From positions 6,322 to 70,321 of the forward strand of contig CAINFC010000005.1 in assembly GCA_903847975.1 (NCBI GenBank): a stretch of 64,000 nucleotides of DNA, in the 5' to 3' direction. The translations under genes were made by a program, and so were the position numbers. Below the pieces are notes generated by a model, which had not been told where the DNA came from, ran no database searches, and saw only the letters and a program-made list of their open reading frames with translations. The stretch comes from an uncultured Acidobacteriota bacterium. Lineage in GTDB: Bacteria > Acidobacteriota > UBA6911 > CAINFC01. Shown piece by piece: positions 1-64,000 of the stretch (position 1 is the first letter of the stretch; each line of letters starts with the position of its first letter).

Positions 1-1506
1 GATATTCCGGAGGCCTGGAAAGGACGCCAGGTTTATGTGCAGTTCGGCGCCGTGGACTATGAGGCCACCGTCTGGGTCAACGGCGAGCAGGCCGGCTTTC
101 ACCGGGGAGGCACCGCCGGTTTTGCTGTCGACATCACTCCTTTTCTTCGCCCCAAGGGGAACGCGATCGTGGTGCGGGCCTACGATCCTTCCGCCGATCG
201 GGGCATCCCGCGCGGCAAGCAGTACTGGGAGCCGGCCTCCCGCGGCATCTGGTACACGCGCACCAGCGGCATCTGGCAGAGCGTCTGGATGGAAGCCCGC
301 AGCCGGCAGCATATCCGTTCCCTGCGGGTGATTCCGGATGTGGACCGCTCCCAGGTGACCATCGAGGCGGTGGTCAGCCAGGCCGATCCCGGCCTGCGCT
401 TCCGGGCCACGGCCCTGGCGGACAAGGAGGTCGCCTCGCAGTCGGAAACCGCGTGCCGCAGCCTCCGGCCGACGGTAACCCTGCGGCTCGAGGGGCAGAG
501 GCTGTGGCGTCCGGAGAGGCCGCTGCTCTACGACCTGACCCTGGAGCTGGTCGCCGGCAGCCAGACCGTCGACCGGGTGGAAAGCTATTTCGGACAGCGC
601 AAAGTCGGAGTACTCAACGGCAAGGTGACGATCAACGACGATCCCTGCTATCTGAAGCTGGTCCTCGACCAGGGCTACTGGCCGGAAAGCATCCTGACTC
701 CGCCGAGCGACGAGGCCATCCGCTACGACATCGAAATGGCCAGGAAATTCGGCTTCAACGGAGCCCGGAAGCACCAGAAGGTGGAGGATCCGCGCTGGCA
801 CTACTGGTGCGACAAGCTGGGATTTCTGGTCTGGGGCGAGATGGCCAACGCCCAGGAGTTTAATCCCAGGAGCATGGCGCTTTTCCAGGCGGAGTGGCAG
901 GAGGTGGTGGAGCGCGACTGGAACCACCCCTCGGTCATTGCCTGGGTGCCGATTAACGAGAGCTGGGGCATTCCGCAGGTGTACCAGGACGCCGCCCAGC
1001 AGTCTTTTGCCAAGAATCTCTACTATCTGACCAAGGCGCTCGATCCCACCCGGCTGGTGGTGGATAATGACGGCTGGGAGCACACCGATGCCACCGACCT
1101 GTTCACCATCCACGACTATTCTCCGCAGGGGGCCATGCTGGCCGAGCGCTACCAGCCTCTGGAAAAAGGCATTTACGATTTTCCGTACCGGCGGCGCGGT
1201 CCCCTGGCCCTGGGCTACAAATACAATGGCACGCCCGTCCTGCTGACCGAGTTCGGCGGGATCGCCTATCGGCTGGACGCCTCCGAAAAAAAGGACCAGT
1301 GGGGCTACTCCGGGATCGAGCCGAGCAAGGAATCCATGCTGGCCCGGCTCAAAGGGCAGATCGACGCCATCCGCGGCAACCGCGTGATCGCCGGTTACTG
1401 CTACACCCAGCTGACCGACGTGGAGCAGGAAATCAACGGGATGATGACTTACGACCGCAAGCCCAAGGCCGATCCGGCGGAATTTGCCGCTATCCTGAAC
1501 AGGTAA
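1..1506 (+). CDS. Glycoside hydrolase family 2 (beta-galactosidase/beta-mannosidase/beta-glucuronidase-like), 5' partial
   Basis: Frame 1 is open from base 1 and translates DIPEAWKGRQVYVQFGAVDYEATVWVNG..GFHRGG..FAVDIT, the GH2 sugar-binding-domain signature. A TIM-barrel region follows (NHPSVIAWVPINES). The track ORF at 37 (GTG) is the same frame, so the gene starts upstream of the window. Confidence 0.8.
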   Translation, partial: DIPEAWKGRQVYVQFGAVDYEATVWVNGEQAGFHRGGTAGFAVDITPFLRPKGNAIVVRAYDPSADRGIPRGKQYWEPASRGIWYTRTSGIWQSVWMEARSRQHIRSLRVIPDVDRSQVTIEAVVSQADPGLRFRATALADKEVASQSETACRSLRPTVTLRLEGQRLWRPERPLLYDLTLELVAGSQTVDRVESYFGQRKVGVLNGKVTINDDPCYLKLVLDQGYWPESILTPPSDEAIRYDIEMARKFGFNGARKHQKVEDPRWHYWCDKLGFLVWGEMANAQEFNPRSMALFQAEWQEVVERDWNHPSVIAWVPINESWGIPQVYQDAAQQSFAKNLYYLTKALDPTRLVVDNDGWEHTDATDLFTIHDYSPQGAMLAERYQPLEKGIYDFPYRRRGPLALGYKYNGTPVLLTEFGGIAYRLDASEKKDQWGYSGIEPSKESMLARLKGQIDAIRGNRVIAGYCYTQLTDVEQEINGMMTYDRKPKADPAEFAAILNR

Positions 1507-1515
1507 GGTGCCGAC

Positions 1516-1974
1516 ATGGGAATTCATGAAGAGGTTCTGGGGAAAATAAGCGCTCTGGACCGAAACACGGCGGCCCGGGAGGAGTTTCTGGCCGCCGTCT
1601 GCCGGCTGCTGAAGCAGAGCTTCGCGCACTATGACTGGGTGGGGTACTACCTGGTCGACCCGGCCGCGGAGCGGCAGCTTATGCTGGGGCCGTTCGAGGG
1701 GGAGCCGACGGAGCATGTTCGCATCCCCTTCGGACAGGGCATCTGCGGCCAGGCGGCCGATCGGGGAACCACGTTTGTGATCCCGGATGTGAGCCTGGAG
1801 AGCAATTATCTTTCCTGCAGCGTTCACGTCCGATCGGAAATCGTGGTGCCGATTCTTAAGGAGGGCCGGGTGACCGGCGAGCTGGACATCGATTCCCACA
1901 CCCCGAACGCCTTTGGGGCCGACGATCGGGAGCTGCTGGAAAAAGTGGCGGAAATCAGCGCCCGGCGGTTGTGA
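1516..1974 (+). CDS. GAF domain protein (free methionine-(R)-sulfoxide reductase-like)
   Basis: 152 aa. Translates HYDWVGYYLV...GPFEGEPTEHVRIPFGQGICGQAA..GTTFVIPDV..VRSEIVVPI, typical of single-domain GAF/fRMsr proteins. ATG lies 9 nt after the GH2 stop. Confidence 0.6.
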   Translation: MGIHEEVLGKISALDRNTAAREEFLAAVCRLLKQSFAHYDWVGYYLVDPAAERQLMLGPFEGEPTEHVRIPFGQGICGQAADRGTTFVIPDVSLESNYLSCSVHVRSEIVVPILKEGRVTGELDIDSHTPNAFGADDRELLEKVAEISARRL

Positions 1975-2051
1975 GCCAATAAGCGCTTCTCAATGACAGG
2001 CCGAGAGAAATTTCTGAAAGGTGTGAATTCATTATTACAAGGAGCAGTGCG

Positions 2052-3086
2052 ATGATTCGAACCTATTGTTGCCGTCGATTTTTCATTCTGATTTGCCTGG
2101 CCGCCCTGGTTGCCTCTGCGGCTGCCCAGGGAACGGTGAAGTCGGAGAAAACCCCCTATGGCGGCTGGCCCAACTGCATCCGGCTGAGCAACGGGACCGT
2201 CGACCTGGTGGCCACTACCGATGTCGGACCGCGCGTCATCCGCTACGGGCTGTCCGGCAAGGAGAACGAGTTTTACGAGGACCCCGCCCAGATGGGCAAG
2301 ACCAACGCTTCCGAGTGGCTGGCTTTCGGCGGTCACCGCTTGTGGCTGGCCCCGGAGGCCAAGCCGCGCAGCTACGAAGCCGACAGCAGGCCGGTCCAGG
2401 CCCGTGTGGAAAATGGCGTGCTGCGGATGATCCAGCCGGTGGAGGCGGTATCCGGCATGCAGAAGGAAATCGAGGTCACCCTGGCGCCCACGGGCTCGCA
2501 TGTCAAGGTGGTGCACCGGCTGACCAACCGCAACGTCTGGGAGGTGGAAGTGGCCCCCTGGGCCTTGACCGTGATGGCCGGCAAAGGGATGGCTATTTTC
2601 CCGCAGGAGCCCTACTCCCCTCACCCGGACATTCCGGATACCCCCGGGCAGAAGATCGATAAAAAGTACTATCTGCCGGTGCGAGCCCTGGCTCTCTGGT
2701 CCTATACCAATTTGCAGGATCCGCGCTGGACGATCAGCCCCAAATACCTGATCCTCAGGCAGGATCCGGCGGCCACCCGGCCTCAGAAGGTCGGCCTGAC
2801 CAATCAGCAGAGCTGGGGAGCCTACCTTCGCAACGGGCATCTCTTCGTGAAAAAGGTGGTTTACCAGCCCGGCGCCAACTACCCGGATTTCGGCTGTTCC
2901 TTTGAAACCTTCACCAACCCGGTGATGCTGGAACTGGAAAGCCTGGGCCCCCTGGTCCGGCTGGCGCCCGGCGCCGGCGTGACCCACCAGGAGGACTGGT
3001 ACCTGTTTGACGGAGTTAAAATTGACGGATCCGATGCCTCGATCGACAGCCAGGTGCTGCCGAAAGTTCAGGGCATTTTCAAGTGA
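2052..3086 (+). CDS. Hypothetical secreted protein (Sec signal peptide)
   Basis: 344 aa. N-terminus CCRRFFILICLAALVASAAAQG has an h-region followed by AxA. Composition is non-repetitive and globular. I recognise no family. Confidence 0.55.
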   Translation: MIRTYCCRRFFILICLAALVASAAAQGTVKSEKTPYGGWPNCIRLSNGTVDLVATTDVGPRVIRYGLSGKENEFYEDPAQMGKTNASEWLAFGGHRLWLAPEAKPRSYEADSRPVQARVENGVLRMIQPVEAVSGMQKEIEVTLAPTGSHVKVVHRLTNRNVWEVEVAPWALTVMAGKGMAIFPQEPYSPHPDIPDTPGQKIDKKYYLPVRALALWSYTNLQDPRWTISPKYLILRQDPAATRPQKVGLTNQQSWGAYLRNGHLFVKKVVYQPGANYPDFGCSFETFTNPVMLELESLGPLVRLAPGAGVTHQEDWYLFDGVKIDGSDASIDSQVLPKVQGIFK

Positions 3087-3104
3087 GCCAAGCGGAGGGA
3101 ACCG

Positions 3105-3518
3105 ATGAAAGCCTATACCGATGAACACGCCGTGGCCGGGGTCGATGCCAAACACCCGGCCATCGAGGTCTGGCCCAACCAGTATCCTCGTTATGAGATC
3201 ACCATCGAGGTGCCGGAATACACTTCGGTTTGCCCGAAAACCGGGCTGCCCGACTTCGGCAAAATCACCATCCAATACATGCCGGACCAATGGTGCGTGG
3301 AGCTGAAGTCCTTCAAGGAGTACCTGCTTTCCTACCGCAACCTCGGCATTTTTTACGAGAATGCGGTCAACAAAATCCTGCGCGACTTCTCCGCGGCCTG
3401 CAAGCCGGAATGGGTGGAGGTTCTCGGGGAATTTACCTCCCGTGGAGGCATCAGCACCTCGGTGCGTGCCCAGTACATGGGCCGGTCGACGCGCCACGCC
3501 GCCCGCAGCCGCAAGTAA
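3105..3518 (+). CDS. queF: NADPH-dependent 7-cyano-7-deazaguanine (preQ0) reductase
   Basis: 137 aa. Contains YEITIEVPEYTSVCPKTGLPDFGKITIQYMPDQWCVELKSFKEYLLSYRN, the type I QueF catalytic Cys and (E/S)LK motif region. Confidence 0.8.
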   Translation: MKAYTDEHAVAGVDAKHPAIEVWPNQYPRYEITIEVPEYTSVCPKTGLPDFGKITIQYMPDQWCVELKSFKEYLLSYRNLGIFYENAVNKILRDFSAACKPEWVEVLGEFTSRGGISTSVRAQYMGRSTRHAARSRK

Positions 3519-3572
3519 CTCCCGGCGGGGGCTTCCGCAGAAGGGTCCACTCTCTCTCAATCCGAGGCGATC

Positions 3573-5600
3573 ATGAAACGAATCTCTCTCTTTCTGGCAC
3601 TCTGCTTCTTCGGAAGTCAACTTCCGGCGGCCGAAAAGCGGCCGATGAAAACCGAGGACCTCATGTCCCTGGTGCGGATTGGCGATCCGCAGATATCGCC
3701 GGACGGAAAATGGATCGCCTATGTCCAGACCCGCACCCTGGTGGAAAAGAACAGCCGCAGCAGCGACATTTTCCTGGTTTCCGCCGAGGGCGGGGAATCC
3801 CGTCAGCTGACCTTTTCATCCGCCTCCAGCGATACACCCCGATGGTCGCCGGATGGGAAAACACTGGCCTACCTGTCGGGAAGAGAACAGGGATCCCAGA
3901 TCTGGCTGCTTTCCATGGCGGGAGGAGAAGCCCGGCGGCTGACCAGCCTGAGCACGGAAGCCGGCGGTCCGATCTGCTGGTCGCCGGACGGCCGCTACCT
4001 GGCCTTTGTCAGCGATGTCTACCCGGAGTGCCAGGACGAGGAGTGCAATCGCAGGAAAGACCAGGACCGGGCCGAAAGCAAGGTACAGGCCCGCACGGTC
4101 ACCCGGCTGCCCTACCGCGTCTGGAACCGCTGGCGCGACGGCAAGCAGAGCCATCTTTTTATCGTGACCGCCGCCGGCGGGACGCCCAGGGATATCACGC
4201 CGGGCGATGGAGACGTTCCGCCCATCGATCTGGGCGGCCCGCAGGACTATAGCTTCAGCCCGGATGGCAACGAGGTCTGCTTCACGCGCACTGCCGATGC
4301 GGAGATTGCCCTCAGCACCAATCACGACCTCTGGACCGTTCCGACGGGCGGGGGGAGCGCAGTGCGGATCACCTCCAGCCCGGCTGCCGACAATACGCCG
4401 AAATATTCTCCGGACGGGCGCTGGATCGCCTATCGGGCCCAGACGCGGCCGGGGTACGAGGCGGACCGCTGGCGGCTGATGCTCTATGAACGCAAGACAG
4501 GGCAGTCGCGCTCGCTGACGGAATCCTGGGACCGCAGCATTTCCGATTTCCAATGGGCTCCCGATGCCAAAGCGCTGTATCTGATAGCCGATGAGCGCGG
4601 CCGGAGCTCGCTGTTCTCCCTGCGCTTGGAGGAAGGCGCTTCGCCGGTCCGGCGGATGGAAAAAGGGAGTCAGGGGAGCCCGCAGATTAGCGCGGACGGG
4701 CGGCTCCTGGTTTACCTGCAACAGAGTCTCACGGCCCCGCCGGAGGTTTTCGTGGCCGGCGTCGACGGGATGCAGCCCAGAGCGGTAACCGCCGTAAACC
4801 GGAGCTGGCGGGAGGAGCTGGACATGCCCGTGCCGGAGGACATTTCCTGGAAAGGGGCCGAGGGCGCGGCCGTGCAGGGATGGCTGGTCAAGCCTCCGCA
4901 GTTCCGGCCGGATGCCCGGTACCCCCTGGTGCTGCTGATCCACGGCGGACCCCAGGGAGCCTGGGAGGACAGCTTTTCCACCCGCTGGAATCCGGTCCTC
5001 TGGGCGGCTCAGGGCTATGTAGTCCTGGCAGCCAATCCGCGCGGCAGCACGTCCTTCGGCCAGCGCTTCACGGATGAGATATCCGGCGACTGGGGCGGCA
5101 AGGCTTTCGCCGACCTGATGGCCGGAGTCGATCACCTCATCGGTCTAGGCTTTACGGATTCCTCAAAAATGGCTGCCGCGGGGGGATCCTACGGCGGCTA
5201 CATGGTGAACTGGATGCTGGGCCACACCGACCGCTTCAAGGCATTCGTTTCGCATGCCGGCGTGTATAACCTGGAAAGCATGTACGGGGCAACGGAAGAG
5301 CTTTGGTTTACGGAGTGGGAGTTCCAGGGAACCCCCTGGGGCAATCCGGAATCCTACCGCCGCTGGTCGCCGCATCTGGCGGCCGGTAAGTTCAAAACCC
5401 CCACGCTGGTCATTCACGGAGAGCAGGATTTCCGGGTGCCTGTCGGCGAGGGGCTGCAGCTCTTCACCGCGCTGCAGAGGCAGAAGGTGCCCTCCAAGCT
5501 GCTCTATTTCCCCGATGAGGGGCACTGGGTGCTCAAGCCCCGGAACAGCCTGCTGTGGCACAGGACCATATTCGACTGGCTGCGCATTCACCTGCGCTGA
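3573..5600 (+). CDS. S9 family serine peptidase (prolyl oligopeptidase/acylaminoacyl-peptidase-like) with N-terminal TolB/PD40-like beta-propeller
   Basis: 675 aa. Signal peptide MKRISLFLALCFFGSQLPA. Repeated SPDG.(W/Y)IAY propeller motifs. C-terminal alpha/beta-hydrolase region has the catalytic Ser in GGSYGGYM, later Asp (GEQDFRV) and His (EGHW). Confidence 0.8.
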   Translation: MKRISLFLALCFFGSQLPAAEKRPMKTEDLMSLVRIGDPQISPDGKWIAYVQTRTLVEKNSRSSDIFLVSAEGGESRQLTFSSASSDTPRWSPDGKTLAYLSGREQGSQIWLLSMAGGEARRLTSLSTEAGGPICWSPDGRYLAFVSDVYPECQDEECNRRKDQDRAESKVQARTVTRLPYRVWNRWRDGKQSHLFIVTAAGGTPRDITPGDGDVPPIDLGGPQDYSFSPDGNEVCFTRTADAEIALSTNHDLWTVPTGGGSAVRITSSPAADNTPKYSPDGRWIAYRAQTRPGYEADRWRLMLYERKTGQSRSLTESWDRSISDFQWAPDAKALYLIADERGRSSLFSLRLEEGASPVRRMEKGSQGSPQISADGRLLVYLQQSLTAPPEVFVAGVDGMQPRAVTAVNRSWREELDMPVPEDISWKGAEGAAVQGWLVKPPQFRPDARYPLVLLIHGGPQGAWEDSFSTRWNPVLWAAQGYVVLAANPRGSTSFGQRFTDEISGDWGGKAFADLMAGVDHLIGLGFTDSSKMAAAGGSYGGYMVNWMLGHTDRFKAFVSHAGVYNLESMYGATEELWFTEWEFQGTPWGNPESYRRWSPHLAAGKFKTPTLVIHGEQDFRVPVGEGLQLFTALQRQKVPSKLLYFPDEGHWVLKPRNSLLWHRTIFDWLRIHLR

Positions 5601-5630
5601 TGGGAGAGGGAAGGGATTTCGGATCGGATC

Positions 5631-5712
5631 GGCTTTCATCCGTTCCATCCGCTGTTTCCGTGTAACTTTCTGAAATCAGCGGTTCCCCGGGGAGGTGTCC
5701 TTTTCTTTCCCC
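5631..5712. repeat. Intergenic repeat element, copy C (contains an insertion relative to the other two copies)
   Basis: catccgttccatccgctgtttccgtgtaac...ggtgtccttttctttcc shares the CATCCGC(C/T)GTTTCCGTGTAA core and a GTCCTTTTC tail with copies at about 28121 and 33081. Lies between convergent genes. Confidence 0.5.
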
Positions 5713-5715
5713 TGG

Positions 5716-6531
5716 CTACGGTGCACCCGTAATGTTGTCGGCGGCTGCTTTCCGGCGCATGGCGGCCGTCCCCGCTTTCCGGGACAGCCAGTCAAAAACC
5801 GGATCGGGCATGTGGCGCAGCAGCCCGAAGACGATCCGCATCGGGAACGGAAAAACATAGCGCTTCTTTCCCCGCTCGATGGCCCCGGCGATCCGCGCCG
5901 CGGCCTGTTCGGGATCCAGCAGCCAGGGCATCCAGGGATTGCGGGCGGTCATCGGCGTGCGGACATATCCCGGGAAAATGCAGCTGATCCGGATTCCTGC
6001 CTCTTCCCACCGCGGCCGGCAGGATTCGGCATAGGTGGCCAGGGCCGCCTTGGATGCGGAGTAGGCCGCCGTTCCCGGCAGCCCGCGTACTCCGGCCACG
6101 GAGCTGATGACCGCGATCTGTCCGGGAGTGCGGGAGCGTACCCACAGCTCCTTGCAGAACTCCATGCCGGCCAGCGTTCCTAAAACATTGGTGAGCAGCG
6201 TCCGCCGGGTGTTCTCCCAGCCCGGCAGCAGGGGGTCGACAGATCGCCCCACGCCGGCATTGGCAATCAGCAGATCCGGCAATCCGCCCTTGCGGACCAG
6301 GCGGTCCAGGGCCTGCAGGAGGTCTTGCTCTTCGGAAATATCCACCGCTTCCCAATGAAAGAACTGCCGGGGGTACTCGGATTGCAGGGTGCGGCATAGC
6401 CCGGCCAGTACCTCCTCACGGCGGGCCAGCAGGCACAGGCTCCACCCGCGGCCGGCGTACTCCCGGGTCAGGGCCTCGCCGATTCCCGAACTGGCTCCCG
6501 TAATCCAGGCGGTCTTTCTGCCGGGAGTCAT
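5716..6531 (-). CDS. SDR family short-chain dehydrogenase/reductase
   Basis: 271 aa. TGASSGIG Rossmann motif near the N-terminus. YSASKAA active-site motif. NAG region (IANAGVG). Confidence 0.8.
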   Translation of the reverse strand: MTPGRKTAWITGASSGIGEALTREYAGRGWSLCLLARREEVLAGLCRTLQSEYPRQFFHWEAVDISEEQDLLQALDRLVRKGGLPDLLIANAGVGRSVDPLLPGWENTRRTLLTNVLGTLAGMEFCKELWVRSRTPGQIAVISSVAGVRGLPGTAAYSASKAALATYAESCRPRWEEAGIRISCIFPGYVRTPMTARNPWMPWLLDPEQAAARIAGAIERGKKRYVFPFPMRIVFGLLRHMPDPVFDWLSRKAGTAAMRRKAAADNITGAP

Positions 6532-7589
6532 GGCTGACTTTTCGACTGCCCGGAGTCGGGGTGAATCATCAGGGAGCTGACATCCACCGCTTCGAAGGAC
6601 GAGCCGAGAACCCGGTGCAGCTCACGGAGATGGTCGTTGTTCCAGCGCTCGTCCGGAGCCCCGGACAGAAACCAGGCGGACCCGTTGTCCGCCAGGATCA
6701 TCCCGTATTTTTTCAGTGCCTTCAGGATAACCTGCACCTCCGGAGAAAAGGTGCTGATATCGGTGTCGGCCTTCAGGCGGAAGCGCTGCCCCATGGGCGG
6801 GTATTGCATGCCGGTCAGGCTGGAGGCATAGTGCCGGGCGGGCCATACATAGGCGCGCCGGGTCGAAGGGACCGTGAAGCGGAGGGCGTGTCTTATTTCT
6901 CCTGAGGCCACCTCGTCGTAGCGCACCAGGCCGGGAAGAATGGGCAGTCCGGCGGCGTCGGCCGACGTCCAGGTGTCGGGGCGCAGGACGTGGCTCCGCA
7001 GATCGTAAAGCGCCCCCGAGCTGGCCCACCAGCTGCCATCGCTTTGCGGCCAGGAATTATAGAGCTCATAAAGCAGGCAGGTGCTGCGGTCCACGACCAG
7101 GACGTGCCGGTCCCCGTCCGAATCCGACCCTCCTTCGATCGGCGCTTGCGGCGGAACGGGAAAGGGGCCGGGATCGCTCTCATCGCCGTAATCTGTATAG
7201 ACGATCGGAACTTTCGGCTGGGTTCCGGGAACGGTGATAAAAGGAATTCCGATGGGCCCGTTGTCCCAGAGCCCGGCGCCGAAATCGGCGTGGACGTTTC
7301 GGGTGGGTCCGATGGTCTGAATGTAGGCGGAGGAATTGACATCCGCCAACATGCGGTCGACCGGAGTATTCCAGATGTTGTCCGCGGGAAAAACCGGGCA
7401 TCCGTCCAGCACCGGCCCGGGGGCCACCTCCTGGCTTCGGACGGTCAGAGGCAGGAAGGACTGATAAGTCTGAGCGGCTGCCGGGCAGGAAATTCGCACC
7501 AGGACAGCCAGAAGCGCAGCGAGGCGGAAAGCAGTCCGGAAAGGCGGCCCGCCTGCTGCCTTTCTCCCGGAATCAGGATCGATAATCAT
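6528..7589 (-). CDS. Hypothetical secreted protein
   Basis: 353 aa. Signal-like segment FRLAALLAVLVRISCPAAAQ. Stop overlaps the SDR start by 4 nt, suggesting an operon. No family recognised. Confidence 0.5.
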   Translation of the reverse strand: MIIDPDSGRKAAGGPPFRTAFRLAALLAVLVRISCPAAAQTYQSFLPLTVRSQEVAPGPVLDGCPVFPADNIWNTPVDRMLADVNSSAYIQTIGPTRNVHADFGAGLWDNGPIGIPFITVPGTQPKVPIVYTDYGDESDPGPFPVPPQAPIEGGSDSDGDRHVLVVDRSTCLLYELYNSWPQSDGSWWASSGALYDLRSHVLRPDTWTSADAAGLPILPGLVRYDEVASGEIRHALRFTVPSTRRAYVWPARHYASSLTGMQYPPMGQRFRLKADTDISTFSPEVQVILKALKKYGMILADNGSAWFLSGAPDERWNNDHLRELHRVLGSSFEAVDVSSLMIHPDSGQSKSQP

Positions 7590-7717
7590 TTCTCTATTCT
7601 AGCACCGACGGGTCGCAAAGAAAGAACCGGAATCACCATGAAGTGCTTATTCCCTGATAAGAGATGCTTTTTTGGACGAAGACAAGGGCCGCCCATCTGG
7701 GATATATTTGGGGGGCC

Positions 7718-9730
<2,013 letters not shown>

Positions 9731-9931
9731 ATTCCGGCTGGAGAGTAGTCGGATCCTGGGGGAATGGGGCTCGACGGCCAGTGGATTTCCAGAACGGTAT
9801 TTCGGACCGAACCAGCGGATGGTGGACCATTACCCCCCCCCACCGGCAGGAGTTCTGCGTAAACCAGATCGATAGCGGCCAAACGATATCCCAAGTTTTC
9901 CGGAATACTATTCGAATCTTGATAGTTGTAT

Positions 9932-9960
9932 TTGACAAGAAACGGTTGATTATGTAAATT
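9932..9960 (+). promoter_or_regulatory. Sigma70-like promoter candidate for the TonB-dependent receptor gene (TTGACA-N17-TAAATT)
   Basis: TTGACA at about 9932-9937. A 17-nt spacer follows, then TAAATT at about 9955-9960, roughly 60 nt upstream of the ATG. AAGGAGAG RBS lies 7 nt before the ATG at 10019. The local region has low GC. Confidence 0.4.
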
Positions 9961-10018
9961 GCCAGAATACGGTGTATCGGTTGCTGGATTTATTCCGTTG
10001 ATGATAAGGAGAGCATAC

Positions 10019-13000
10019 ATGTTAAAACGATGTTTCTTGTTTATCGCCGCAATCAGCCTTTTCTGCTCCGCCGTCCTGCCGCAGAGCTCCACAGGCAGCG
10101 TACGTGGAACCGTCCGCGATCAGTCGGAGGCAGTCGTTCCCGGGGTGTCGGTCGTCCTGACGAACCTCGATACCAACGTCTCCAGCAAAAGTACAACTAA
10201 CGAAGTCGGTTTTTATATCGTCCCCGGGTTGATCGCCGGCAGGTATCGTCTCACTGCCGAACAGACCGGCTTTCAGATTCTGGAAAACACAATCACGGTA
10301 CAGGTCGGGCAGAATGTGGTCATCGATCCGGTGCTGAAGCCCGGCGCGGTGAGTACTACCGTGGTGGTTCAGAGCGAGGCTCCGATGGTGGTTACCGACA
10401 GCCCCGCGCTGGGTCACGTCCTGGAGCGTCGGCGTATCGAACAGCTGCCGCTTAACGGGCGTACCCTTTCCGGCCTTCTGGTCACCATTCCCGGCCAGGA
10501 GGGGACCCGGGCCTATGGTATCCGCGACGGGTCGCAGGAGGTGATTCTGGACGGCGCCGCCACAGCCGACAAACTCTGGGGCGGGATGGCCCGGCGGCAG
10601 GCCAGCCTGGAAGCGATCGAGGAGTTCCGGGTCGAGAACAACAGCTCCTCCGCAAAATTTTCGCGCCCCACATCGATTGTCGCCTCCACGCGAAGCGGGA
10701 CCAATCGGCTGCACGGAACTCTTTTTGAGACCAATCGGAACAACGCCTACGGCAAGGCGAGAAGGAGAGAGGACAACTACGCCAAGGCGCCCATGCTGAA
10801 CCGCAACGAGTACGGGGGATCCGTTGGCGGGCCTCTGTACCTTCCCAGGATTTACGACGGAAAGGACCGCACCTTCTGGTTTTTCGCCTACGAAGGATTA
10901 CGGCAGATCGCTCCTTCGACGATGGGCTTTCCGGTCCCCACCGAGGCGATGCGCAACGGGGATTTCAGCGGGCTGAAGGACTCGGAGGGGCGCACCATCA
11001 AGATCTACGATCCCTGGACGACGGACAGCAATACCTGGCAGCGTCAGCAATTCGCCTATAGGGGAGTTCCCAATGTCATCGATCCGGCCAGAATGTCGCC
11101 GATCGCCAAGACCCTGTTCGGTATTACCCCGCTGCCGACCGAGCCCAACGTCAATCCGTATATCGATAACAACTGGTGGGGCCCGGTACCGAGCACGCGG
11201 CGTCAGTGGATCATGAATATGCGCTTCGATCATCGCATCTCCGAAAAGGATCAGATCTTCGGGCGTTACAGCCAGGGGCATCATTATCAGTACTCGCAGT
11301 TTTACGCACAGCCGATGCTCAATGGCGTCGCCGGTACGCAACAGACCACTGCACCCAATAAAACCCTGGGGATTACCCATTTGCACACCTTTTCGCCGAC
11401 CTTCTTCAATGAGCTGCTGGTCAGCGGAAACCGCGAGCTGGCCTATAACGGAACCGGCGATCCCAATCGCAAATATGCCGATGAGATGGGGCTCCCCAAT
11501 CCAATGGGCGTGGCCGGGTGGCCCGGCATCTACCCCTCGGGCCTGAGAGGGGATGCCTATTATTTCGAAACCCAGAATACCAGCTACGCGGCCTTGAGCA
11601 ATGTGATCATCGACGACAACATGACCAAAATCAAGGGGCGGCATGAATTCCTTTTTGGCGGCCATTACCGGTACGATCAGATGAATTATCTGCCGGAGCA
11701 GCAGCAGGTAGCCGGAAATATCAACACCAATTCGGGATTTACCTCTCTGTACGACCCTTCCTCCTCCCGTACCAGTCCTCAGGCAACTCCCTTCACGGGC
11801 AACGGTATCGCCAATCTCTATCTCGGGGGAATGATCTACAGCAACCAGTTCGTTCGCAACTACTTCTACGCCCGGGGCAAGGAATATGCCCTTTACTTTC
11901 AGGACAACTTCCGGGTTACCCCTCGTCTGACCCTGAATTTGGGCCTTCGCTGGGAGTTCTGGCCTTCCTACTCCGAAAAGAACAAAGTGATGGTCAGCTT
12001 TGACGACAAGACCAAGTCGATCGTTCTCGGCCAGGATCTGGCGACTCTGTACCGTATGGGAGCTACTCTGCCCTCGATTGTAACCCGCTACCAGGGCTTT
12101 GGGGCCAAATTCATCGATCCTCAGGCCGCCGGCCTGCCGCCCAAGCTGATCGACAACTACTTTAAGGATTTCGGACCGCGCCTCGGTCTTGCCTACCGCG
12201 CGGGCGACGGGGCCAGGTCGTTTGTCGTTCGCGGCGGATATCGGATTTCCTACTTTCCGCTTCCATTGACTACCTGGGGACAGCGGATGAGAAGCAACGC
12301 CCCGCTCAATGCCCGTTTCTACAATGACGTGTACTCCAATGCCGCAACTTCCCCGGACGGCATCGCCGCCTGGGGGATGCGTTCCGTTCCTACCATTATC
12401 GGGGGCCTCAACAGCAAGAACGCCGTGAGCCTGGAAGACCCGCGGAGCCTGAGCCGCGGTTCGGCCCTGGTCAGCTATTTCGACCGGAATCAGCCGGACA
12501 GCCGCGTTCAGGACTGGAATCTCACCCTGGAGAAGGAAGTCATGTCCAACACCCTGCTGCGGGTCGGCTATTTCGGCAATCATGTCGACAACCTGGAGCA
12601 GTATTACCGGTATAACGAAAATCCCACCGATTATGTATGGTTCAAGAACACCGGTCTGGCCATCCCCGGGGGCGAGTACGCCGGTGTGGCCCGCCGGCCT
12701 TTCGATCAGGTCGTCTACGGGACTATCGAGCGCTACCAGAAGAGCGGCTGGTCCAATTCCAACGGCATGCAGTTCGAGCTGGAACGGCGCTTCAGCAAAG
12801 GCTTCAGCTATCAGCTGTTCTATGTCGTGCAGAACGTATTCACGGCCGGGGGGCGCAGCTACAGCGGGGTCATTCCGGGGCAGAACATCTTTTTAACCGG
12901 CACGGTCCCCACCGATTTGGACGCCCTGAACCGCCTGTACAACTACCAGCGCGACACCACCATACCCAAGCATCGCGTCCGCTGGAACTGGGTTGCCGAT

Positions 13001-13681
13001 CTGCCTTTCGGCAAAGGTAAAAACTGGGCCAATAACCTTCCCGGTTTTCTGGATAAGATCGTCGGCGGATGGCAGATTTCCGGGATGGGGACGGTCTGGA
13101 GTTCCTATTACACCCTGCCGGCCACTCAGTTCCAGACCGCAACCCCGATCGAGACCTACGGCTACAAGTATCCGATCCAGGACTGCCGGAGCGGCGCATG
13201 CCGTCCCGGATACCTGTATTGGAACGGTTACATCAATCCGAATCAGATCAATTCGGTGGATGCCAGCGGGAAACCGAACGGAGTGATGGGAGTGCCCAGC
13301 AACTACAAGCCGTCGGTGCAGCCGCTGAACCCCTGGCCGGTCAACCCCAGCAAGAGCGATCCGATGTATGCCTACTATGGCACCAATACGACCTGGGTAA
13401 CTCTGAAAAACGGCGTTTCCCAGCGTACGACTTTCGACAACGGTTTGATGCCCCTGCGGCAGCAATACCGGCCCGGCGTGCGGTCCTGGATGCTGGATGC
13501 TTCCCTGGTCAAGACAATCCCGTTCAACGAGCGCTTCAACCTGCGCTTCCAGTTGGATGCCTTCAATGTTCTCAATCATCCGGGAAATTCGACCTCGATA
13601 ACCGGGGAAGGACTCCTGATGACCAATGTCTCCGGTCAGGCTGCCCGGGAAATGCAGCTGTCGCTGCGTTTGAACTGGTAA
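10019..13681 (+). CDS. TonB-dependent outer-membrane receptor with N-terminal carboxypeptidase-regulatory-like domain (Acidobacteria-type)
   Basis: Signal peptide MLKRCFLFIAAISLFCSAV. SVRGTVRDQSEAVVPGVSVVLTNLDTNVSSKSTTNEVGFYIVPGLIAGRYRLTAEQTGF is the CarboxypepD_reg fold. Plug and barrel region follows. The protein ends in an aromatic residue (LRLNW) as expected for beta-barrels. Size is about 1220 aa. Confidence 0.8.
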   Translation: MLKRCFLFIAAISLFCSAVLPQSSTGSVRGTVRDQSEAVVPGVSVVLTNLDTNVSSKSTTNEVGFYIVPGLIAGRYRLTAEQTGFQILENTITVQVGQNVVIDPVLKPGAVSTTVVVQSEAPMVVTDSPALGHVLERRRIEQLPLNGRTLSGLLVTIPGQEGTRAYGIRDGSQEVILDGAATADKLWGGMARRQASLEAIEEFRVENNSSSAKFSRPTSIVASTRSGTNRLHGTLFETNRNNAYGKARRREDNYAKAPMLNRNEYGGSVGGPLYLPRIYDGKDRTFWFFAYEGLRQIAPSTMGFPVPTEAMRNGDFSGLKDSEGRTIKIYDPWTTDSNTWQRQQFAYRGVPNVIDPARMSPIAKTLFGITPLPTEPNVNPYIDNNWWGPVPSTRRQWIMNMRFDHRISEKDQIFGRYSQGHHYQYSQFYAQPMLNGVAGTQQTTAPNKTLGITHLHTFSPTFFNELLVSGNRELAYNGTGDPNRKYADEMGLPNPMGVAGWPGIYPSGLRGDAYYFETQNTSYAALSNVIIDDNMTKIKGRHEFLFGGHYRYDQMNYLPEQQQVAGNINTNSGFTSLYDPSSSRTSPQATPFTGNGIANLYLGGMIYSNQFVRNYFYARGKEYALYFQDNFRVTPRLTLNLGLRWEFWPSYSEKNKVMVSFDDKTKSIVLGQDLATLYRMGATLPSIVTRYQGFGAKFIDPQAAGLPPKLIDNYFKDFGPRLGLAYRAGDGARSFVVRGGYRISYFPLPLTTWGQRMRSNAPLNARFYNDVYSNAATSPDGIAAWGMRSVPTIIGGLNSKNAVSLEDPRSLSRGSALVSYFDRNQPDSRVQDWNLTLEKEVMSNTLLRVGYFGNHVDNLEQYYRYNENPTDYVWFKNTGLAIPGGEYAGVARRPFDQVVYGTIERYQKSGWSNSNGMQFELERRFSKGFSYQLFYVVQNVFTAGGRSYSGVIPGQNIFLTGTVPTDLDALNRLYNYQRDTTIPKHRVRWNWVADLPFGKGKNWANNLPGFLDKIVGGWQISGMGTVWSSYYTLPATQFQTATPIETYGYKYPIQDCRSGACRPGYLYWNGYINPNQINSVDASGKPNGVMGVPSNYKPSVQPLNPWPVNPSKSDPMYAYYGTNTTWVTLKNGVSQRTTFDNGLMPLRQQYRPGVRSWMLDASLVKTIPFNERFNLRFQLDAFNVLNHPGNSTSITGEGLLMTNVSGQAAREMQLSLRLNW

Positions 13682-13804
13682 GGGGCTGTCGGGTGTCCGG
13701 GGCGGGGAATTCGCTCTGCCCCGGACGCCTGCCCGGACAGGGAAGCCGGGCTGCCCGATGATCGATTGCCGACACAACTCATTGCGGGGAAGGAGTCTTC
13801 GGTC

Positions 13805-15910
13805 ATGCGGATACGGTTAGGGCTTGCCGCCATCCTTCTGGCTTTTCTGCTGCCGGAGTACCGGTCCGCGGTACCCGGCGTTCTTCTTTATCATACCGAT
13901 TTTTCACGCCTGGAGCCCGGGAATTTCGGGGAGCTGGCGGTACGCGGCTTTCCCGAGTATCACCACATCCCGCGCCAATTCACCGACGGATGGGAGATCG
14001 TCAACAACCGGGGGCCGGAGGAATGGAAGGTCCTGGCCGTCGAAGGGAAGCATACCCTGAATTACCTGGGATACAACCGCGAGGCGTGGACCAGGAATTT
14101 CATCTACCCGATTCTCTGTAGCGGCGATTCGCGCTGGAAGGACTACTCCCTGGAAGCGGAGATTACTCCCTTAAGCCGATCGGATGCGTCGGATCTGCAA
14201 GGGATCCTGTTCCGGTACCAGGATGGCCGTCATTACTACTTTTTCGGCTGGGCCGCGGAAAACCAGCTGGTCCTCCGCTATCGGGATGGGGAAAAGGGGT
14301 TCCGGCAGGACGGCTGGCATGAGCTGGGTTCCGCTTCGAAAGGGATGTCCCCGGGCAGGAAATGCCGGCTGCGCGTCGATGTGACCGGGGACCGTATCCG
14401 CTGCAGTGTCGATGGGCAAAGCCTTATCTCGGTATCGGACCGGCGCTATGATCGGGGGAAGATCGGCCTGCTGGCCTGTTCCCCGATCCGCTTCCATGAG
14501 GTACGTGTCGAGACCTCCCCGGAGCAGGCCGGGGAGCTGGCCTCTCTCCACAAAAAAGAGGAGAGCGACCTGCAGGCACTGCGCCTTGCCCAGCCGGAAC
14601 CGCTGCTCTGGAAAAAAATGCGGACCGCCGGATTCGGCGTTTCCAGGGCGCTGCGCCTGGGGGATCTGAATGGAGACCGGCAGAAGGATTTTTTGTTCGT
14701 CCAGAGCATTCCCTTTTTCGGAGCCAACTATCATCAGATCAGCTGTCTGACGGCCGTGGACGGGGAAGGGCGACTGCTCTGGCAGCAAGGAAAACCGGAT
14801 CCGGACCATGCCTATGTCAGCTACGATGTGGCGGCGCAGATCCACGACTGGGACGGGGACGGAACGGCGGAGGTCATTTATGCCGAAGATCGCTTTCTCC
14901 TGGTGCGGAACGGCAGGACGGGAGAGCTGAAACGCCGCTATGAGCTGCCGGAGTCGCGGATTCTGCCGGAGGAAACCTCCTGGAAAGAGTATCGGCACTA
15001 CTACCGCAGGGATCATCTACCTTTCCTTATCGTCGACAGCATCGGCTTTGCCGACCTGCGGGGGACCGGCCGCGCCGCCGACATGATTCTCAAGGACCGT
15101 CACACCCGGCTCTGGGCCTTCAATGACCGGTTTGAGCTCCTCTGGACCGCCTCGGCCAACCTGGGCCATTTCCCCTGGTTTGCGGATGTGGATCAGGATG
15201 GGCGGGACGAAATTTTCCTGGGCTATACCCTGTTCGATCATGACGGCAAGGGAATCTGGAGTCTCGACGGAAAACTGGAGGAGCACGCTGACGGTATCTG
15301 CGGAGGGAACTTTTGCGGAAACGGTAATCCCGGGCGGGTTTTCATCGCCGGCAGCGACGATGGGGTGGTCGTGGCGGGGATGGATGGCACGGTTCTTCGG
15401 CATCACCGGGTCGGCCACGCCCAAACCCCTTCGATCGGCCAATTCCGGCCGGATGTGCCCGGACTGGAGTTTTGCACCATCAATTATTGGGGAGAACCGG
15501 GACGGATTACCCTGTACAGCGGCTGCACCGGGGAGGAGATCTCTCACTTCGAGCCGATTCACGCCGGGTCTCCCGTTCTGCCGGTCAACTGGCGGGGGGA
15601 CGGGCAGGAGTTTATTCTCCTGTCCACCAGTGTAAAAGAGGGCGGCATGCTGGACGGCTTCGGAAGGCGGGTGGTGCTGTTTCCCCAGGACGGCCATCCG
15701 GAGATGGCTTCCATGGTGGAGGACCTGACCGGGGACCGGCGGGACGAGATTATCACCTGGGACCCGGAATCGCTGTGGATCTACACGCAATCCAGCCCTT
15801 TTTCCGGCGAAAAGATTTATGCCCCGCGCCGCACTCCGCACTGGAACGAGTCCAACTACGGCCCGGCCGTCTCCTGGCCGAACTGGGTTCCGAATGTAAC
15901 ACCTCGCTGA
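13805..15910 (+). CDS. Secreted FG-GAP/VCBS-like calcium-binding beta-propeller protein, possibly polysaccharide-lyase-like
   Basis: Signal peptide MRIRLGLAAILLAFLL. Repeated DxDGDG-type motifs (GDLNGDRQKDFLF, DWDGDGTAEVIY, DVDQDGRDEIFLG, DLTGDRRDEII). Lies immediately downstream of the TonB receptor. Confidence 0.45.
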   Translation: MRIRLGLAAILLAFLLPEYRSAVPGVLLYHTDFSRLEPGNFGELAVRGFPEYHHIPRQFTDGWEIVNNRGPEEWKVLAVEGKHTLNYLGYNREAWTRNFIYPILCSGDSRWKDYSLEAEITPLSRSDASDLQGILFRYQDGRHYYFFGWAAENQLVLRYRDGEKGFRQDGWHELGSASKGMSPGRKCRLRVDVTGDRIRCSVDGQSLISVSDRRYDRGKIGLLACSPIRFHEVRVETSPEQAGELASLHKKEESDLQALRLAQPEPLLWKKMRTAGFGVSRALRLGDLNGDRQKDFLFVQSIPFFGANYHQISCLTAVDGEGRLLWQQGKPDPDHAYVSYDVAAQIHDWDGDGTAEVIYAEDRFLLVRNGRTGELKRRYELPESRILPEETSWKEYRHYYRRDHLPFLIVDSIGFADLRGTGRAADMILKDRHTRLWAFNDRFELLWTASANLGHFPWFADVDQDGRDEIFLGYTLFDHDGKGIWSLDGKLEEHADGICGGNFCGNGNPGRVFIAGSDDGVVVAGMDGTVLRHHRVGHAQTPSIGQFRPDVPGLEFCTINYWGEPGRITLYSGCTGEEISHFEPIHAGSPVLPVNWRGDGQEFILLSTSVKEGGMLDGFGRRVVLFPQDGHPEMASMVEDLTGDRRDEIITWDPESLWIYTQSSPFSGEKIYAPRRTPHWNESNYGPAVSWPNWVPNVTPR

Positions 15911-15925
15911 CGGATCGAAAATTAT

Positions 15926-16942
15926 ATGGATCGTCGTAGATTTCTGGACCATATGGCACTGGGCGGGGCGGGGCTTCCCGCGAGCGCGGCCTTCCCCGTG
16001 CCGGGCGGTCCAATGGCGGAAGGCGGAAAGATCCTGTCCGACCTGGGATTTCTGCCCGAAGGGGTGGGTGCAGAGGCGGCCGGCGTCCGTCGTTTGTCGG
16101 CAGAGAAGTTTCTCACCATTTTTCATGCCAAAGTCACCCCGGCCTACAACGTAACTCCCGGTGAGGTCGTGCAGGTGGAGTGCCGCCACGGCTTGCCGGG
16201 ACTGGTTACCCGCGAGGGTCAATTCACAGAGCCGGGGCCGAAGGATCCCATCAACCCGGCGACCGGCCCGATAGCCATCGACGGGGTGGAAGCAGGAGAC
16301 GGGCTGGCCATCGATATCCTGGAGATCCGTACGGCGGATTGGGGGTATTGCAACCGCCATATCTTCGAGTTGAAGGCCGGCTATGTCCATCTGGATCAGC
16401 ACCTGCGCCTACCCATGCAACCCATGATCGGGGTAATCGGCATTGCCCCGGCCCAGGGAACTATGGATACCCGAATCCCGGCCGACACGGGGGGGAATAT
16501 GGATTGCCGCGAGGTTCGCGCCGGAAGTACCCTCCTTTTTACGGCACAGGTTTCGGGGGCGCTGGTGGGTATCGGCGATCCCCACGCCCTGCAGGGGGAT
16601 GGGGAAATCTGCGGTCAGGGGATCGAGACCGATGCCGAGGTCCTGGTTCGCTTTCGCAAGCTGAAGAAGCCGCTCGGTCCGCGGCCGGTGATCCTGCGAC
16701 CGGAATATGTAGCTACCCTGGCCGCCCACAAAGATCTGACCGAAGCAGCCTGGCAGGCCACCGGCGACATGGTGAAACTTCTCTCCGAGCTCACCGGCCT
16801 GGAAGAAAAGGTCTCGCGATGGGCCGTCAACCTCCTGGGATTGCTGCGCATCAACCAGATCGTTGACACGGCCCGGGGAGCCCGAATGGAGATGCCGTCC
16901 TGGATCTTCGGGTTGCGCCGGGGAGCCGCACCGGATGATTAA
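15926..16942 (+). CDS. Acetamidase/formamidase (FmdA/AmdA) family protein with Tat-like N-terminus
   Basis: 338 aa. N-terminus MDRRRFLDHMALGGAGLPASAA is a twin-arginine motif. DPINPATGPIAIDGVEAGDGLAIDILEI and GNMDCREV match FmdA_AmdA family hallmarks. Confidence 0.65.
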   Translation: MDRRRFLDHMALGGAGLPASAAFPVPGGPMAEGGKILSDLGFLPEGVGAEAAGVRRLSAEKFLTIFHAKVTPAYNVTPGEVVQVECRHGLPGLVTREGQFTEPGPKDPINPATGPIAIDGVEAGDGLAIDILEIRTADWGYCNRHIFELKAGYVHLDQHLRLPMQPMIGVIGIAPAQGTMDTRIPADTGGNMDCREVRAGSTLLFTAQVSGALVGIGDPHALQGDGEICGQGIETDAEVLVRFRKLKKPLGPRPVILRPEYVATLAAHKDLTEAAWQATGDMVKLLSELTGLEEKVSRWAVNLLGLLRINQIVDTARGARMEMPSWIFGLRRGAAPDD

Positions 16943-17265
16943 ATGAAAACAGGCATTACGAGTGCGACGGGCCGTCCGGCGCACAGGCGTGGGTAAGACT
17001 AATAAAAGATGAAGATGCAAAAAGGAACCCCAAAGGGGTTCCGGATCACAGCCCGGGGTTGCGCCGCAGGCGCTACCCCGGGTAGGCGGATTTGTTTCAC
17101 AATCAGCCCTGAAAGGGCTGCGCAAACACAAACGAAAACCGTTTCGAGTACAGCCTTCAGGCTGCGTGCTGCAAGCAGGTTTCTGGTTGTGCCGCGCAAG
17201 CTACCGCTTGGACTCTGAACAAAGAAGACTTTTTGCGAGAATATCATTAAAGAACAGGGAGGATT

Positions 17266-19515
17266 ATGAGGAAACGGGAAGGGAAATTGTGCGTCGGTCT
17301 GCTGACGCTTTTGCTATTGCCCGGATGGTGTGCCGCCCAATCCGACAGCGGCGAGCTGTTTTCACGCGGCTATTCGGTTCTTCCCGCACCGCAGCGGGTT
17401 CGCCTGCAGGGGGACGACCTCATTCTGGATGCGGCCTGGACCATCGATGCCTCCCGTTTGTCCGCCGGCCACCCGGCCCTGCGATACCTGCGGCGGGACC
17501 TGCATGATTTCTACCGGATCGATTTTTCGCCGGCGGGGCCCAATGCCGGGAAGAAGATCGTTCTGCAGGTTGTCCCGCGGACCGTGCAATCGGAAGCCGG
17601 AGCGGAGATCGATCGCCAGGCCTACCGCCTGACCGCCGCCGCCGACGGGATTCAAATCCTCGGCAACAGCGATCAGGGCCTGTTTTACGGGGTGCAGACC
17701 TTTCTGCAGCTGCTCAAGCCGGATGCTCGGGGCCAGCTGGCCCTGCCCGGTTGTACTATCGAAGACTGGCCGGGTCACGCCTTGCGGTTCCTGCACTGGG
17801 ACACCAAGCACCACCAGAACCGCATGGAGACCGTAAAGCGCTACCTGGACTGGTCGGCGCGCTTCAAGGTGAACCGCATCGGGTTTGAGCTGGAGGATAA
17901 ATTCGAATATCCCTCTCACCCGGTGATCGGGGCGCCGGGGGCTTACACCACCGCGGAGCTGCAGGAGATCGTCGCCTATGGGCTGGAGCGATTCATCGAG
18001 GTGGTTCCGCAGATTCAGGCCCCGGCGCACATGGCCTATGTGTTAAAGCACGAGGAGTTTAAGCACCTGCGGGCCGACAACAGCAACTATCAGTCCTGCA
18101 TGTGCGATCCGGAGGCGGAAAAACTGATCTTCTCGATGTATGAGGACGTGATCCGCGCCACCCCGGGGGTGGATTCGGTATTCGTTTCCACCGATGAAGT
18201 CTATTATGCCGGCATCTGCAACAAGTGTACGCGGCCTTACAACCCGCAAAACCGCAGCCTGCAGTGGGTCGAATTCGTAAACAAGGCGCATGCTTTTCTT
18301 AGCGGCAGGAATCGCCGGATGCTGGCCTGGGTGGAATTTCCCTTCCGGATCGAGCATCTGGGCATGCTGCCCAAAGGACTCATCAACGGCATCATGTCCC
18401 GATTTAACCCGGAGGTCAAAGCCCAGATGGATCACGGCCTGTTTCATCTGGCTTATACCTCCCTGCAGGGGGAGGAGCTGCTGTTCCCCAATCATTTCCG
18501 GATGTCCAGTCCGAGCAGGGATATTCCCGGACGCCTGGCCGCGGCCGAGGCTCTGATTTCCGTGCAAGCCCGGGCCGCCAGGCCGCTGGGGGTTTTTGGC
18601 GCGGCCTGGGACGACTCCGGACTGCACGACGAGACCTTCTGGCTGGGCTGGGCCACCGTGGCGCAATACGGGTGGAAGCCGGGAGCGGCGCCGGTCGAGC
18701 AGACGGCCGCCGATTTCATGAATATCTATTACGGGCATTCCGCGGTCGACATGATCGCCATTTATATGGACATGCAGCGTCAGGCCCGATTTTTTGAGGA
18801 AACCTGGGATCGTGTCATTTCCCGCGTCCGGAAGCCGGGTTACGGCAGTTCGAACCGGATCGGGCCTACCAACCGCTACGATCGTACGCTTCCGGCCCCG
18901 GCCTTGCCTCAGCCGGTTGGACTGGATTTCCAGCCTGTCTATGGAGACCCGTACCAGGAGCGGATCCGGCAGGCTCGGGCCATGGCCACGGATTGCGAGC
19001 AGCTCTGCTATCGCCTCGCCCAGGCCATGTCGCAGGTACCTCGCAACCGCTACAGCCTGGAGGTTTTTCAGTCTCTGACCTGGCTGGTGCGTCACCAGAT
19101 CCGCCTGGTGATGGGGATGGGCTTCCTGGAAGAAAAGCTGAAGAGTGCCCGGGCCGCCACGCAGGAAAAGAATCCGGAAAAGGCAGCCGGCCTTTTGCAG
19201 GAAGCCCGGCAGCATGCCGCCCTGCTGGTCGGGGAGCGCAAGAGCGTATTTGCCGATCTCCAGCGGGTCTGGGAGAAAAGCCGCTATCCCAAGGGAAGGG
19301 AAGTCAACGGCCGGAAATTTCTTCATGTGATGGACGACGTCAAGGATCATTGGGCAGACCGCCGCCCGGACCTTTCCTACATGATCGCCCCGGAAGAGAG
19401 CATCGGTCTGGAAAAGTGGAGTCAGGATCTGGCGGGGATCCTGCGCGTCTTTCGGGAGCAAAACAAGCTGCCGGCGTTGCCCTCCTCTTCCGATGAGCCG
19501 GTCGATGAACCCTAG
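17266..19515 (+). CDS. Glycoside hydrolase family 20-like (beta-N-acetylhexosaminidase-like) secreted enzyme
   Basis: Signal peptide CVGLLTLLLLPGWCAAQ. IEDWPGHALRFLHWDTKHH resembles GH20 I.D.PRF..RG.M.D..RHF. QIQAPAHMAYVLKH resembles GH20 E(I/V)D.PGH. STDEVYY resembles GH20 H.GGDE. Confidence 0.55.
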   Translation: MRKREGKLCVGLLTLLLLPGWCAAQSDSGELFSRGYSVLPAPQRVRLQGDDLILDAAWTIDASRLSAGHPALRYLRRDLHDFYRIDFSPAGPNAGKKIVLQVVPRTVQSEAGAEIDRQAYRLTAAADGIQILGNSDQGLFYGVQTFLQLLKPDARGQLALPGCTIEDWPGHALRFLHWDTKHHQNRMETVKRYLDWSARFKVNRIGFELEDKFEYPSHPVIGAPGAYTTAELQEIVAYGLERFIEVVPQIQAPAHMAYVLKHEEFKHLRADNSNYQSCMCDPEAEKLIFSMYEDVIRATPGVDSVFVSTDEVYYAGICNKCTRPYNPQNRSLQWVEFVNKAHAFLSGRNRRMLAWVEFPFRIEHLGMLPKGLINGIMSRFNPEVKAQMDHGLFHLAYTSLQGEELLFPNHFRMSSPSRDIPGRLAAAEALISVQARAARPLGVFGAAWDDSGLHDETFWLGWATVAQYGWKPGAAPVEQTAADFMNIYYGHSAVDMIAIYMDMQRQARFFEETWDRVISRVRKPGYGSSNRIGPTNRYDRTLPAPALPQPVGLDFQPVYGDPYQERIRQARAMATDCEQLCYRLAQAMSQVPRNRYSLEVFQSLTWLVRHQIRLVMGMGFLEEKLKSARAATQEKNPEKAAGLLQEARQHAALLVGERKSVFADLQRVWEKSRYPKGREVNGRKFLHVMDDVKDHWADRRPDLSYMIAPEESIGLEKWSQDLAGILRVFREQNKLPALPSSSDEPVDEP

Positions 19516-19654
19516 CCGGAGCGGGGGAGTTTTTCTCCGGAAGGGAGCGGCCGTCGCCGCATAGGGCATGACGAACGGCCGCCATGGCCGTCATGGCTGT
19601 CAAGGGTTCCGTCTCCCTGCCATTTACGGCAACAGGAACTGGCAAAGGAGCTAT

Positions 19655-21895
19655 ATGCCGAAATTTTTCAGCGCCGTCATTATTTTGGTGTTTTGGTTCT
19701 CCGCATGGGCGGGAATGGCTTCCGAGGGGTTCGTCAATGACCTGAGGTCCATGGGATACAGCCTGATTCCGGCAGCCAGGGAAGTCCGGCTGACCGGCCG
19801 TGAAATCGGCATCGATGCAACCTGGGGCATCGATCCGCAGGTGGACCCCGGAGAGATCTCGGTCCGATGGCTTAAAGAGGGGGCCATGGAACTGCACCGC
19901 CTCTCGTTGGCAGGGAGCGGGGCCGGGCGGATCGTTCTCCGGCTCTCCCCGGGAGCCGTCGGGTCCGCCCCGCCGACGGTATCGGAGCAGGCATATCTGC
20001 TCAAGATCGCTCCGCATCGGATCGAAATCGTCGGGAACGGCAGCCCGGGTCTGTTTTACGGGGTGCAAAGCCTGCTGCAACTGATTCGATCCCGCGGCGC
20101 CGGGAGCCTGCTTTTGCCTGAGGCCGAGGTGACGGACTGGCCGGCCCTGCCGCTGCGTTTTATTCACTGGGATACCAAGCACCATCAGGACCGGCCGGAG
20201 ACCCTGAGGCGCTTTATCCGCTGGGCGGGCCTGTTCAAGGTAAACGCCATCGGGTTCGAGATCGAAGACAAATACGAATTTCCCCGCCATCCGGTGATCG
20301 GGGCGCCGGGAGCCTTTACCAGGGCCGAGATGCAGGACCTTACCCGGTTTGCGCTGGAGCGCCACATTCAGCTCATCCCCCAGGTCCAGGCCCCGGCGCA
20401 CATGGCCTACGTGTTGAAGCATGAGGAGTTCAAGCACCTCCGGGCCGATCGCAGCAATTACCAGGCCTGCATGTGCGACGAGGAGGCGATGGCCCTCATT
20501 CAGGATATCTACCAGGATATGATCGATGCCACCCCCGGGGTACAATACTTTCATGCCTCCACGGATGAAGTGTATTACGCCGGGATCAGCGAAAAATGCC
20601 GGGAGAAGCGCCCCTATAATCCCAAAAACCGCAGCCTGACCTGGGTGGAGTACGTCAATCGCATGCACCGCTGGCTGCAGGAGCGGGGCCGCACCATGCT
20701 CTGCTGGGTGGAATACCCGCTTCTGGAAGAGCATCTCCGGCAGCTGCCCCGCGGGTTGATCAACGGGATCGGCGGACCGGTTCGCGGAGCCGCATGGAAG
20801 CTGGGGCTGCGCGATGCCGGGGTCCCTTCGCTCATCTACAGCTCCCTGCAGGGCTCGGAGCTTCTTTTCCCCAACTATTTCTCCTCCCGTTTTCAGGACG
20901 ACGGCCGGCCGGTATCCGGCAACCTGGGAAAAGCTAGCCAGGCAGTCGCCGACTCTTTGGGCAAAACGCCGAACGAGCATATCGGCACCTATGCCGCGGC
21001 ATGGGATGACTCCGGACTGCATAATGAACTTTTTTGGCTGGGGTGGGCGGTCATGAGCCAGTACGGATGGTCGCCCGCCGGGCCTCGGGTCGAGCAGGTG
21101 ACCGCCGACTTCATGGATGTGTTTTACGGGCCGGGAAATCAGGACATGATCGAAGTGTACCGGACGTTGATGGAAGGGGCCCGCTTCTACGAATCGAGCC
21201 TGGACCGTGTCCCCGCCGTCCGGCTCAAACCCACTTACGGCAGCTGGGCCGGACCGGGCAGGGACACCACCCGGATCGATTTAAGGATCGAGCCTCCGCC
21301 GCTGCCTTTCGCTTACGATGAGACCCTGGTTGCGGATCGCACCTTCTCGCGGCGCTATGCCCCGGTTCTGGCCGAAATGCCGGGGGTTCGGCTGCGGTTG
21401 GAGCAGGCCATCGGTCTGCTGCAGGGGAAGCTGGGTTCGGTAGCGCGCAACCGATACAACCTGGAGGTGCTCCTCTCCGTGGCCTGTTTCGAACATCATT
21501 ACACCGGGCTCCTGGCCGCTTTGCTGGAAGTGGAGGAACTGCTGCTCCGCGCCGCCGATGAGCAAAAGCAGGAGCGGCATCGGGATGTCGTTTCCCTGCT
21601 TGCCCAGGCGCATGGCCGGGTGCAGGCATCTCTGGCCGAGCGCAATGCCATGTGGGACGCCTTGCGGCGGGTCTGGGAAAAAAGCCGATACCCGAAAGGC
21701 CAGTCGGTCGGCGGTCGGAACTTTGTTCACGTTCTCGACGACCTGAAAGACCACCGGGCCGACCGCCGGGTCGGGTTGGAGTATATGCTGGAGCCGCTGG
21801 AAAACATCGGGCTGAAGGAATGGAATGAAGGGCTGGAGAAATTCCTGCGGACCTACGCGAAAAGCCGTGAAATCGAGGTGCCGGCGTTGAAATGA
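19655..21895 (+). CDS. Glycoside hydrolase family 20-like enzyme, tandem paralog of the upstream gene
   Basis: Same motif series as the upstream gene (TDWPALPLRFIHWDTKHHQDR, QVQAPAHMAYVLKHEEFKHLRAD, STDEVYYAGI). Start placed at ATG 19655 (MPKFFSAVIILVFWFSAWA, signal-like), preceded by an AAAGGAG RBS. Confidence 0.55.
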   Translation: MPKFFSAVIILVFWFSAWAGMASEGFVNDLRSMGYSLIPAAREVRLTGREIGIDATWGIDPQVDPGEISVRWLKEGAMELHRLSLAGSGAGRIVLRLSPGAVGSAPPTVSEQAYLLKIAPHRIEIVGNGSPGLFYGVQSLLQLIRSRGAGSLLLPEAEVTDWPALPLRFIHWDTKHHQDRPETLRRFIRWAGLFKVNAIGFEIEDKYEFPRHPVIGAPGAFTRAEMQDLTRFALERHIQLIPQVQAPAHMAYVLKHEEFKHLRADRSNYQACMCDEEAMALIQDIYQDMIDATPGVQYFHASTDEVYYAGISEKCREKRPYNPKNRSLTWVEYVNRMHRWLQERGRTMLCWVEYPLLEEHLRQLPRGLINGIGGPVRGAAWKLGLRDAGVPSLIYSSLQGSELLFPNYFSSRFQDDGRPVSGNLGKASQAVADSLGKTPNEHIGTYAAAWDDSGLHNELFWLGWAVMSQYGWSPAGPRVEQVTADFMDVFYGPGNQDMIEVYRTLMEGARFYESSLDRVPAVRLKPTYGSWAGPGRDTTRIDLRIEPPPLPFAYDETLVADRTFSRRYAPVLAEMPGVRLRLEQAIGLLQGKLGSVARNRYNLEVLLSVACFEHHYTGLLAALLEVEELLLRAADEQKQERHRDVVSLLAQAHGRVQASLAERNAMWDALRRVWEKSRYPKGQSVGGRNFVHVLDDLKDHRADRRVGLEYMLEPLENIGLKEWNEGLEKFLRTYAKSREIEVPALK

Positions 21896-21956
21896 TCTCC
21901 GGCGGTCTCTTCCCGGGGAACCACGAAGATTTTCTTATGCCCGGAGGGAGTGGTTT

Positions 21957-23903
21957 ATGAAACGACCGATCTTCCATGCCGTCCGTCTTTGGGCCGCTCT
22001 GCTGTCGGGGGTACTCCTGCCGGCTCAGCCCTCCCGTTTGCCCAACGCCGGCCCTGCTGCCGGCGAAGCGGTCGTTTCCGACAGGGCCGCGGCGGCCGCC
22101 TGGGATCAGTGGATGGAGGAGCTTGCGGCCGCCGGACGCAGGAAGCGCAACGAGCGCATCGCCGCCCTGAAGAGCGGGGAAGACGTTCTGGCTTGGGCGG
22201 CCGGGCTGCGCCAATGGTACCGCCGTCGCGTGGGGCCGCTGGTGCCGCTCAACGGCCCGCAGAAGAAGGAGTTTTGCGGCCGGATCGACTGCGACGGCTA
22301 TCGGGTGGAGAAGTGGCTCTTCGAGACCATGCCGGGCACCATGGCCACCGCCAACCTCTACGTGCCGGACCGGCCCAACGCGGCCGGCGTGGGGCTGGTG
22401 GTGGCCATCGGCCACTGGGCCGACGGCAAGTTTCAGCCGGACAACCAGCGCGTCGGCGCCTACATGGCGCATAACGGCATCCCCACGCTGGTGTATGACC
22501 ACCCCGGAGTGGGGGAGCGCCGCGAGTTCCATGACCCGGTGCGCGACGAGCCCCGCGCGGGCAATACGCCCACCAGCGAGCACAACCGCGTCGGCCTGCC
22601 GGCCGCTCTGGCCGGCATTCAGCCATCGCGCTTTTTCATCACCGAGGGGGTGCGGGCGCGGGACTTTCTGGCCGGATTCGACTTCGTACGGCGAAGCAGA
22701 ATCGGCTTTACCGGCGCTTCCGGCGGCGGCAGCATCAGCCGGATGATGGCCTGTTATCTGGACGACCTGGCGTTCAGCGTACCGGTGGTTATCATCCGCG
22801 GCGCATCCGTGAGCGGACTTTCCGACGCCGAGCAGGCGATCTGGGGCTCGGGCGTTCTCGGCATCACCGCCTCCGACCAGCTCAGCTGCATCGTGCCGCG
22901 GCCGGCGATGATCGTCACCGAAGTGCCCGGCGACGGCAGCAGGGAATCCTACGCCACCATGCGAAAGCTTTACGACCTCGCGGGCGCGCCGGCCGAGGCG
23001 ACGGATTATTACGCCGAAGAAGCGCTGCACGGCTATCACTGTACCATGGTGGACAAGGTCTACACGTTCCTGGCCCGCAACTTCGGCCTGCCTGCGGCCA
23101 GCCCACGGACCTGGGAGAAGGTGCGGGGCCTGACTCGCGCGGAGTGCGAAATTTCCCGGGATGGCTTCCTGTATCGGGAGCGGCCGCAGGTCACCCTGAT
23201 CGGGCAGCTGGCCCGGCTTCTGCCCCGGCCGCGCGGGCTCCGCGTACAGGATCTGCCGGCGGTGCTGGCCATCGCCGACTGGCCGCGCTCCCCCCTGCCT
23301 TATGTCCTCAAGGGCAAAGCGGGCAAGGCGGTGCGCGTCACCGGGTCCGATGCCGTCGGCGAGGGTGTGCTATGCCTGGTCGACCTGGAGGACCGGCCGC
23401 GCCCTGCGCCCGGACCGGCCCCGGAGCTGGCGCAGGAATCGTCGCCTCTGCCGGGGGCCAAACCGGACATCCGGGCGGCCCGGAAGGCGGTATCGCCTGC
23501 GGGTCTGGGACACAACGATCTTTGGCAGCAGCCCGACGCCCGGGCGCAGCGCTGGCTGACCTGCTTTGACCGCTCGCTGGCGGGGTTGCGGGTGAGGCAG
23601 ATTCTGGATTTTGCCGCCGATCACCCGCAGGTGGAAGAGCTCACCGCCGAGGGGCCGGCGTGGGCCGTGCCGCTGGCCTTTGCCGCGCCGCTGCTGCCTG
23701 ACTCGATCCGGCGGGTGAGCGTGAAGTACCTGCCCGCCAGCTTCCGGGCTATGGTGACGGCCGAAGTGAATACCACCTCTCCCGGGCTGTACATCCAGGA
23801 CCTGCTGAGCTACGGCGATATGGACGACGTGATCCGGCTGGCCGGCAAACGGCTGAAGGTGCAGTTTCGCATCGACCCCGATGGCCGGGTGATCGCGGAA
23901 TAA
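21957..23903 (+). CDS. Secreted alpha/beta-hydrolase fold esterase (acetylxylan-esterase/CE-like)
   Basis: Signal peptide MKRPIFHAVRLWAALLSGVLLPAQP. AXE1-like N-terminal region. GFTGASGGG is a nucleophile-elbow-like motif. GGAGGGAG RBS upstream. Confidence 0.45.
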   Translation: MKRPIFHAVRLWAALLSGVLLPAQPSRLPNAGPAAGEAVVSDRAAAAAWDQWMEELAAAGRRKRNERIAALKSGEDVLAWAAGLRQWYRRRVGPLVPLNGPQKKEFCGRIDCDGYRVEKWLFETMPGTMATANLYVPDRPNAAGVGLVVAIGHWADGKFQPDNQRVGAYMAHNGIPTLVYDHPGVGERREFHDPVRDEPRAGNTPTSEHNRVGLPAALAGIQPSRFFITEGVRARDFLAGFDFVRRSRIGFTGASGGGSISRMMACYLDDLAFSVPVVIIRGASVSGLSDAEQAIWGSGVLGITASDQLSCIVPRPAMIVTEVPGDGSRESYATMRKLYDLAGAPAEATDYYAEEALHGYHCTMVDKVYTFLARNFGLPAASPRTWEKVRGLTRAECEISRDGFLYRERPQVTLIGQLARLLPRPRGLRVQDLPAVLAIADWPRSPLPYVLKGKAGKAVRVTGSDAVGEGVLCLVDLEDRPRPAPGPAPELAQESSPLPGAKPDIRAARKAVSPAGLGHNDLWQQPDARAQRWLTCFDRSLAGLRVRQILDFAADHPQVEELTAEGPAWAVPLAFAAPLLPDSIRRVSVKYLPASFRAMVTAEVNTTSPGLYIQDLLSYGDMDDVIRLAGKRLKVQFRIDPDGRVIAE

Positions 23904-23988
23904 CGGCGAGGGAAACCGGCGGCCCCGCGGGGGATGCATCCGCCATGGCGGGCCGCGCCAATAGGCAAACATCTATCGACGGGAAATC

Positions 23989-26094
23989 ATGAGAACGATC
24001 GGAAAAGCGTTTCTATTTTTCGCTGGTGTGACTGCGGCTGTTTGGATGACGGGCTGTCATCCGAAACCGGCTGCTGAAAAAACAACGGCGGATCCGGCGG
24101 CAGGCCCGGCGGCTAAAAAGCCGGATTGGCTGAAGGGCCCCATGGTTGCGGGAGGGTCGAATCATGAGCCCTGGATTTTTTATCAGAGAAGGGATGGGGC
24201 TTCTCCGGAGAAGCAGAAGAAATACCTGTACACGCACAGTCAGGAATTTGTCGATCTGTTGAAAGAGCGCCGGGCCACCTTCTACATGACCCATGCCTTT
24301 AAAGGCTTCGGGCTGGAAATTGAAAAACCGGAAATCGAGCTGGCCAGGGAATTTGTTATGCGCCTGCACGCCAAAGGAATCAAGGCCGGAACGTATATCG
24401 GCAGCACCCTGGCCTATGAAACTTTTCTGCTGGAGAATCCCGAAGCGGAAAAATGGCTGGTCCCGGATTATCTGGGAGAACCGGTCATTTATGGCGGTAC
24501 GCAGTACTGGAGAAGAAGGCCCTATTTTGCTCATCCGGAATACCGGGCCTACATAAAAAAGGCGCTCCGTGTGGCCCTCAAGGACATCCAGGGCGATTTG
24601 ATTCATTTTGACAATCCCGCCAACCAGGCAATTCCGCCCGTTTTTCATCATCCGATGGCCATTCAGGATTTCCGAGAGTACCTGAAAACCAAGTATACTC
24701 CGCAGGCGCTGAAGGAGCGGATCGGATTTTCCGATCCGAGCCGGGTGGTTCCCCCCGCTTACCCCAATCCCGGATCCTTCCAGAGTTTTGATGATCCCGT
24801 TACTCAGGAATGGATCGATTTCCGATGCCAGAAACTGGCCGATTACTACAAGGAAATGGCTGCCTATATCCGCGCCCTGAATCCCGAAGCAGCCGTCGAA
24901 ATTAATCCGCACGGCATAACCGGAGCCAACCGGGCCTGGGAAAGCAGTGTGGATTTCGAGCGGCTCCTGCCGCATGTGGATGTTTTTGTCTGTGAGGATG
25001 GAAATCCGGCATCCCTGACCGCAGAGGGAATACTGGTTTCCAATATCCGCTCCTACAAGCTGGGGAAGGCTTTCCATACGATTGTTTTTAATGGCGTGGG
25101 ATCCTCTCCGGTTGCTGCAGCGGAGACCATGGCTTTTAATCCTCTCTCTTTTCACAGGCCGGAAGCCGGACTCCAGAATTATGTGGACTTCTATCACGAT
25201 CATTTTGAGTACTACGGCCAAGCGGAACCGGTTGCCGATGTGGCCATTCTTCGAAGCTATCCTTCCATGGCTTACAGCAATTACAGCACTCACCAGAGCA
25301 CCGTACTCTTCGAGCAGGTATTGATTCAATGCAAAATACCTTTCGATATTATTTTCGATACCCATCTGAAGGACCTTTCCAAGTACTCCGTCCTCGTTCT
25401 GGCAAACCAGGAATGCCTGGGAGACGAGCAGCTGGAGCGGATCCGCGAGTTCGTTCGCCGCGGCGGCGGGCTGGTGGCCACCGAAAACTCTTCCTTATAC
25501 GACCCATGGAGAAGAGAAAGGGATGGCTTCGGACTGAAGGATCTCCTGGGAGTGGAGAGACCGTCGTCCGTTCTCAGCAGGAGAGTGCAAACGGGAGGAG
25601 CTCTTGAGTCGTTGGAGGAGCTCGAGACACGGCAATCGGGAAAAACGGTATTCCGTCAGTTTGAAAAAGGGAAAGTCGCCTATATTCCCCTGATCGAACC
25701 GTCCAGGAAAAGGCCCCCTGCCGCGCCCATGCTGAATCATTACTGGAAATTGCCGGCCAACTATGCGGAAATCGCCGACGCGGTGAAAGCCGTTTCCCCG
25801 GAGGCTCTCTCCGTGGAGATTCAGGCCCCGTTGCCGGTAACGATGGAACTGACAGCCCAGGAAGGAAGAAGGATGCTGCACCTTATCAATTACGATCAGG
25901 AGAAGGAAAAATTGATTAAGGATATAGCCGTCCGTTTGAAGATTCCGGAGGGGAAACAAATAAAGGAGATTCAATGGCTGTCTCCGGAAATGGAAGGAAG
26001 CGAATCGCTTCCTTTTTCCGTCCGCGATCAGAGGGTCTCATTTAAGGTTCCCCGCCTGGCGGTTTACGATCTGGTCGTGGCCGCTTTTCATTAG
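23989..26094 (+). CDS. Putative lipoprotein glycoside hydrolase with GH42-type beta-galactosidase trimerisation-like (class I glutamine-amidotransferase-fold) domain
   Basis: N-terminus MRTIGKAFLFFAGVTAAVWMTGC is lipobox-like. Mid-protein VLVLANQECLGDEQLERIREFVRRGGGLVATE matches the Glyco_hydro_42M pattern. Confidence 0.4.
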   Translation: MRTIGKAFLFFAGVTAAVWMTGCHPKPAAEKTTADPAAGPAAKKPDWLKGPMVAGGSNHEPWIFYQRRDGASPEKQKKYLYTHSQEFVDLLKERRATFYMTHAFKGFGLEIEKPEIELAREFVMRLHAKGIKAGTYIGSTLAYETFLLENPEAEKWLVPDYLGEPVIYGGTQYWRRRPYFAHPEYRAYIKKALRVALKDIQGDLIHFDNPANQAIPPVFHHPMAIQDFREYLKTKYTPQALKERIGFSDPSRVVPPAYPNPGSFQSFDDPVTQEWIDFRCQKLADYYKEMAAYIRALNPEAAVEINPHGITGANRAWESSVDFERLLPHVDVFVCEDGNPASLTAEGILVSNIRSYKLGKAFHTIVFNGVGSSPVAAAETMAFNPLSFHRPEAGLQNYVDFYHDHFEYYGQAEPVADVAILRSYPSMAYSNYSTHQSTVLFEQVLIQCKIPFDIIFDTHLKDLSKYSVLVLANQECLGDEQLERIREFVRRGGGLVATENSSLYDPWRRERDGFGLKDLLGVERPSSVLSRRVQTGGALESLEELETRQSGKTVFRQFEKGKVAYIPLIEPSRKRPPAAPMLNHYWKLPANYAEIADAVKAVSPEALSVEIQAPLPVTMELTAQEGRRMLHLINYDQEKEKLIKDIAVRLKIPEGKQIKEIQWLSPEMEGSESLPFSVRDQRVSFKVPRLAVYDLVVAAFH

Positions 26095-26120
26095 CGGCGA
26101 TGCGGTCTGGAGGAAAGGTC

Positions 26121-28094
26121 ATGCGTTTCGTTTCGTTGCTTCTGACGTGCAGTACGGTTATGGTCCTTGGCCAGGCGGCACAGGCGGCCGACAGGCCGTT
26201 GGAGGCCGGTTCGGCGCAGTGGGAACGGCAGGCTTCCGAATGGGCCGTTCGTGCCTACCGTGCCGCTCTCGACAGACTTCCCGAGGAATGGGCGGCAGCG
26301 GTCAGGGCCCTGCGGCCACCGCCTGCCTCGCCGCTGCCCGAAGAGCTGCGTCAGGCGGCCGACAAGACAGGCCTGGTCCTCTTCGAAAGGCCGTTTTACC
26401 GGCCGATCGACAAATGGCTGCCCCCCGCTTCCGCCGAGGCCCGGGGGGCCAGGTTCGAGATGGCCGCGGCCCGCGGCGAGTGGGAGTCGCTGCAGATCGG
26501 CATCTGGGCCGCCCGCCCTTTGTCGGGCTTGTCCTTCGCCGTGACAGACCTGGTCCGGGAGGGCGGCCGGGGCCGGATCGTGGCCGCCCGCCATGTGAAG
26601 GCCCTTTACGGCATGAACCTCCTGTTTCGGATGGCCCGCAAGGCCGAAGCCCTCGACGGCGATATCGCTCCAGGGGCGCAGAAGGCCGCCTGGAGCTACG
26701 CGGAAAGGCCGGCCGTGCTGCTGGACCTGCCGTCCATCTACGTTCCCCAGGGAGAGGCCCGCTCCCTGTGGCTGGATGTGTTCATCCCTCAGGATGCCGT
26801 TGCGGGCACCTATCGCGGCCGGATCGCCTTCCGCCTGGCGGGCCGGGAAGTGGCCCGGGTGCCGCTGGCGGTGACGGTGTACCCATTCGTCCTGGACGAT
26901 GCGCCGCAGTGGGCCCGCGGGCCGTTCACCCCGAAGTACCTGGACCGTCCCCAGCTGATCCAGCTCCGCGAGCACGGCATCAACACCATGTCCTGGTGGA
27001 CCGCCGACGGCACGACGATCGAGAGGAAGGACGGACAGGTAGTCGCCGACTTCAAGGCCTATTCGGAATACCTGAAGCAGATGGATTCGCTCGGCTACGT
27101 CGGACCGCACGTCGTGTTCCTGGGCGGATCGGACCCGAAGATCGAGAACCGGATCATGAAGTTTCTGGGCCGCCCGACGGTCGAGGACGCCCGTAACAGG
27201 GCGTCCGCCACGGCATTCGAGAAGTCCGACCTGTCCGAACCATTCGGCCGGTACCTGTGCGACGTGCTCCGGCAGTTCCACGGGCAGATGAAGGCGGCCG
27301 GCCACCCGGACATGCTGGCGTGCCTTATGGATGAACCCGACCATGAGCCCCGTCCGACGCGCCGGGATTACTACAACAGGGTGTTCGCCCTGGTGGAAAA
27401 GGGCGCCCCCGAGGTGCCCCTGTATGGAACGTTCTACCATGACGGCGACGAGGACCGCCTCAGCCATCATCACAAGGTGTGGTGCAGCAATTGCCCCTCC
27501 CCCGCCAAGGCCAACGCCTGCCGCAAGGCGGGCCAGAGCCTTTTTACCTACGGCGGCGGTTACGGCTACGCCGGGGAGAATGAGACGCAGCGGTTTCGCA
27601 TGGGCATTCTTCCGTGGGTATACGGCGCGAGGGGCACCTATTTCTGGGCGATGTACTGGCACAACGGGGACCCGTTCGACCCGTTTGTAGACAACAAGAA
27701 CTTCGACACGGCGTGCCTCCCGACGCCCGAAGGGCCGCTGGCCACGCCGGTGATCAAAACCATCCGCGAGGCGATCGACGACCGCCGCTACCTGGTAACC
27801 CTCGAGAAGAGGATTGAACGGGCCCTCCAGTCAAAGGACCAGGCGGTCCGGGAGCAAGCGCAGGCCGACATCGCCTGGCTCGATTCGTTCCGTCAGCCGC
27901 TTTTCGAGACGCTGGAGGTGCGCGGTGGGCGGCCCATCGGTACGATCGGCCCGGTTACCGCAGCGGGCCGCGACGGCCGCAAGGCTACGATCGGCCCGGA
28001 CGAGTCGGGCAGCTGGGCCTTCTCCGAGTTTGTGCGCCGGGAAGTCGCCCGGCGGATCGTCTCGCTGCAGTCCAGGCTGGGACCCGAGCCGTAG
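26121..28094 (+). CDS. Hypothetical secreted protein, glycoside-hydrolase-like (DUF4091-like guess)
   Basis: GGAGGAAAGG RBS then ATG at 26121. Signal peptide MRFVSLLLTCSTVMVLGQAAQA. Co-oriented with the upstream CAZymes, 5 nt after the previous stop. Confidence 0.4.
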   Translation: MRFVSLLLTCSTVMVLGQAAQAADRPLEAGSAQWERQASEWAVRAYRAALDRLPEEWAAAVRALRPPPASPLPEELRQAADKTGLVLFERPFYRPIDKWLPPASAEARGARFEMAAARGEWESLQIGIWAARPLSGLSFAVTDLVREGGRGRIVAARHVKALYGMNLLFRMARKAEALDGDIAPGAQKAAWSYAERPAVLLDLPSIYVPQGEARSLWLDVFIPQDAVAGTYRGRIAFRLAGREVARVPLAVTVYPFVLDDAPQWARGPFTPKYLDRPQLIQLREHGINTMSWWTADGTTIERKDGQVVADFKAYSEYLKQMDSLGYVGPHVVFLGGSDPKIENRIMKFLGRPTVEDARNRASATAFEKSDLSEPFGRYLCDVLRQFHGQMKAAGHPDMLACLMDEPDHEPRPTRRDYYNRVFALVEKGAPEVPLYGTFYHDGDEDRLSHHHKVWCSNCPSPAKANACRKAGQSLFTYGGGYGYAGENETQRFRMGILPWVYGARGTYFWAMYWHNGDPFDPFVDNKNFDTACLPTPEGPLATPVIKTIREAIDDRRYLVTLEKRIERALQSKDQAVREQAQADIAWLDSFRQPLFETLEVRGGRPIGTIGPVTAAGRDGRKATIGPDESGSWAFSEFVRREVARRIVSLQSRLGPEP

Positions 28095-28120
28095 CCGTCT
28101 GCTGCTTCCGACGGCTGCTG

Positions 28121-28240
28121 TCATCCGTAACATCCGCCGTTTCTTCGCTACCGGAAAAGTGGATGTCCTTTTCCGCCTTTTCCTTTTCCGCCTTTGGAAA
28201 AGTGGATGTCCTTTTCCCGCTTCCTTTTCCCGCTTAATGC
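28121..28240. repeat. Intergenic repeat element, copy A, with internal tandem duplication of a 45-nt hairpin unit
   Basis: catccgtaacatccgccgtttc..ccGGAAAAGtggatgtcCTTTTCCgccttttccttttccgcc, then a second copy tttGGAAAAGtggatgtcCTTTTCCcgcttccttttcccgctt. Each unit holds a 7-bp hairpin GGAAAAG/CTTTTCC. Lies between convergent genes. Confidence 0.55.
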
Positions 28241-29382
28241 AAACCCATGGCGCGGAGCGCATCCGGTAAGGGAAGGATCCAGATATTATCTTCCTTTTGC
28301 GGGTGTCGACCGCGGTAAATGACTATTTTTTCGATTTTCTTATAGTACTTATCGATGTGCCGCAGGGCCCTGAGATCGCCGTCACTAATACAATCGGCAG
28401 CTTTACATTCAATGGCAAATTTGGTTCCTGCTACCTTGACGATAAAATCCACTTCCATTCCGCCGCGGGTCCTGAAATTGTGCATGGAGAATTCCATGCC
28501 GGACGCCAGGGCTGAGTTGACAATCTGGGAATAGATCAGATGCTCGAACAGAAATCCTTCCCGTTCTCTTCCCACCTCAAAGCTGCCTCGCAAGGCATTA
28601 AGAACGCCCAAATCGAAAAAATAGAGTCTTGGATGTTGGATCAGATCCACGGCTTCTTCGTCCAGATCGGGGTCATTCTTACAGCGGGCAGCGATGAGGG
28701 TATCTTCCAGGATTTCGATATGCCGAACGGCTGACTGGCGCGGAATTCTGGATCGCTTAGCCATTTTGGAGATGTCCAGATAGTGACCCGCATTCATGGC
28801 GGCCACATAGAGAAAGCGGAGAAACCCATCGATTTGCCGGACCAGAGCTTCGGCCATGATCTCTTCCTTGAGGTAATAATTCGAATAGGTCTGCAGCAGA
28901 AGCTTCTTTTCTTCGATTTTAGGAAGAGTCAAAACACCGGGCAGACATCCAAAGCGCATGGCCTGTTCTTCGTTCCAATCCGGTCCGATCTCTTTGATGC
29001 AAAGGGCGGACATGTGAAAGGAAAAAATGCGCCCTGGTAAGAGATTCGCTTTTCCCCGTCGCAGCTTTCGGGCACTCGATCCTGTCAGGTAAAATTTCAA
29101 ACGGGGGTGATGATCTATTAAATGCTGGATGGTGTTGGTCAAACGGGGAATTCGTTGAATCTCATCTACGAATATGGTACCGGCCCGGGTAGACTCAACC
29201 CGACGAACAAGCTCATTGAGCTCCATCTGGAAAAGAAAATACTCGGATTCGTTAGCTAAATCGATTTCCAGATCCGGCTTTAAAGTCCGAATCAAAGTGG
29301 ACTTTCCCACCTGGCGCGGACCCAGAAGCAGGATACTTCGACTCGATTGAGCCAATGTCGATCCAATCAATCTGTTATACAT
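28234..29382 (-). CDS. AAA+ ATPase of the DUF4143 (ATPase_2 plus C-terminal nuclease-fold-like domain) family
   Basis: 382 aa. Walker A LLLGPRQVGKST. Walker B IFVDEIQ. C-terminal region typical of this widespread orphan ATPase family. Flanked by an AT-rich promoter island. Confidence 0.7.
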   Translation of the reverse strand: MYNRLIGSTLAQSSRSILLLGPRQVGKSTLIRTLKPDLEIDLANESEYFLFQMELNELVRRVESTRAGTIFVDEIQRIPRLTNTIQHLIDHHPRLKFYLTGSSARKLRRGKANLLPGRIFSFHMSALCIKEIGPDWNEEQAMRFGCLPGVLTLPKIEEKKLLLQTYSNYYLKEEIMAEALVRQIDGFLRFLYVAAMNAGHYLDISKMAKRSRIPRQSAVRHIEILEDTLIAARCKNDPDLDEEAVDLIQHPRLYFFDLGVLNALRGSFEVGREREGFLFEHLIYSQIVNSALASGMEFSMHNFRTRGGMEVDFIVKVAGTKFAIECKAADCISDGDLRALRHIDKYYKKIEKIVIYRGRHPQKEDNIWILPLPDALRAMGLH

Positions 29383-29389
29383 GCGGTTA

Positions 29390-29418
29390 TATTTACATAT
29401 ATTTTAACCACTTATCAA
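29390..29418 (-). promoter_or_regulatory. Sigma70-like promoter (TTGATA-N17-TAAATA) driving a leaderless or near-leaderless transcript of the AAA ATPase gene
   Basis: Minus strand reads TTGATAagtggttaaaatatatgTAAATAtaaccgcATG. The -10 element ends 7 nt before the start codon. No room for an SD. Lies within a 60-nt AT-rich island in an otherwise 60%+ GC window. Confidence 0.4.
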
Positions 29419-29444
29419 TAAAAATAAATCTTTTTTCCCCTATT

Positions 29445-30689
29445 CTAGGGAATGAAGAAGAACAAATGGCCTCCGCGATCGCTTTCGCCCATGAAAATGG
29501 TGCCGTCCGCGGCCGTGGCCATGGCGTCGAATTGATGGGCCCGCCGGGCATAATACGGAGATCGGTCCACCTCGATGCTGCCCATGATTTCAAAGGTGGA
29601 GGAGGCAGGATCGTATCGGAAAAAGGTGTTTACCCCGAACCGTTCTCCCCCCAGGCCGAACAGATCTCCGTTTCGGCCAAGAGTCAAACCGCGGATGCGC
29701 GGTTCCACCAATGGTTTTCCCAGGTTTTCCAGATTCTGAGAAGCGGGATGGAAGCGGAAGAGGTAGCCATCCGAGGTTCCGCCGTAGATCACTTCGCCGC
29801 TGACCACCCATGCTTCGATCACCCGAATGCCTGTCCCGGGAATTGCCGCTTCGAGGGTTTGGACCTGCTGCGTCTGCGGACAGTAGCGCAGGATTCTTCC
29901 TTCGTCGCCGGAAGCGTAAACGCAACCGTTCCGGTCGACGGCCAGGTTCCGGGGCAGGCTTCGCAGGGTTCGTATGTCGGGTCCGCCGAACAGGATTTCC
30001 CGGAAAATGGTACCCAGATCCTTGATGGCCTTATTTTTCGCTTCGTAAAGGAAAAAATGTCCATGGGGGTAGGAGATGCCGTACAGGACCTCCCGTTCGG
30101 GGTCCATCGCCAGGCAGTAAATGCCGTCGCCTGGAACGGGGATCCCCAGGTCCTCTACTTTTGCCGGCTTGTCGCCTTGCCACGCCTGCCCTGGAGGAGC
30201 AGGTTCATAGCGGTACAGGTGACCCCCGGCATAGCCCCGATACCGGTTTTCAACTTGCTGCCATAGGTCCTCGGATACCCAGTTCAACCCTCCTCCGGAG
30301 CGCCTGGCAATCGGAAAAGGCTGAATGACGTTCTGGCCCCCGCCCAGGAAGAGGCTGCCGTCCCTTCCTGCCGCCATGCTGTGATGTACGCCCTCGCAGC
30401 CGGGCAGATATCCGAGGGGTTTGACCTGGTCGGTCTTCGGTGAGAAAACAAAGAGGTAAGAGCGGAAGCCGCTGGTGGCCCCGTAGACCTGCCCGTCGGG
30501 AGTGGCGGTCAGAGAAGTGATATAGCTGCCGTCTGCCGGAATCTGACTGAAATGAAGATACCCCAGATCCCTGTATCCCAGCCTTTGCAAGGGTAAGCGC
30601 GGCTGAGCTCCCGGGATGGCCGGGTGGCAGGCCAGAACGACCAGCAACAGGATCATCTTGCGTATTGCGGCTAAAGTGTTGGCCTTCAT
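29445..30689 (-). CDS. Secreted beta-propeller protein of unknown function
   Basis: 414 aa. Signal peptide MKANTLAAIRKMILLLVVLACHPAIPGAQ. Repeated (Y/F)xxGxxG..L(Y/F)R(Y/F) blades. Paralogous to the next gene. Confidence 0.55.
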   Translation of the reverse strand: MKANTLAAIRKMILLLVVLACHPAIPGAQPRLPLQRLGYRDLGYLHFSQIPADGSYITSLTATPDGQVYGATSGFRSYLFVFSPKTDQVKPLGYLPGCEGVHHSMAAGRDGSLFLGGGQNVIQPFPIARRSGGGLNWVSEDLWQQVENRYRGYAGGHLYRYEPAPPGQAWQGDKPAKVEDLGIPVPGDGIYCLAMDPEREVLYGISYPHGHFFLYEAKNKAIKDLGTIFREILFGGPDIRTLRSLPRNLAVDRNGCVYASGDEGRILRYCPQTQQVQTLEAAIPGTGIRVIEAWVVSGEVIYGGTSDGYLFRFHPASQNLENLGKPLVEPRIRGLTLGRNGDLFGLGGERFGVNTFFRYDPASSTFEIMGSIEVDRSPYYARRAHQFDAMATAADGTIFMGESDRGGHLFFFIP

Positions 30690-32008
30690 TTTTCTATCCT
30701 CAGTTTGGCGGGCTCGACGATGATCAGCCGGAGAGCAAACGGCAATTTACCCTTCATCTTGCCTGCCGCCGCGTTAGGGTCCTTCTCTTCCACGGCCCCG
30801 AAGAAGTAGAGGGTTCCATCCGGACCGCAGGCGGCAGCATTGGTCCCCAGAACTCGCAACCGGTTTTTTTCATCGACCAGTTTTCCGAAATCCCGCCGCT
30901 GACCGTCGGCCGGATTGAATGAAATCAGGTAAGAGGCCATATCCTCAACCGTTCCTTCCGAGCCGGAGTAATCGAAGGCCGCGCTGCCCGGCGCGTAGTA
31001 AATCAGATTGTCGTTGCTGAGGGTCATGGAGAGCGTGGCGTAGCCCAGGTCGTGCCTGCCCGCCAGGTGAAGCGGGGTAAGCTGCGCCAGTTCCCGGATT
31101 TCTCCATACCTTCCCTGGCGCGGATTGAAGCGGAAAAGGAAGCTGGCGCCCCCTTCCACGCCATAGATGACCTGGTCGCGCGGGCTCCACTGCGCGACCC
31201 TCCAGATATCCTTGCGGTCCAGCTTGGGCCGGACCGGATCGCCGGGCCATTGGAAGGGATCATGAGGAAGGGTGATCGGCAAATCGATCAGGCGGTTGGC
31301 GGCGGCATCGTATTTGAAGAGAAGGTGCCGCTCGAAGCTGCCGTAGCAGTTTCCTTCATGGTCGGTGACAATGGTCCGGCACACGTCCCAGTCGTTCACC
31401 CGGCCGGCATCGACGGTGGTCCGTGTCTGGATGTCGAAGATATAAAAATGGCCATTGAATGCCGTGCCGTAAAGGCGGTGCCGGACCGCATCGTAGGCCA
31501 GTCCGTAAAGGTCGGAGTTGCCCGGAGCGACCAGGCCCAGGTCCCGGACCTCGTCCCGGGCCGGGTTGTAAAGCCACCAATGTCCTCCGCTCCAGGAGCG
31601 GGGATCGATGTTCCAGGGCCCGGAGCCCTGGTTGCCGGTGCCGAAGTAGATCAAGCCATCCTTGTCCTCCACGAAACGGGTGTGAATTTTGGCCTGAATC
31701 CTGATCCCTTTCGCTTTTTCTCCGGCCAGCTCGGACATGTCGGCCAGGTGCCGTATCGCACCCTCTTTGGGATTGTACTGGTAGAAGTGAGCTTCCGCTC
31801 CGTGAGCCTGGGCGCCGATGTAGACCATTCCATTTCCGGCGGCGTAGAGCGCCGACCACATGCCGTCTTCCTTGAAGCCGCCGGGCAGAGGCAGGGTTCG
31901 GCAATCGGCAGCGCTCAGATTGCTAAATAAAAAGGCCCAGGCGGCCATGGCCCGGATGGCACGAACAGCAGATCGCAAGATAACTCCTTTCCCGGAAAAA
32001 CGGGACAT
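30686..32008 (-). CDS. Secreted beta-propeller protein, paralog of 29445-30689
   Basis: Shares GHWWLYNP/GHLYRYEP, LYGTAFNGHFYIFD/LYGISYPHGHFFLYE and FRFNP/FRFHP blocks with its neighbour. Start set at the ATG (MSRFSGKG) at 32008 to avoid overlap with the LamG gene. An internal M (MAAWAFLFSN) at 31948 is an alternative start. Confidence 0.5.
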   Translation of the reverse strand: MSRFSGKGVILRSAVRAIRAMAAWAFLFSNLSAADCRTLPLPGGFKEDGMWSALYAAGNGMVYIGAQAHGAEAHFYQYNPKEGAIRHLADMSELAGEKAKGIRIQAKIHTRFVEDKDGLIYFGTGNQGSGPWNIDPRSWSGGHWWLYNPARDEVRDLGLVAPGNSDLYGLAYDAVRHRLYGTAFNGHFYIFDIQTRTTVDAGRVNDWDVCRTIVTDHEGNCYGSFERHLLFKYDAAANRLIDLPITLPHDPFQWPGDPVRPKLDRKDIWRVAQWSPRDQVIYGVEGGASFLFRFNPRQGRYGEIRELAQLTPLHLAGRHDLGYATLSMTLSNDNLIYYAPGSAAFDYSGSEGTVEDMASYLISFNPADGQRRDFGKLVDEKNRLRVLGTNAAACGPDGTLYFFGAVEEKDPNAAAGKMKGKLPFALRLIIVEPAKLRIEK

Positions 32009-32027
32009 CACAAAGCTTCTGCCCCGG

Positions 32028-32870
32028 TTACTCCGGCTTCTCGAGGAATTGATTCGGATGCAGTACCGCATGGGAAATCCGGATTTTTCGGATGGCTCCT
32101 TTGAACCAGAACACCCGGTTGAGTCGACAGCCGATGGAGGTTTGCCCGCCGCCAACCGCTGTGTACTCCACTTCTCCGGACATCTCCTCCACTCCGTCGA
32201 CGTAATGGCGCATGGTGTGCCCGTCATAGGTCAGGGCGGCATGGTACCATTTTCCCAGCGGATGGAGGGTCGCTTTCGATTGAAGGGTTTTTTCGGATTT
32301 TCCCGATTTGATAAAGGTGTCGAGAAACCATTCATTCCGTTCGTTCAGGCGTGTTTCCATCAGCACACGGTTTTCCTCGCTGGATTGCATGTGCAGGAAA
32401 CGCTGCGCCTGGCTGCCGCCCGCATCGGGGCGGAAAACTGCTTCCACGGTGAAGCTTTGGGTGCCGGCGAGCGGATTGGCGTCCAGGATCAAACCGTCGT
32501 CCTGCCCGTCAAAAGCCAGGGCCGAGTCATGGAGCGCTTCGATGATCCGGGGGGTTCCGAGAACCGTCGGCCGGCCGCCGCCGATTTCGTTCAGATTGTC
32601 CAGATCCCAGACGACCTGCCTGACCTTCCCGGGCCCGGCAGAGAACGCCCCATGCTTGTGGCCTGCCGGGGCAGGCCCCGGATCCTTTACGAAAAGCAGC
32701 TGGTTTGCCGGCCTTCGCCACTGCGTCTCCGGTTCCTCGGAATCGGTCGATGCCGGCAAGCAGGCTATCACCACCGCTGCCATGATCAGCCGGAGCGACA
32801 GGTGCAGCGTATGCCGGGAGGGCGCTCTCTTCTCTCCCCTGAGTCGAGGGTAAAAATCTCGTGCGGTCAT
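32028..32870 (-). CDS. LamG/concanavalin-A-like lectin domain protein
   Basis: ALAFDGQDDGLILDANP..FTVEAVFRPDAGG..QRFLHMQS...WYHAALTYDG..MRHYVDGVEE are LamG/ConA-like beta-sandwich hallmarks. An alternative start at 32783 (MAAVVIACLPAS) would give a short signal peptide. Confidence 0.55.
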   Translation of the reverse strand: MTARDFYPRLRGEKRAPSRHTLHLSLRLIMAAVVIACLPASTDSEEPETQWRRPANQLLFVKDPGPAPAGHKHGAFSAGPGKVRQVVWDLDNLNEIGGGRPTVLGTPRIIEALHDSALAFDGQDDGLILDANPLAGTQSFTVEAVFRPDAGGSQAQRFLHMQSSEENRVLMETRLNERNEWFLDTFIKSGKSEKTLQSKATLHPLGKWYHAALTYDGHTMRHYVDGVEEMSGEVEYTAVGGGQTSIGCRLNRVFWFKGAIRKIRISHAVLHPNQFLEKPE

Positions 32871-33080
32871 ATTCTTCCGCCTGCCGGTTCTCCGCCAGGG
32901 ATACCATCATGCCGTCGCGATTCCGGTACTTCGATACAGGAATGTTTTCCGGGTCGGCTTTTGATTTGGCTCATGGAGTTCCCGACACGGGCCGTCATCA
33001 TTTAACCCCTTTTTGCGGAAAAATGCGAATGTCCTTCGAAACAATCACAAAGCGGATGAGATGGATAAAACGGATCCGCT

Positions 33081-33162
33081 GTGATCCGTACCATCCGCCG
33101 TTTCCGTGTAATCTGCAAAATGGATGTCCTTTTCTCTCTGTCTCCTTTTCTCTCTGTCCGGT
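33081..33162. repeat. Intergenic repeat element, copy B
   Basis: gatccgtaccatccgccgtttccgtgtaatctgcaaaatggatgtccttttctctctgtctccttttctctctgtcc aligns with copy A over about 75 nt in the same orientation. Lies in the divergent region between the LamG and PD40 genes. Confidence 0.55.
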
Positions 33163-33349
33163 GGGGCCACCCCCTCCGCCCGCCATGCTCCCGGAAAGGT
33201 TCTGACCATAAATGACCACATTTGTCCGTATACTACTATGTGGGAATCGTACATGATTGTAGATAGACCGAAGCGCCGATCCCGGGAAACCGTTTTTCCG
33301 TGAAGAGCCGAAAAACCTTCATCCAACAAATCAGGAAAGGGAAGCAACT

Positions 33350-34567
33350 ATGAGGTCATCCAGATGGACTGCTGTCGGGTTTGTCATTCTCCTGGGCATG
33401 GCTATGGTCCGTGCACAATCGGGAGCGCCACGCTGGCCATGGTATCAGACCAAGCCGGTGAATATGGGTCCGGCCATCAATAATAAGGAAAGAGACGCGG
33501 AAGTTTCCTTTTTACCGGATGGAAAAACCATGTACTACAATTGCATGAATCGTATAACGGGAAACGGAAACGATATTTGCGTCTCCTATTTCACCAATGG
33601 AGAGTGGACCACCGGCGAAGTGGTCGGAGTGCCGATCAGCACCCAATACTCCGAAGTGGAGCCCGTGCTCACCCGCAACGGGAACCGGCTGACTTTCCAG
33701 AGCGATCGGCCGGGAGGTTTGGGCGGCATGGATATCTGGGTTGCGGATAAAGTGGATGGCGTGTGGCAGGAGCCGGTGAACATGGGCGCCCCCATTAACT
33801 CCGCCTACAACGATCACTGTCTCTATTATCTGGGCGACGATGAGACCGCCGGCTATCTGACCAGCACACGGCCGGGAGGATACGGCGGAAATGATGTCTA
33901 TCTGGTGCGCAAGATTGCCGGTAAATGGCAGGAGCCGATCAATCTCGGGCCGAACGTAAATACGACCTACAGCGATCATCATGGTCTGGCTTCCCCGGAC
34001 GGGCAGTCCGTCTACTTCACATCCGACCGGCCCGGCGGGTTGGGAGGCGAAGATATCTATATATCCACCATGGATGACCGGGGAGTTTTTGGGCCGGCGG
34101 TGAATGTTAGCCCTCTGAACTCCGACAAGCATGATCGCTGTCCTGTCTTTTCCGTCGACAACAAAGTGATGATCTTCGATTCGGAGAGAGACGGCGGCTT
34201 TGGGAACAAGGATCTGTGGTGGATGTTTTATGCCAACATAGAGAACATAAAATATAACCCCGTTGTGGTAAGCGGCTTCTCATTGAGTCCTGCGACGGTA
34301 AAAGCCGGCGGTTCCTATACGGCGATCGTGACCGGAACCAATCTGACGGACAAAACTTATTTCGACATACGCTTCCGTGCTCCGGGAAGCATGGTCGATG
34401 TGGAGGCTCATAACTGGCAGCAAGGAACCAGTGCGGTCCACCCGGTAACGGCCGATAGTCCCCAGGGCACATGGACGGTTACGGGAGTTCGCGCCCACGT
34501 GAACGCCGGAGACCATTACAGCGATGCCTATGTTCCCGTCTGGGCAAAGCTTACGGTTGGCCCTTAG
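33350..34567 (+). CDS. Secreted PD40/TolB-like beta-propeller repeat protein
   Basis: Signal peptide MRSSRWTAVGFVILLGMAMVRAQS. Repeated (F/T)SDRPGG(L/Y)GG.DI(W/Y) units (at least 5), typical of PD40 (WD40-like) repeats. Confidence 0.6.
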   Translation: MRSSRWTAVGFVILLGMAMVRAQSGAPRWPWYQTKPVNMGPAINNKERDAEVSFLPDGKTMYYNCMNRITGNGNDICVSYFTNGEWTTGEVVGVPISTQYSEVEPVLTRNGNRLTFQSDRPGGLGGMDIWVADKVDGVWQEPVNMGAPINSAYNDHCLYYLGDDETAGYLTSTRPGGYGGNDVYLVRKIAGKWQEPINLGPNVNTTYSDHHGLASPDGQSVYFTSDRPGGLGGEDIYISTMDDRGVFGPAVNVSPLNSDKHDRCPVFSVDNKVMIFDSERDGGFGNKDLWWMFYANIENIKYNPVVVSGFSLSPATVKAGGSYTAIVTGTNLTDKTYFDIRFRAPGSMVDVEAHNWQQGTSAVHPVTADSPQGTWTVTGVRAHVNAGDHYSDAYVPVWAKLTVGP

Positions 34568-34774
34568 CGGTTGCCGCCTGACGGCCCTCGGCCGGCATCC
34601 GGGGAAACGGGCGGCAGCGGCCAAAGGCTGGCGGAAAGTACCAGCCTGGCTATTGCCGCCCGACAGGCGAGGGGGAATCGGTATTTCTTCTTGACTTCGG
34701 CCCATCTGCGCTCTATGTCGTTTTTCGTTCCGGAGGCGATCCCGATGGCCTGACCTTTTGCCCGGCTGGCCAGG

Positions 34775-35426
34775 ATGCACCTGCGCGCCCTCTGGGCTCC
34801 CGTCCTCCTCGCTCTGGCCTGGTTTGCGCTTCAGGCCGGCGTCTGTGCGGGAACGCCGGCCTACGCAGGTGCCCCAGCCCCTTTCGCTGACTCAAAATTT
34901 AAGATGTGCGACTTTTTCGTCTGGCCCCAGGGCAACGACTCCTGGAACGGGAAGCCCGCTGTGCCCAGCGCCGACCGAACCACCGGACCCTTCGCCACAC
35001 TCTGATGCGCCCGCCTCGCCGTGCGCGTCCTGAAGAGCGGCCAGTACCGCGACCACTTCGTCCTGATTCGCGGCGGTGAATACCGGCTCGCCGCCACCGG
35101 GGTCTTTACGCCCGCCGATGGCCACTACGACTCGTTTGCAGTCCATTACATGGCCAACCCCGGCGAGGAGCCGGCCCTCTGCTCGGATCTCGATGTGACC
35201 GGCGGGCAACCTGTCGCCGGTGTGCCCGGCCTGGTCGGCGTCGGCCGCGGTGACTTCCGGCTCCAGCCCGGGTCGGCCGCCGAAAAAGTTCGGCTTCCGC
35301 GAAATCGACGTGCGTCCGTGCGTGCTTACCTCCGATTTTTCCCGCCGCTTCGCCGGGGCGGCCCGCGAGGATCTCGGCGCCGACTACGATTCCTTTGTCC
35401 GGCTCGACGATCCCGAGGTGCCGTGA
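34775..35426 (+). pseudogene. Degraded remnant of a secreted right-handed beta-helix (pectate-lyase-fold) protein gene: in-frame TGA at 35003-35005, probable +1 frameshift near 35285, internal deletion
   Basis: Signal peptide MHLRALWAPVLLALAWFALQAGVCAG. QGNDSWNGKPAVPSADRTTGPFATL is followed by TGA, then the same frame continues CARLAVRVLKSGQYRDHFVLIRGGEYRL...MANPGEEPAL. This matches the usual beta-helix N-terminus (PFATL..AR.AVR.LK...V.LRGGTYRL...AYPGE.P.L). The frame then decays. A +1 frame carries ...GADYDSFVRLDDPEVP up to a stop at 35426. Only about 217 codons in total. Confidence 0.4.
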
Positions 35427-36064
35427 ACCGGCCTGTTCCATCCGACCCTCACGGATGTTTAGTGGCTCCGCCCGAGCGGCAGAAAATGTGAGTTACTCGA
35501 TGAGCGGACAGCATCCATGAGGAAGGGGGAAAGTCCCTAAAAGCGATAAAGGGATCTTGCCTGTAATTGTGCCTTTTTGAAGAGCCCTGAAGGGGCGAAA
35601 TGATTCCAGCCCGGGGGGAAGCCCCGGGAAGCGATATTGTATTGCATGTCGATCCCTGTAATGGCGGCCTAATACAAACGAGCAATTGGATTTAGGTCGC
35701 CCCCACAGGGCTCTGATTTCCGAATGTCATCGTTCCCGGGGTTTCGCCCCGGGCTGACGATGTGGGAGGCTTTCAGCCTCCTTCAAGACTTTTTAGCCCT
35801 TCATCATCCATCTTGAGAGCCCGGTGTTCTCCCGGTCGTTGGCGGCAGAAGGTTCCCAGTCGATGGCATTTCGGCATGCCGGGATCGCCGCCGGTGCACA
35901 CTGGGTTTCAGACTGGGGATATAATTATTGCGGTGGACAGACACCGGTAGACAGCCCAATGACCCTGGCTCAGGCTTTTAACAAAAGAGAGATAAAGGAT
36001 ATCCGGATTTTCCTGTGATTATGGGAGTTCTTCGTCCGCTTCTTTCTTGTTCGGAAAAACAGGT

Positions 36065-37084
36065 ATGAGTGACCCGAAATCCCGCTGGGAAGATTTTTAT
36101 AGCGGATGCCTGCAGGGGCCCCTGTTGTTCGCTCCGGCGGTTTACGACCTGAAGCCGGCCCTGGTCGGCGTTCCTGCCTGCCGCTTTGGCCAGGACGCCG
36201 ACGAATTGAAAGCTGCCCTGGAGAGGGAAGTGGAAGCCATTCAGGCCGATGTTCTGACCGTCGGCTACGACATTTACAATGTGGAAGCGGAAGCCTGCGG
36301 CTGCTGCGTGCGCCGCGATCCCGACCTTCCCATGCCTCTGGTGGAAGAGCCGCTGCTATCCGAGCCTGAGGAGGTGGAGCGGCTGAAAGGCTTGCCAGTC
36401 GATCCTTCCGGGCGTATGCCGCTTTTCCTGGACGCGGCGCGCTGGGCGGTGCAGCGCTTCGGGTGGCAGATCCCGGTGCGGGGTGCGGTGAGCGGGCCAT
36501 TCTCCATGGCCGCTGTCCTGTGCCGGCGCCAGGGGCTGCTGGCCGCAGCCCTGGAAAAGCCGGGCAGCGTGGAAAGGCTTCTTTCCTGGTGCACGGAGCG
36601 CATTCTGGCCTATGCCCGCGGCTTCCGCCAGGCCGGTGCCGGCGTGGTGGTCTTCGATTCCTTCGCCTCTCCCCCGCTGATATCTCCGCGCCTGTACCGG
36701 GAGCTGGTGCTGCCCTGCCATCGCCGGCTTTTTCACCAGCTCCGCGAATCGGGACTGGAGCATCGCCCCCTGGTCATGGGTGGCAACATCGCGCCGCTGC
36801 TTTCCGCTTTCCCGGAGACCGGCGCAACGCAGTTTCTCCTGGATTTCAACATTCCTCTGCCCCGGATCCGCGAAATCCTGGAAACCAGCTCCGGCCTCTT
36901 CCGGGTGAACCTCAGTCCCCGGCTGGTGGCCGAAGGCTCGAGGGAAGAAGTAGCCGAAGAGACCCGAAAAGTCCTCGGTTCCCTTCGCGGGTTGAACAAT
37001 TATCTGCTGGGAACAGGCATTCTTCCGTATGCCACCCCCCTGGATAACATTGCCGCGATCCGCAGGGCCGTTCTCGAAAGCTAG
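36065..37084 (+). CDS. Uroporphyrinogen-decarboxylase (URO-D) family protein, MtaA/CmuA-type methyltransferase-like
   Basis: 340 aa. (R/K)P..(V/I)P pattern with FAPAVYDL..L.G. PLFLDAARW..Q..G. FDSFASPPLISP..YRE..LP, typical of the URO-D/methylcobamide:CoM methyltransferase fold. Confidence 0.5.
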   Translation: MSDPKSRWEDFYSGCLQGPLLFAPAVYDLKPALVGVPACRFGQDADELKAALEREVEAIQADVLTVGYDIYNVEAEACGCCVRRDPDLPMPLVEEPLLSEPEEVERLKGLPVDPSGRMPLFLDAARWAVQRFGWQIPVRGAVSGPFSMAAVLCRRQGLLAAALEKPGSVERLLSWCTERILAYARGFRQAGAGVVVFDSFASPPLISPRLYRELVLPCHRRLFHQLRESGLEHRPLVMGGNIAPLLSAFPETGATQFLLDFNIPLPRIREILETSSGLFRVNLSPRLVAEGSREEVAEETRKVLGSLRGLNNYLLGTGILPYATPLDNIAAIRRAVLES

Positions 37085-37216
37085 CAGCGGCAGAATCCGA
37101 TGCCTTCCCCGGGCTGGGGACCAAGAAAAAAATATCCGCAATGGAAAAGCGGTCATTTCCTACTATACAATAAACAAACCGGCCGACTTTCGGAGCGGGC
37201 TCGTCAGGGATCAGGG

Positions 37217-39391
37217 ATGGAAAAAAGGGTAAAGGTTACTTGTTTGGACGGAAAGCAGCGGATGGAGTTCTTCCGCACGATTGCGGGGGCCACCGTTTTG
37301 ATGCTATTGGTCATGACCCTGTTCGAATTTCTGAAATCAGGACTTTTCCCCGGGCTCTCCATGCGGGAATCCCACGTGCTCACCATTCTCTTCAGCGGCC
37401 TCCTGGCGATCCTGGTTGCCTGCCGGGGGCTGAGCCGGCAGGAAAAACTATGCCAGGCAATCGCCGATGGCGCCGACCGGCAGACGGAAATCGCCCGAAT
37501 CCTGGAAGAGAAGAGCTCCCTGCTGCGCGACACCCTGGAGTCTACGGCGGACGGCATTCTGGTGGTCAGTCTGGAGAACAGGATTCTGGCCTATAATCGG
37601 CAGTTCCACGAAATGTGGAACATTCCCGAGTCGGTGATGCACAGCGGGGATGACGGGCAGGTCCTGCAATTCGTCCTGGATCAGCTGAAATTCCCGGAGC
37701 GGTTTCTGAAAGAAGTGCACCGGCTTTACACCTCACCGGAGACGGTCGAGAGGGAAGAACTGGAATTCAGGGATGGCCGGATTTTCGAGCGCTATTCGCG
37801 ACCCCAGGTTCGAAACCAGGAGATCCGCGGCCGGGTCTGGAGTTTCCGGGATATCACCGAAAAGCGCCGCAACCTGGAGAAAATCGAAATGCTGGTGCAG
37901 ACCGTGCGCTGTGCTCCGGAGTGCATTTCGATCACCGACATGAACGACCAGGTTCTTTTCGCCAATGACGCATTTCTCAGAACCTACGGCTATGCGGAAA
38001 GCGAAATTGTCGGACAGAAGATCTACCGGGTCCGCTCTCCGAAGAACCAGGAAGGTTCCGTGCCGGATATCCTGGCCAGGACGAAAATAGATGGCCGGTG
38101 GGAAGGAGAGCTCTGGAACCGAAGAAAGGACGGCTCCGACTTTCCCATCCATCTCTCCACTTCCATTATTCGGAACGACACCGGACAGCCGATCGCTCTC
38201 CTGGGAATAGCCCGCGACATCAGCGGCCAGCGGGAAAGCGAGGAGCGGATGCGCCAGGCCCAGAAGATGGAAAGCGTAGGGATCCTGGCAGGGGGGGTGG
38301 CCCATGATTTCAACAACCTGCTTCAGGCCATGATGGGCCGGGTCGCCCTGGCAATGGGTTCGCTCCCGTCGGACCACCCGGGCGCCCGGCACCTGGAAAA
38401 AGCGATGGATGCCGGCACCCGCGCCGCGCATCTCACCGCCCAGCTGCTGGCCTATTCCGGAAGGGGAAAGCTGGAGGCCCGCCCCTTGCATCTTGGCCAG
38501 TGGATTCAGGAAAATCTTTCCTTTTATATCTCCGTGATTCCCAAAAGGGTTCATCTGCATGCGGAGTGCACGGAAAACCTGCCGAATATCGAGGCGGACC
38601 CTACCCAGATTCAGCAGGTCCTCATGAGCCTGATCCTCAATGCCGCCGAAGCGATCGGCGATCGCCCGGGCCAGATAAACATTACGGTCGGAGTGACGCA
38701 GATACAGGATCGGAATTCTCCATGGGAAGGGTACGGCGGGGGCGCACTGGCTTTGGGAAACTATGTGTCTCTGGAGGTGGCCGACGACGGTTGCGGAATC
38801 GATGAGGGCAACCTTCCCCGGATTTTCGACCCCTTCTTCACCACCAAATTTACAGGCCGCGGTCTGGGCCTGGCGGCCGTTCTGGGCATCATCCGCAGTC
38901 ACCAGGGTGGGATCGCGGTACGCAGCAAGACCGGGGAAGGGGCCCGGTTTCTGCTGGTGTTTCCGGCCATGGCGGAAAGGCTGGCGCCGGCTCTGCCGGT
39001 AGAGTCTGCCGCCCCCAGGCCGAAGGCCGCTTCCGTCATCCTGCTGATCGACGATGAGGAAATGGTCCGGGACGTAGTGGCCGCCTCGCTGGACCTGCAG
39101 GGATGGGAGGTCCTGGCCGCTCACGACGGCCGGTCCGGTATTGAGAAATACCGGCAGGAGGGCCGGCGTATCGACCTGGTGATGCTGGATCATTCCATGC
39201 CCGACCTGAACGGCGAGCAGGTAGCCCGGCAGCTTAAGGAAATCGATCCCGGAGTGCGCATTCTGCTCTGCTCCGGCTTCCCGGAGTCGGAGGTCACCGG
39301 ACGGTTTCAGGGAATTGGCCTGGCGGGCTTCATACAAAAACCATTTCGATCCCCCAAATTAATGGAAATGATTCACCGGTGTCTGCCATGA
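37217..39391 (+). CDS. Membrane-anchored PAS/PAC hybrid sensor histidine kinase with C-terminal receiver domain
   Basis: Two N-terminal TM helices. Two PAS domains. HisKA H-box HDFNNLLQAMMG. HATPase_c (DDGCGIDE, GRGLGLAAV). C-terminal REC (ILLIDDEEMVRD..VMLDHSMPDLNG..KPF). Confidence 0.8.
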   Translation: MEKRVKVTCLDGKQRMEFFRTIAGATVLMLLVMTLFEFLKSGLFPGLSMRESHVLTILFSGLLAILVACRGLSRQEKLCQAIADGADRQTEIARILEEKSSLLRDTLESTADGILVVSLENRILAYNRQFHEMWNIPESVMHSGDDGQVLQFVLDQLKFPERFLKEVHRLYTSPETVEREELEFRDGRIFERYSRPQVRNQEIRGRVWSFRDITEKRRNLEKIEMLVQTVRCAPECISITDMNDQVLFANDAFLRTYGYAESEIVGQKIYRVRSPKNQEGSVPDILARTKIDGRWEGELWNRRKDGSDFPIHLSTSIIRNDTGQPIALLGIARDISGQRESEERMRQAQKMESVGILAGGVAHDFNNLLQAMMGRVALAMGSLPSDHPGARHLEKAMDAGTRAAHLTAQLLAYSGRGKLEARPLHLGQWIQENLSFYISVIPKRVHLHAECTENLPNIEADPTQIQQVLMSLILNAAEAIGDRPGQINITVGVTQIQDRNSPWEGYGGGALALGNYVSLEVADDGCGIDEGNLPRIFDPFFTTKFTGRGLGLAAVLGIIRSHQGGIAVRSKTGEGARFLLVFPAMAERLAPALPVESAAPRPKAASVILLIDDEEMVRDVVAASLDLQGWEVLAAHDGRSGIEKYRQEGRRIDLVMLDHSMPDLNGEQVARQLKEIDPGVRILLCSGFPESEVTGRFQGIGLAGFIQKPFRSPKLMEMIHRCLP

Positions 39392-48711: not shown

Positions 48712-50931
48712 ATGAAAATCAGGACAGGGCGATTCAACTTAAGGCGATTTTCTTTGATCCTGGGATTTCTTTTCCTGGGCATTACCACGGCGGCGCTGCG
48801 CGGGCATTACGACCGGCAGAAACCGCTGGCCACCTCCGGAAAGAGCCCCAATGCGGGAACTGCCGTGCGCACCTTGCCGGCGGTCTACCACCCGCCCGAC
48901 TCGGTCACGGTCTCCATTGCGGTGTCCCCGGACGATGCCGTCAATGCCTACGCAGTCGAGGAGGTCCCTCCCGCGGGCTGGACGGTCAATGCCGTGGGGA
49001 GCGGCGGGGTCTGGGACAGCCTGAACTCCAAAGTCAAGTGGGGGCCCTTCTTCGACCATGTTGCGAGGGTTCTCACCTATAAAGTGACGCCGCCGAACGG
49101 AGAAACGGGCACGAAAAGCTTTGTGGGGCTGGCCAGCTTCGAAGGCGTGGAGGTGCCGGTCAGCGGTCACCTGAGCTTATCCTACGGGACGCTCACTACC
49201 AGCACGACCAGCACCACCAGCACCAGCACCACCAGCAGCTCTGTTCCGCCCGGCAGCAGCACCACCACCCTTCCACCTGCTCCTGTGGTCACCCAGGTCA
49301 GCCCGAATACCGGTTCGACCAGTCAGGTCACTGCGGTCACCATTTTCGGCGGCAACTTTTATTCCGGCGCGCAGGCTTCCATCGGAAGCACGCCGCTGAC
49401 CAGCGTGGTTATAAAAAGCAGCTTCCAGATCACGGCGACCGTTCCTGCCGGCCTGGCCGTCGGAATCTACAGCATACGCGTCTGTACCGCAGGCCGCTGC
49501 GGCACGCTGGCGGACAGTTTTGCGGTTACCGGCGTGGGGCCGATTTTGCAGAGCATCGAGCCGACCCAGGGCTTTAACAATGCGCCCAACGAGGTTCTCC
49601 TGCACGGCCAGAACTTCCAGTCGGACGTGTCCGCCACCATCGGTGGAGTGCCGTTGCAGAATATGAGCCGCATTGACGCCTCTCTCCTGCGGGCTTCGGT
49701 TCCGTCGGGGATGGCTGCCGGCAGCTACGACGTGGTGGCCCGTAACGGATCCTTTCCGCAGAGCAGCATACTGGCCGGCGGATATACGGTTCAGGATTTC
49801 CTGTCCGAGGACTGGTTCGCCAACCCGGAGGATATCTGGACGACTCCCTCCTCCGTTCGGCAGGGGGACACCATCACCCTGGGAGTGAATGTAAACCGCC
49901 AGGGAGGACTTTCGGCGCAAACGGTACAGGTGGCCTTTTACAAAGGAAATCCCTCCGTGGATGGAATCTTGCTGGGAACGGCGGTTTCCACCCTGGTTCC
50001 TGCCGGCGTGGGGGCGCGGGGAACAGCCGGACTCCCCTGGGCGCTGCAGGGGATCACGGATTCCGCCGATATTTATGTGCAGGTGGATGCAAACAACGCC
50101 GTCGTGGAAACCAGCGAGCAGAACAATCAGGCCCGCCGGGTCCTTGCGATTCTGCCCCCGGCTCCGGATCTCAGCGCTCCTTTGGTTACCGGCATGGCCA
50201 TTAATGGCGGTGCGGTCCTGACCGCCAATGCGGACGTGTCGGTGTCCCTCAGCGCCGTTGATGCCGGAGGCTCCGGCGTCCGGAACATGCTGCTGATCGA
50301 GCGGGCCTTCAACTCCGCGGCGCGGGAGTGGGTTGCGGCCCAGCGCACCGGATGGATCGCCTACCGGAGCCCGTACCCCCTGCGGCTCACTTCCGGTGGC
50401 GGTTTGCGCTATATACAGGCCTGGGTTGCCGACGGCGCCGGGAATATCTGTTCCGCACCTGGCGAGGCGCGGATCAACTACATCCCCTTGCCGGATACGG
50501 TTGCCGAGCAGCAGACGCGCATGTTCCGGTGGCCATTGAGCGCCGGTCAAACGCTGATCGCCACCCTGCTGACCCTCTCCGGAGACGCGGATCTCTATAT
50601 CTGGCCGCCCGGTTCGGCCTCTCCTCTCCTCAGCGATCTGTCCGGCATCGCCACCGACTCCTTGAGCCTGACGGCCTCCGTCGGCGGAGATTACCAGGTT
50701 GAGGTTTTTGGCTACCAGCATTCGCAGTTCCAGTTGACCCTGACGCAGGGTCGCGCGCCCACGGAAGCGGCTTCGAATGTCGGCAAGGCGATCGGGGGCG
50801 GCCGGGCTCCTTCCAAAGCGGCCCCTTCCCAGCCGGTGGTTTCCACCGGCAATACTCCCGCACAAAATAGTGCGGTTCCCAAAGCGCCTCTGAACGGATA
50901 TGCGCTTCTGCTTCCCCTGGTGATGCGATAG
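48712..50931 (+). CDS. Secreted IPT/TIG-domain surface protein with Ser/Thr-rich linker and N-terminal uncharacterised ~80-aa module
   Basis: Signal peptide FSLILGFLFLGITTAALRG. Module VEEVPPAGWTVNAVGSGGVWDSLNSKVKWGPFFD..LTYKVTPP. Linker TTSTTSTTSTSTTSSS. IPT/TIG-like repeats (VTQVSPNTGST..VTIFGGNF; ILQSIEPTQGFNN..VLLHGQNF). CARDB-like region. Hydrophobic C-terminus YALLLPLVMR. Confidence 0.55.
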   Translation: MKIRTGRFNLRRFSLILGFLFLGITTAALRGHYDRQKPLATSGKSPNAGTAVRTLPAVYHPPDSVTVSIAVSPDDAVNAYAVEEVPPAGWTVNAVGSGGVWDSLNSKVKWGPFFDHVARVLTYKVTPPNGETGTKSFVGLASFEGVEVPVSGHLSLSYGTLTTSTTSTTSTSTTSSSVPPGSSTTTLPPAPVVTQVSPNTGSTSQVTAVTIFGGNFYSGAQASIGSTPLTSVVIKSSFQITATVPAGLAVGIYSIRVCTAGRCGTLADSFAVTGVGPILQSIEPTQGFNNAPNEVLLHGQNFQSDVSATIGGVPLQNMSRIDASLLRASVPSGMAAGSYDVVARNGSFPQSSILAGGYTVQDFLSEDWFANPEDIWTTPSSVRQGDTITLGVNVNRQGGLSAQTVQVAFYKGNPSVDGILLGTAVSTLVPAGVGARGTAGLPWALQGITDSADIYVQVDANNAVVETSEQNNQARRVLAILPPAPDLSAPLVTGMAINGGAVLTANADVSVSLSAVDAGGSGVRNMLLIERAFNSAAREWVAAQRTGWIAYRSPYPLRLTSGGGLRYIQAWVADGAGNICSAPGEARINYIPLPDTVAEQQTRMFRWPLSAGQTLIATLLTLSGDADLYIWPPGSASPLLSDLSGIATDSLSLTASVGGDYQVEVFGYQHSQFQLTLTQGRAPTEAASNVGKAIGGGRAPSKAAPSQPVVSTGNTPAQNSAVPKAPLNGYALLLPLVMR

Positions 50932-51059
50932 ACCCGGGTGCCGGCAGCAGGAGTTCCAATCGAATTACCAGAGAGGTCCTGCGGAATGGAATCGGGTGGC
51001 AGGATCAGACGGTCACAGAATAGGAAACAGTATTGAAAGCAGCTGTGGAGACCAAGACG

Positions 51060-54000
51060 ATGAAACAGATTCGTTTCTTAGGGATTTGGATCGGTATTTG
51101 CTGTGCCTTGATTGCCCCGGGGTACGGGGAGGGGCCCAGTATCGATATGGCCGCGGAATATACTCTGTCACTTGGGCGTTGGGAACTGCCGCTGCAGGCC
51201 TCGGGCGGATCCGGAACCGGCTACGTCTGGAGCGTGGTCACCGGCTCGCTCCCTTCCGGTCTGGCTGTTCGGACCGATGTGCCCGGCTGGTTCCCTGCGG
51301 GGACCACTGCAGGGGTGATCGGGGTGGCCACGACCACCAGCACCACCACGGCAACGATTCAGGTGAAAGACAGCCTGAATGCCACCACCACCAAAACCAT
51401 CAGTTTTACTGTCGTCGCCCTTAATTCTGCGAGCAATTGGGAGCTGCCGGATGCTTCGGTCGGTGTAACCTACAGCTTCACGTTAGGGGTTGTCGGGGCT
51501 ACGTCCTCGGTGACCCGGTCGCTGGTCTCGGGAAACTCGCTTCCGCCCGGCCTCAGCCTTAACTCCACCAGCGGGGAGATATACGGTACTCCATCCACGG
51601 CCGGGACCTACGACTTCAATATTCAGTTCACCCAGGGAGCCTATTCCCTGCAGCGCACATTCCGGATTTTTGTGTCGAACCTGAATATATCCACGGGTGT
51701 GATCCTCCCGACGGCCACCGTCGGTGCCGGGTACAGCCAATCGATTACCGTATCGGGCGGCACGGCCCCCTATACATTTTCCTCCACCTGCTGTCTCCCG
51801 CAGACACTTTCCTTGAGCAGCGGAGGGGTTATTTCCGGGACGCCCGGCTGGCAGGATTTCAGCAGTCTGAATCTGTCGGTGGCCGATTCCGCAGGTGCGA
51901 CGGCCCGCAAGAAATTTGGCCTGACCGTTACCGGGACTCCCAGCCAGCTTCCCGGCATCAACCATCCACCCCTGCTCTCCGATGCCGAACTGGGGAGCTA
52001 TTATTCCGGCTCCATGGGCGGATTTCCCGGCAAGCCTTCTTCCACCTGGGAAGTGGCCAGCGGGTCGGCTTTGCCTGCCGGCTTCAGTGTGCTGGACCCC
52101 TCGCAGGATCCCTCGCATACCAATCCGGGACAGTTCAATTTCGGGGGAACCTCCTTACAGGTGGGAACCGCCGGCTTTACTGTCCAGTGTACGGATGGCT
52201 CGACACCGCCGGCGGTCACACGGCGGAGCTATTCCCTTCGCGTTTCGGAAATGGCCGTGGACAGCTTGCCGGGCGCCATGTTTAACGTCGCCTACAGCAG
52301 GCAGATTCGCGTGCTGGGTGGCACGGCCCCCTACGCCTTTACGATTTTCAAGGGAACCTACCCCTCCGGCATGACTATGAGTTCCAGCGGACTTCTGTCC
52401 GGTACTCCCCAGGAAACCGGATGGTTCGACCCGTGGGTGCAGATAACGGATTTCAACGGGAAGATATGGCTGCGGAGTCTGGGCGTGTATGTCAGCGCCG
52501 GTGCAACCAATATCTATATCAGGGCCGGGAGTCCGCTTCCCGATGCTTTCGTGAATCAGAGCTACAGCTTTCCTTTTACAGCCAGCGGCGGAAGCGCCTC
52601 TTATAACTGGACGATCCCGTCCGGCAGCCTTCCTGCCTGCCTGAGCCTGCTGAGCGGCGGCTCGCTGCCCTCCGGTTCGCCCGCCGGCTCTGCCGTGCTG
52701 ACCGGCACCTGCACCTCACCCGCCCAATATAGCTTTCTGCTTCGGGCGACCGACAGCTCCAACTCCGCCAATTTTGCCCAGCAGTTATTCCGGCTGCAGG
52801 TTACGCCGATTTACTATACCGGGCCCGGGCTGCTGCCCTACGGAAATGTCTCCACGGCCTTGAGCCGAAGCCTTTCGGTCGGCGGTGCCACCGGGACCGT
52901 CAACTACATCCTCCACCCGGACGACCTTCTGCCCCCGGGAATTGCTCTTTCGGGCAGCGGAATTCTTTCCGGGACACCCAGCTCCAGCGGGCGGTTCTGG
53001 TTCCGCGTCGTGGCTACGGACAGCCTCGGCAGTTCCGCCACCTTCTGGGTCAGCATCGACATTTACCCGGCCGGAGGCTACCCGCCCCTTCTGATCAATA
53101 CGTCTTCCAGTCAGGTTTATCAGCTGGGGCGGGTGCAACAGGCGCTTTCTGCCGAAGGCGGCTCCGGCGGATACATCTGGTCGATCGATCCGGGCGGTGG
53201 CTCTCTGCCGCCCGGGCTGAAAATCCGCACGGATATTCCTTCCGGATGGGCGTCCGGAACCACGGCGGGCATCATCGGTGTGGCCACCACCATCGGCACC
53301 TCTCTGGCGACTATCCGGGTCACGGACAGCGTCGGCAACACCACCACCCAGGCCTTCTATTTCAATGTCCTGGCGGTCAACAGCACCAGCAACTGGCAAT
53401 TGCCGGACGGATCGCTGGGCGTAGCCTACAGCTACATTCTGGGGGTGACCGGGAATACGGGTTCTGTGACCCGGGCGCTGCCCTCGGGGAACTCTCTTCC
53501 CCCGGGGCTCAGCCTGAATTCCGCCACCGGTGAGATATCCGGTACGCCGACCACGGCCGGTACCTACAATTTCAATGTGCAGTTCACCCAGGGGTCCTTC
53601 AGTTTTCAGCGCGGCTTTCAGATCACGGTGTCCAAGCTCCATATCTCCACGGCAGCGGAATTGCCAACGGGGACCGTCCATGCCGCCTACAATCAAACCG
53701 TCTCGGTAAGCGGCGGCACGCCGCCTTATACCTTTTCCACCGGCTGCTGCTGGCCGGGAGGTCTCTCCTTCAGCAGCAGCGGAGTGATCTCCGGAACGCC
53801 GAACGGCCAGACTTTCAACAATTTCCCGATTTATGTCACCGATTCGTCAGGAGCGACCGCCCGCAAGCAGTTCGCCATGACCATTACCGGATCGCCCGCG
53901 CAGCTGCCGGGCATCAACTATCCTTCCTTTTTTCAGGATGCAGAGCTGGGCTCTTATTATGCCGCCGCGGCGGCGGGATTCCCCGGGAAGCCGCCCTCCA

Positions 54001-57000
54001 CCTGGTCGCTGGCTTCCGGCTCCTCTTTGCCGGCCGGGTTTGCCGTGCTGACTCCCTCTCAATATACGTGGAACACATCGCCGGGGCAGTTCAATTTTGC
54101 CGGTACCGGAACGCAGGTTGGAAATTACAGTATCACCATGCAATGGACGGACAGCTCCGCGCCGGCGGCTTCCACCAGCCGGACCTTTGCGCTGCGGGTT
54201 TCCCCCCTGGCGGTCGACGGTCTGCCGAATGCGACCCTGGAAACTTCCTACAGCCGACAGATTCGCGTGCTGGGAGGGGATGCCCCTTATACCTTCACGC
54301 TCAAGCAGGGGGCCTTCCCGAACGGGCTGACCATGAGCTCTTCGGGGTTGCTGAGCGGCACGCCGCTGGAGACCGGCGGCTTCTCCCCCCTGGTCCTGGT
54401 GACCGATTCCAGCGGAAATTCCTGGCAGAGGAGCATGTATCTCTTTGTCAGCAACGGAACCGACGGCATCAACATCAACAACGGCAGTCCGCTTTCCAAT
54501 GCCCTGGTCAGCCAGAGCTACAGTAACACCCTCACGGCCGGCGGCGGCAGCGGGGCCTTTACCTGGACTCTGATTTCCGGCAGCCTGCCGCCGGGCATGA
54601 ACCTTTTAAGCGGAGCGACGCTGCCTGCCGGCGCTCCGGCCGGCTCAGCGGTGCTAAGCGGAACCTGCCCCACCGCCGGGCAATACAGCTTTACGCTGCG
54701 GGCTGCGGACAGTGCCAACGCCAGCGCCTTTGCCCAGCGGTTTTTCCGGCTGCAGGTCACGCCGGTCTCCTATAGCGGACCCGGGTCGCTGACTTTCGGC
54801 AACCTGTCTTCCTTTCTGTCGCGGCCTCTTTCCGTCAACGGTGCCATGGGAGCGGTGACCTACGCGGTGCATCCGGACGACATGCTGCCCCCGGGCCTGT
54901 CCCTGGCCGGCAGCGGCGTCATTTCCGGGACTCCCTCTTCCATCGGCCGGTTCTGGTTCCGGATCGTGGCCACCGATTCCGCCGGGTATTCCACGATCCT
55001 CAATCTCAATATCGACATTTACCCGGTCGGCGGATATCCTCCAATGCAAATTACTACCGGCGCGATGCAGAGCTATGGCCTGGGACGGGTGGAAGCCGCT
55101 CTCTCCGCCACCGGCGGAACCGGAACCGGCTATGTATGGACCTTGGATTCCGGGTCGCTTCCCGCCGGTTTGAAAATCCGGACCGATGTGCCCAACTGGT
55201 TTTCATCCGGCACTACCGCCGGAATCATTGGTGTGGCCACGACGGTCGGATCTTCCACGGCTACCATACGGGTGACCGACAGCGTGGGGAACAGTACGAC
55301 TTTAACGATGAATTTTTCGGTCTTTGCCCTGATGCCCACACGACGGTGGGATCTGACAGACGGTTCCGTCGGAGTGCCCTACGATTATCCTCTGGGAGTC
55401 ACCGGAAACGATGGCAGCGTCACTTTCAGCGTTGCCAGCGGGTCTTTGCCGCCGGGCCTCAACCTGAACGGACTGACCGGGCGCATCACCGGGACCCCGA
55501 CCACAGCGGGCTATTACAATTTCTACCTGAAATATTCCCAGACGAGCTTCAACCTGACCCGCTCCTACCAGATATATATATCGCCAATGGCCATCACCAC
55601 TCCGTCGCAGCTGCCGGCCGGGACCGTCTGGACATCCTACAGCCAGTCGGTCGGCGTTACGGGCGGCACCTCCCCTTACAATTACACCTTCGGCTGCTGC
55701 CTGCCCGGAGGCATTTCCGGCGATTCCGCCGGACTGCTCTCCGGAACGCCCGGTTCCGAAGCGAACAGCTCCTTCCGGGTAACCATCGGCGATTCCTCGA
55801 TTTATAAGGTGCGTCGAAATTTCAACCTGCGCGTCAATCACACACCGAGCGGATTGCCGGCGATCTCCACGGACAATCTCACCGGAGGGGAAGATTTATT
55901 TATAGGAGAGGCTCGCTGGGCTGCCGCCTATAGCTATGCCGGCAAGCCCACCGGCAGCTGGTCCCTGGCAACCGGTTCGACTTTACCGCCGGGCTTTGAA
56001 ATCCTGGATCCCGCCAGCTATCAAAATACCAACGAGAGCGAGATGCCCGTCGGCCAGCTGGTCATCGCGGGCAGCGGAACCCAGGCCGGCAGCTACCCGG
56101 TGACCTTGAGGTACACGGATGCTTCCGTGCCCCCGGTTACTACCAGCCGTTCGTATACGCTTCGAGTCTCCGCCTTGAATTCGGATGATCTACCCTACGG
56201 CTATTACGGAGTTCCCTATAGCCAGCAGATTCGGGTGCTGGGAGGAGTACCGCCCTATACTTTTGCCATTGTCGATCGGAATTTTCAAAAGGGATTGGCT
56301 ATGAATTCCACGGGCCTGGTTTCGGGAATACCTGCAGAGACCGGAAATTACAATCCCCTGATTCTGGTGACCGACAGTGCGGGCAATACCCTTCGGCGCA
56401 GCATTTATCTCTTCATCCACAGCGGCCCTACCGATCTCAATTTCAACAACGCCGGGATCAACAAGAGCGGCAATCCCCTGGCAAACGGGTTTGTCGGGTC
56501 CAGCTTCAACGTAAACTTGACCGCCTCGGGGGGGCCTGCTTCCTATACCTGGAGCGTGGAGTCCGGGGCTTTGCCTCCGGGCCTGACGCTGCTGAGCGGA
56601 ATCAATCTGCCGTCGGGTTCTCCGGCCGGATCCGCAGTGCTCACCGGGGTGCCGACGCTTGCCGGCATCTACGATTTCTCGCTGCGGGTGACCGATAGCA
56701 GCAACTCCGCTAACTTCGGGGTCCGCCTCTTCCGGATCCAGATCGGTCCCTTCCAGCTTTCCATCTCTACCCTTTTGCCCTGGACCAATGCAGGAAGCTC
56801 TTTCAGCCAGACGCTGGCAGTGACCGGTGCCAGCGGAACCGTTACCTGGGCCCTGAAATATAACAGTCTGCTGCCGCCGGGGCTGTCGCTCGCTCCGGAC
56901 GGGACGCTTGCGGGCTCTCCGACTACCACGGGCAGGTATTCCTTCACCCTGGTCGGAACCGACACCAACGGCATGTTCCGTACGTTCACCTTTACTCTCG

Positions 57001-60000
57001 ACGTCTACGCGGCCGGTACCTATCCGCCGCTTTCGATCACCACTGCACCGGATTTGGGCCGCATCCTGATGGGGACGCAGTCCATACAGATTGCCGCCTT
57101 CGGAGGGCAACCCCCCTATACTTTCTCGCTGGCCCCCGGCTCCGCTCCTTTACCGCCCGGATTCCGATTGCAGAGCGGGCCGCCGCTGCCTGCCCATTTC
57201 GCCTCAACCTCCCAGGCCGGTATTCTCGGGGTGGCGCTGGGCCCCGGAGTTTATTCGCCGACCATTCGGATGACCGATTCCACGGGAGCGAACTTCGACC
57301 GGACCTTTGCCCTGCGGATCGTCGGGGTGCTGTCCTCCATGAGCAATCCAGCCGAGGCAGCGATGAACGTCGCTTACAGCTACCAGCTGACTCCCAGCGG
57401 CGGAGTCGCACCGTTCACGTTCGCTCTGACCGGCTCCTCCGGATTGTTGCCGCCGGGGATTTCCCTCTCTGCCAGCGGTCTCCTTTCCGGCACGCCGACT
57501 GCGTCCGGCGCGTATCCTTTCACCGTGCGGATCACGGATAGCTCCGGCGACTATTGGGATTGGAGTCACACGCTTTCGGTCACCGCCCTGCGGTTGACCA
57601 ATTCCCTCAGCATGCCACGCCTGATGCCGGCAGGCACCCAGAATGCCGCCTATAGCCAGACTCTCACCGTTGCCGGCGGCACGCCGCCCTATACCTGGTC
57701 TGTGGTCTCCGGCAGCTCCATGCCCTCCGGGCTGAGCCTGAGCCCGGCGGGAGCCATCACCGGCACGCTCAGCACGGGCAACCGGACTTCGACTACCGTC
57801 AAGTTGACCGACTCGGCCGGGAACAGCCTGCAGCTGGCCTTGGGATTTCCTATCGTCAGTGCCAGCCTCTCGATGCCTTCCTTCAGCACCGGCAACGACC
57901 TCGGCGATTTTTCCGTGAACAATAACCTGGAGAGCGGCATTTCCGCCACCGGCGGAATTCCGCCCTACACCTATGCGGTGGAATCCGGTTCTACCTTGCC
58001 GGGCGGTCTGTTCCTGCGAACGGCCAGTTTGCTGGGGAACAACTACACGCCGCTGAGTGCTTTCCTCCAGGGGCGTACAACCACTCCCGGCAATTTCACT
58101 TTCACCCTGAGGGCCACCGACAGCGCCGGCAATTCCACCACCCGTGCATTCAGCATGCGTGTGGCCCGGCTGAGTACCCTCAATACGAGCATGCCCCTTT
58201 CCGGGAAACCTGCCATGGCCATCGGCACGCCGTTTACGGAAACCTTGCTCGGCGTGGGGGGAACTTCTCCTTATACCTGGAGCCCCTACCAGTTCCTGCC
58301 GGAAGGTCTGTCGCTGACAGCGGGCGGGGTTCTTTCCGGAACCCCGATGAACACGGGCTATTATTCCTTCGGGGTCAACCTCTCCGACTCGGCGGGAAAT
58401 ACCGCCGTACGGTATTTCAACGTCACGGTCGCCTCCGGTGCCGCCGGCACTTTGCGGATAGAAGCCGGACCGGACCTGGGCACCGCCAGTTTCGGCTATT
58501 CTTCCTTCTCGTTCACTTCCTCGGGCTCCGCCCTTGCCACGCCGAATTTCAGCTATTCGGTCGAATCGGGCTCCACGCTTCCGCCCGGACTGGCTTTGCT
58601 GAGCGGTTCGTCTTTGCCGGATGTCAGCTCCAATCCCACAACGACAGCCATTCTGGCCGGGTACCTGTCGACGCCCGGGACCTATAAATTCACTCTGAGG
58701 GTTACCGACAGCTCCGGGTACCTTGGCCTGCGGACCCTGACGCTCAAGGTCGTGCCGCTGGTATTCATCACCAATTCGCTTCCCCCGGCCACTACCCAGT
58801 CCGCCTATTATGCTCCGATCAAGCTGGCCGGCGGAACGGCGCCTTACACGATCAGCCTGGCTCCCGGCAGCCTGCCCCTGCCGCCCGGACTGAGCCTGAA
58901 CAGCTCCAATCAGATGGTCGGAACTCCGACGGTTCCCGGTGTCTATTCCTTTACGCTGATGGCCGGCGATGCTGCGGGAAACAGCATGCCGCGGAGCTTT
59001 ACCGTGAATGTCTCCTCCCTCCTGATTACCAATAATTCCATCCTGCCGCTCGCCGTGTACGGCCAGTCCTACGTTTTCAACTTGGCGGCCACGCGCTCCG
59101 GATCCTCGCCGGTCCTGTGGTCCGCCTCCAACCTCTGCTGCGGCCTATCCCTGGATCCCAACACAGGGGTCCTTTCCGGCACGATCAACTCCACGGTTTC
59201 CAATCGGGCGGTGACCGTTACGGCCCGATACGGTCCGTCGGGAAGCGCCGATTACTTCAGCAAGGTATTTTTGCTGAACATCCGCTATCCCTACCAGAGT
59301 CAGCTGGTGAACATTACGACCTCCCGCAGCATGAGTGACATTTCGGTCAACAGTTTTATTAATTACACGCTTTCGGCCAGCGGCGGCCTGCCGCCGTATA
59401 CCTGGTCCCTGGTCAGCGGATCGCTGCCTCCGGGACTGGCTCTGGGCCCGGCGGAAGAAGTCAACGGTACCCCGACCCCCAAAACAACCTTTCTGATGGG
59501 GGTGGCGACGACACCCGGCCTATACACCTTTACCCTGCGAGCCACGGATACCGCCGGTACTTTCTCGCAACGCACCTTCACCGTCGCGGTGACTCCCGTA
59601 TCCCTGGCGGGTTCCTCTCTCCGTCGAGCCATCTTCGGGCAGAGCTACGGCCAGCAGGTCGTGGCCGTCGGCGGTACTCCGCCCTATACCTATACGCTGC
59701 TGCCCTACAGCGCTGTGTATCCGATTCCTCCGGGCCTGACGATGAGCGGTACCGGGTTGCTGACGGGCACACCGTCCAACTCAGGCCTGTTCAGCATGCG
59801 GATTCAGGTCGGCGACAGTGCCGGCGCTTCTACGCAAAGGGCAGCTCTACTCTATATCGACACGGCCGGCCACGCTTTCCTCGATTGGGCAGGCAGCGGG
59901 GGATATGGCCCTTTGTCCGATGCCTCCCTGGGTGTCAATGCCGCCTACTACCTGTATCCAAACGCGGGGACTTCGCCGATCACTGCTGTCGTGGAGGCCG

Positions 60001-62987
60001 GCTCAACGCTTCCTCCCGGTCTGTCGCTGCTCACCGGATCCGATATGCCCAGCGGATTTCCCGGTACCTACAGCATGATTTCCGGTGTTCCGACCACGCC
60101 CGGTAATTACGCGTTTACCACCCGTCTCACGGATGCCACCGGGAGCTTTGTCGCCACTACCGCCAACCTGCGGGTGACGCCTCTGCATGTGCCCCGCCCG
60201 CCGCTTCCGGCTTTTCCGGCCCTGGCCACGGGCAAAGTAGGAACTCCTTTCTCTTATACTTACTCTGCGGTGAACGGCACGCCCCCTTACACATTCACTC
60301 TGGCCGCCGAAAATTATCTTCCCGACGGGCTCAGCCTGTCTTCCGGCGGAACTCTTTCCGGCACACCTACGACGGTCGGGTCCTTCTCTTTCCAATATGT
60401 GATCAAGGATGCCAGCAATTTAACCCTGATCGAGCCGGCTTCCGTTTATATATATCCTGCCGGATCCACGCTGCCGATCTACACCAGCGCTTCGACCAGC
60501 TTCTTCGATGCCTCGGCAGGCAGCCTGTATGACAGGGAACTGAATACGCTGGTCTATTGGGGTATTCCGCCTTTCACCTGGAGTCTTGCGGCCGGATCGA
60601 CTTTGCCGACCGGGTTGTCGATTGCTGCCGGAAGCGGAGGTGCTTCGGATTCTCTGCGGGGCACCCCGACGGCGGCAGGAACTTCCACTTTCGGGCTGGA
60701 AGTCCGCGACAGCCTGGGGCAAACCAGCTCCACCCTGGTGAGCCTGGTGGTATCCCCGCTGTCCTTGAGCCCGGCAGCCCTCCCGGCGGCGGTTTCCGGA
60801 AGCTCCTACAGCCAGGCTCTCAGCGCTTCGGGAGGGACAGGGCCCTATACCTACAAGCTCAGCTACTCCTCCGACCTGCCGAACGGACTCAGCCTGAGTA
60901 GCGCCGGCATTCTTTCGGGAGTTCCCACCACTTTGGGCATGTTTTATATCCGTGTGGAAGTCCGCGATTCTGCAGGCGCCGTGCTGAACCGCGTCTATAA
61001 TCTGGCAGTCAACGCCGCCGGATCCTCCGGGCCGGATCTGGCCCTGACCAAGACGCACACCGGGACTTTTACCGCAGGCGCCAGCGGAACCTATCTGCTG
61101 ACGATCACCAATGTCGGCAACGGGCCCACCACCGGACCGATTACGGTAACGGACGTCCTGCCGTCCGGGCTGAGCTTCGTTTCCGGTTCCGGAACCGGCT
61201 GGAGCTGTTCCGCTGCGGGACAGACGGTAACTTGCGGTAATTCCGGGCCATTGGCTTCCGGGGTAAGCAGCGCCATCACCCTGGTGGCCGGCTTTTCCGG
61301 TGCCATCAGTGGCAGTGTTACCAATTCGGCCGCGGTCGCAACCGCCGGGGACAACAATGCGGCCAACAATTCCGGAAGCGATACGACTTCGATTTCCACC
61401 GCACCCGATCTTGGAATTACCAAGACGCATACCGGGAATTTCTCCGTGGGGACCAATGGAGTTTTCACCCTGACGGTTTCCAACGCCGGCACGGTGAATG
61501 CTGCCGGTACGATTACCGTCACTGACAGTCTTCCGGCCGGCCTTACGTATGTTTCCGCAAGCGGCACCGGCTGGACCTGCCAGGCCGGCGGGCAGGAAGT
61601 CATCTGTACCAATTCCAACCCGCTGTCGGCCGGTGCCAGTTCCACGTTGCTGCTCACGGTGAGCGTGGGCGCAGCGGCCATCGGCAACCTGACCAATACC
61701 GCCACGGTGGTCATCGCCGGGGACAGCAATCCGAATAATAATAAGGCCAGCGATACAGTTTGTGTGGCTCCCAGGATTAACGTTCAGCCGCAAAGCCAGG
61801 TAATCCTGAGCGGACAATCCGCCCGGCTGACCGTGGTGGCCTCCGGTGCGAATTCGTATCAGTGGTATCTGGGTGCGAGCGGGGATAGCAGCAACCCCAT
61901 CAGCGGTGCGGTTTCCAGTGCTTTCTTCACCCCGGCTCTCACCACGCTGACCCGTTACTGGGTAAAGGTCAGCAACTCCTGCGGCAGCGTCAGTAGCGAA
62001 ACAGCGGTTATCAGCATGTGCAGCAACGCGGTTGCCTCGCGGACGGTGCCGCTGTACGTGCCCCAGCAGCCGGTGCAGGTAACCATCGTCGTTTCGCCTC
62101 CGGCAGGGACCACCAGCTACGGGATCGAAGAAACTCCTCCGAGCGGTTGGCCCGTCAGTGGAATCGACAGCGGAGGCAATTACGATTCGGTCAATAAGAT
62201 GGTTAAGTGGGGGCCCTTTCTGGATGCCCAGACGCGGACCCTGCGTTACACGGTTCTGCCGCCTTCCGGGTCCTCGGGTGAATATGCCGTTTCCGGAACG
62301 GTATCGGTCAACGGTTCAGGCAGCATCATTTGCGGGGACCCCAAATTCAAACCGGGATCGGCTCATCCGGCAGACATCAATCTCGACTGGCGAATTTCCA
62401 TCTCGGAGATCACCGCCTATGGAGGAGCATGGAAGAGGGGCGACAGCTGGCCCCTGCCGCCGAATCCGATCGATATCAACTACGTTACCAATGCCGGCAC
62501 CTTATGGCGAGCCGGAGAAGTGTATCACTTCGACGGCAGCAAGAGCGCTCCTTTGAGCTGGGTTTCCGGACCCGTTCCTTCGGCTGCGGCTGCCTCCCGG
62601 CCGGCGGCAGAAGCGGCACGGCCGGTCCCTGGGGAGGGGGTAGCCCCCGAAGTGCGGGTCTCCTCCCAGCCCGGGGCAGGGAACGGGCTGCTGGTTTTAT
62701 TGGTCGAGCCGCCGCAGGAAGCTTTAGCCTGCGCCGTGGAAGAAACCATTCCCCCGGGGTGGGAAATTTCGAATGTCAGCGATGGGGGCTTCTATGATGA
62801 AATCCGCGGCAAGGTTCGCTGGGGCCCCTTCTTTGACTCCCGGCCCCAATCGCTTTCTTACACGGCTGTGCCGCGGCAGGGAAATCCTGATGCCTCCACG
62901 CAGGGGTTTTCCGGTACGGTATCCTGCAACGGAAGAAGCATCTCCTTCCAGCGGAGCTCCGCTCTCCGACTGCCGGAAAAAGAATAA
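51060..62987 (+). CDS. Giant (about 3975 aa) repetitive surface protein: about 25 He_PIG (putative Ig, PF05345-like) domains in three ~630-aa super-repeats, two DUF11 domains, one Ig-like domain and two copies of an uncharacterised ~80-aa C-terminal module
   Basis: Signal peptide MKQIRFLGIWIGICCALIAPGYG. Recurring LPPGLSLNS.TG.ISGTPT.AGTY.F.V blocks. DUF11-like LTKTHTG.F..G..G.Y.LT..N.G....G.ITVTD.LP.GL. Ig-like INVQPQSQVILSGQSARLTVVASGANSYQWY. Single uninterrupted ORF of 11.9 kb. Confidence 0.7.
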   Translation: MKQIRFLGIWIGICCALIAPGYGEGPSIDMAAEYTLSLGRWELPLQASGGSGTGYVWSVVTGSLPSGLAVRTDVPGWFPAGTTAGVIGVATTTSTTTATIQVKDSLNATTTKTISFTVVALNSASNWELPDASVGVTYSFTLGVVGATSSVTRSLVSGNSLPPGLSLNSTSGEIYGTPSTAGTYDFNIQFTQGAYSLQRTFRIFVSNLNISTGVILPTATVGAGYSQSITVSGGTAPYTFSSTCCLPQTLSLSSGGVISGTPGWQDFSSLNLSVADSAGATARKKFGLTVTGTPSQLPGINHPPLLSDAELGSYYSGSMGGFPGKPSSTWEVASGSALPAGFSVLDPSQDPSHTNPGQFNFGGTSLQVGTAGFTVQCTDGSTPPAVTRRSYSLRVSEMAVDSLPGAMFNVAYSRQIRVLGGTAPYAFTIFKGTYPSGMTMSSSGLLSGTPQETGWFDPWVQITDFNGKIWLRSLGVYVSAGATNIYIRAGSPLPDAFVNQSYSFPFTASGGSASYNWTIPSGSLPACLSLLSGGSLPSGSPAGSAVLTGTCTSPAQYSFLLRATDSSNSANFAQQLFRLQVTPIYYTGPGLLPYGNVSTALSRSLSVGGATGTVNYILHPDDLLPPGIALSGSGILSGTPSSSGRFWFRVVATDSLGSSATFWVSIDIYPAGGYPPLLINTSSSQVYQLGRVQQALSAEGGSGGYIWSIDPGGGSLPPGLKIRTDIPSGWASGTTAGIIGVATTIGTSLATIRVTDSVGNTTTQAFYFNVLAVNSTSNWQLPDGSLGVAYSYILGVTGNTGSVTRALPSGNSLPPGLSLNSATGEISGTPTTAGTYNFNVQFTQGSFSFQRGFQITVSKLHISTAAELPTGTVHAAYNQTVSVSGGTPPYTFSTGCCWPGGLSFSSSGVISGTPNGQTFNNFPIYVTDSSGATARKQFAMTITGSPAQLPGINYPSFFQDAELGSYYAAAAAGFPGKPPSTWSLASGSSLPAGFAVLTPSQYTWNTSPGQFNFAGTGTQVGNYSITMQWTDSSAPAASTSRTFALRVSPLAVDGLPNATLETSYSRQIRVLGGDAPYTFTLKQGAFPNGLTMSSSGLLSGTPLETGGFSPLVLVTDSSGNSWQRSMYLFVSNGTDGININNGSPLSNALVSQSYSNTLTAGGGSGAFTWTLISGSLPPGMNLLSGATLPAGAPAGSAVLSGTCPTAGQYSFTLRAADSANASAFAQRFFRLQVTPVSYSGPGSLTFGNLSSFLSRPLSVNGAMGAVTYAVHPDDMLPPGLSLAGSGVISGTPSSIGRFWFRIVATDSAGYSTILNLNIDIYPVGGYPPMQITTGAMQSYGLGRVEAALSATGGTGTGYVWTLDSGSLPAGLKIRTDVPNWFSSGTTAGIIGVATTVGSSTATIRVTDSVGNSTTLTMNFSVFALMPTRRWDLTDGSVGVPYDYPLGVTGNDGSVTFSVASGSLPPGLNLNGLTGRITGTPTTAGYYNFYLKYSQTSFNLTRSYQIYISPMAITTPSQLPAGTVWTSYSQSVGVTGGTSPYNYTFGCCLPGGISGDSAGLLSGTPGSEANSSFRVTIGDSSIYKVRRNFNLRVNHTPSGLPAISTDNLTGGEDLFIGEARWAAAYSYAGKPTGSWSLATGSTLPPGFEILDPASYQNTNESEMPVGQLVIAGSGTQAGSYPVTLRYTDASVPPVTTSRSYTLRVSALNSDDLPYGYYGVPYSQQIRVLGGVPPYTFAIVDRNFQKGLAMNSTGLVSGIPAETGNYNPLILVTDSAGNTLRRSIYLFIHSGPTDLNFNNAGINKSGNPLANGFVGSSFNVNLTASGGPASYTWSVESGALPPGLTLLSGINLPSGSPAGSAVLTGVPTLAGIYDFSLRVTDSSNSANFGVRLFRIQIGPFQLSISTLLPWTNAGSSFSQTLAVTGASGTVTWALKYNSLLPPGLSLAPDGTLAGSPTTTGRYSFTLVGTDTNGMFRTFTFTLDVYAAGTYPPLSITTAPDLGRILMGTQSIQIAAFGGQPPYTFSLAPGSAPLPPGFRLQSGPPLPAHFASTSQAGILGVALGPGVYSPTIRMTDSTGANFDRTFALRIVGVLSSMSNPAEAAMNVAYSYQLTPSGGVAPFTFALTGSSGLLPPGISLSASGLLSGTPTASGAYPFTVRITDSSGDYWDWSHTLSVTALRLTNSLSMPRLMPAGTQNAAYSQTLTVAGGTPPYTWSVVSGSSMPSGLSLSPAGAITGTLSTGNRTSTTVKLTDSAGNSLQLALGFPIVSASLSMPSFSTGNDLGDFSVNNNLESGISATGGIPPYTYAVESGSTLPGGLFLRTASLLGNNYTPLSAFLQGRTTTPGNFTFTLRATDSAGNSTTRAFSMRVARLSTLNTSMPLSGKPAMAIGTPFTETLLGVGGTSPYTWSPYQFLPEGLSLTAGGVLSGTPMNTGYYSFGVNLSDSAGNTAVRYFNVTVASGAAGTLRIEAGPDLGTASFGYSSFSFTSSGSALATPNFSYSVESGSTLPPGLALLSGSSLPDVSSNPTTTAILAGYLSTPGTYKFTLRVTDSSGYLGLRTLTLKVVPLVFITNSLPPATTQSAYYAPIKLAGGTAPYTISLAPGSLPLPPGLSLNSSNQMVGTPTVPGVYSFTLMAGDAAGNSMPRSFTVNVSSLLITNNSILPLAVYGQSYVFNLAATRSGSSPVLWSASNLCCGLSLDPNTGVLSGTINSTVSNRAVTVTARYGPSGSADYFSKVFLLNIRYPYQSQLVNITTSRSMSDISVNSFINYTLSASGGLPPYTWSLVSGSLPPGLALGPAEEVNGTPTPKTTFLMGVATTPGLYTFTLRATDTAGTFSQRTFTVAVTPVSLAGSSLRRAIFGQSYGQQVVAVGGTPPYTYTLLPYSAVYPIPPGLTMSGTGLLTGTPSNSGLFSMRIQVGDSAGASTQRAALLYIDTAGHAFLDWAGSGGYGPLSDASLGVNAAYYLYPNAGTSPITAVVEAGSTLPPGLSLLTGSDMPSGFPGTYSMISGVPTTPGNYAFTTRLTDATGSFVATTANLRVTPLHVPRPPLPAFPALATGKVGTPFSYTYSAVNGTPPYTFTLAAENYLPDGLSLSSGGTLSGTPTTVGSFSFQYVIKDASNLTLIEPASVYIYPAGSTLPIYTSASTSFFDASAGSLYDRELNTLVYWGIPPFTWSLAAGSTLPTGLSIAAGSGGASDSLRGTPTAAGTSTFGLEVRDSLGQTSSTLVSLVVSPLSLSPAALPAAVSGSSYSQALSASGGTGPYTYKLSYSSDLPNGLSLSSAGILSGVPTTLGMFYIRVEVRDSAGAVLNRVYNLAVNAAGSSGPDLALTKTHTGTFTAGASGTYLLTITNVGNGPTTGPITVTDVLPSGLSFVSGSGTGWSCSAAGQTVTCGNSGPLASGVSSAITLVAGFSGAISGSVTNSAAVATAGDNNAANNSGSDTTSISTAPDLGITKTHTGNFSVGTNGVFTLTVSNAGTVNAAGTITVTDSLPAGLTYVSASGTGWTCQAGGQEVICTNSNPLSAGASSTLLLTVSVGAAAIGNLTNTATVVIAGDSNPNNNKASDTVCVAPRINVQPQSQVILSGQSARLTVVASGANSYQWYLGASGDSSNPISGAVSSAFFTPALTTLTRYWVKVSNSCGSVSSETAVISMCSNAVASRTVPLYVPQQPVQVTIVVSPPAGTTSYGIEETPPSGWPVSGIDSGGNYDSVNKMVKWGPFLDAQTRTLRYTVLPPSGSSGEYAVSGTVSVNGSGSIICGDPKFKPGSAHPADINLDWRISISEITAYGGAWKRGDSWPLPPNPIDINYVTNAGTLWRAGEVYHFDGSKSAPLSWVSGPVPSAAAASRPAAEAARPVPGEGVAPEVRVSSQPGAGNGLLVLLVEPPQEALACAVEETIPPGWEISNVSDGGFYDEIRGKVRWGPFFDSRPQSLSYTAVPRQGNPDASTQGFSGTVSCNGRSISFQRSSALRLPEKE

Positions 62988-63135
62988 TAAAAGAGCGCCT
63001 CCATCGCCACTCTCCGTGAGCCAGTGACGGCCGGCGGGCATCCGCGTCGGGGAAAGATTGCGGTTGTATCCCGGACGGATTGGGTTTATATTGCTTCCGT
63101 CGCGCTATTTTGGCTTTACAAGGAGAGGAAGGGCC

Positions 63136-64000
63136 ATGAAGAATAACCCCAACTACGGTTTTGTCATCTTCCTGGCGCTAACCGCCGCCCTGGCGGGGCT
63201 GATGTTCGGCTTCGATATTGCCATCATTACCGGGGCCGGCCCTTTTCTGAAGGAGCAGTTCCAATTGCAGGACCTGAGCCTCGGCGTGGCTTTCAGCGCC
63301 CTGCTGTTCGGATGCGCCCTGGGTTCTCTGGCGGCGGGATTTCTTGCCGATCGCTACGGGCGCCGTACACCGCTGATCTGGGTAGCGGCATGGTTCGGGC
63401 TCACTTCCCTGGCGACGGGCCTGGCGCCCGGATTTTCCTTTTTTCTGGCCGGGCGCTTCCTGGGCGGCCTGACGGTGGGGGCCGCCTCCATTCTGGCACC
63501 CATGTACGTGGCGGAAATTTCCCCTCCGGCTTTGCGCGGCCGCCTTTGCACCGCTTACCAGATGGCCATCGTGATCGGTATTCTGATTTCTTTTCTGCTG
63601 AACTACCTGCTGCGGGACGCGGCGCCCTGGCTCTGGTTCAACCTCGCGGTGGCGGACCTCGGAGCCTGGAACTGGCGCTGGATGTTCCTTTCCGGTCTGT
63701 TCCCCTCGCTGCTTTTCTTCTTTCTGGCGATGCGCGCTCCGGAGACGCCCCGCTACCTGGTGCGATGCGGCCGGGAGAGGGAAGCCCTGCAGCTTCTCAA
63801 GAGGATCGGCGATCCGGAGGAAGCCGAGCGCCAGTGGCAGGAAATCCGGCAGAGCCTGGCCCGAGCCGGAGGCCCCTGGGGGGAGCTGCGCCACCCCAGG
63901 CTGCGCCGGGCACTGGTGGCGGGATTTATCCTGGCCGTGCTGGTCCATTTTTCTGGAATCAACACCATCATCGATTATGCCCCGATGATTTTCCAATCGG
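63136..64000 (+). CDS. MFS transporter, sugar-porter family (XylE/GalP-like), 3' partial
   Basis: AGGAGAGGAAGG RBS then ATG 63136. MKNNPNYGFVIFLALTAALAGLMFGFDIAIITGA...LADRYGRR..GRFLGGLTVG..PMYVAEISPPALRGRL are sugar-porter signature regions. Frame is open to the window end. The ORF track lists none because it lacks a stop. Confidence 0.75.
   Translation, partial: MKNNPNYGFVIFLALTAALAGLMFGFDIAIITGAGPFLKEQFQLQDLSLGVAFSALLFGCALGSLAAGFLADRYGRRTPLIWVAAWFGLTSLATGLAPGFSFFLAGRFLGGLTVGAASILAPMYVAEISPPALRGRLCTAYQMAIVIGILISFLLNYLLRDAAPWLWFNLAVADLGAWNWRWMFLSGLFPSLLFFFLAMRAPETPRYLVRCGREREALQLLKRIGDPEEAERQWQEIRQSLARAGGPWGELRHPRLRRALVAGFILAVLVHFSGINTIIDYAPMIFQS

Follow-up and report, generated by a model that had tools for sequence, protein, structure and literature searches.

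Short modular intergenic repeats at three sites in an uncultured bacterium: a small family probably of the REP/MITE kind

What kind of sequence is the short repeat that recurs in the spacers of this stretch of DNA, and do the two copies on either side of a 4.8 kb block of genes delimit a mobile cassette? The stretch, 64 kb in length and referred to below as the window, derives from an uncultured bacterium of freshwater type that possesses a large locus for glycan degradation. Three copies of the repeat, at ~5620-5712, 28105-28235 and 33066-33158, are found in it, all on the plus strand and intergenic. Their places and strand, including the common orientation of the copies near 28121 and 33081, had been proposed in an initial annotation and are borne out by the agreement of core pattern, pairwise identity and nhmmer profile; the similarity begins, however, ~11-16 nt upstream of the starts given there. 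Each copy is composed of an A unit of ~45 nt (ATCCGCTGTG-ATCCGTACC-ATCCGCCGTTTCCGTGTAA) and a B unit consisting of AAARTGGATG and a TCCTTTTC-rich tail:

5620..5666, plus strand: A unit (core) of copy 1, CGGATCGGATCGGCTTTCATCCGTTCCATCCGCTGTTTCCGTGTAAC; found by core pattern, pairwise comparison and nhmmer
5691..5712, plus strand: degenerate B-like tail of copy 1, GGAGGTGTCCTTTTCTTTCCCC; without tandem duplication; weak B match at 5695-5707
28105..28151, plus strand: A unit of copy 2, CTTCCGACGGCTGCTGTCATCCGTAACATCCGCCGTTTCTTCGCTAC; found by core pattern, pairwise comparison and nhmmer
28153..28195, plus strand: B unit 1 of copy 2, GGAAAAGTGGATG, then an exact 15-nt tandem duplication (TCCTTTTCCGCCTTT twice)
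28196..28234, plus strand: B unit 2 of copy 2, GGAAAAGTGGATG, then an exact 13-nt tandem duplication (TCCTTTTCCCGCT twice)
33036..33076, minus strand: weak inverted partial A unit, GCGGATGAGATGGATAAAACGGATC, reverse complement of the ATCCG boxes; adjoins copy 3
33066..33112, plus strand: A unit of copy 3, TAAAACGGATCCGCTGTGATCCGTACCATCCGCCGTTTCCGTGTAAT; found by core pattern, pairwise comparison and nhmmer
33114..33158, plus strand: B unit of copy 3, TGCAAAATGGATG, then an exact 16-nt tandem duplication (TCCTTTTCTCTCTGTC twice)

The core pattern CATCCGCYGTTTCYKYGYWA matches the window solely at 5646, 28131 and 33092, with a chance expectation of 0.02, and the nhmmer profile retrieved no copy beyond the three from both strands of the 64 kb. 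Segments 5625-5665 and 33071-33111 share 88% identity over 41 nt, and segments 28117-28173 and 33078-33134 agree to 81% over 57 nt. The A unit is built of ATCCG(Y) boxes spaced 9-10 nt and followed by GTTTCCGYG; the core previously taken as conserved is present at all three sites, but in copy 2 the 3′ end has diverged (TTCGCTA, not CGTGTAA). The common tail is likewise confirmed in part, as TGGATGTCCTTTTC occurs exactly at 28160, 28203 and 33121 but is degenerate in the copy at 5631, where GGAGGTGTCCTTTTC follows the core after 38 nt and not after 21 nt. The number of B units varies: the unit is degenerate at 5.6 kb and doubled at 28.1 kb (28153-28179 versus 28196-28222, 93% identity, 43 nt apart), in line with the internal duplication noted earlier. 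The second of the B units at 28.1 kb has no A unit of its own; B (TGGATG with its TCCTTTTC-rich tail) is a module that can be separated from A and occurs zero to two times per copy.

Copy 1 is located in the 115-nt spacer between the convergent genes for an S9 peptidase (stop at 5600) and an SDR (stop at 5716), the A unit of copy 2 begins 10 nt past the stop of a GH123-like gene, and copy 3 lies in a 479-nt divergent spacer between a LamG gene (minus strand) and a PD40 gene (plus strand), its A unit having the identical sequence in L040, an independent Logan contig. All copies reside in spacers as had been claimed, except that the last tail unit of copy 2 overlaps the stop codon of the DUF4143 gene by one base (28234). 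Contigs of the same species are identical to the window, and an additional 6.4 kb from this species contain no copy, corresponding to three copies in about 70 kb.

Scans of the GTDB species-representative genomes and the JGI metagenomes with the 21-nt core pattern, which demanded an exact 21-mer, revealed, as the sole real relatives in the two collections, a pair of intergenic elements on an unrelated metagenome contig of 3.3 kb (L067), the second element being detected by the profile and missed by the pattern. Both are non-coding, ~155 nt long and positioned after a gene in a spacer between ORFs. The A sequence is homologous to their 41-nt inverted ends, which are 76% complementary and 72 nt apart. 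The right ends align with the A unit with the invariant columns C-GCT-T-ATCCGT---ATCCG--G-TTC, and the inverted-repeat score of L067 is 22 compared with 4-15 for the other pattern matches. Apart from L067, these scans yielded chance or coding matches only; in L048/L008, L058, L069 and L075, which we regard as chance, the similarity ends with the pattern and inverted partners are lacking. In the window, a weak inverted partner accompanies copy 3 alone, copies 1 and 2 being devoid of one. The nhmmer minus-strand matches at 33080-33050 have window-wide E-values of 0.18-0.6, inverted repeats are also seen there, and the inverted partial A unit turns the core region of copy 3 into an imperfect palindrome.

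A presence/absence difference was observed at the orthologous S9/SDR site, the comparison being one between species only. The hyp-QueF-S9-SDR synteny is kept in the relative L094 (a related species with ~68% protein identity), and the S9/SDR spacer amounts to 28 nt without the element in L094 and L095 versus 115 nt in the window. The alignment of the window and L094 spacers contains one gap of ~94 nt, which covers the A unit of copy 1. Since the pyrimidine run of the copy 1 tail is partly common to the relative's spacer, this tail may be ancestral flank and not part of the element; in the way of a target-site duplication, copy 1 displays only a vague GGGAGAGG/GGGGAGG similarity. A seeming 155-nt insertion in L095 relative to L094 proved to be a run of N in the scaffold.

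The intergenic modular copies, the inverted ends in L067 and the absence from the relative's orthologous spacer make the REP/MITE-like reading, already offered in the initial annotation, the best supported one. On balance, with a probability slightly above even, we assign the copies to a small repeat family, modular, non-coding, intergenic and lineage-restricted, of the REP/BIME, BOX, ERIC or Correia-type MITE kind. The A unit corresponds to the ~40-nt terminal inverted repeat of the ~155-nt element in the other organism, and an ancestral element might have spread into spacers in trans via a transposase-like protein binding the A sequence. The window copies are probably decayed; as one-ended or collapsed derivatives they would be immobile by now and would persist in spacers where they are harmless. 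The hairpin and T-run of the B units at 28.1 kb might, in addition, terminate the upstream gene.

Repetitive extragenic palindromes (REP/BIME) of Enterobacteria and Pseudomonas are mobilised by RAYT transposases. The present copies resemble them in being short, non-coding, extragenic (all three copies and both L067 copies), often placed between convergent genes and assembled as mosaics of a few module types, which may double as terminators or mRNA stabilisers. They differ from REP/BIME in that a 20-40 nt imperfect palindrome with a GT(A/G)G head (GTAG in particular) and a conserved hairpin are not common to the copies, in that the conserved part is ~45 nt long with ATCCG boxes in direct repeat, and in their apparently low number (three in ~70 kb). 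The pneumococcal BOX element consists of boxA, boxB repeated n times and boxC and folds into stable structures. One module in variable tandem number is a feature shared with the repeat described here (A plus zero to two B), whereas a common structure is not, and a sequence relationship is not to be expected. Bacterial MITEs include Correia/NEMIS of Neisseria, RUP of Streptococcus and ERIC. They are matched by the L067 relatives, which are ~155 nt long, non-coding and intergenic with imperfect terminal inverted repeats of 41 nt, and by the between-species presence/absence at an orthologous spacer. In contrast to MITEs, the window copies keep one end or a collapsed pair and possess an extra B module, and neither a target-site duplication (around any window copy or in L067) nor a parent insertion sequence was found: exact 21-mer scans of genomes, metagenomes and viral contigs (the last without any match) and BLAST against plasmid and phage collections, which gave no similarity, identified neither an autonomous partner nor a transposase that has these ends.

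The copies at 28.1 and 33.1 kb were also suspected to be the footprint of a cassette insertion or recombination, i.e. att-like sites or insertion products bounding an excisable or exchangeable 4.8 kb unit. They indeed bracket the block in direct orientation, and the 3′ end of the GH123-like gene is the exact point at which synteny with relatives is lost: in the nearest relatives (62-66% protein identity) unrelated genes follow, and in three relatives a small convergent gene, DUF3795-like in L112, is found at this point. Furthermore, the DUF4143 gene is low in GC and belongs to a horizontally mobile family, the defence candidate PDC-S01 (PMC12988326). However, no integrase, transposase or recombinase is encoded in or near the block or elsewhere among the window genes. 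Direct repeats or a target duplication flanking the block are likewise absent, with only a weak pyrimidine-run similarity around the DUF4143 gene, and the third copy, at a distance of 22 kb, delimits no comparable unit. The block is also mixed in composition and transcription, consisting of the DUF4143 part (GC 0.42-0.52 versus ~0.54-0.65 for the rest) and a separate three-gene unit of LamG and two propellers. The AT-rich island believed to head the whole block exists (29355-29444) but lies upstream of the DUF4143 gene only, while the paralogy of the two β-propeller genes is real, although distant (23% identity, E 3e-15). Short imperfect repeats that border gene units in a single orientation are reminiscent of integron attC sites and cassettes, from which the locus differs by the lack of intI, of the R″/L″-L′/R′ architecture and of GTTRRRY, by four genes with an AT-rich upstream region of their own and by a third copy outside any array. 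Three copies distributed over ~12 sizeable spacers make two neighbouring ones unremarkable. The bracketing of the block looks like a coincidence, and we hold the cassette to be highly improbable, the least probable of the explanations considered.

An action at the RNA level, as a 3′-UTR stabiliser or intrinsic terminator of upstream plus-strand genes or as a small RNA, appears unlikely. The pyrimidine-rich tail or the GGAUGU motif would then be the binding site for mRNAs or for a protein like CsrA. Two copies are placed directly after plus-strand stop codons, copy 1 can form a long stem between its purine-rich left flank and the pyrimidine tail (-44.1 for the plus strand versus -36.8 kcal/mol), and the central hairpin of the L067 elements has a T-run behind it when read in the direction of the upstream gene. 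The two B units at 28.1 kb score as terminator-like hairpins with T-rich tails, the first with GGAAAAG/CTTTTCC and a T-rich run. The hairpin-containing tail described before is correct for these two units, both of which carry GGAAAAG/CTTTTCC, but is confined to them; folding of the copy 3 B unit gave no good hairpin. Copies 1 and 3 have no terminator-like site, a GC-containing hairpin with a U-run in every copy was not found, and copy 3 is not preceded by a plus-strand gene. Moreover, no secondary structure is conserved: the consensus reaches -0.26 kcal/mol with three pairs and no covariation, and the single-sequence fold z-scores are unremarkable (-0.9 to -2.7) with pairings that differ between copies. 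Rfam 15 gave no gathering-level match in the window and permissive scans nothing relevant at the copies, which disposes of known RNA families including TwoAYGGAY-like ones at either threshold, and a tRNA/tmRNA search found none. The repeat is also non-coding. Copies 1 and 3 can both be read as SVPSAVSV*, differing at two seemingly synonymous positions, but a stop immediately before this frame closes it in copy 3; the small M/VDVLF... ORFs in the B units are not conserved, with 13- and 16-nt duplications that are not multiples of three.

Conservation of primary sequence without structure might alternatively point to a cis-acting array of ATCCG boxes and an inverted GGATG ~30 nt downstream, bound by a host protein as an operator, nucleoid-associated or insulator site. 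Copies 2 and 3 agree in the spacing of their boxes and in the CATCC...GGATG distance (30-31 nt), and copy 3 lies within a divergent promoter region. Two of the three copies, however, are situated between convergent gene ends with no promoter to regulate, the flanking genes are functionally unlike (peptidase/SDR, GH123-like/DUF4143, LamG/PD40) and the site is absent from the relative's orthologous junction. ATCCG/CGGAT pentamers are in excess throughout the window (334 observed versus ~125 expected), so that the boxes by themselves count for little. We judge such an array to be still a little less likely than a function in RNA; protein binding would follow naturally if the core were a transposase-binding end. 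Matches to sigma-54 promoters, ECF promoters and parS, compared by eye only, were inconsistent or gapped. The only true sigma-54-like promoter encountered precedes a PD40 homologue in another organism (L097).

Of the perfect tandem duplications with a period of 10-25 nt in the window, three out of four start exactly after TGGATG in the B units. Simple decay of a MITE does not account for these phase-locked exact duplications. The B unit may conceivably mark a site-specific DNA-processing activity, and the repeat family would then be a reusable landing pad rather than a passive repeat, a proposal to which we attach very little probability. The three independent duplications of 13, 15 and 16 nt could represent footprints of staggered cleavage and fill-in beside a recognition sequence, one option being the aborted or reversed integration of an unknown element with 13-16 bp target duplications and a fixed anchor, comparable to the leader-adjacent integration by casposase or Cas1.

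As things stand, this small repeat family, not described before, amounts to a routine matter of annotation. It can disrupt short-read assemblies and lead synteny analysis astray, and it calls for the caution that repeats bracketing genes do not define a cassette when the repeat simply occurs in a fair proportion of the spacers present. It would matter more if the phase-locked duplications beside TGGATG reflect a specific enzymatic process, or if the A unit is the end of an uncharacterised transposon family common to distant lineages.

The initial annotation described a family of short intergenic repeats with at least three copies, and reading of the DNA revealed a common sequence on the plus strand at the three places given. 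A degenerate core pattern matches the window at 5646, 28131 and 33092 only, against a chance expectation of 0.02, and a repeat finder aligns 5625–5665 with 33071–33111 (88% identity, 41 nt) and 28117–28173 with 33078–33134 (81% identity, 57 nt). Profiles of the whole element, the core and the tail detected no further copy when both strands of the 64 kb were searched. Each copy is indeed located in a spacer between genes. The element is composed of two modules, unit A (ca. 45 nt) and unit B, which are distributed as follows.

Spacers and modules of the three copies (window positions; repeat sequence on the plus strand)
5601–5715, spacer of copy 1, between convergent S9 peptidase and SDR genes
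5620–5666, plus strand, unit A of copy 1
5691–5712, plus strand, degenerate remnant of unit B
28095–28233, spacer of copy 2, between convergent GH123-like and DUF4143 genes
28105–28151, plus strand, unit A of copy 2
28153–28195 and 28196–28234, plus strand, tandem pair of unit B
32871–33349, spacer of copy 3, between divergent LamG and PD40 genes
33066–33112, plus strand, unit A of copy 3
33114–33158, plus strand, single unit B

Unit A of copy 3 reads ATCCGCTGTG / ATCCGTACC / ATCCGCCG, which are three ATCCG(Y) boxes at 9–10 nt, followed by TTTCCGTGTAA. A weak inverted partial A, recorded by profile matches and an inverted-repeat search directly upstream of copy 3 (33036–33076), turns the core of this copy into an imperfect palindrome. 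Unit B consists of AAARTGGATG and a pyrimidine tract with TCCTTTTC at its start, and it is considered a separable module because at 28.1 kb the second of the two B units is not accompanied by an A. The previously described conserved core is shared by the three copies, although that at 28.1 kb has a different end (TTCGCTA). Likewise, the tail sequence TGGATGTCCTTTTC has exact matches at 28160, 28203 and 33121, but the tail at 5.6 kb is degenerate and follows the core after 38 nt instead of 21 nt. The internal duplication reported for the 28.1 kb copy corresponds to a 27-nt tail module repeated 43 nt apart with 93% identity. The regularly spaced boxes of unit A might be read as a host protein-binding array. 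However, ATCCG and CGGAT pentamers occur 334 times in the window compared to ca. 125 expected under uniform composition, and this ca. 2.7-fold excess extends to the coding regions; the boxes alone thus weigh little, and such an array appears quite unlikely. The evidence for the family is the long shared sequence and not the ATCCG boxes.

Perfect tandem duplications with a period of 10–25 nt are found four times in the window, three of them in B units (28166–28195, period 15; 28209–28234, period 13; 33127–33158, period 16). They are 2.0, 2.1 and 2.0 copies long, and each begins at the base directly after TGGATG. As background, ca. 750–850 kb of unrelated loci contain four or five such duplications (ca. 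5 per Mb), none of them after GGATG. Copy 1 represents the unduplicated state. The three duplicated units have only their first 8 nt, TCCTTTTC, in common before the sequences diverge, which implies an independent origin or homogenisation. The duplications may stem from slippage at the hairpin or the pyrimidine tract, from selection that keeps a pair of TCCTTTTC boxes 13–16 nt apart, or from a staggered cut that left its footprint.

Hairpins had been attributed to the tail in general; they are present in the two tail units at 28.1 kb and confined to those. As hairpin and T-run look limited to the B units at 28.1 kb, a uniform terminator was rejected. A role at the RNA level, which these hairpins might indicate, is regarded as unlikely. 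The folding check proposed in the initial annotation yielded no structure common to the copies: a consensus fold of five sequences reaches −0.26 kcal/mol with three pairs and no compensatory change, which led us to discard a conserved RNA structure, and the pairings in single-sequence folds differ from copy to copy (z-scores −0.9 to −2.7). Known RNA families were dismissed in the absence of any Rfam match at gathering level or anything relevant in permissive scans, and no tRNA or tmRNA was found. A coding sequence was rejected as well, since in copy 3 a stop immediately precedes the sole frame with apparently synonymous differences and closes it.

Copies 2 and 3 lie, as proposed, at both sides of a 4.8-kb block of minus-strand genes encoding a DUF4143 ATPase, two beta-propeller proteins and a LamG protein. 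The block is, however, not one unit. The DUF4143/AAA_14 gene (28234–29354, minus strand) forms a low-GC islet (GC 0.42–0.52) with its own AT-rich region upstream; this stretch (29355–29444), previously taken for the start of the whole block, belongs to the DUF4143 gene alone. Its product matches the PADLOC candidate PDC-S01 (E 8e-48), a widespread single-gene ATPase-nuclease defence candidate, experimentally unvalidated so far, with many horizontal transfers (PMC12988326). The data suggest that this gene arrived independently of the genes around it. The two propeller genes, which are distant paralogues, constitute together with the LamG gene a separate co-oriented group with a GC content of ca. 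0.54–0.65. No direct repeats flank the block, and no integrase or transposase was found among the window genes, which code for glycan-degrading enzymes, sensors and surface proteins. Despite the bracketing position of the two copies, these findings argue against a recombination or cassette boundary, which we consider highly improbable. Two neighbouring copies are unsurprising because the three copies are distributed over about a dozen spacers that reach 90 nt or more.

The whole window represents a glycan-degradation locus with GH2, GH20 (two), GH28, GH42-like, GH123-like and RGL11-like genes, and sulfatases are encoded just upstream in the same-species contig L092. The tandem paralogous GH20-family genes (17266–19515 and 19568–21895) are ca. 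73–74% identical at the DNA level over stretches of 140–300 nt; the spacer at 16943–17265 contains dense short GC-rich hairpins (GGAACCCCAAAGGGGTTCC, CAGCCCTGAAAGGGCTG, CAGCCTTCAGGCTG) unrelated to the A/B family. Most direct-repeat families of the window originate from a giant plus-strand ORF (51033–62987, 3984 aa) with many internal repeats, several spaced 1956 nt.

Proteins identical to those of the window are encoded on short Logan contigs and on ENA contigs, the longest of which measures 88.7 kb. Three contigs belong to the same species (L040, L092 and L093; 99.95–99.98% identity) and carry identical elements; the extra 6.4 kb added by same-species Logan contigs contains no further copy. 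The independent Logan contig L093 (window 1398–5667) stops at window 5667, just past the A unit of copy 1, consistent with the assembly having broken at a repeat that has more genomic copies elsewhere. Scans with the pattern ATCCGTNNCATCCGCYGTTTC returned 39 loci in GTDB representative genomes and 50 in JGI metagenomes, nearly all of them single matches in long ORFs where the similarity stops at the pattern. Viral contigs gave 0 matches, and plasmids and phages none either. L067 stands out from these chance matches: this JGI contig of 3.3 kb carries two intergenic elements, one behind each of two co-oriented genes, the second of which was picked up by the profile but missed by the pattern. Both align with unit A of the window (invariant columns over five sequences: C-GCT-T-ATCCGT---ATCCG--G-TTC). 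In L067, the A sequence makes up one of the two arms of an inverted repeat (41 nt, 76% complementary, 72 nt between the arms) surrounding a central hairpin, and the two elements are 78–83% identical in both arms. The inverted-repeat score is 22, compared to 4–15 for the other pattern matches. This architecture implies that the A sequence forms the end of a ca. 155-nt MITE-like element in at least one other organism.

Among the three loci, the S9/SDR junction is the one with an informative relative. In a related species (L094, L095 and L096; ca. 68% protein identity) the gene order hyp-QueF-S9 peptidase-SDR is kept, but the S9/SDR spacer comprises 28 nt compared to 115 nt in the window. Their alignment contains a single gap of ca. 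94 nt spanning unit A, with a short pyrimidine run (TCTCTTTCC) common to both, and the element is thus an indel at this site. The GH123-like orthologues (L107–L112; 62–66% identity) are followed by unrelated genes, and none of these loci carries the element. In three relatives a small convergent gene, cysteine-rich as judged from the DNA, lies behind the GH123-like gene (L107, 8670–9005; L111, 2477–2602; L112, 5143–5517, DUF3795-like). As the window lacks it, the 28.1 kb copy marks the exact point where synteny is lost. PD40 homologues elsewhere reside in a different, sigma-54-type context. In L097, a relative's locus, a sigma-54-type promoter (TTGGCATACTGTTTGCT, 9900–9960) precedes the PD40 homologue behind a sensor kinase and a sigma-54 activator; the PD40 gene of the window is without this context. 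Downstream of the latter, a GC-rich stretch of 1.5 kb (34568–36064; GC 0.58–0.67) has no called gene. Within it, a match to the Acido-Lenti-1 RNA motif (35583–35628, minus strand) scores 28.6 bits and so remains below the gathering threshold of 37 (E 4e-4 locally, 0.017 window-wide).

Altogether, we favour with moderate confidence a lineage-restricted, modular repeat of the REP/BOX/MITE-like type. Unit A would be derived from, and probably still is, a putative binding end for a transposase-like protein, and unit B may serve as an accessory module whose copy number varies. In the window, the copies are one-ended or collapsed and probably immobile; if the 28.1 kb copy acts as a terminator at all, this role would be secondary. 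The phase-locked duplications together with the cross-lineage inverted-repeat relative slightly raise the interest of what is otherwise probably an ordinary repeat.

Follow-up and report, generated by a model that had tools for sequence, protein, structure and literature searches.

An Ig-like module shared by two adjacent surface proteins of an uncultured Acidobacteriota bacterium: a predicted branch of the DUF11/CLIPPER superfamily that flanks a conserved small domain

Two adjacent genes of an uncultured Acidobacteriota bacterium encode predicted surface proteins, p1 and p2, which carry copies of one module, termed M here, and the question raised by the locus is what this module is and why the two proteins share it. 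The window, that is, the whole stretch of DNA analysed, is 64,000 nucleotides long, and its relevant features are listed in Table 1. The first protein, p1, is composed of an N-terminal signal peptide or signal anchor, the first copy of the module (M1) directly after this hydrophobic segment, a Ser/Thr-rich linker, two IPT/TIG domains, CARDB, and PPC (Pfam E-values of 1.1e-12 for TIG, 2.6e-7 for CARDB, and 9.6e-4 for PPC). The second, p2, begins with a signal peptide, which is followed by about 30 He_PIG Ig domains forming super-repeats of about 650 aa, two DUF11/CLIPPER domains, Ig_3, and, up to the stop codon, two further copies of the module (M2 and M3) with a second domain, L, between them; the protein stops a few residues beyond M3. 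No terminator was found between the two genes. The pair is preceded by a divergently oriented GH28 polygalacturonase-like gene and followed by a sugar-transporter-like gene. On nine public metagenome contigs, p1 is called in identical form and with identical neighbours, and a metagenome scan for full-length relatives of p1 found none, the 18 loci returned matching the M region only.

Table 1. Genes and domains of the locus, in nucleotide positions of the window.
Feature	Position	Strand	Residues	Basis
p1	48712..50931	+	739 aa	ORF list, translation
M1	48850..49203	+	p1 aa 47-164	family HMM envelope, 142.5 bits
p2	51033..62987	+	ORF of 3984 aa; 3975 aa from the likely ATG at 51060	
Two canonical DUF11/CLIPPER domains of p2	61035..61769	+	p2 about aa 3335-3579	Pfam PF01345, 101.8 bits, 2 stretches
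M2 (copy abutting L)	62022..62372	+	p2 aa 3664-3780	family HMM, 127.9 bits
L	62364..62564	+	p2 aa 3778-3844, 67 aa	L HMM, 101.7 bits
M3	62631..62981	+	p2 aa 3867-3983	family HMM, 109.3 bits

The initial annotation had described three similar segments of about 80 aa in the two proteins. The likeness holds: the quoted peptides are found letter for letter in p1 and p2, which are adjacent plus-strand ORFs, and the similarity survives alignment, with pairwise BLASTP identities of 38-46% and E-values from 6e-19 to 3e-28 (M1/M2, 46% over 93 aa, E 2.7e-28; M2/M3, 40% over 81 aa, E 1.3e-21; M1/M3, 38% over 82 aa, E 6e-19). A search of the entire window in six-frame translation, with filters off and an HMM of the three copies as query, gave matches at nucleotides 48865-49188, 62037-62357, and 62646-62972 with domain E-values from 7e-48 to 5e-54, and found no fourth copy. 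The size has to be corrected, since the true domain spans about 105-118 aa and the earlier coordinates covered its conserved core only.

None of the Pfam-A or NCBIfam models reaches its threshold on M1, M2, or M3, so that the earlier statement that M could not be assigned to a named family holds at the level of family thresholds. At the level of the superfamily an already-named domain is matched, since profile comparisons indicate that the M family is a distant branch of DUF11/CLIPPER (PF01345), which had been listed for the giant protein as a domain separate from M. DUF11 is the consistent best weak match; of 28 family members, 10 have it as their first-ranked Pfam family at E<=1 (best E 2.1e-5), and the window copies either score 13.7-16.3 bits on PF01345 (E 0.013-0.078; gathering cutoff 24.6) or do not match it. 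A protein with five M copies reaches 41.6 bits on DUF11 by the summing of its repeats, all single stretches being below the cutoff. In the reverse comparison, with P0195, a canonical protein of 30 DUF11 domains (1148 bits on Pfam DUF11), the M profile aligns to every one of the 30 repeats, at 7-18 bits each and 263 bits in total, placing 'avEDapPagW...GG.yD...kVKW' of M opposite 'ltItDkLPaGv...GGtYn...kVvW' of DUF11. Alignment of M with DUF11 repeats by hhalign gave an E-value of 1.8e-4 and a probability of 48% over 89 columns.

The AlphaFold2 model of M2 is an eight-stranded beta-sandwich with a pLDDT of 94.8; DUF11/CLIPPER domains are CnaA-like Ig beta-sandwiches of 7-9 strands, and M as a family is predicted to be an extracellular Ig-like beta-sandwich of about 108 residues. 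A search by sequence profile found no relatives of M among solved structures, and Foldseek matched the model to the CLIPPER structure 9IFR (E 1.6e-3, TM 0.58), to which the canonical DUF11 pair of p2 is matched by phmmer (E 5.6e-4). Both M and DUF11/CLIPPER are found in long bacterial and archaeal cell-surface proteins and in tandem arrays, and M is predicted to resemble the latter in being an Ig-like Greek-key beta-sandwich of about 110 aa. The central motif (acid)-x-(L/P)-P-x-G ... GG-x-Y ... K-V-x-W is common to the two, and M retains an acid at the position of the catalytic Asp; within p2, the canonical copies lie about 90 aa upstream of M. M differs in having its own and much stricter signature (EExPPxGW, KVKWGPFFD, and SFDG) and its own associations, namely the L domain, IPTL-CTERM tails, and the extreme C-terminal position. 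Its strictest positions across phyla are P40 (98%), G52 (97%), G64 (95%), and W63 (92%); W43, W63, and F66 are invariant aromatics, and the conserved charged residues are E36, D55, K62, D68, R72, and D97.

The isopeptide triad of CLIPPER domains consists of a Lys in strand 1, an Asn in a late strand, and a catalytic Asp in D-x-L-P, and some members lack the triad (Costa et al., bioRxiv 10.1101/2025.04.25.650565). Among 566 M instances, the Lys column is occupied by Arg (69%), a gap (16%), or Ser (7%), with Lys outside these three commonest states, and the Asn column by Phe (80%). The column of the catalytic acid, [ED]37, is acidic in 97% of them. A CLIPPER-type isopeptide was ruled out for M, as Arg and Phe stand in the places of the isopeptide Lys and Asn; therefore, the canonical intramolecular cross-link is not expected.

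M2 and M3 flank L, an unnamed conserved domain, and form with it an M-L-M cassette at the extreme C-terminus of p2. The sequence of L reads HPAD...EITAYGGAWKRG...IDINYVTNAGTLWRAGEVYHFD, and its AlphaFold2 model (pLDDT 81.2) contains two helices (residues 17-29 and 42-54) and a short hairpin. Its two halves align with each other (I.I.EVTAYGAAWK.G and IPI.YVTRAG.LWK.GE; hhalign P 3.7e-4, 18 columns), and its conserved aromatics are Y, W, W, Y, W, Y, and W. No match was obtained when 20 L sequences were compared with Pfam at a cutoff as loose as E<=10, and Foldseek found no match to the fold in the PDB, the best E-value being 7.3 and no dockerin being listed. This second domain, as well as the recurrence of the cassette, had been overlooked in the earlier reading.

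The M-L-M arrangement is present in 63 of 229 collected proteins, which hold 77 L instances, and in the majority of the 80 genome loci compared, which come from many phyla. L-M or M-L-M cassettes recur on many large secreted proteins, and the passengers are mutually unrelated (BACON, InlB B-repeats, Kazal arrays, Kelch, TIG, He_PIG, and beta-helix). M abuts L with zero spacer and most proteins have L flanked by M in cis; some secreted proteins end in an L appendage with no M downstream. C-terminal M copies appear to be a slightly distinct subtype. M3 scores higher with the HMM of the post-L subtype (100.1 bits) than with that of the pre-L subtype (85.3 bits), and is the only window copy that leans to the post-L type. 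Assignment of M1 to either subtype, by which its partner might have been predicted, failed because the subtype HMMs did not discriminate (145, 150, and 146 bits).

The M family comprises up to 3,340 clusters (50% identity) at E<=1e-3, a number that falls to 965 when E<=1e-30 is required, and 149 of the 150 best-ranked clusters are true M proteins. It is found in Acidobacteriota, Verrucomicrobiota, Planctomycetota, Desulfobacterota, Proteobacteria, and some archaea. The protein homologue sets consist of short proteins of at most 553 aa. Relatives that have a source name are called 'hypothetical protein', save for small ones which are named for an IPTL-CTERM tail alone. The placement of M varies: it is N-terminal in p1, internal in Acidobacteriota loci, arrayed in tandem with as many as 6-7 copies, or part of IPTL-CTERM-bearing proteins, and a single M is the sole folded part of some small membrane-anchored proteins. 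The IPTL-CTERM model TIGR04174 scores above its cutoff of 20.5 bits in six of nine small M proteins tested (21.4-25.6 bits; P0018, P0034, P0072, P0045, P0020, and the small ORF of locus L061). Such small stand-alone relatives resemble IPTL-CTERM sorted proteins (TIGR04174 / PF18203) in consisting of a signal peptide, one M, and the tail, whereas p1 and p2 are tail-less, neither matching TIGR04174, and the M copies of the window sit on multidomain proteins.

At least two M-bearing ORFs are present in 29 of the 80 loci, and in 25 of these an L-bearing ORF is combined with one that has M only. The M-only partners include small proteins of signal peptide, M, and IPTL-CTERM in Phycisphaerae, and five-M arrays in Verrucomicrobiota. 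In the Phycisphaerae loci L061, L068, L074, and L078, a Kazal-array protein ending exactly in M-L-M is followed by a small M protein; L058, L065, and L069 have a layout like that of the L061 group, the domain scan of the large proteins covering L061, L068, L074, and L078. In several loci, a single in-frame stop lies between the M-L-M gene and the gene for the small M protein. Read-through from one gene into the other was rejected, since the two are in the same frame in about one-third of pairs, as expected by chance, and the small M proteins come with a Met and a signal peptide of their own. The suggestion that an M shared by adjacent proteins may be a functional link between them gains indirect support from these gene orders, as genes with L-M or M-L-M often adjoin M-only genes in other phyla.

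A proposed role of M and L can be described as follows. The two domains may be the two sides of a protein-protein docking system at the cell surface, in which cargo proteins would be tagged by the cassette and M-only proteins would serve as anchor or scaffold. With a single M beside the N-terminal membrane or signal segment of p1, and M-L-M at the C-terminus of p2, the two proteins would together be one docking pair, and p1 would keep the giant He_PIG protein attached to the surface. We infer the docking or anchoring role because L-bearing genes adjoin M-only genes in the 25 loci above. The reading as a whole, in which M is a CLIPPER-branch Ig domain, M and L are a modular surface docking system, and p1 and p2 are one pair, is put forward as a tentative one. 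Several points speak against docking. The partner of L could be its own flanking M in cis, the M arrays could be plain stalks, as in canonical CLIPPER proteins, and gene adjacency may reflect a shared structure without direct contact. L has no fold likeness to dockerins or to any PDB entry. The closest Acidobacteriota loci, in which the cassette is internal, have no M-only neighbour within 6 kb, and the p1/p2 pair lacks synteny support because no full-length p1 relative was found.

The type II dockerins of cellulosomes occur in an X-module-dockerin dyad, where an Ig-like domain abuts a small helical domain. The resemblance of M and L to the cohesin-dockerin system is one of logic only: L is a helical domain of about 67 aa, with a helix segment that may be internally duplicated, and is located in diverse secreted proteins at their C-terminus or close to it; M is a beta-sandwich of about 110 aa, arrayed or membrane-anchored; M directly abuts L as in the dyad; and genes of both sides are often adjacent. 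In contrast, there is no match to Pfam Dockerin (PF00404) or Cohesin and no Foldseek match of L to a dockerin, while the match of M to the cohesin 2xdh (E 5e-3) is no better than those to other Ig-like folds. The EF-hand-like loop DxNxDxxIxxxE is perfect in the window copy of L, the only canonical one, and is unconserved among 160 L instances; homology of L to dockerins or EF-hands was therefore rejected, together with the missing Pfam and PDB fold matches, and functional analogy alone is kept. A fuller version of the docking proposal is that M and L form an unrecognised, multi-phylum surface-assembly system, cohesin-dockerin-like but non-homologous, in which L-M or M-L-M cargo is placed on IPTL-CTERM-anchored or multi-M scaffolds, with p1 as the anchor or adaptor and p2 as the cargo; in this full extent it seems unlikely.

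M may instead be a passive Ig spacer or stalk unit, its presence in both p1 and p2 being the result of domain shuffling and M-L-M being a rigid unit without a partner. Canonical CLIPPER arrays, to which M is homologous, are the stalks of fibrillar adhesins (bioRxiv 10.1101/2025.04.25.650565), and the tandem arrays of M, as well as the long string of Ig-like domains that makes up the remainder of p2, are in keeping with such a function; the spacer-free junction of M and L also suggests packing in cis. However, a spacer would not be expected to keep so strict a signature across phyla as M does, and M lacks the isopeptide, from which CLIPPER stalks derive their mechanical value. A lone M on a small anchored protein would be a stalk that holds nothing, and the adjacency of L-bearing and M-only genes is far above chance for rare genes. 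Overall, a mere stalk is possible, though somewhat doubtful.

It is also conceivable that M, alone or with L, is a carbohydrate-binding module (CBM), through which p1 and p2 would bind the same envelope or environmental glycan. Foldseek lists chitin-binding domains (5dhd and 2cwr) and CBMs of sialidase and endoglucanase for M (TM 0.50-0.57), M and L both contain many invariant aromatics, and the polygalacturonase-like and sugar-transporter-like genes are nearby. These fold matches are generic Ig-like ones, however, which rank no better than reeler, YcnI, and pilin domains, and no CBM family in Pfam matches even at E<=10. Several of the conserved aromatics of M alternate with core positions of the strands and are probably buried, as the sequence pattern suggests when read together with the DSSP strand assignment of the model. 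The passengers are mostly other than glycoside hydrolases. A glycan-binding function is quite improbable.

A further reading, which is very unlikely, is that a C-terminal M or M-L-M is a secretion or sorting signal for an export or attachment machinery of Acidobacteriota and PVC bacteria. It would then be similar to the C-terminal domain (CTD) of type IX secretion (T9SS) substrates, likewise a beta-sandwich of about 100 aa, with which many large and otherwise unrelated secreted proteins end. In its favour, p2 and the Phycisphaerae Kazal proteins end a few residues past their last M, the passengers are diverse, and the C-terminal copies are slightly distinct. However, M is not confined to the C-terminus but also occurs N-terminally, internally, in arrays, or beside the different sorting signal IPTL-CTERM; the T9SS-type CTD models of NCBIfam and Pfam are silent on p2 and the modules, and in the window no gene of a secretion system adjoins the pair. 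To our knowledge, T9SS is not known in the phyla that host M.

Giant surface proteins are numerous in Acidobacteriota, Verrucomicrobiota, and Planctomycetota. M, with up to 3,340 clusters and without a name in current domain databases, becomes together with L and the partner genes a testable candidate for a general means of attaching such proteins to the cell. As a putative branch of the CLIPPER superfamily in which the isopeptide cross-link appears to have been lost and the catalytic acid kept, M also bears on the evolution of the cross-link. Should M be only a stalk, the gain would be two family definitions, M and L, by which thousands of hypothetical proteins could be annotated.

The initial annotation recognised a module, here called M, in the IPT/TIG protein p1 and in the adjacent giant He_PIG protein p2, and its three aligned peptides are all present letter for letter in ORFs of the window. 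They align as claimed, with 38-46% identity over 81-93 aa in BLASTP pairs (E 6e-19 to 2.7e-28), and an HMM of the three copies, run unfiltered on the six-frame translation of the whole 64 kb, gave exactly three matches. Therefore, the similarity is real and far beyond chance, although the domain spans ~108 aa and not the ~80 aa first proposed. The two genes are co-oriented and 101 nt apart, with no terminator-like site found between them; public gene calls start p2 at the ATG at 51060, giving 3975 aa. By Pfam, p1 contains two IPT/TIG domains, CARDB, and PPC, and p2 contains about 30 He_PIG, two DUF11, and one Ig_3. Super-repeats of ~650 aa make up the He_PIG region of p2, with the motif IGVATT at aa 96, 748, and 1399; since later units retain successively 61% and 44% identity to the first, multi-domain blocks appear to have been duplicated internally.

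Features of the window (nucleotides of M1-M3 from the three-copy HMM, residues from the family HMM)
Feature	Nucleotides	Residues	Strand	Remark
Tandem hybrid histidine kinases	37100-42585		+	two large genes
Receiver-Volactin gene	43929-46536		+	Pfam PF25216, E 1.5e-76
GH28/beta-helix gene	46632-48146		-	polygalacturonase-like; divergently upstream of p1
p1	48712..50931	739 aa	+
M1	48865-49188	p1 47-164	+
p2	51033..62987	ORF of 3984 aa	+
He_PIG region	51033-58500	p2 1-2500	+	super-repeats
M2	62037-62357	p2 3664-3780	+
L	62364-62564	p2 3778-3844	+	between M2 and M3
M3	62646-62972	p2 3867-3983	+
Sugar-porter MFS transporter-like ORF	63137-64000		+	starts downstream of p2, leaves the window

Among the other genes, one of the tandem kinases has PAS domains, HATPase, and a receiver, and the other an N-terminal PocR sensory domain, several PAS, HisKA/HATPase, and a receiver; an enolase-superfamily (MR_MLE_C) gene lies downstream of them. 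A further gene fuses a response-regulator receiver to the actin-like Volactin domain and is followed immediately by a MinD/ParA-type ATPase gene. Volactin has been described in archaea, and such a fusion in a bacterium therefore looks unusual.

No Pfam-A or NCBIfam model matched M at cutoff, in whole proteins or excised modules (listed to E<=10), so the earlier statement that it could not be assigned to a named family holds at curated thresholds. At the superfamily level it does not, since M is, by sequence, a remote DUF11/CLIPPER member outside the current family model. PF01345 is labelled CLIPPER in the gene table of one public contig. [quoted passage not shown] Its link to M rests on four independent results. 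The only weak Pfam matches of the window proteins and modules were DUF11 (13.7-16.3 bits; cutoff 24.6), SpaA_4, and NPCBM_assoc, and DUF11 was the commonest match among 28 M sequences (10/28 at E<=1, best 2.1e-5). The DUF11 score summed over a five-M protein reached 41.6 bits. The M profile aligned with all 30 of 30 repeats of P0195, a canonical DUF11 protein, where 'avEDapPagW..GG.yD...kVKW' of M bears an obvious likeness to 'ltItDkLPaGv..GGtYn...kVvW'. Finally, hhalign of M against a small alignment of both p2 DUF11 copies, 9IFR, and the P0195 repeats gave E 1.8e-4 over 89 columns, with a probability of only 48%, this DUF11 alignment being shallow. The structure prediction proposed in the initial annotation yielded a confident 8-strand beta-sandwich (AlphaFold2, 63-sequence alignment; pLDDT 94.8, pTM 0.86), for which Foldseek found only generic Ig-like folds in the PDB, the best being the F-spondin reeler domain (E 1.5e-4), with 9IFR at rank 11 (E 1.6e-3, TM 0.58). 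No solved structure for M was found by sequence profile.

When 566 full-length M instances were aligned to the family HMM, an acid was kept at the catalytic Asp position ([ED]37, 97%). The strand-1 position holds Arg (69%), a gap (16%), or Ser (7%), Lys not being among the commonest, and Phe fills 80% of the column matching the isopeptide Asn. M thus lacks the isopeptide triad and is predicted to be a cross-link-free CLIPPER variant. Its signature, R-x-L-P ... Y-A-V-E-[ED]-x-x-P-x-G-W ... G-G-x-x-D ... K-V-K-W-G-P-F-F-D ... R-x-L-x-Y ... P-P ... F-x-G ... S-F-D-G ... G, varies strikingly little from phylum to phylum. Small anchored stand-alone M proteins (P0018, P0034, P0045, P0072, and others) have two conserved cysteines, C-F-x-G-T ... 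G-D-x-C, which the window copies and most cassette copies lack, suggesting a disulfide peculiar to the anchor subtype.

Searched exhaustively with HMMER, 1.84 billion representative proteins gave 3,340 M clusters at E<=1e-3, the low-scoring part of which may contain multi-repeat canonical DUF11 proteins, and 965 at E<=1e-30; 149 of the top 150 matches have true M domains (>=60 bits), usually 2-6 copies each. The best match to M1 (61%) was in an Acidobacteria MAG, in line with the window being acidobacterial. A one-genome-per-species scan returned 80 related loci, nearly all from MAGs, in Acidobacteriota (Blastocatellia, Thermoanaerobaculia), Verrucomicrobiota, Planctomycetota (Phycisphaerae, Pirellulales), Desulfobacterota, Gammaproteobacteria, Sumerlaeota, a CPR bacterium, Kapaibacteria, one Methanotrichaceae archaeon, and, more weakly, Methanolobus.

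The initial annotation missed a second conserved segment between the two M copies of p2, the 67-aa domain L (HPADINLDWRISISEITAYGGAWKRGDSWPLPPNPIDINYVTNAGTLWRAGEVYHFD), which completes an M-L-M cassette. Among the 229 M proteins collected, an L HMM matched 63 (77 instances). L nearly always begins only a few residues from the point where an M ends, with the next M ~20 residues on, and M-L-M is the dominant architecture in the 80 loci. L may also follow TSP3-type repeats in place of M, or end a protein without a downstream M, and is therefore a domain in its own right. AlphaFold2 models it as two helices plus a small hairpin (pLDDT 81), the helix segments being an internal duplication (hhalign P 3.7e-4); 20 members gave no Pfam match at E<=10, and Foldseek found no PDB fold match (best E 7.3). 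An EF-hand-type loop is canonical in the window copy but not conserved across the family, and dockerin or EF-hand homology is therefore not claimed.

The passengers of cassette proteins are very diverse: He_PIG and DUF11 in p2; TIG, Kelch, and He_PIG in P0126; BACON in acidobacterial relatives; InlB B-repeats in a deltaproteobacterial MAG; Kazal inhibitor arrays in Phycisphaerae; and a beta-helix in a Verrucomicrobia MAG. At least two M-bearing ORFs lie within 6 kb in 29/80 loci, and in 25 an L-bearing ORF is paired with a separate M-only ORF. In Phycisphaerae/Planctomycetota (L058, L061, L065, L068, L069, L074, L078), a large protein ending in M-L-M precedes a small protein of ~180 aa with signal peptide, one M, and C-terminal tail; all four large proteins scanned have Kazal arrays, and 6/9 small M proteins tested have TIGR04174 IPTL-CTERM above cutoff in their tails. 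Four Phycisphaerae MAG loci (L061, L068, L074, L078) have in common a conserved two-gene unit, in which the small M protein follows a large secreted protein (970-1870 aa) of Kazal-type protease-inhibitor arrays ending in M-L-M. IPTL-CTERM matched the small protein of L061 and also P0072, which is identical to the small protein of L068; that of L074 gave no match. Kazal arrays are uncommon on bacterial surface proteins. In Verrucomicrobiota (11 loci, three in one MAG), an L-M protein precedes a ~790-aa protein with five M and a Big_9/cadherin-like domain. Many verrucomicrobial M and M-L-M proteins (P0234, P0233, P0239, P0082, P0145, L025 ORFs) end in an extra unnamed ~70-aa domain closing with a conserved ...(R/H)(F/Y)(Y/F)R(x)... 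(e.g. HRFYRVRPLAR, SRFYRTAPAE, QRYYRLRAP), and this domain possibly serves as a distinct element for C-terminal sorting or anchoring.

With one M in p1, directly behind the N-terminal hydrophobic segment, and an M-L-M end in p2, the window pair follows the same logic as the pairs of other phyla in another form. It is tentatively proposed that M and L mediate protein-protein docking, in which M-only proteins would serve as anchors or scaffolds and cassette-bearing proteins as tethered cargo. The likeness to cohesin-dockerin, including the X-module-dockerin dyad, which we take from general knowledge, is in logic only and implies no homology. Against docking, the cassette is internal in the closest acidobacterial loci, where no M-only neighbour was found, and no full-length relative of p1 was found. 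A passive stalk domain, as in canonical CLIPPER, is a somewhat less likely role for M. The GH28 gene and the transporter-like ORF (assigned by eye only; sequence MKNNPNYGFVIFLALTAALAGLMFGFDIAIITGAG...) could make up a polysaccharide-related neighbourhood, which is weak circumstantial evidence for glycan binding by M, an improbable reading overall. The p2 and Phycisphaerae cassette proteins stop a few residues past their last M; a C-terminal sorting domain is a very improbable identity for M.

The fold of M and its superfamily are already known; no description of the M subfamily, L, the M-L-M cassette, or its recurrent partnership with anchored or arrayed M proteins was found in the libraries or in the single paper directly on the subject. 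Current understanding would not be overturned unless docking were demonstrated, and the cassette and its partner genes are worth testing by surface-protein specialists.
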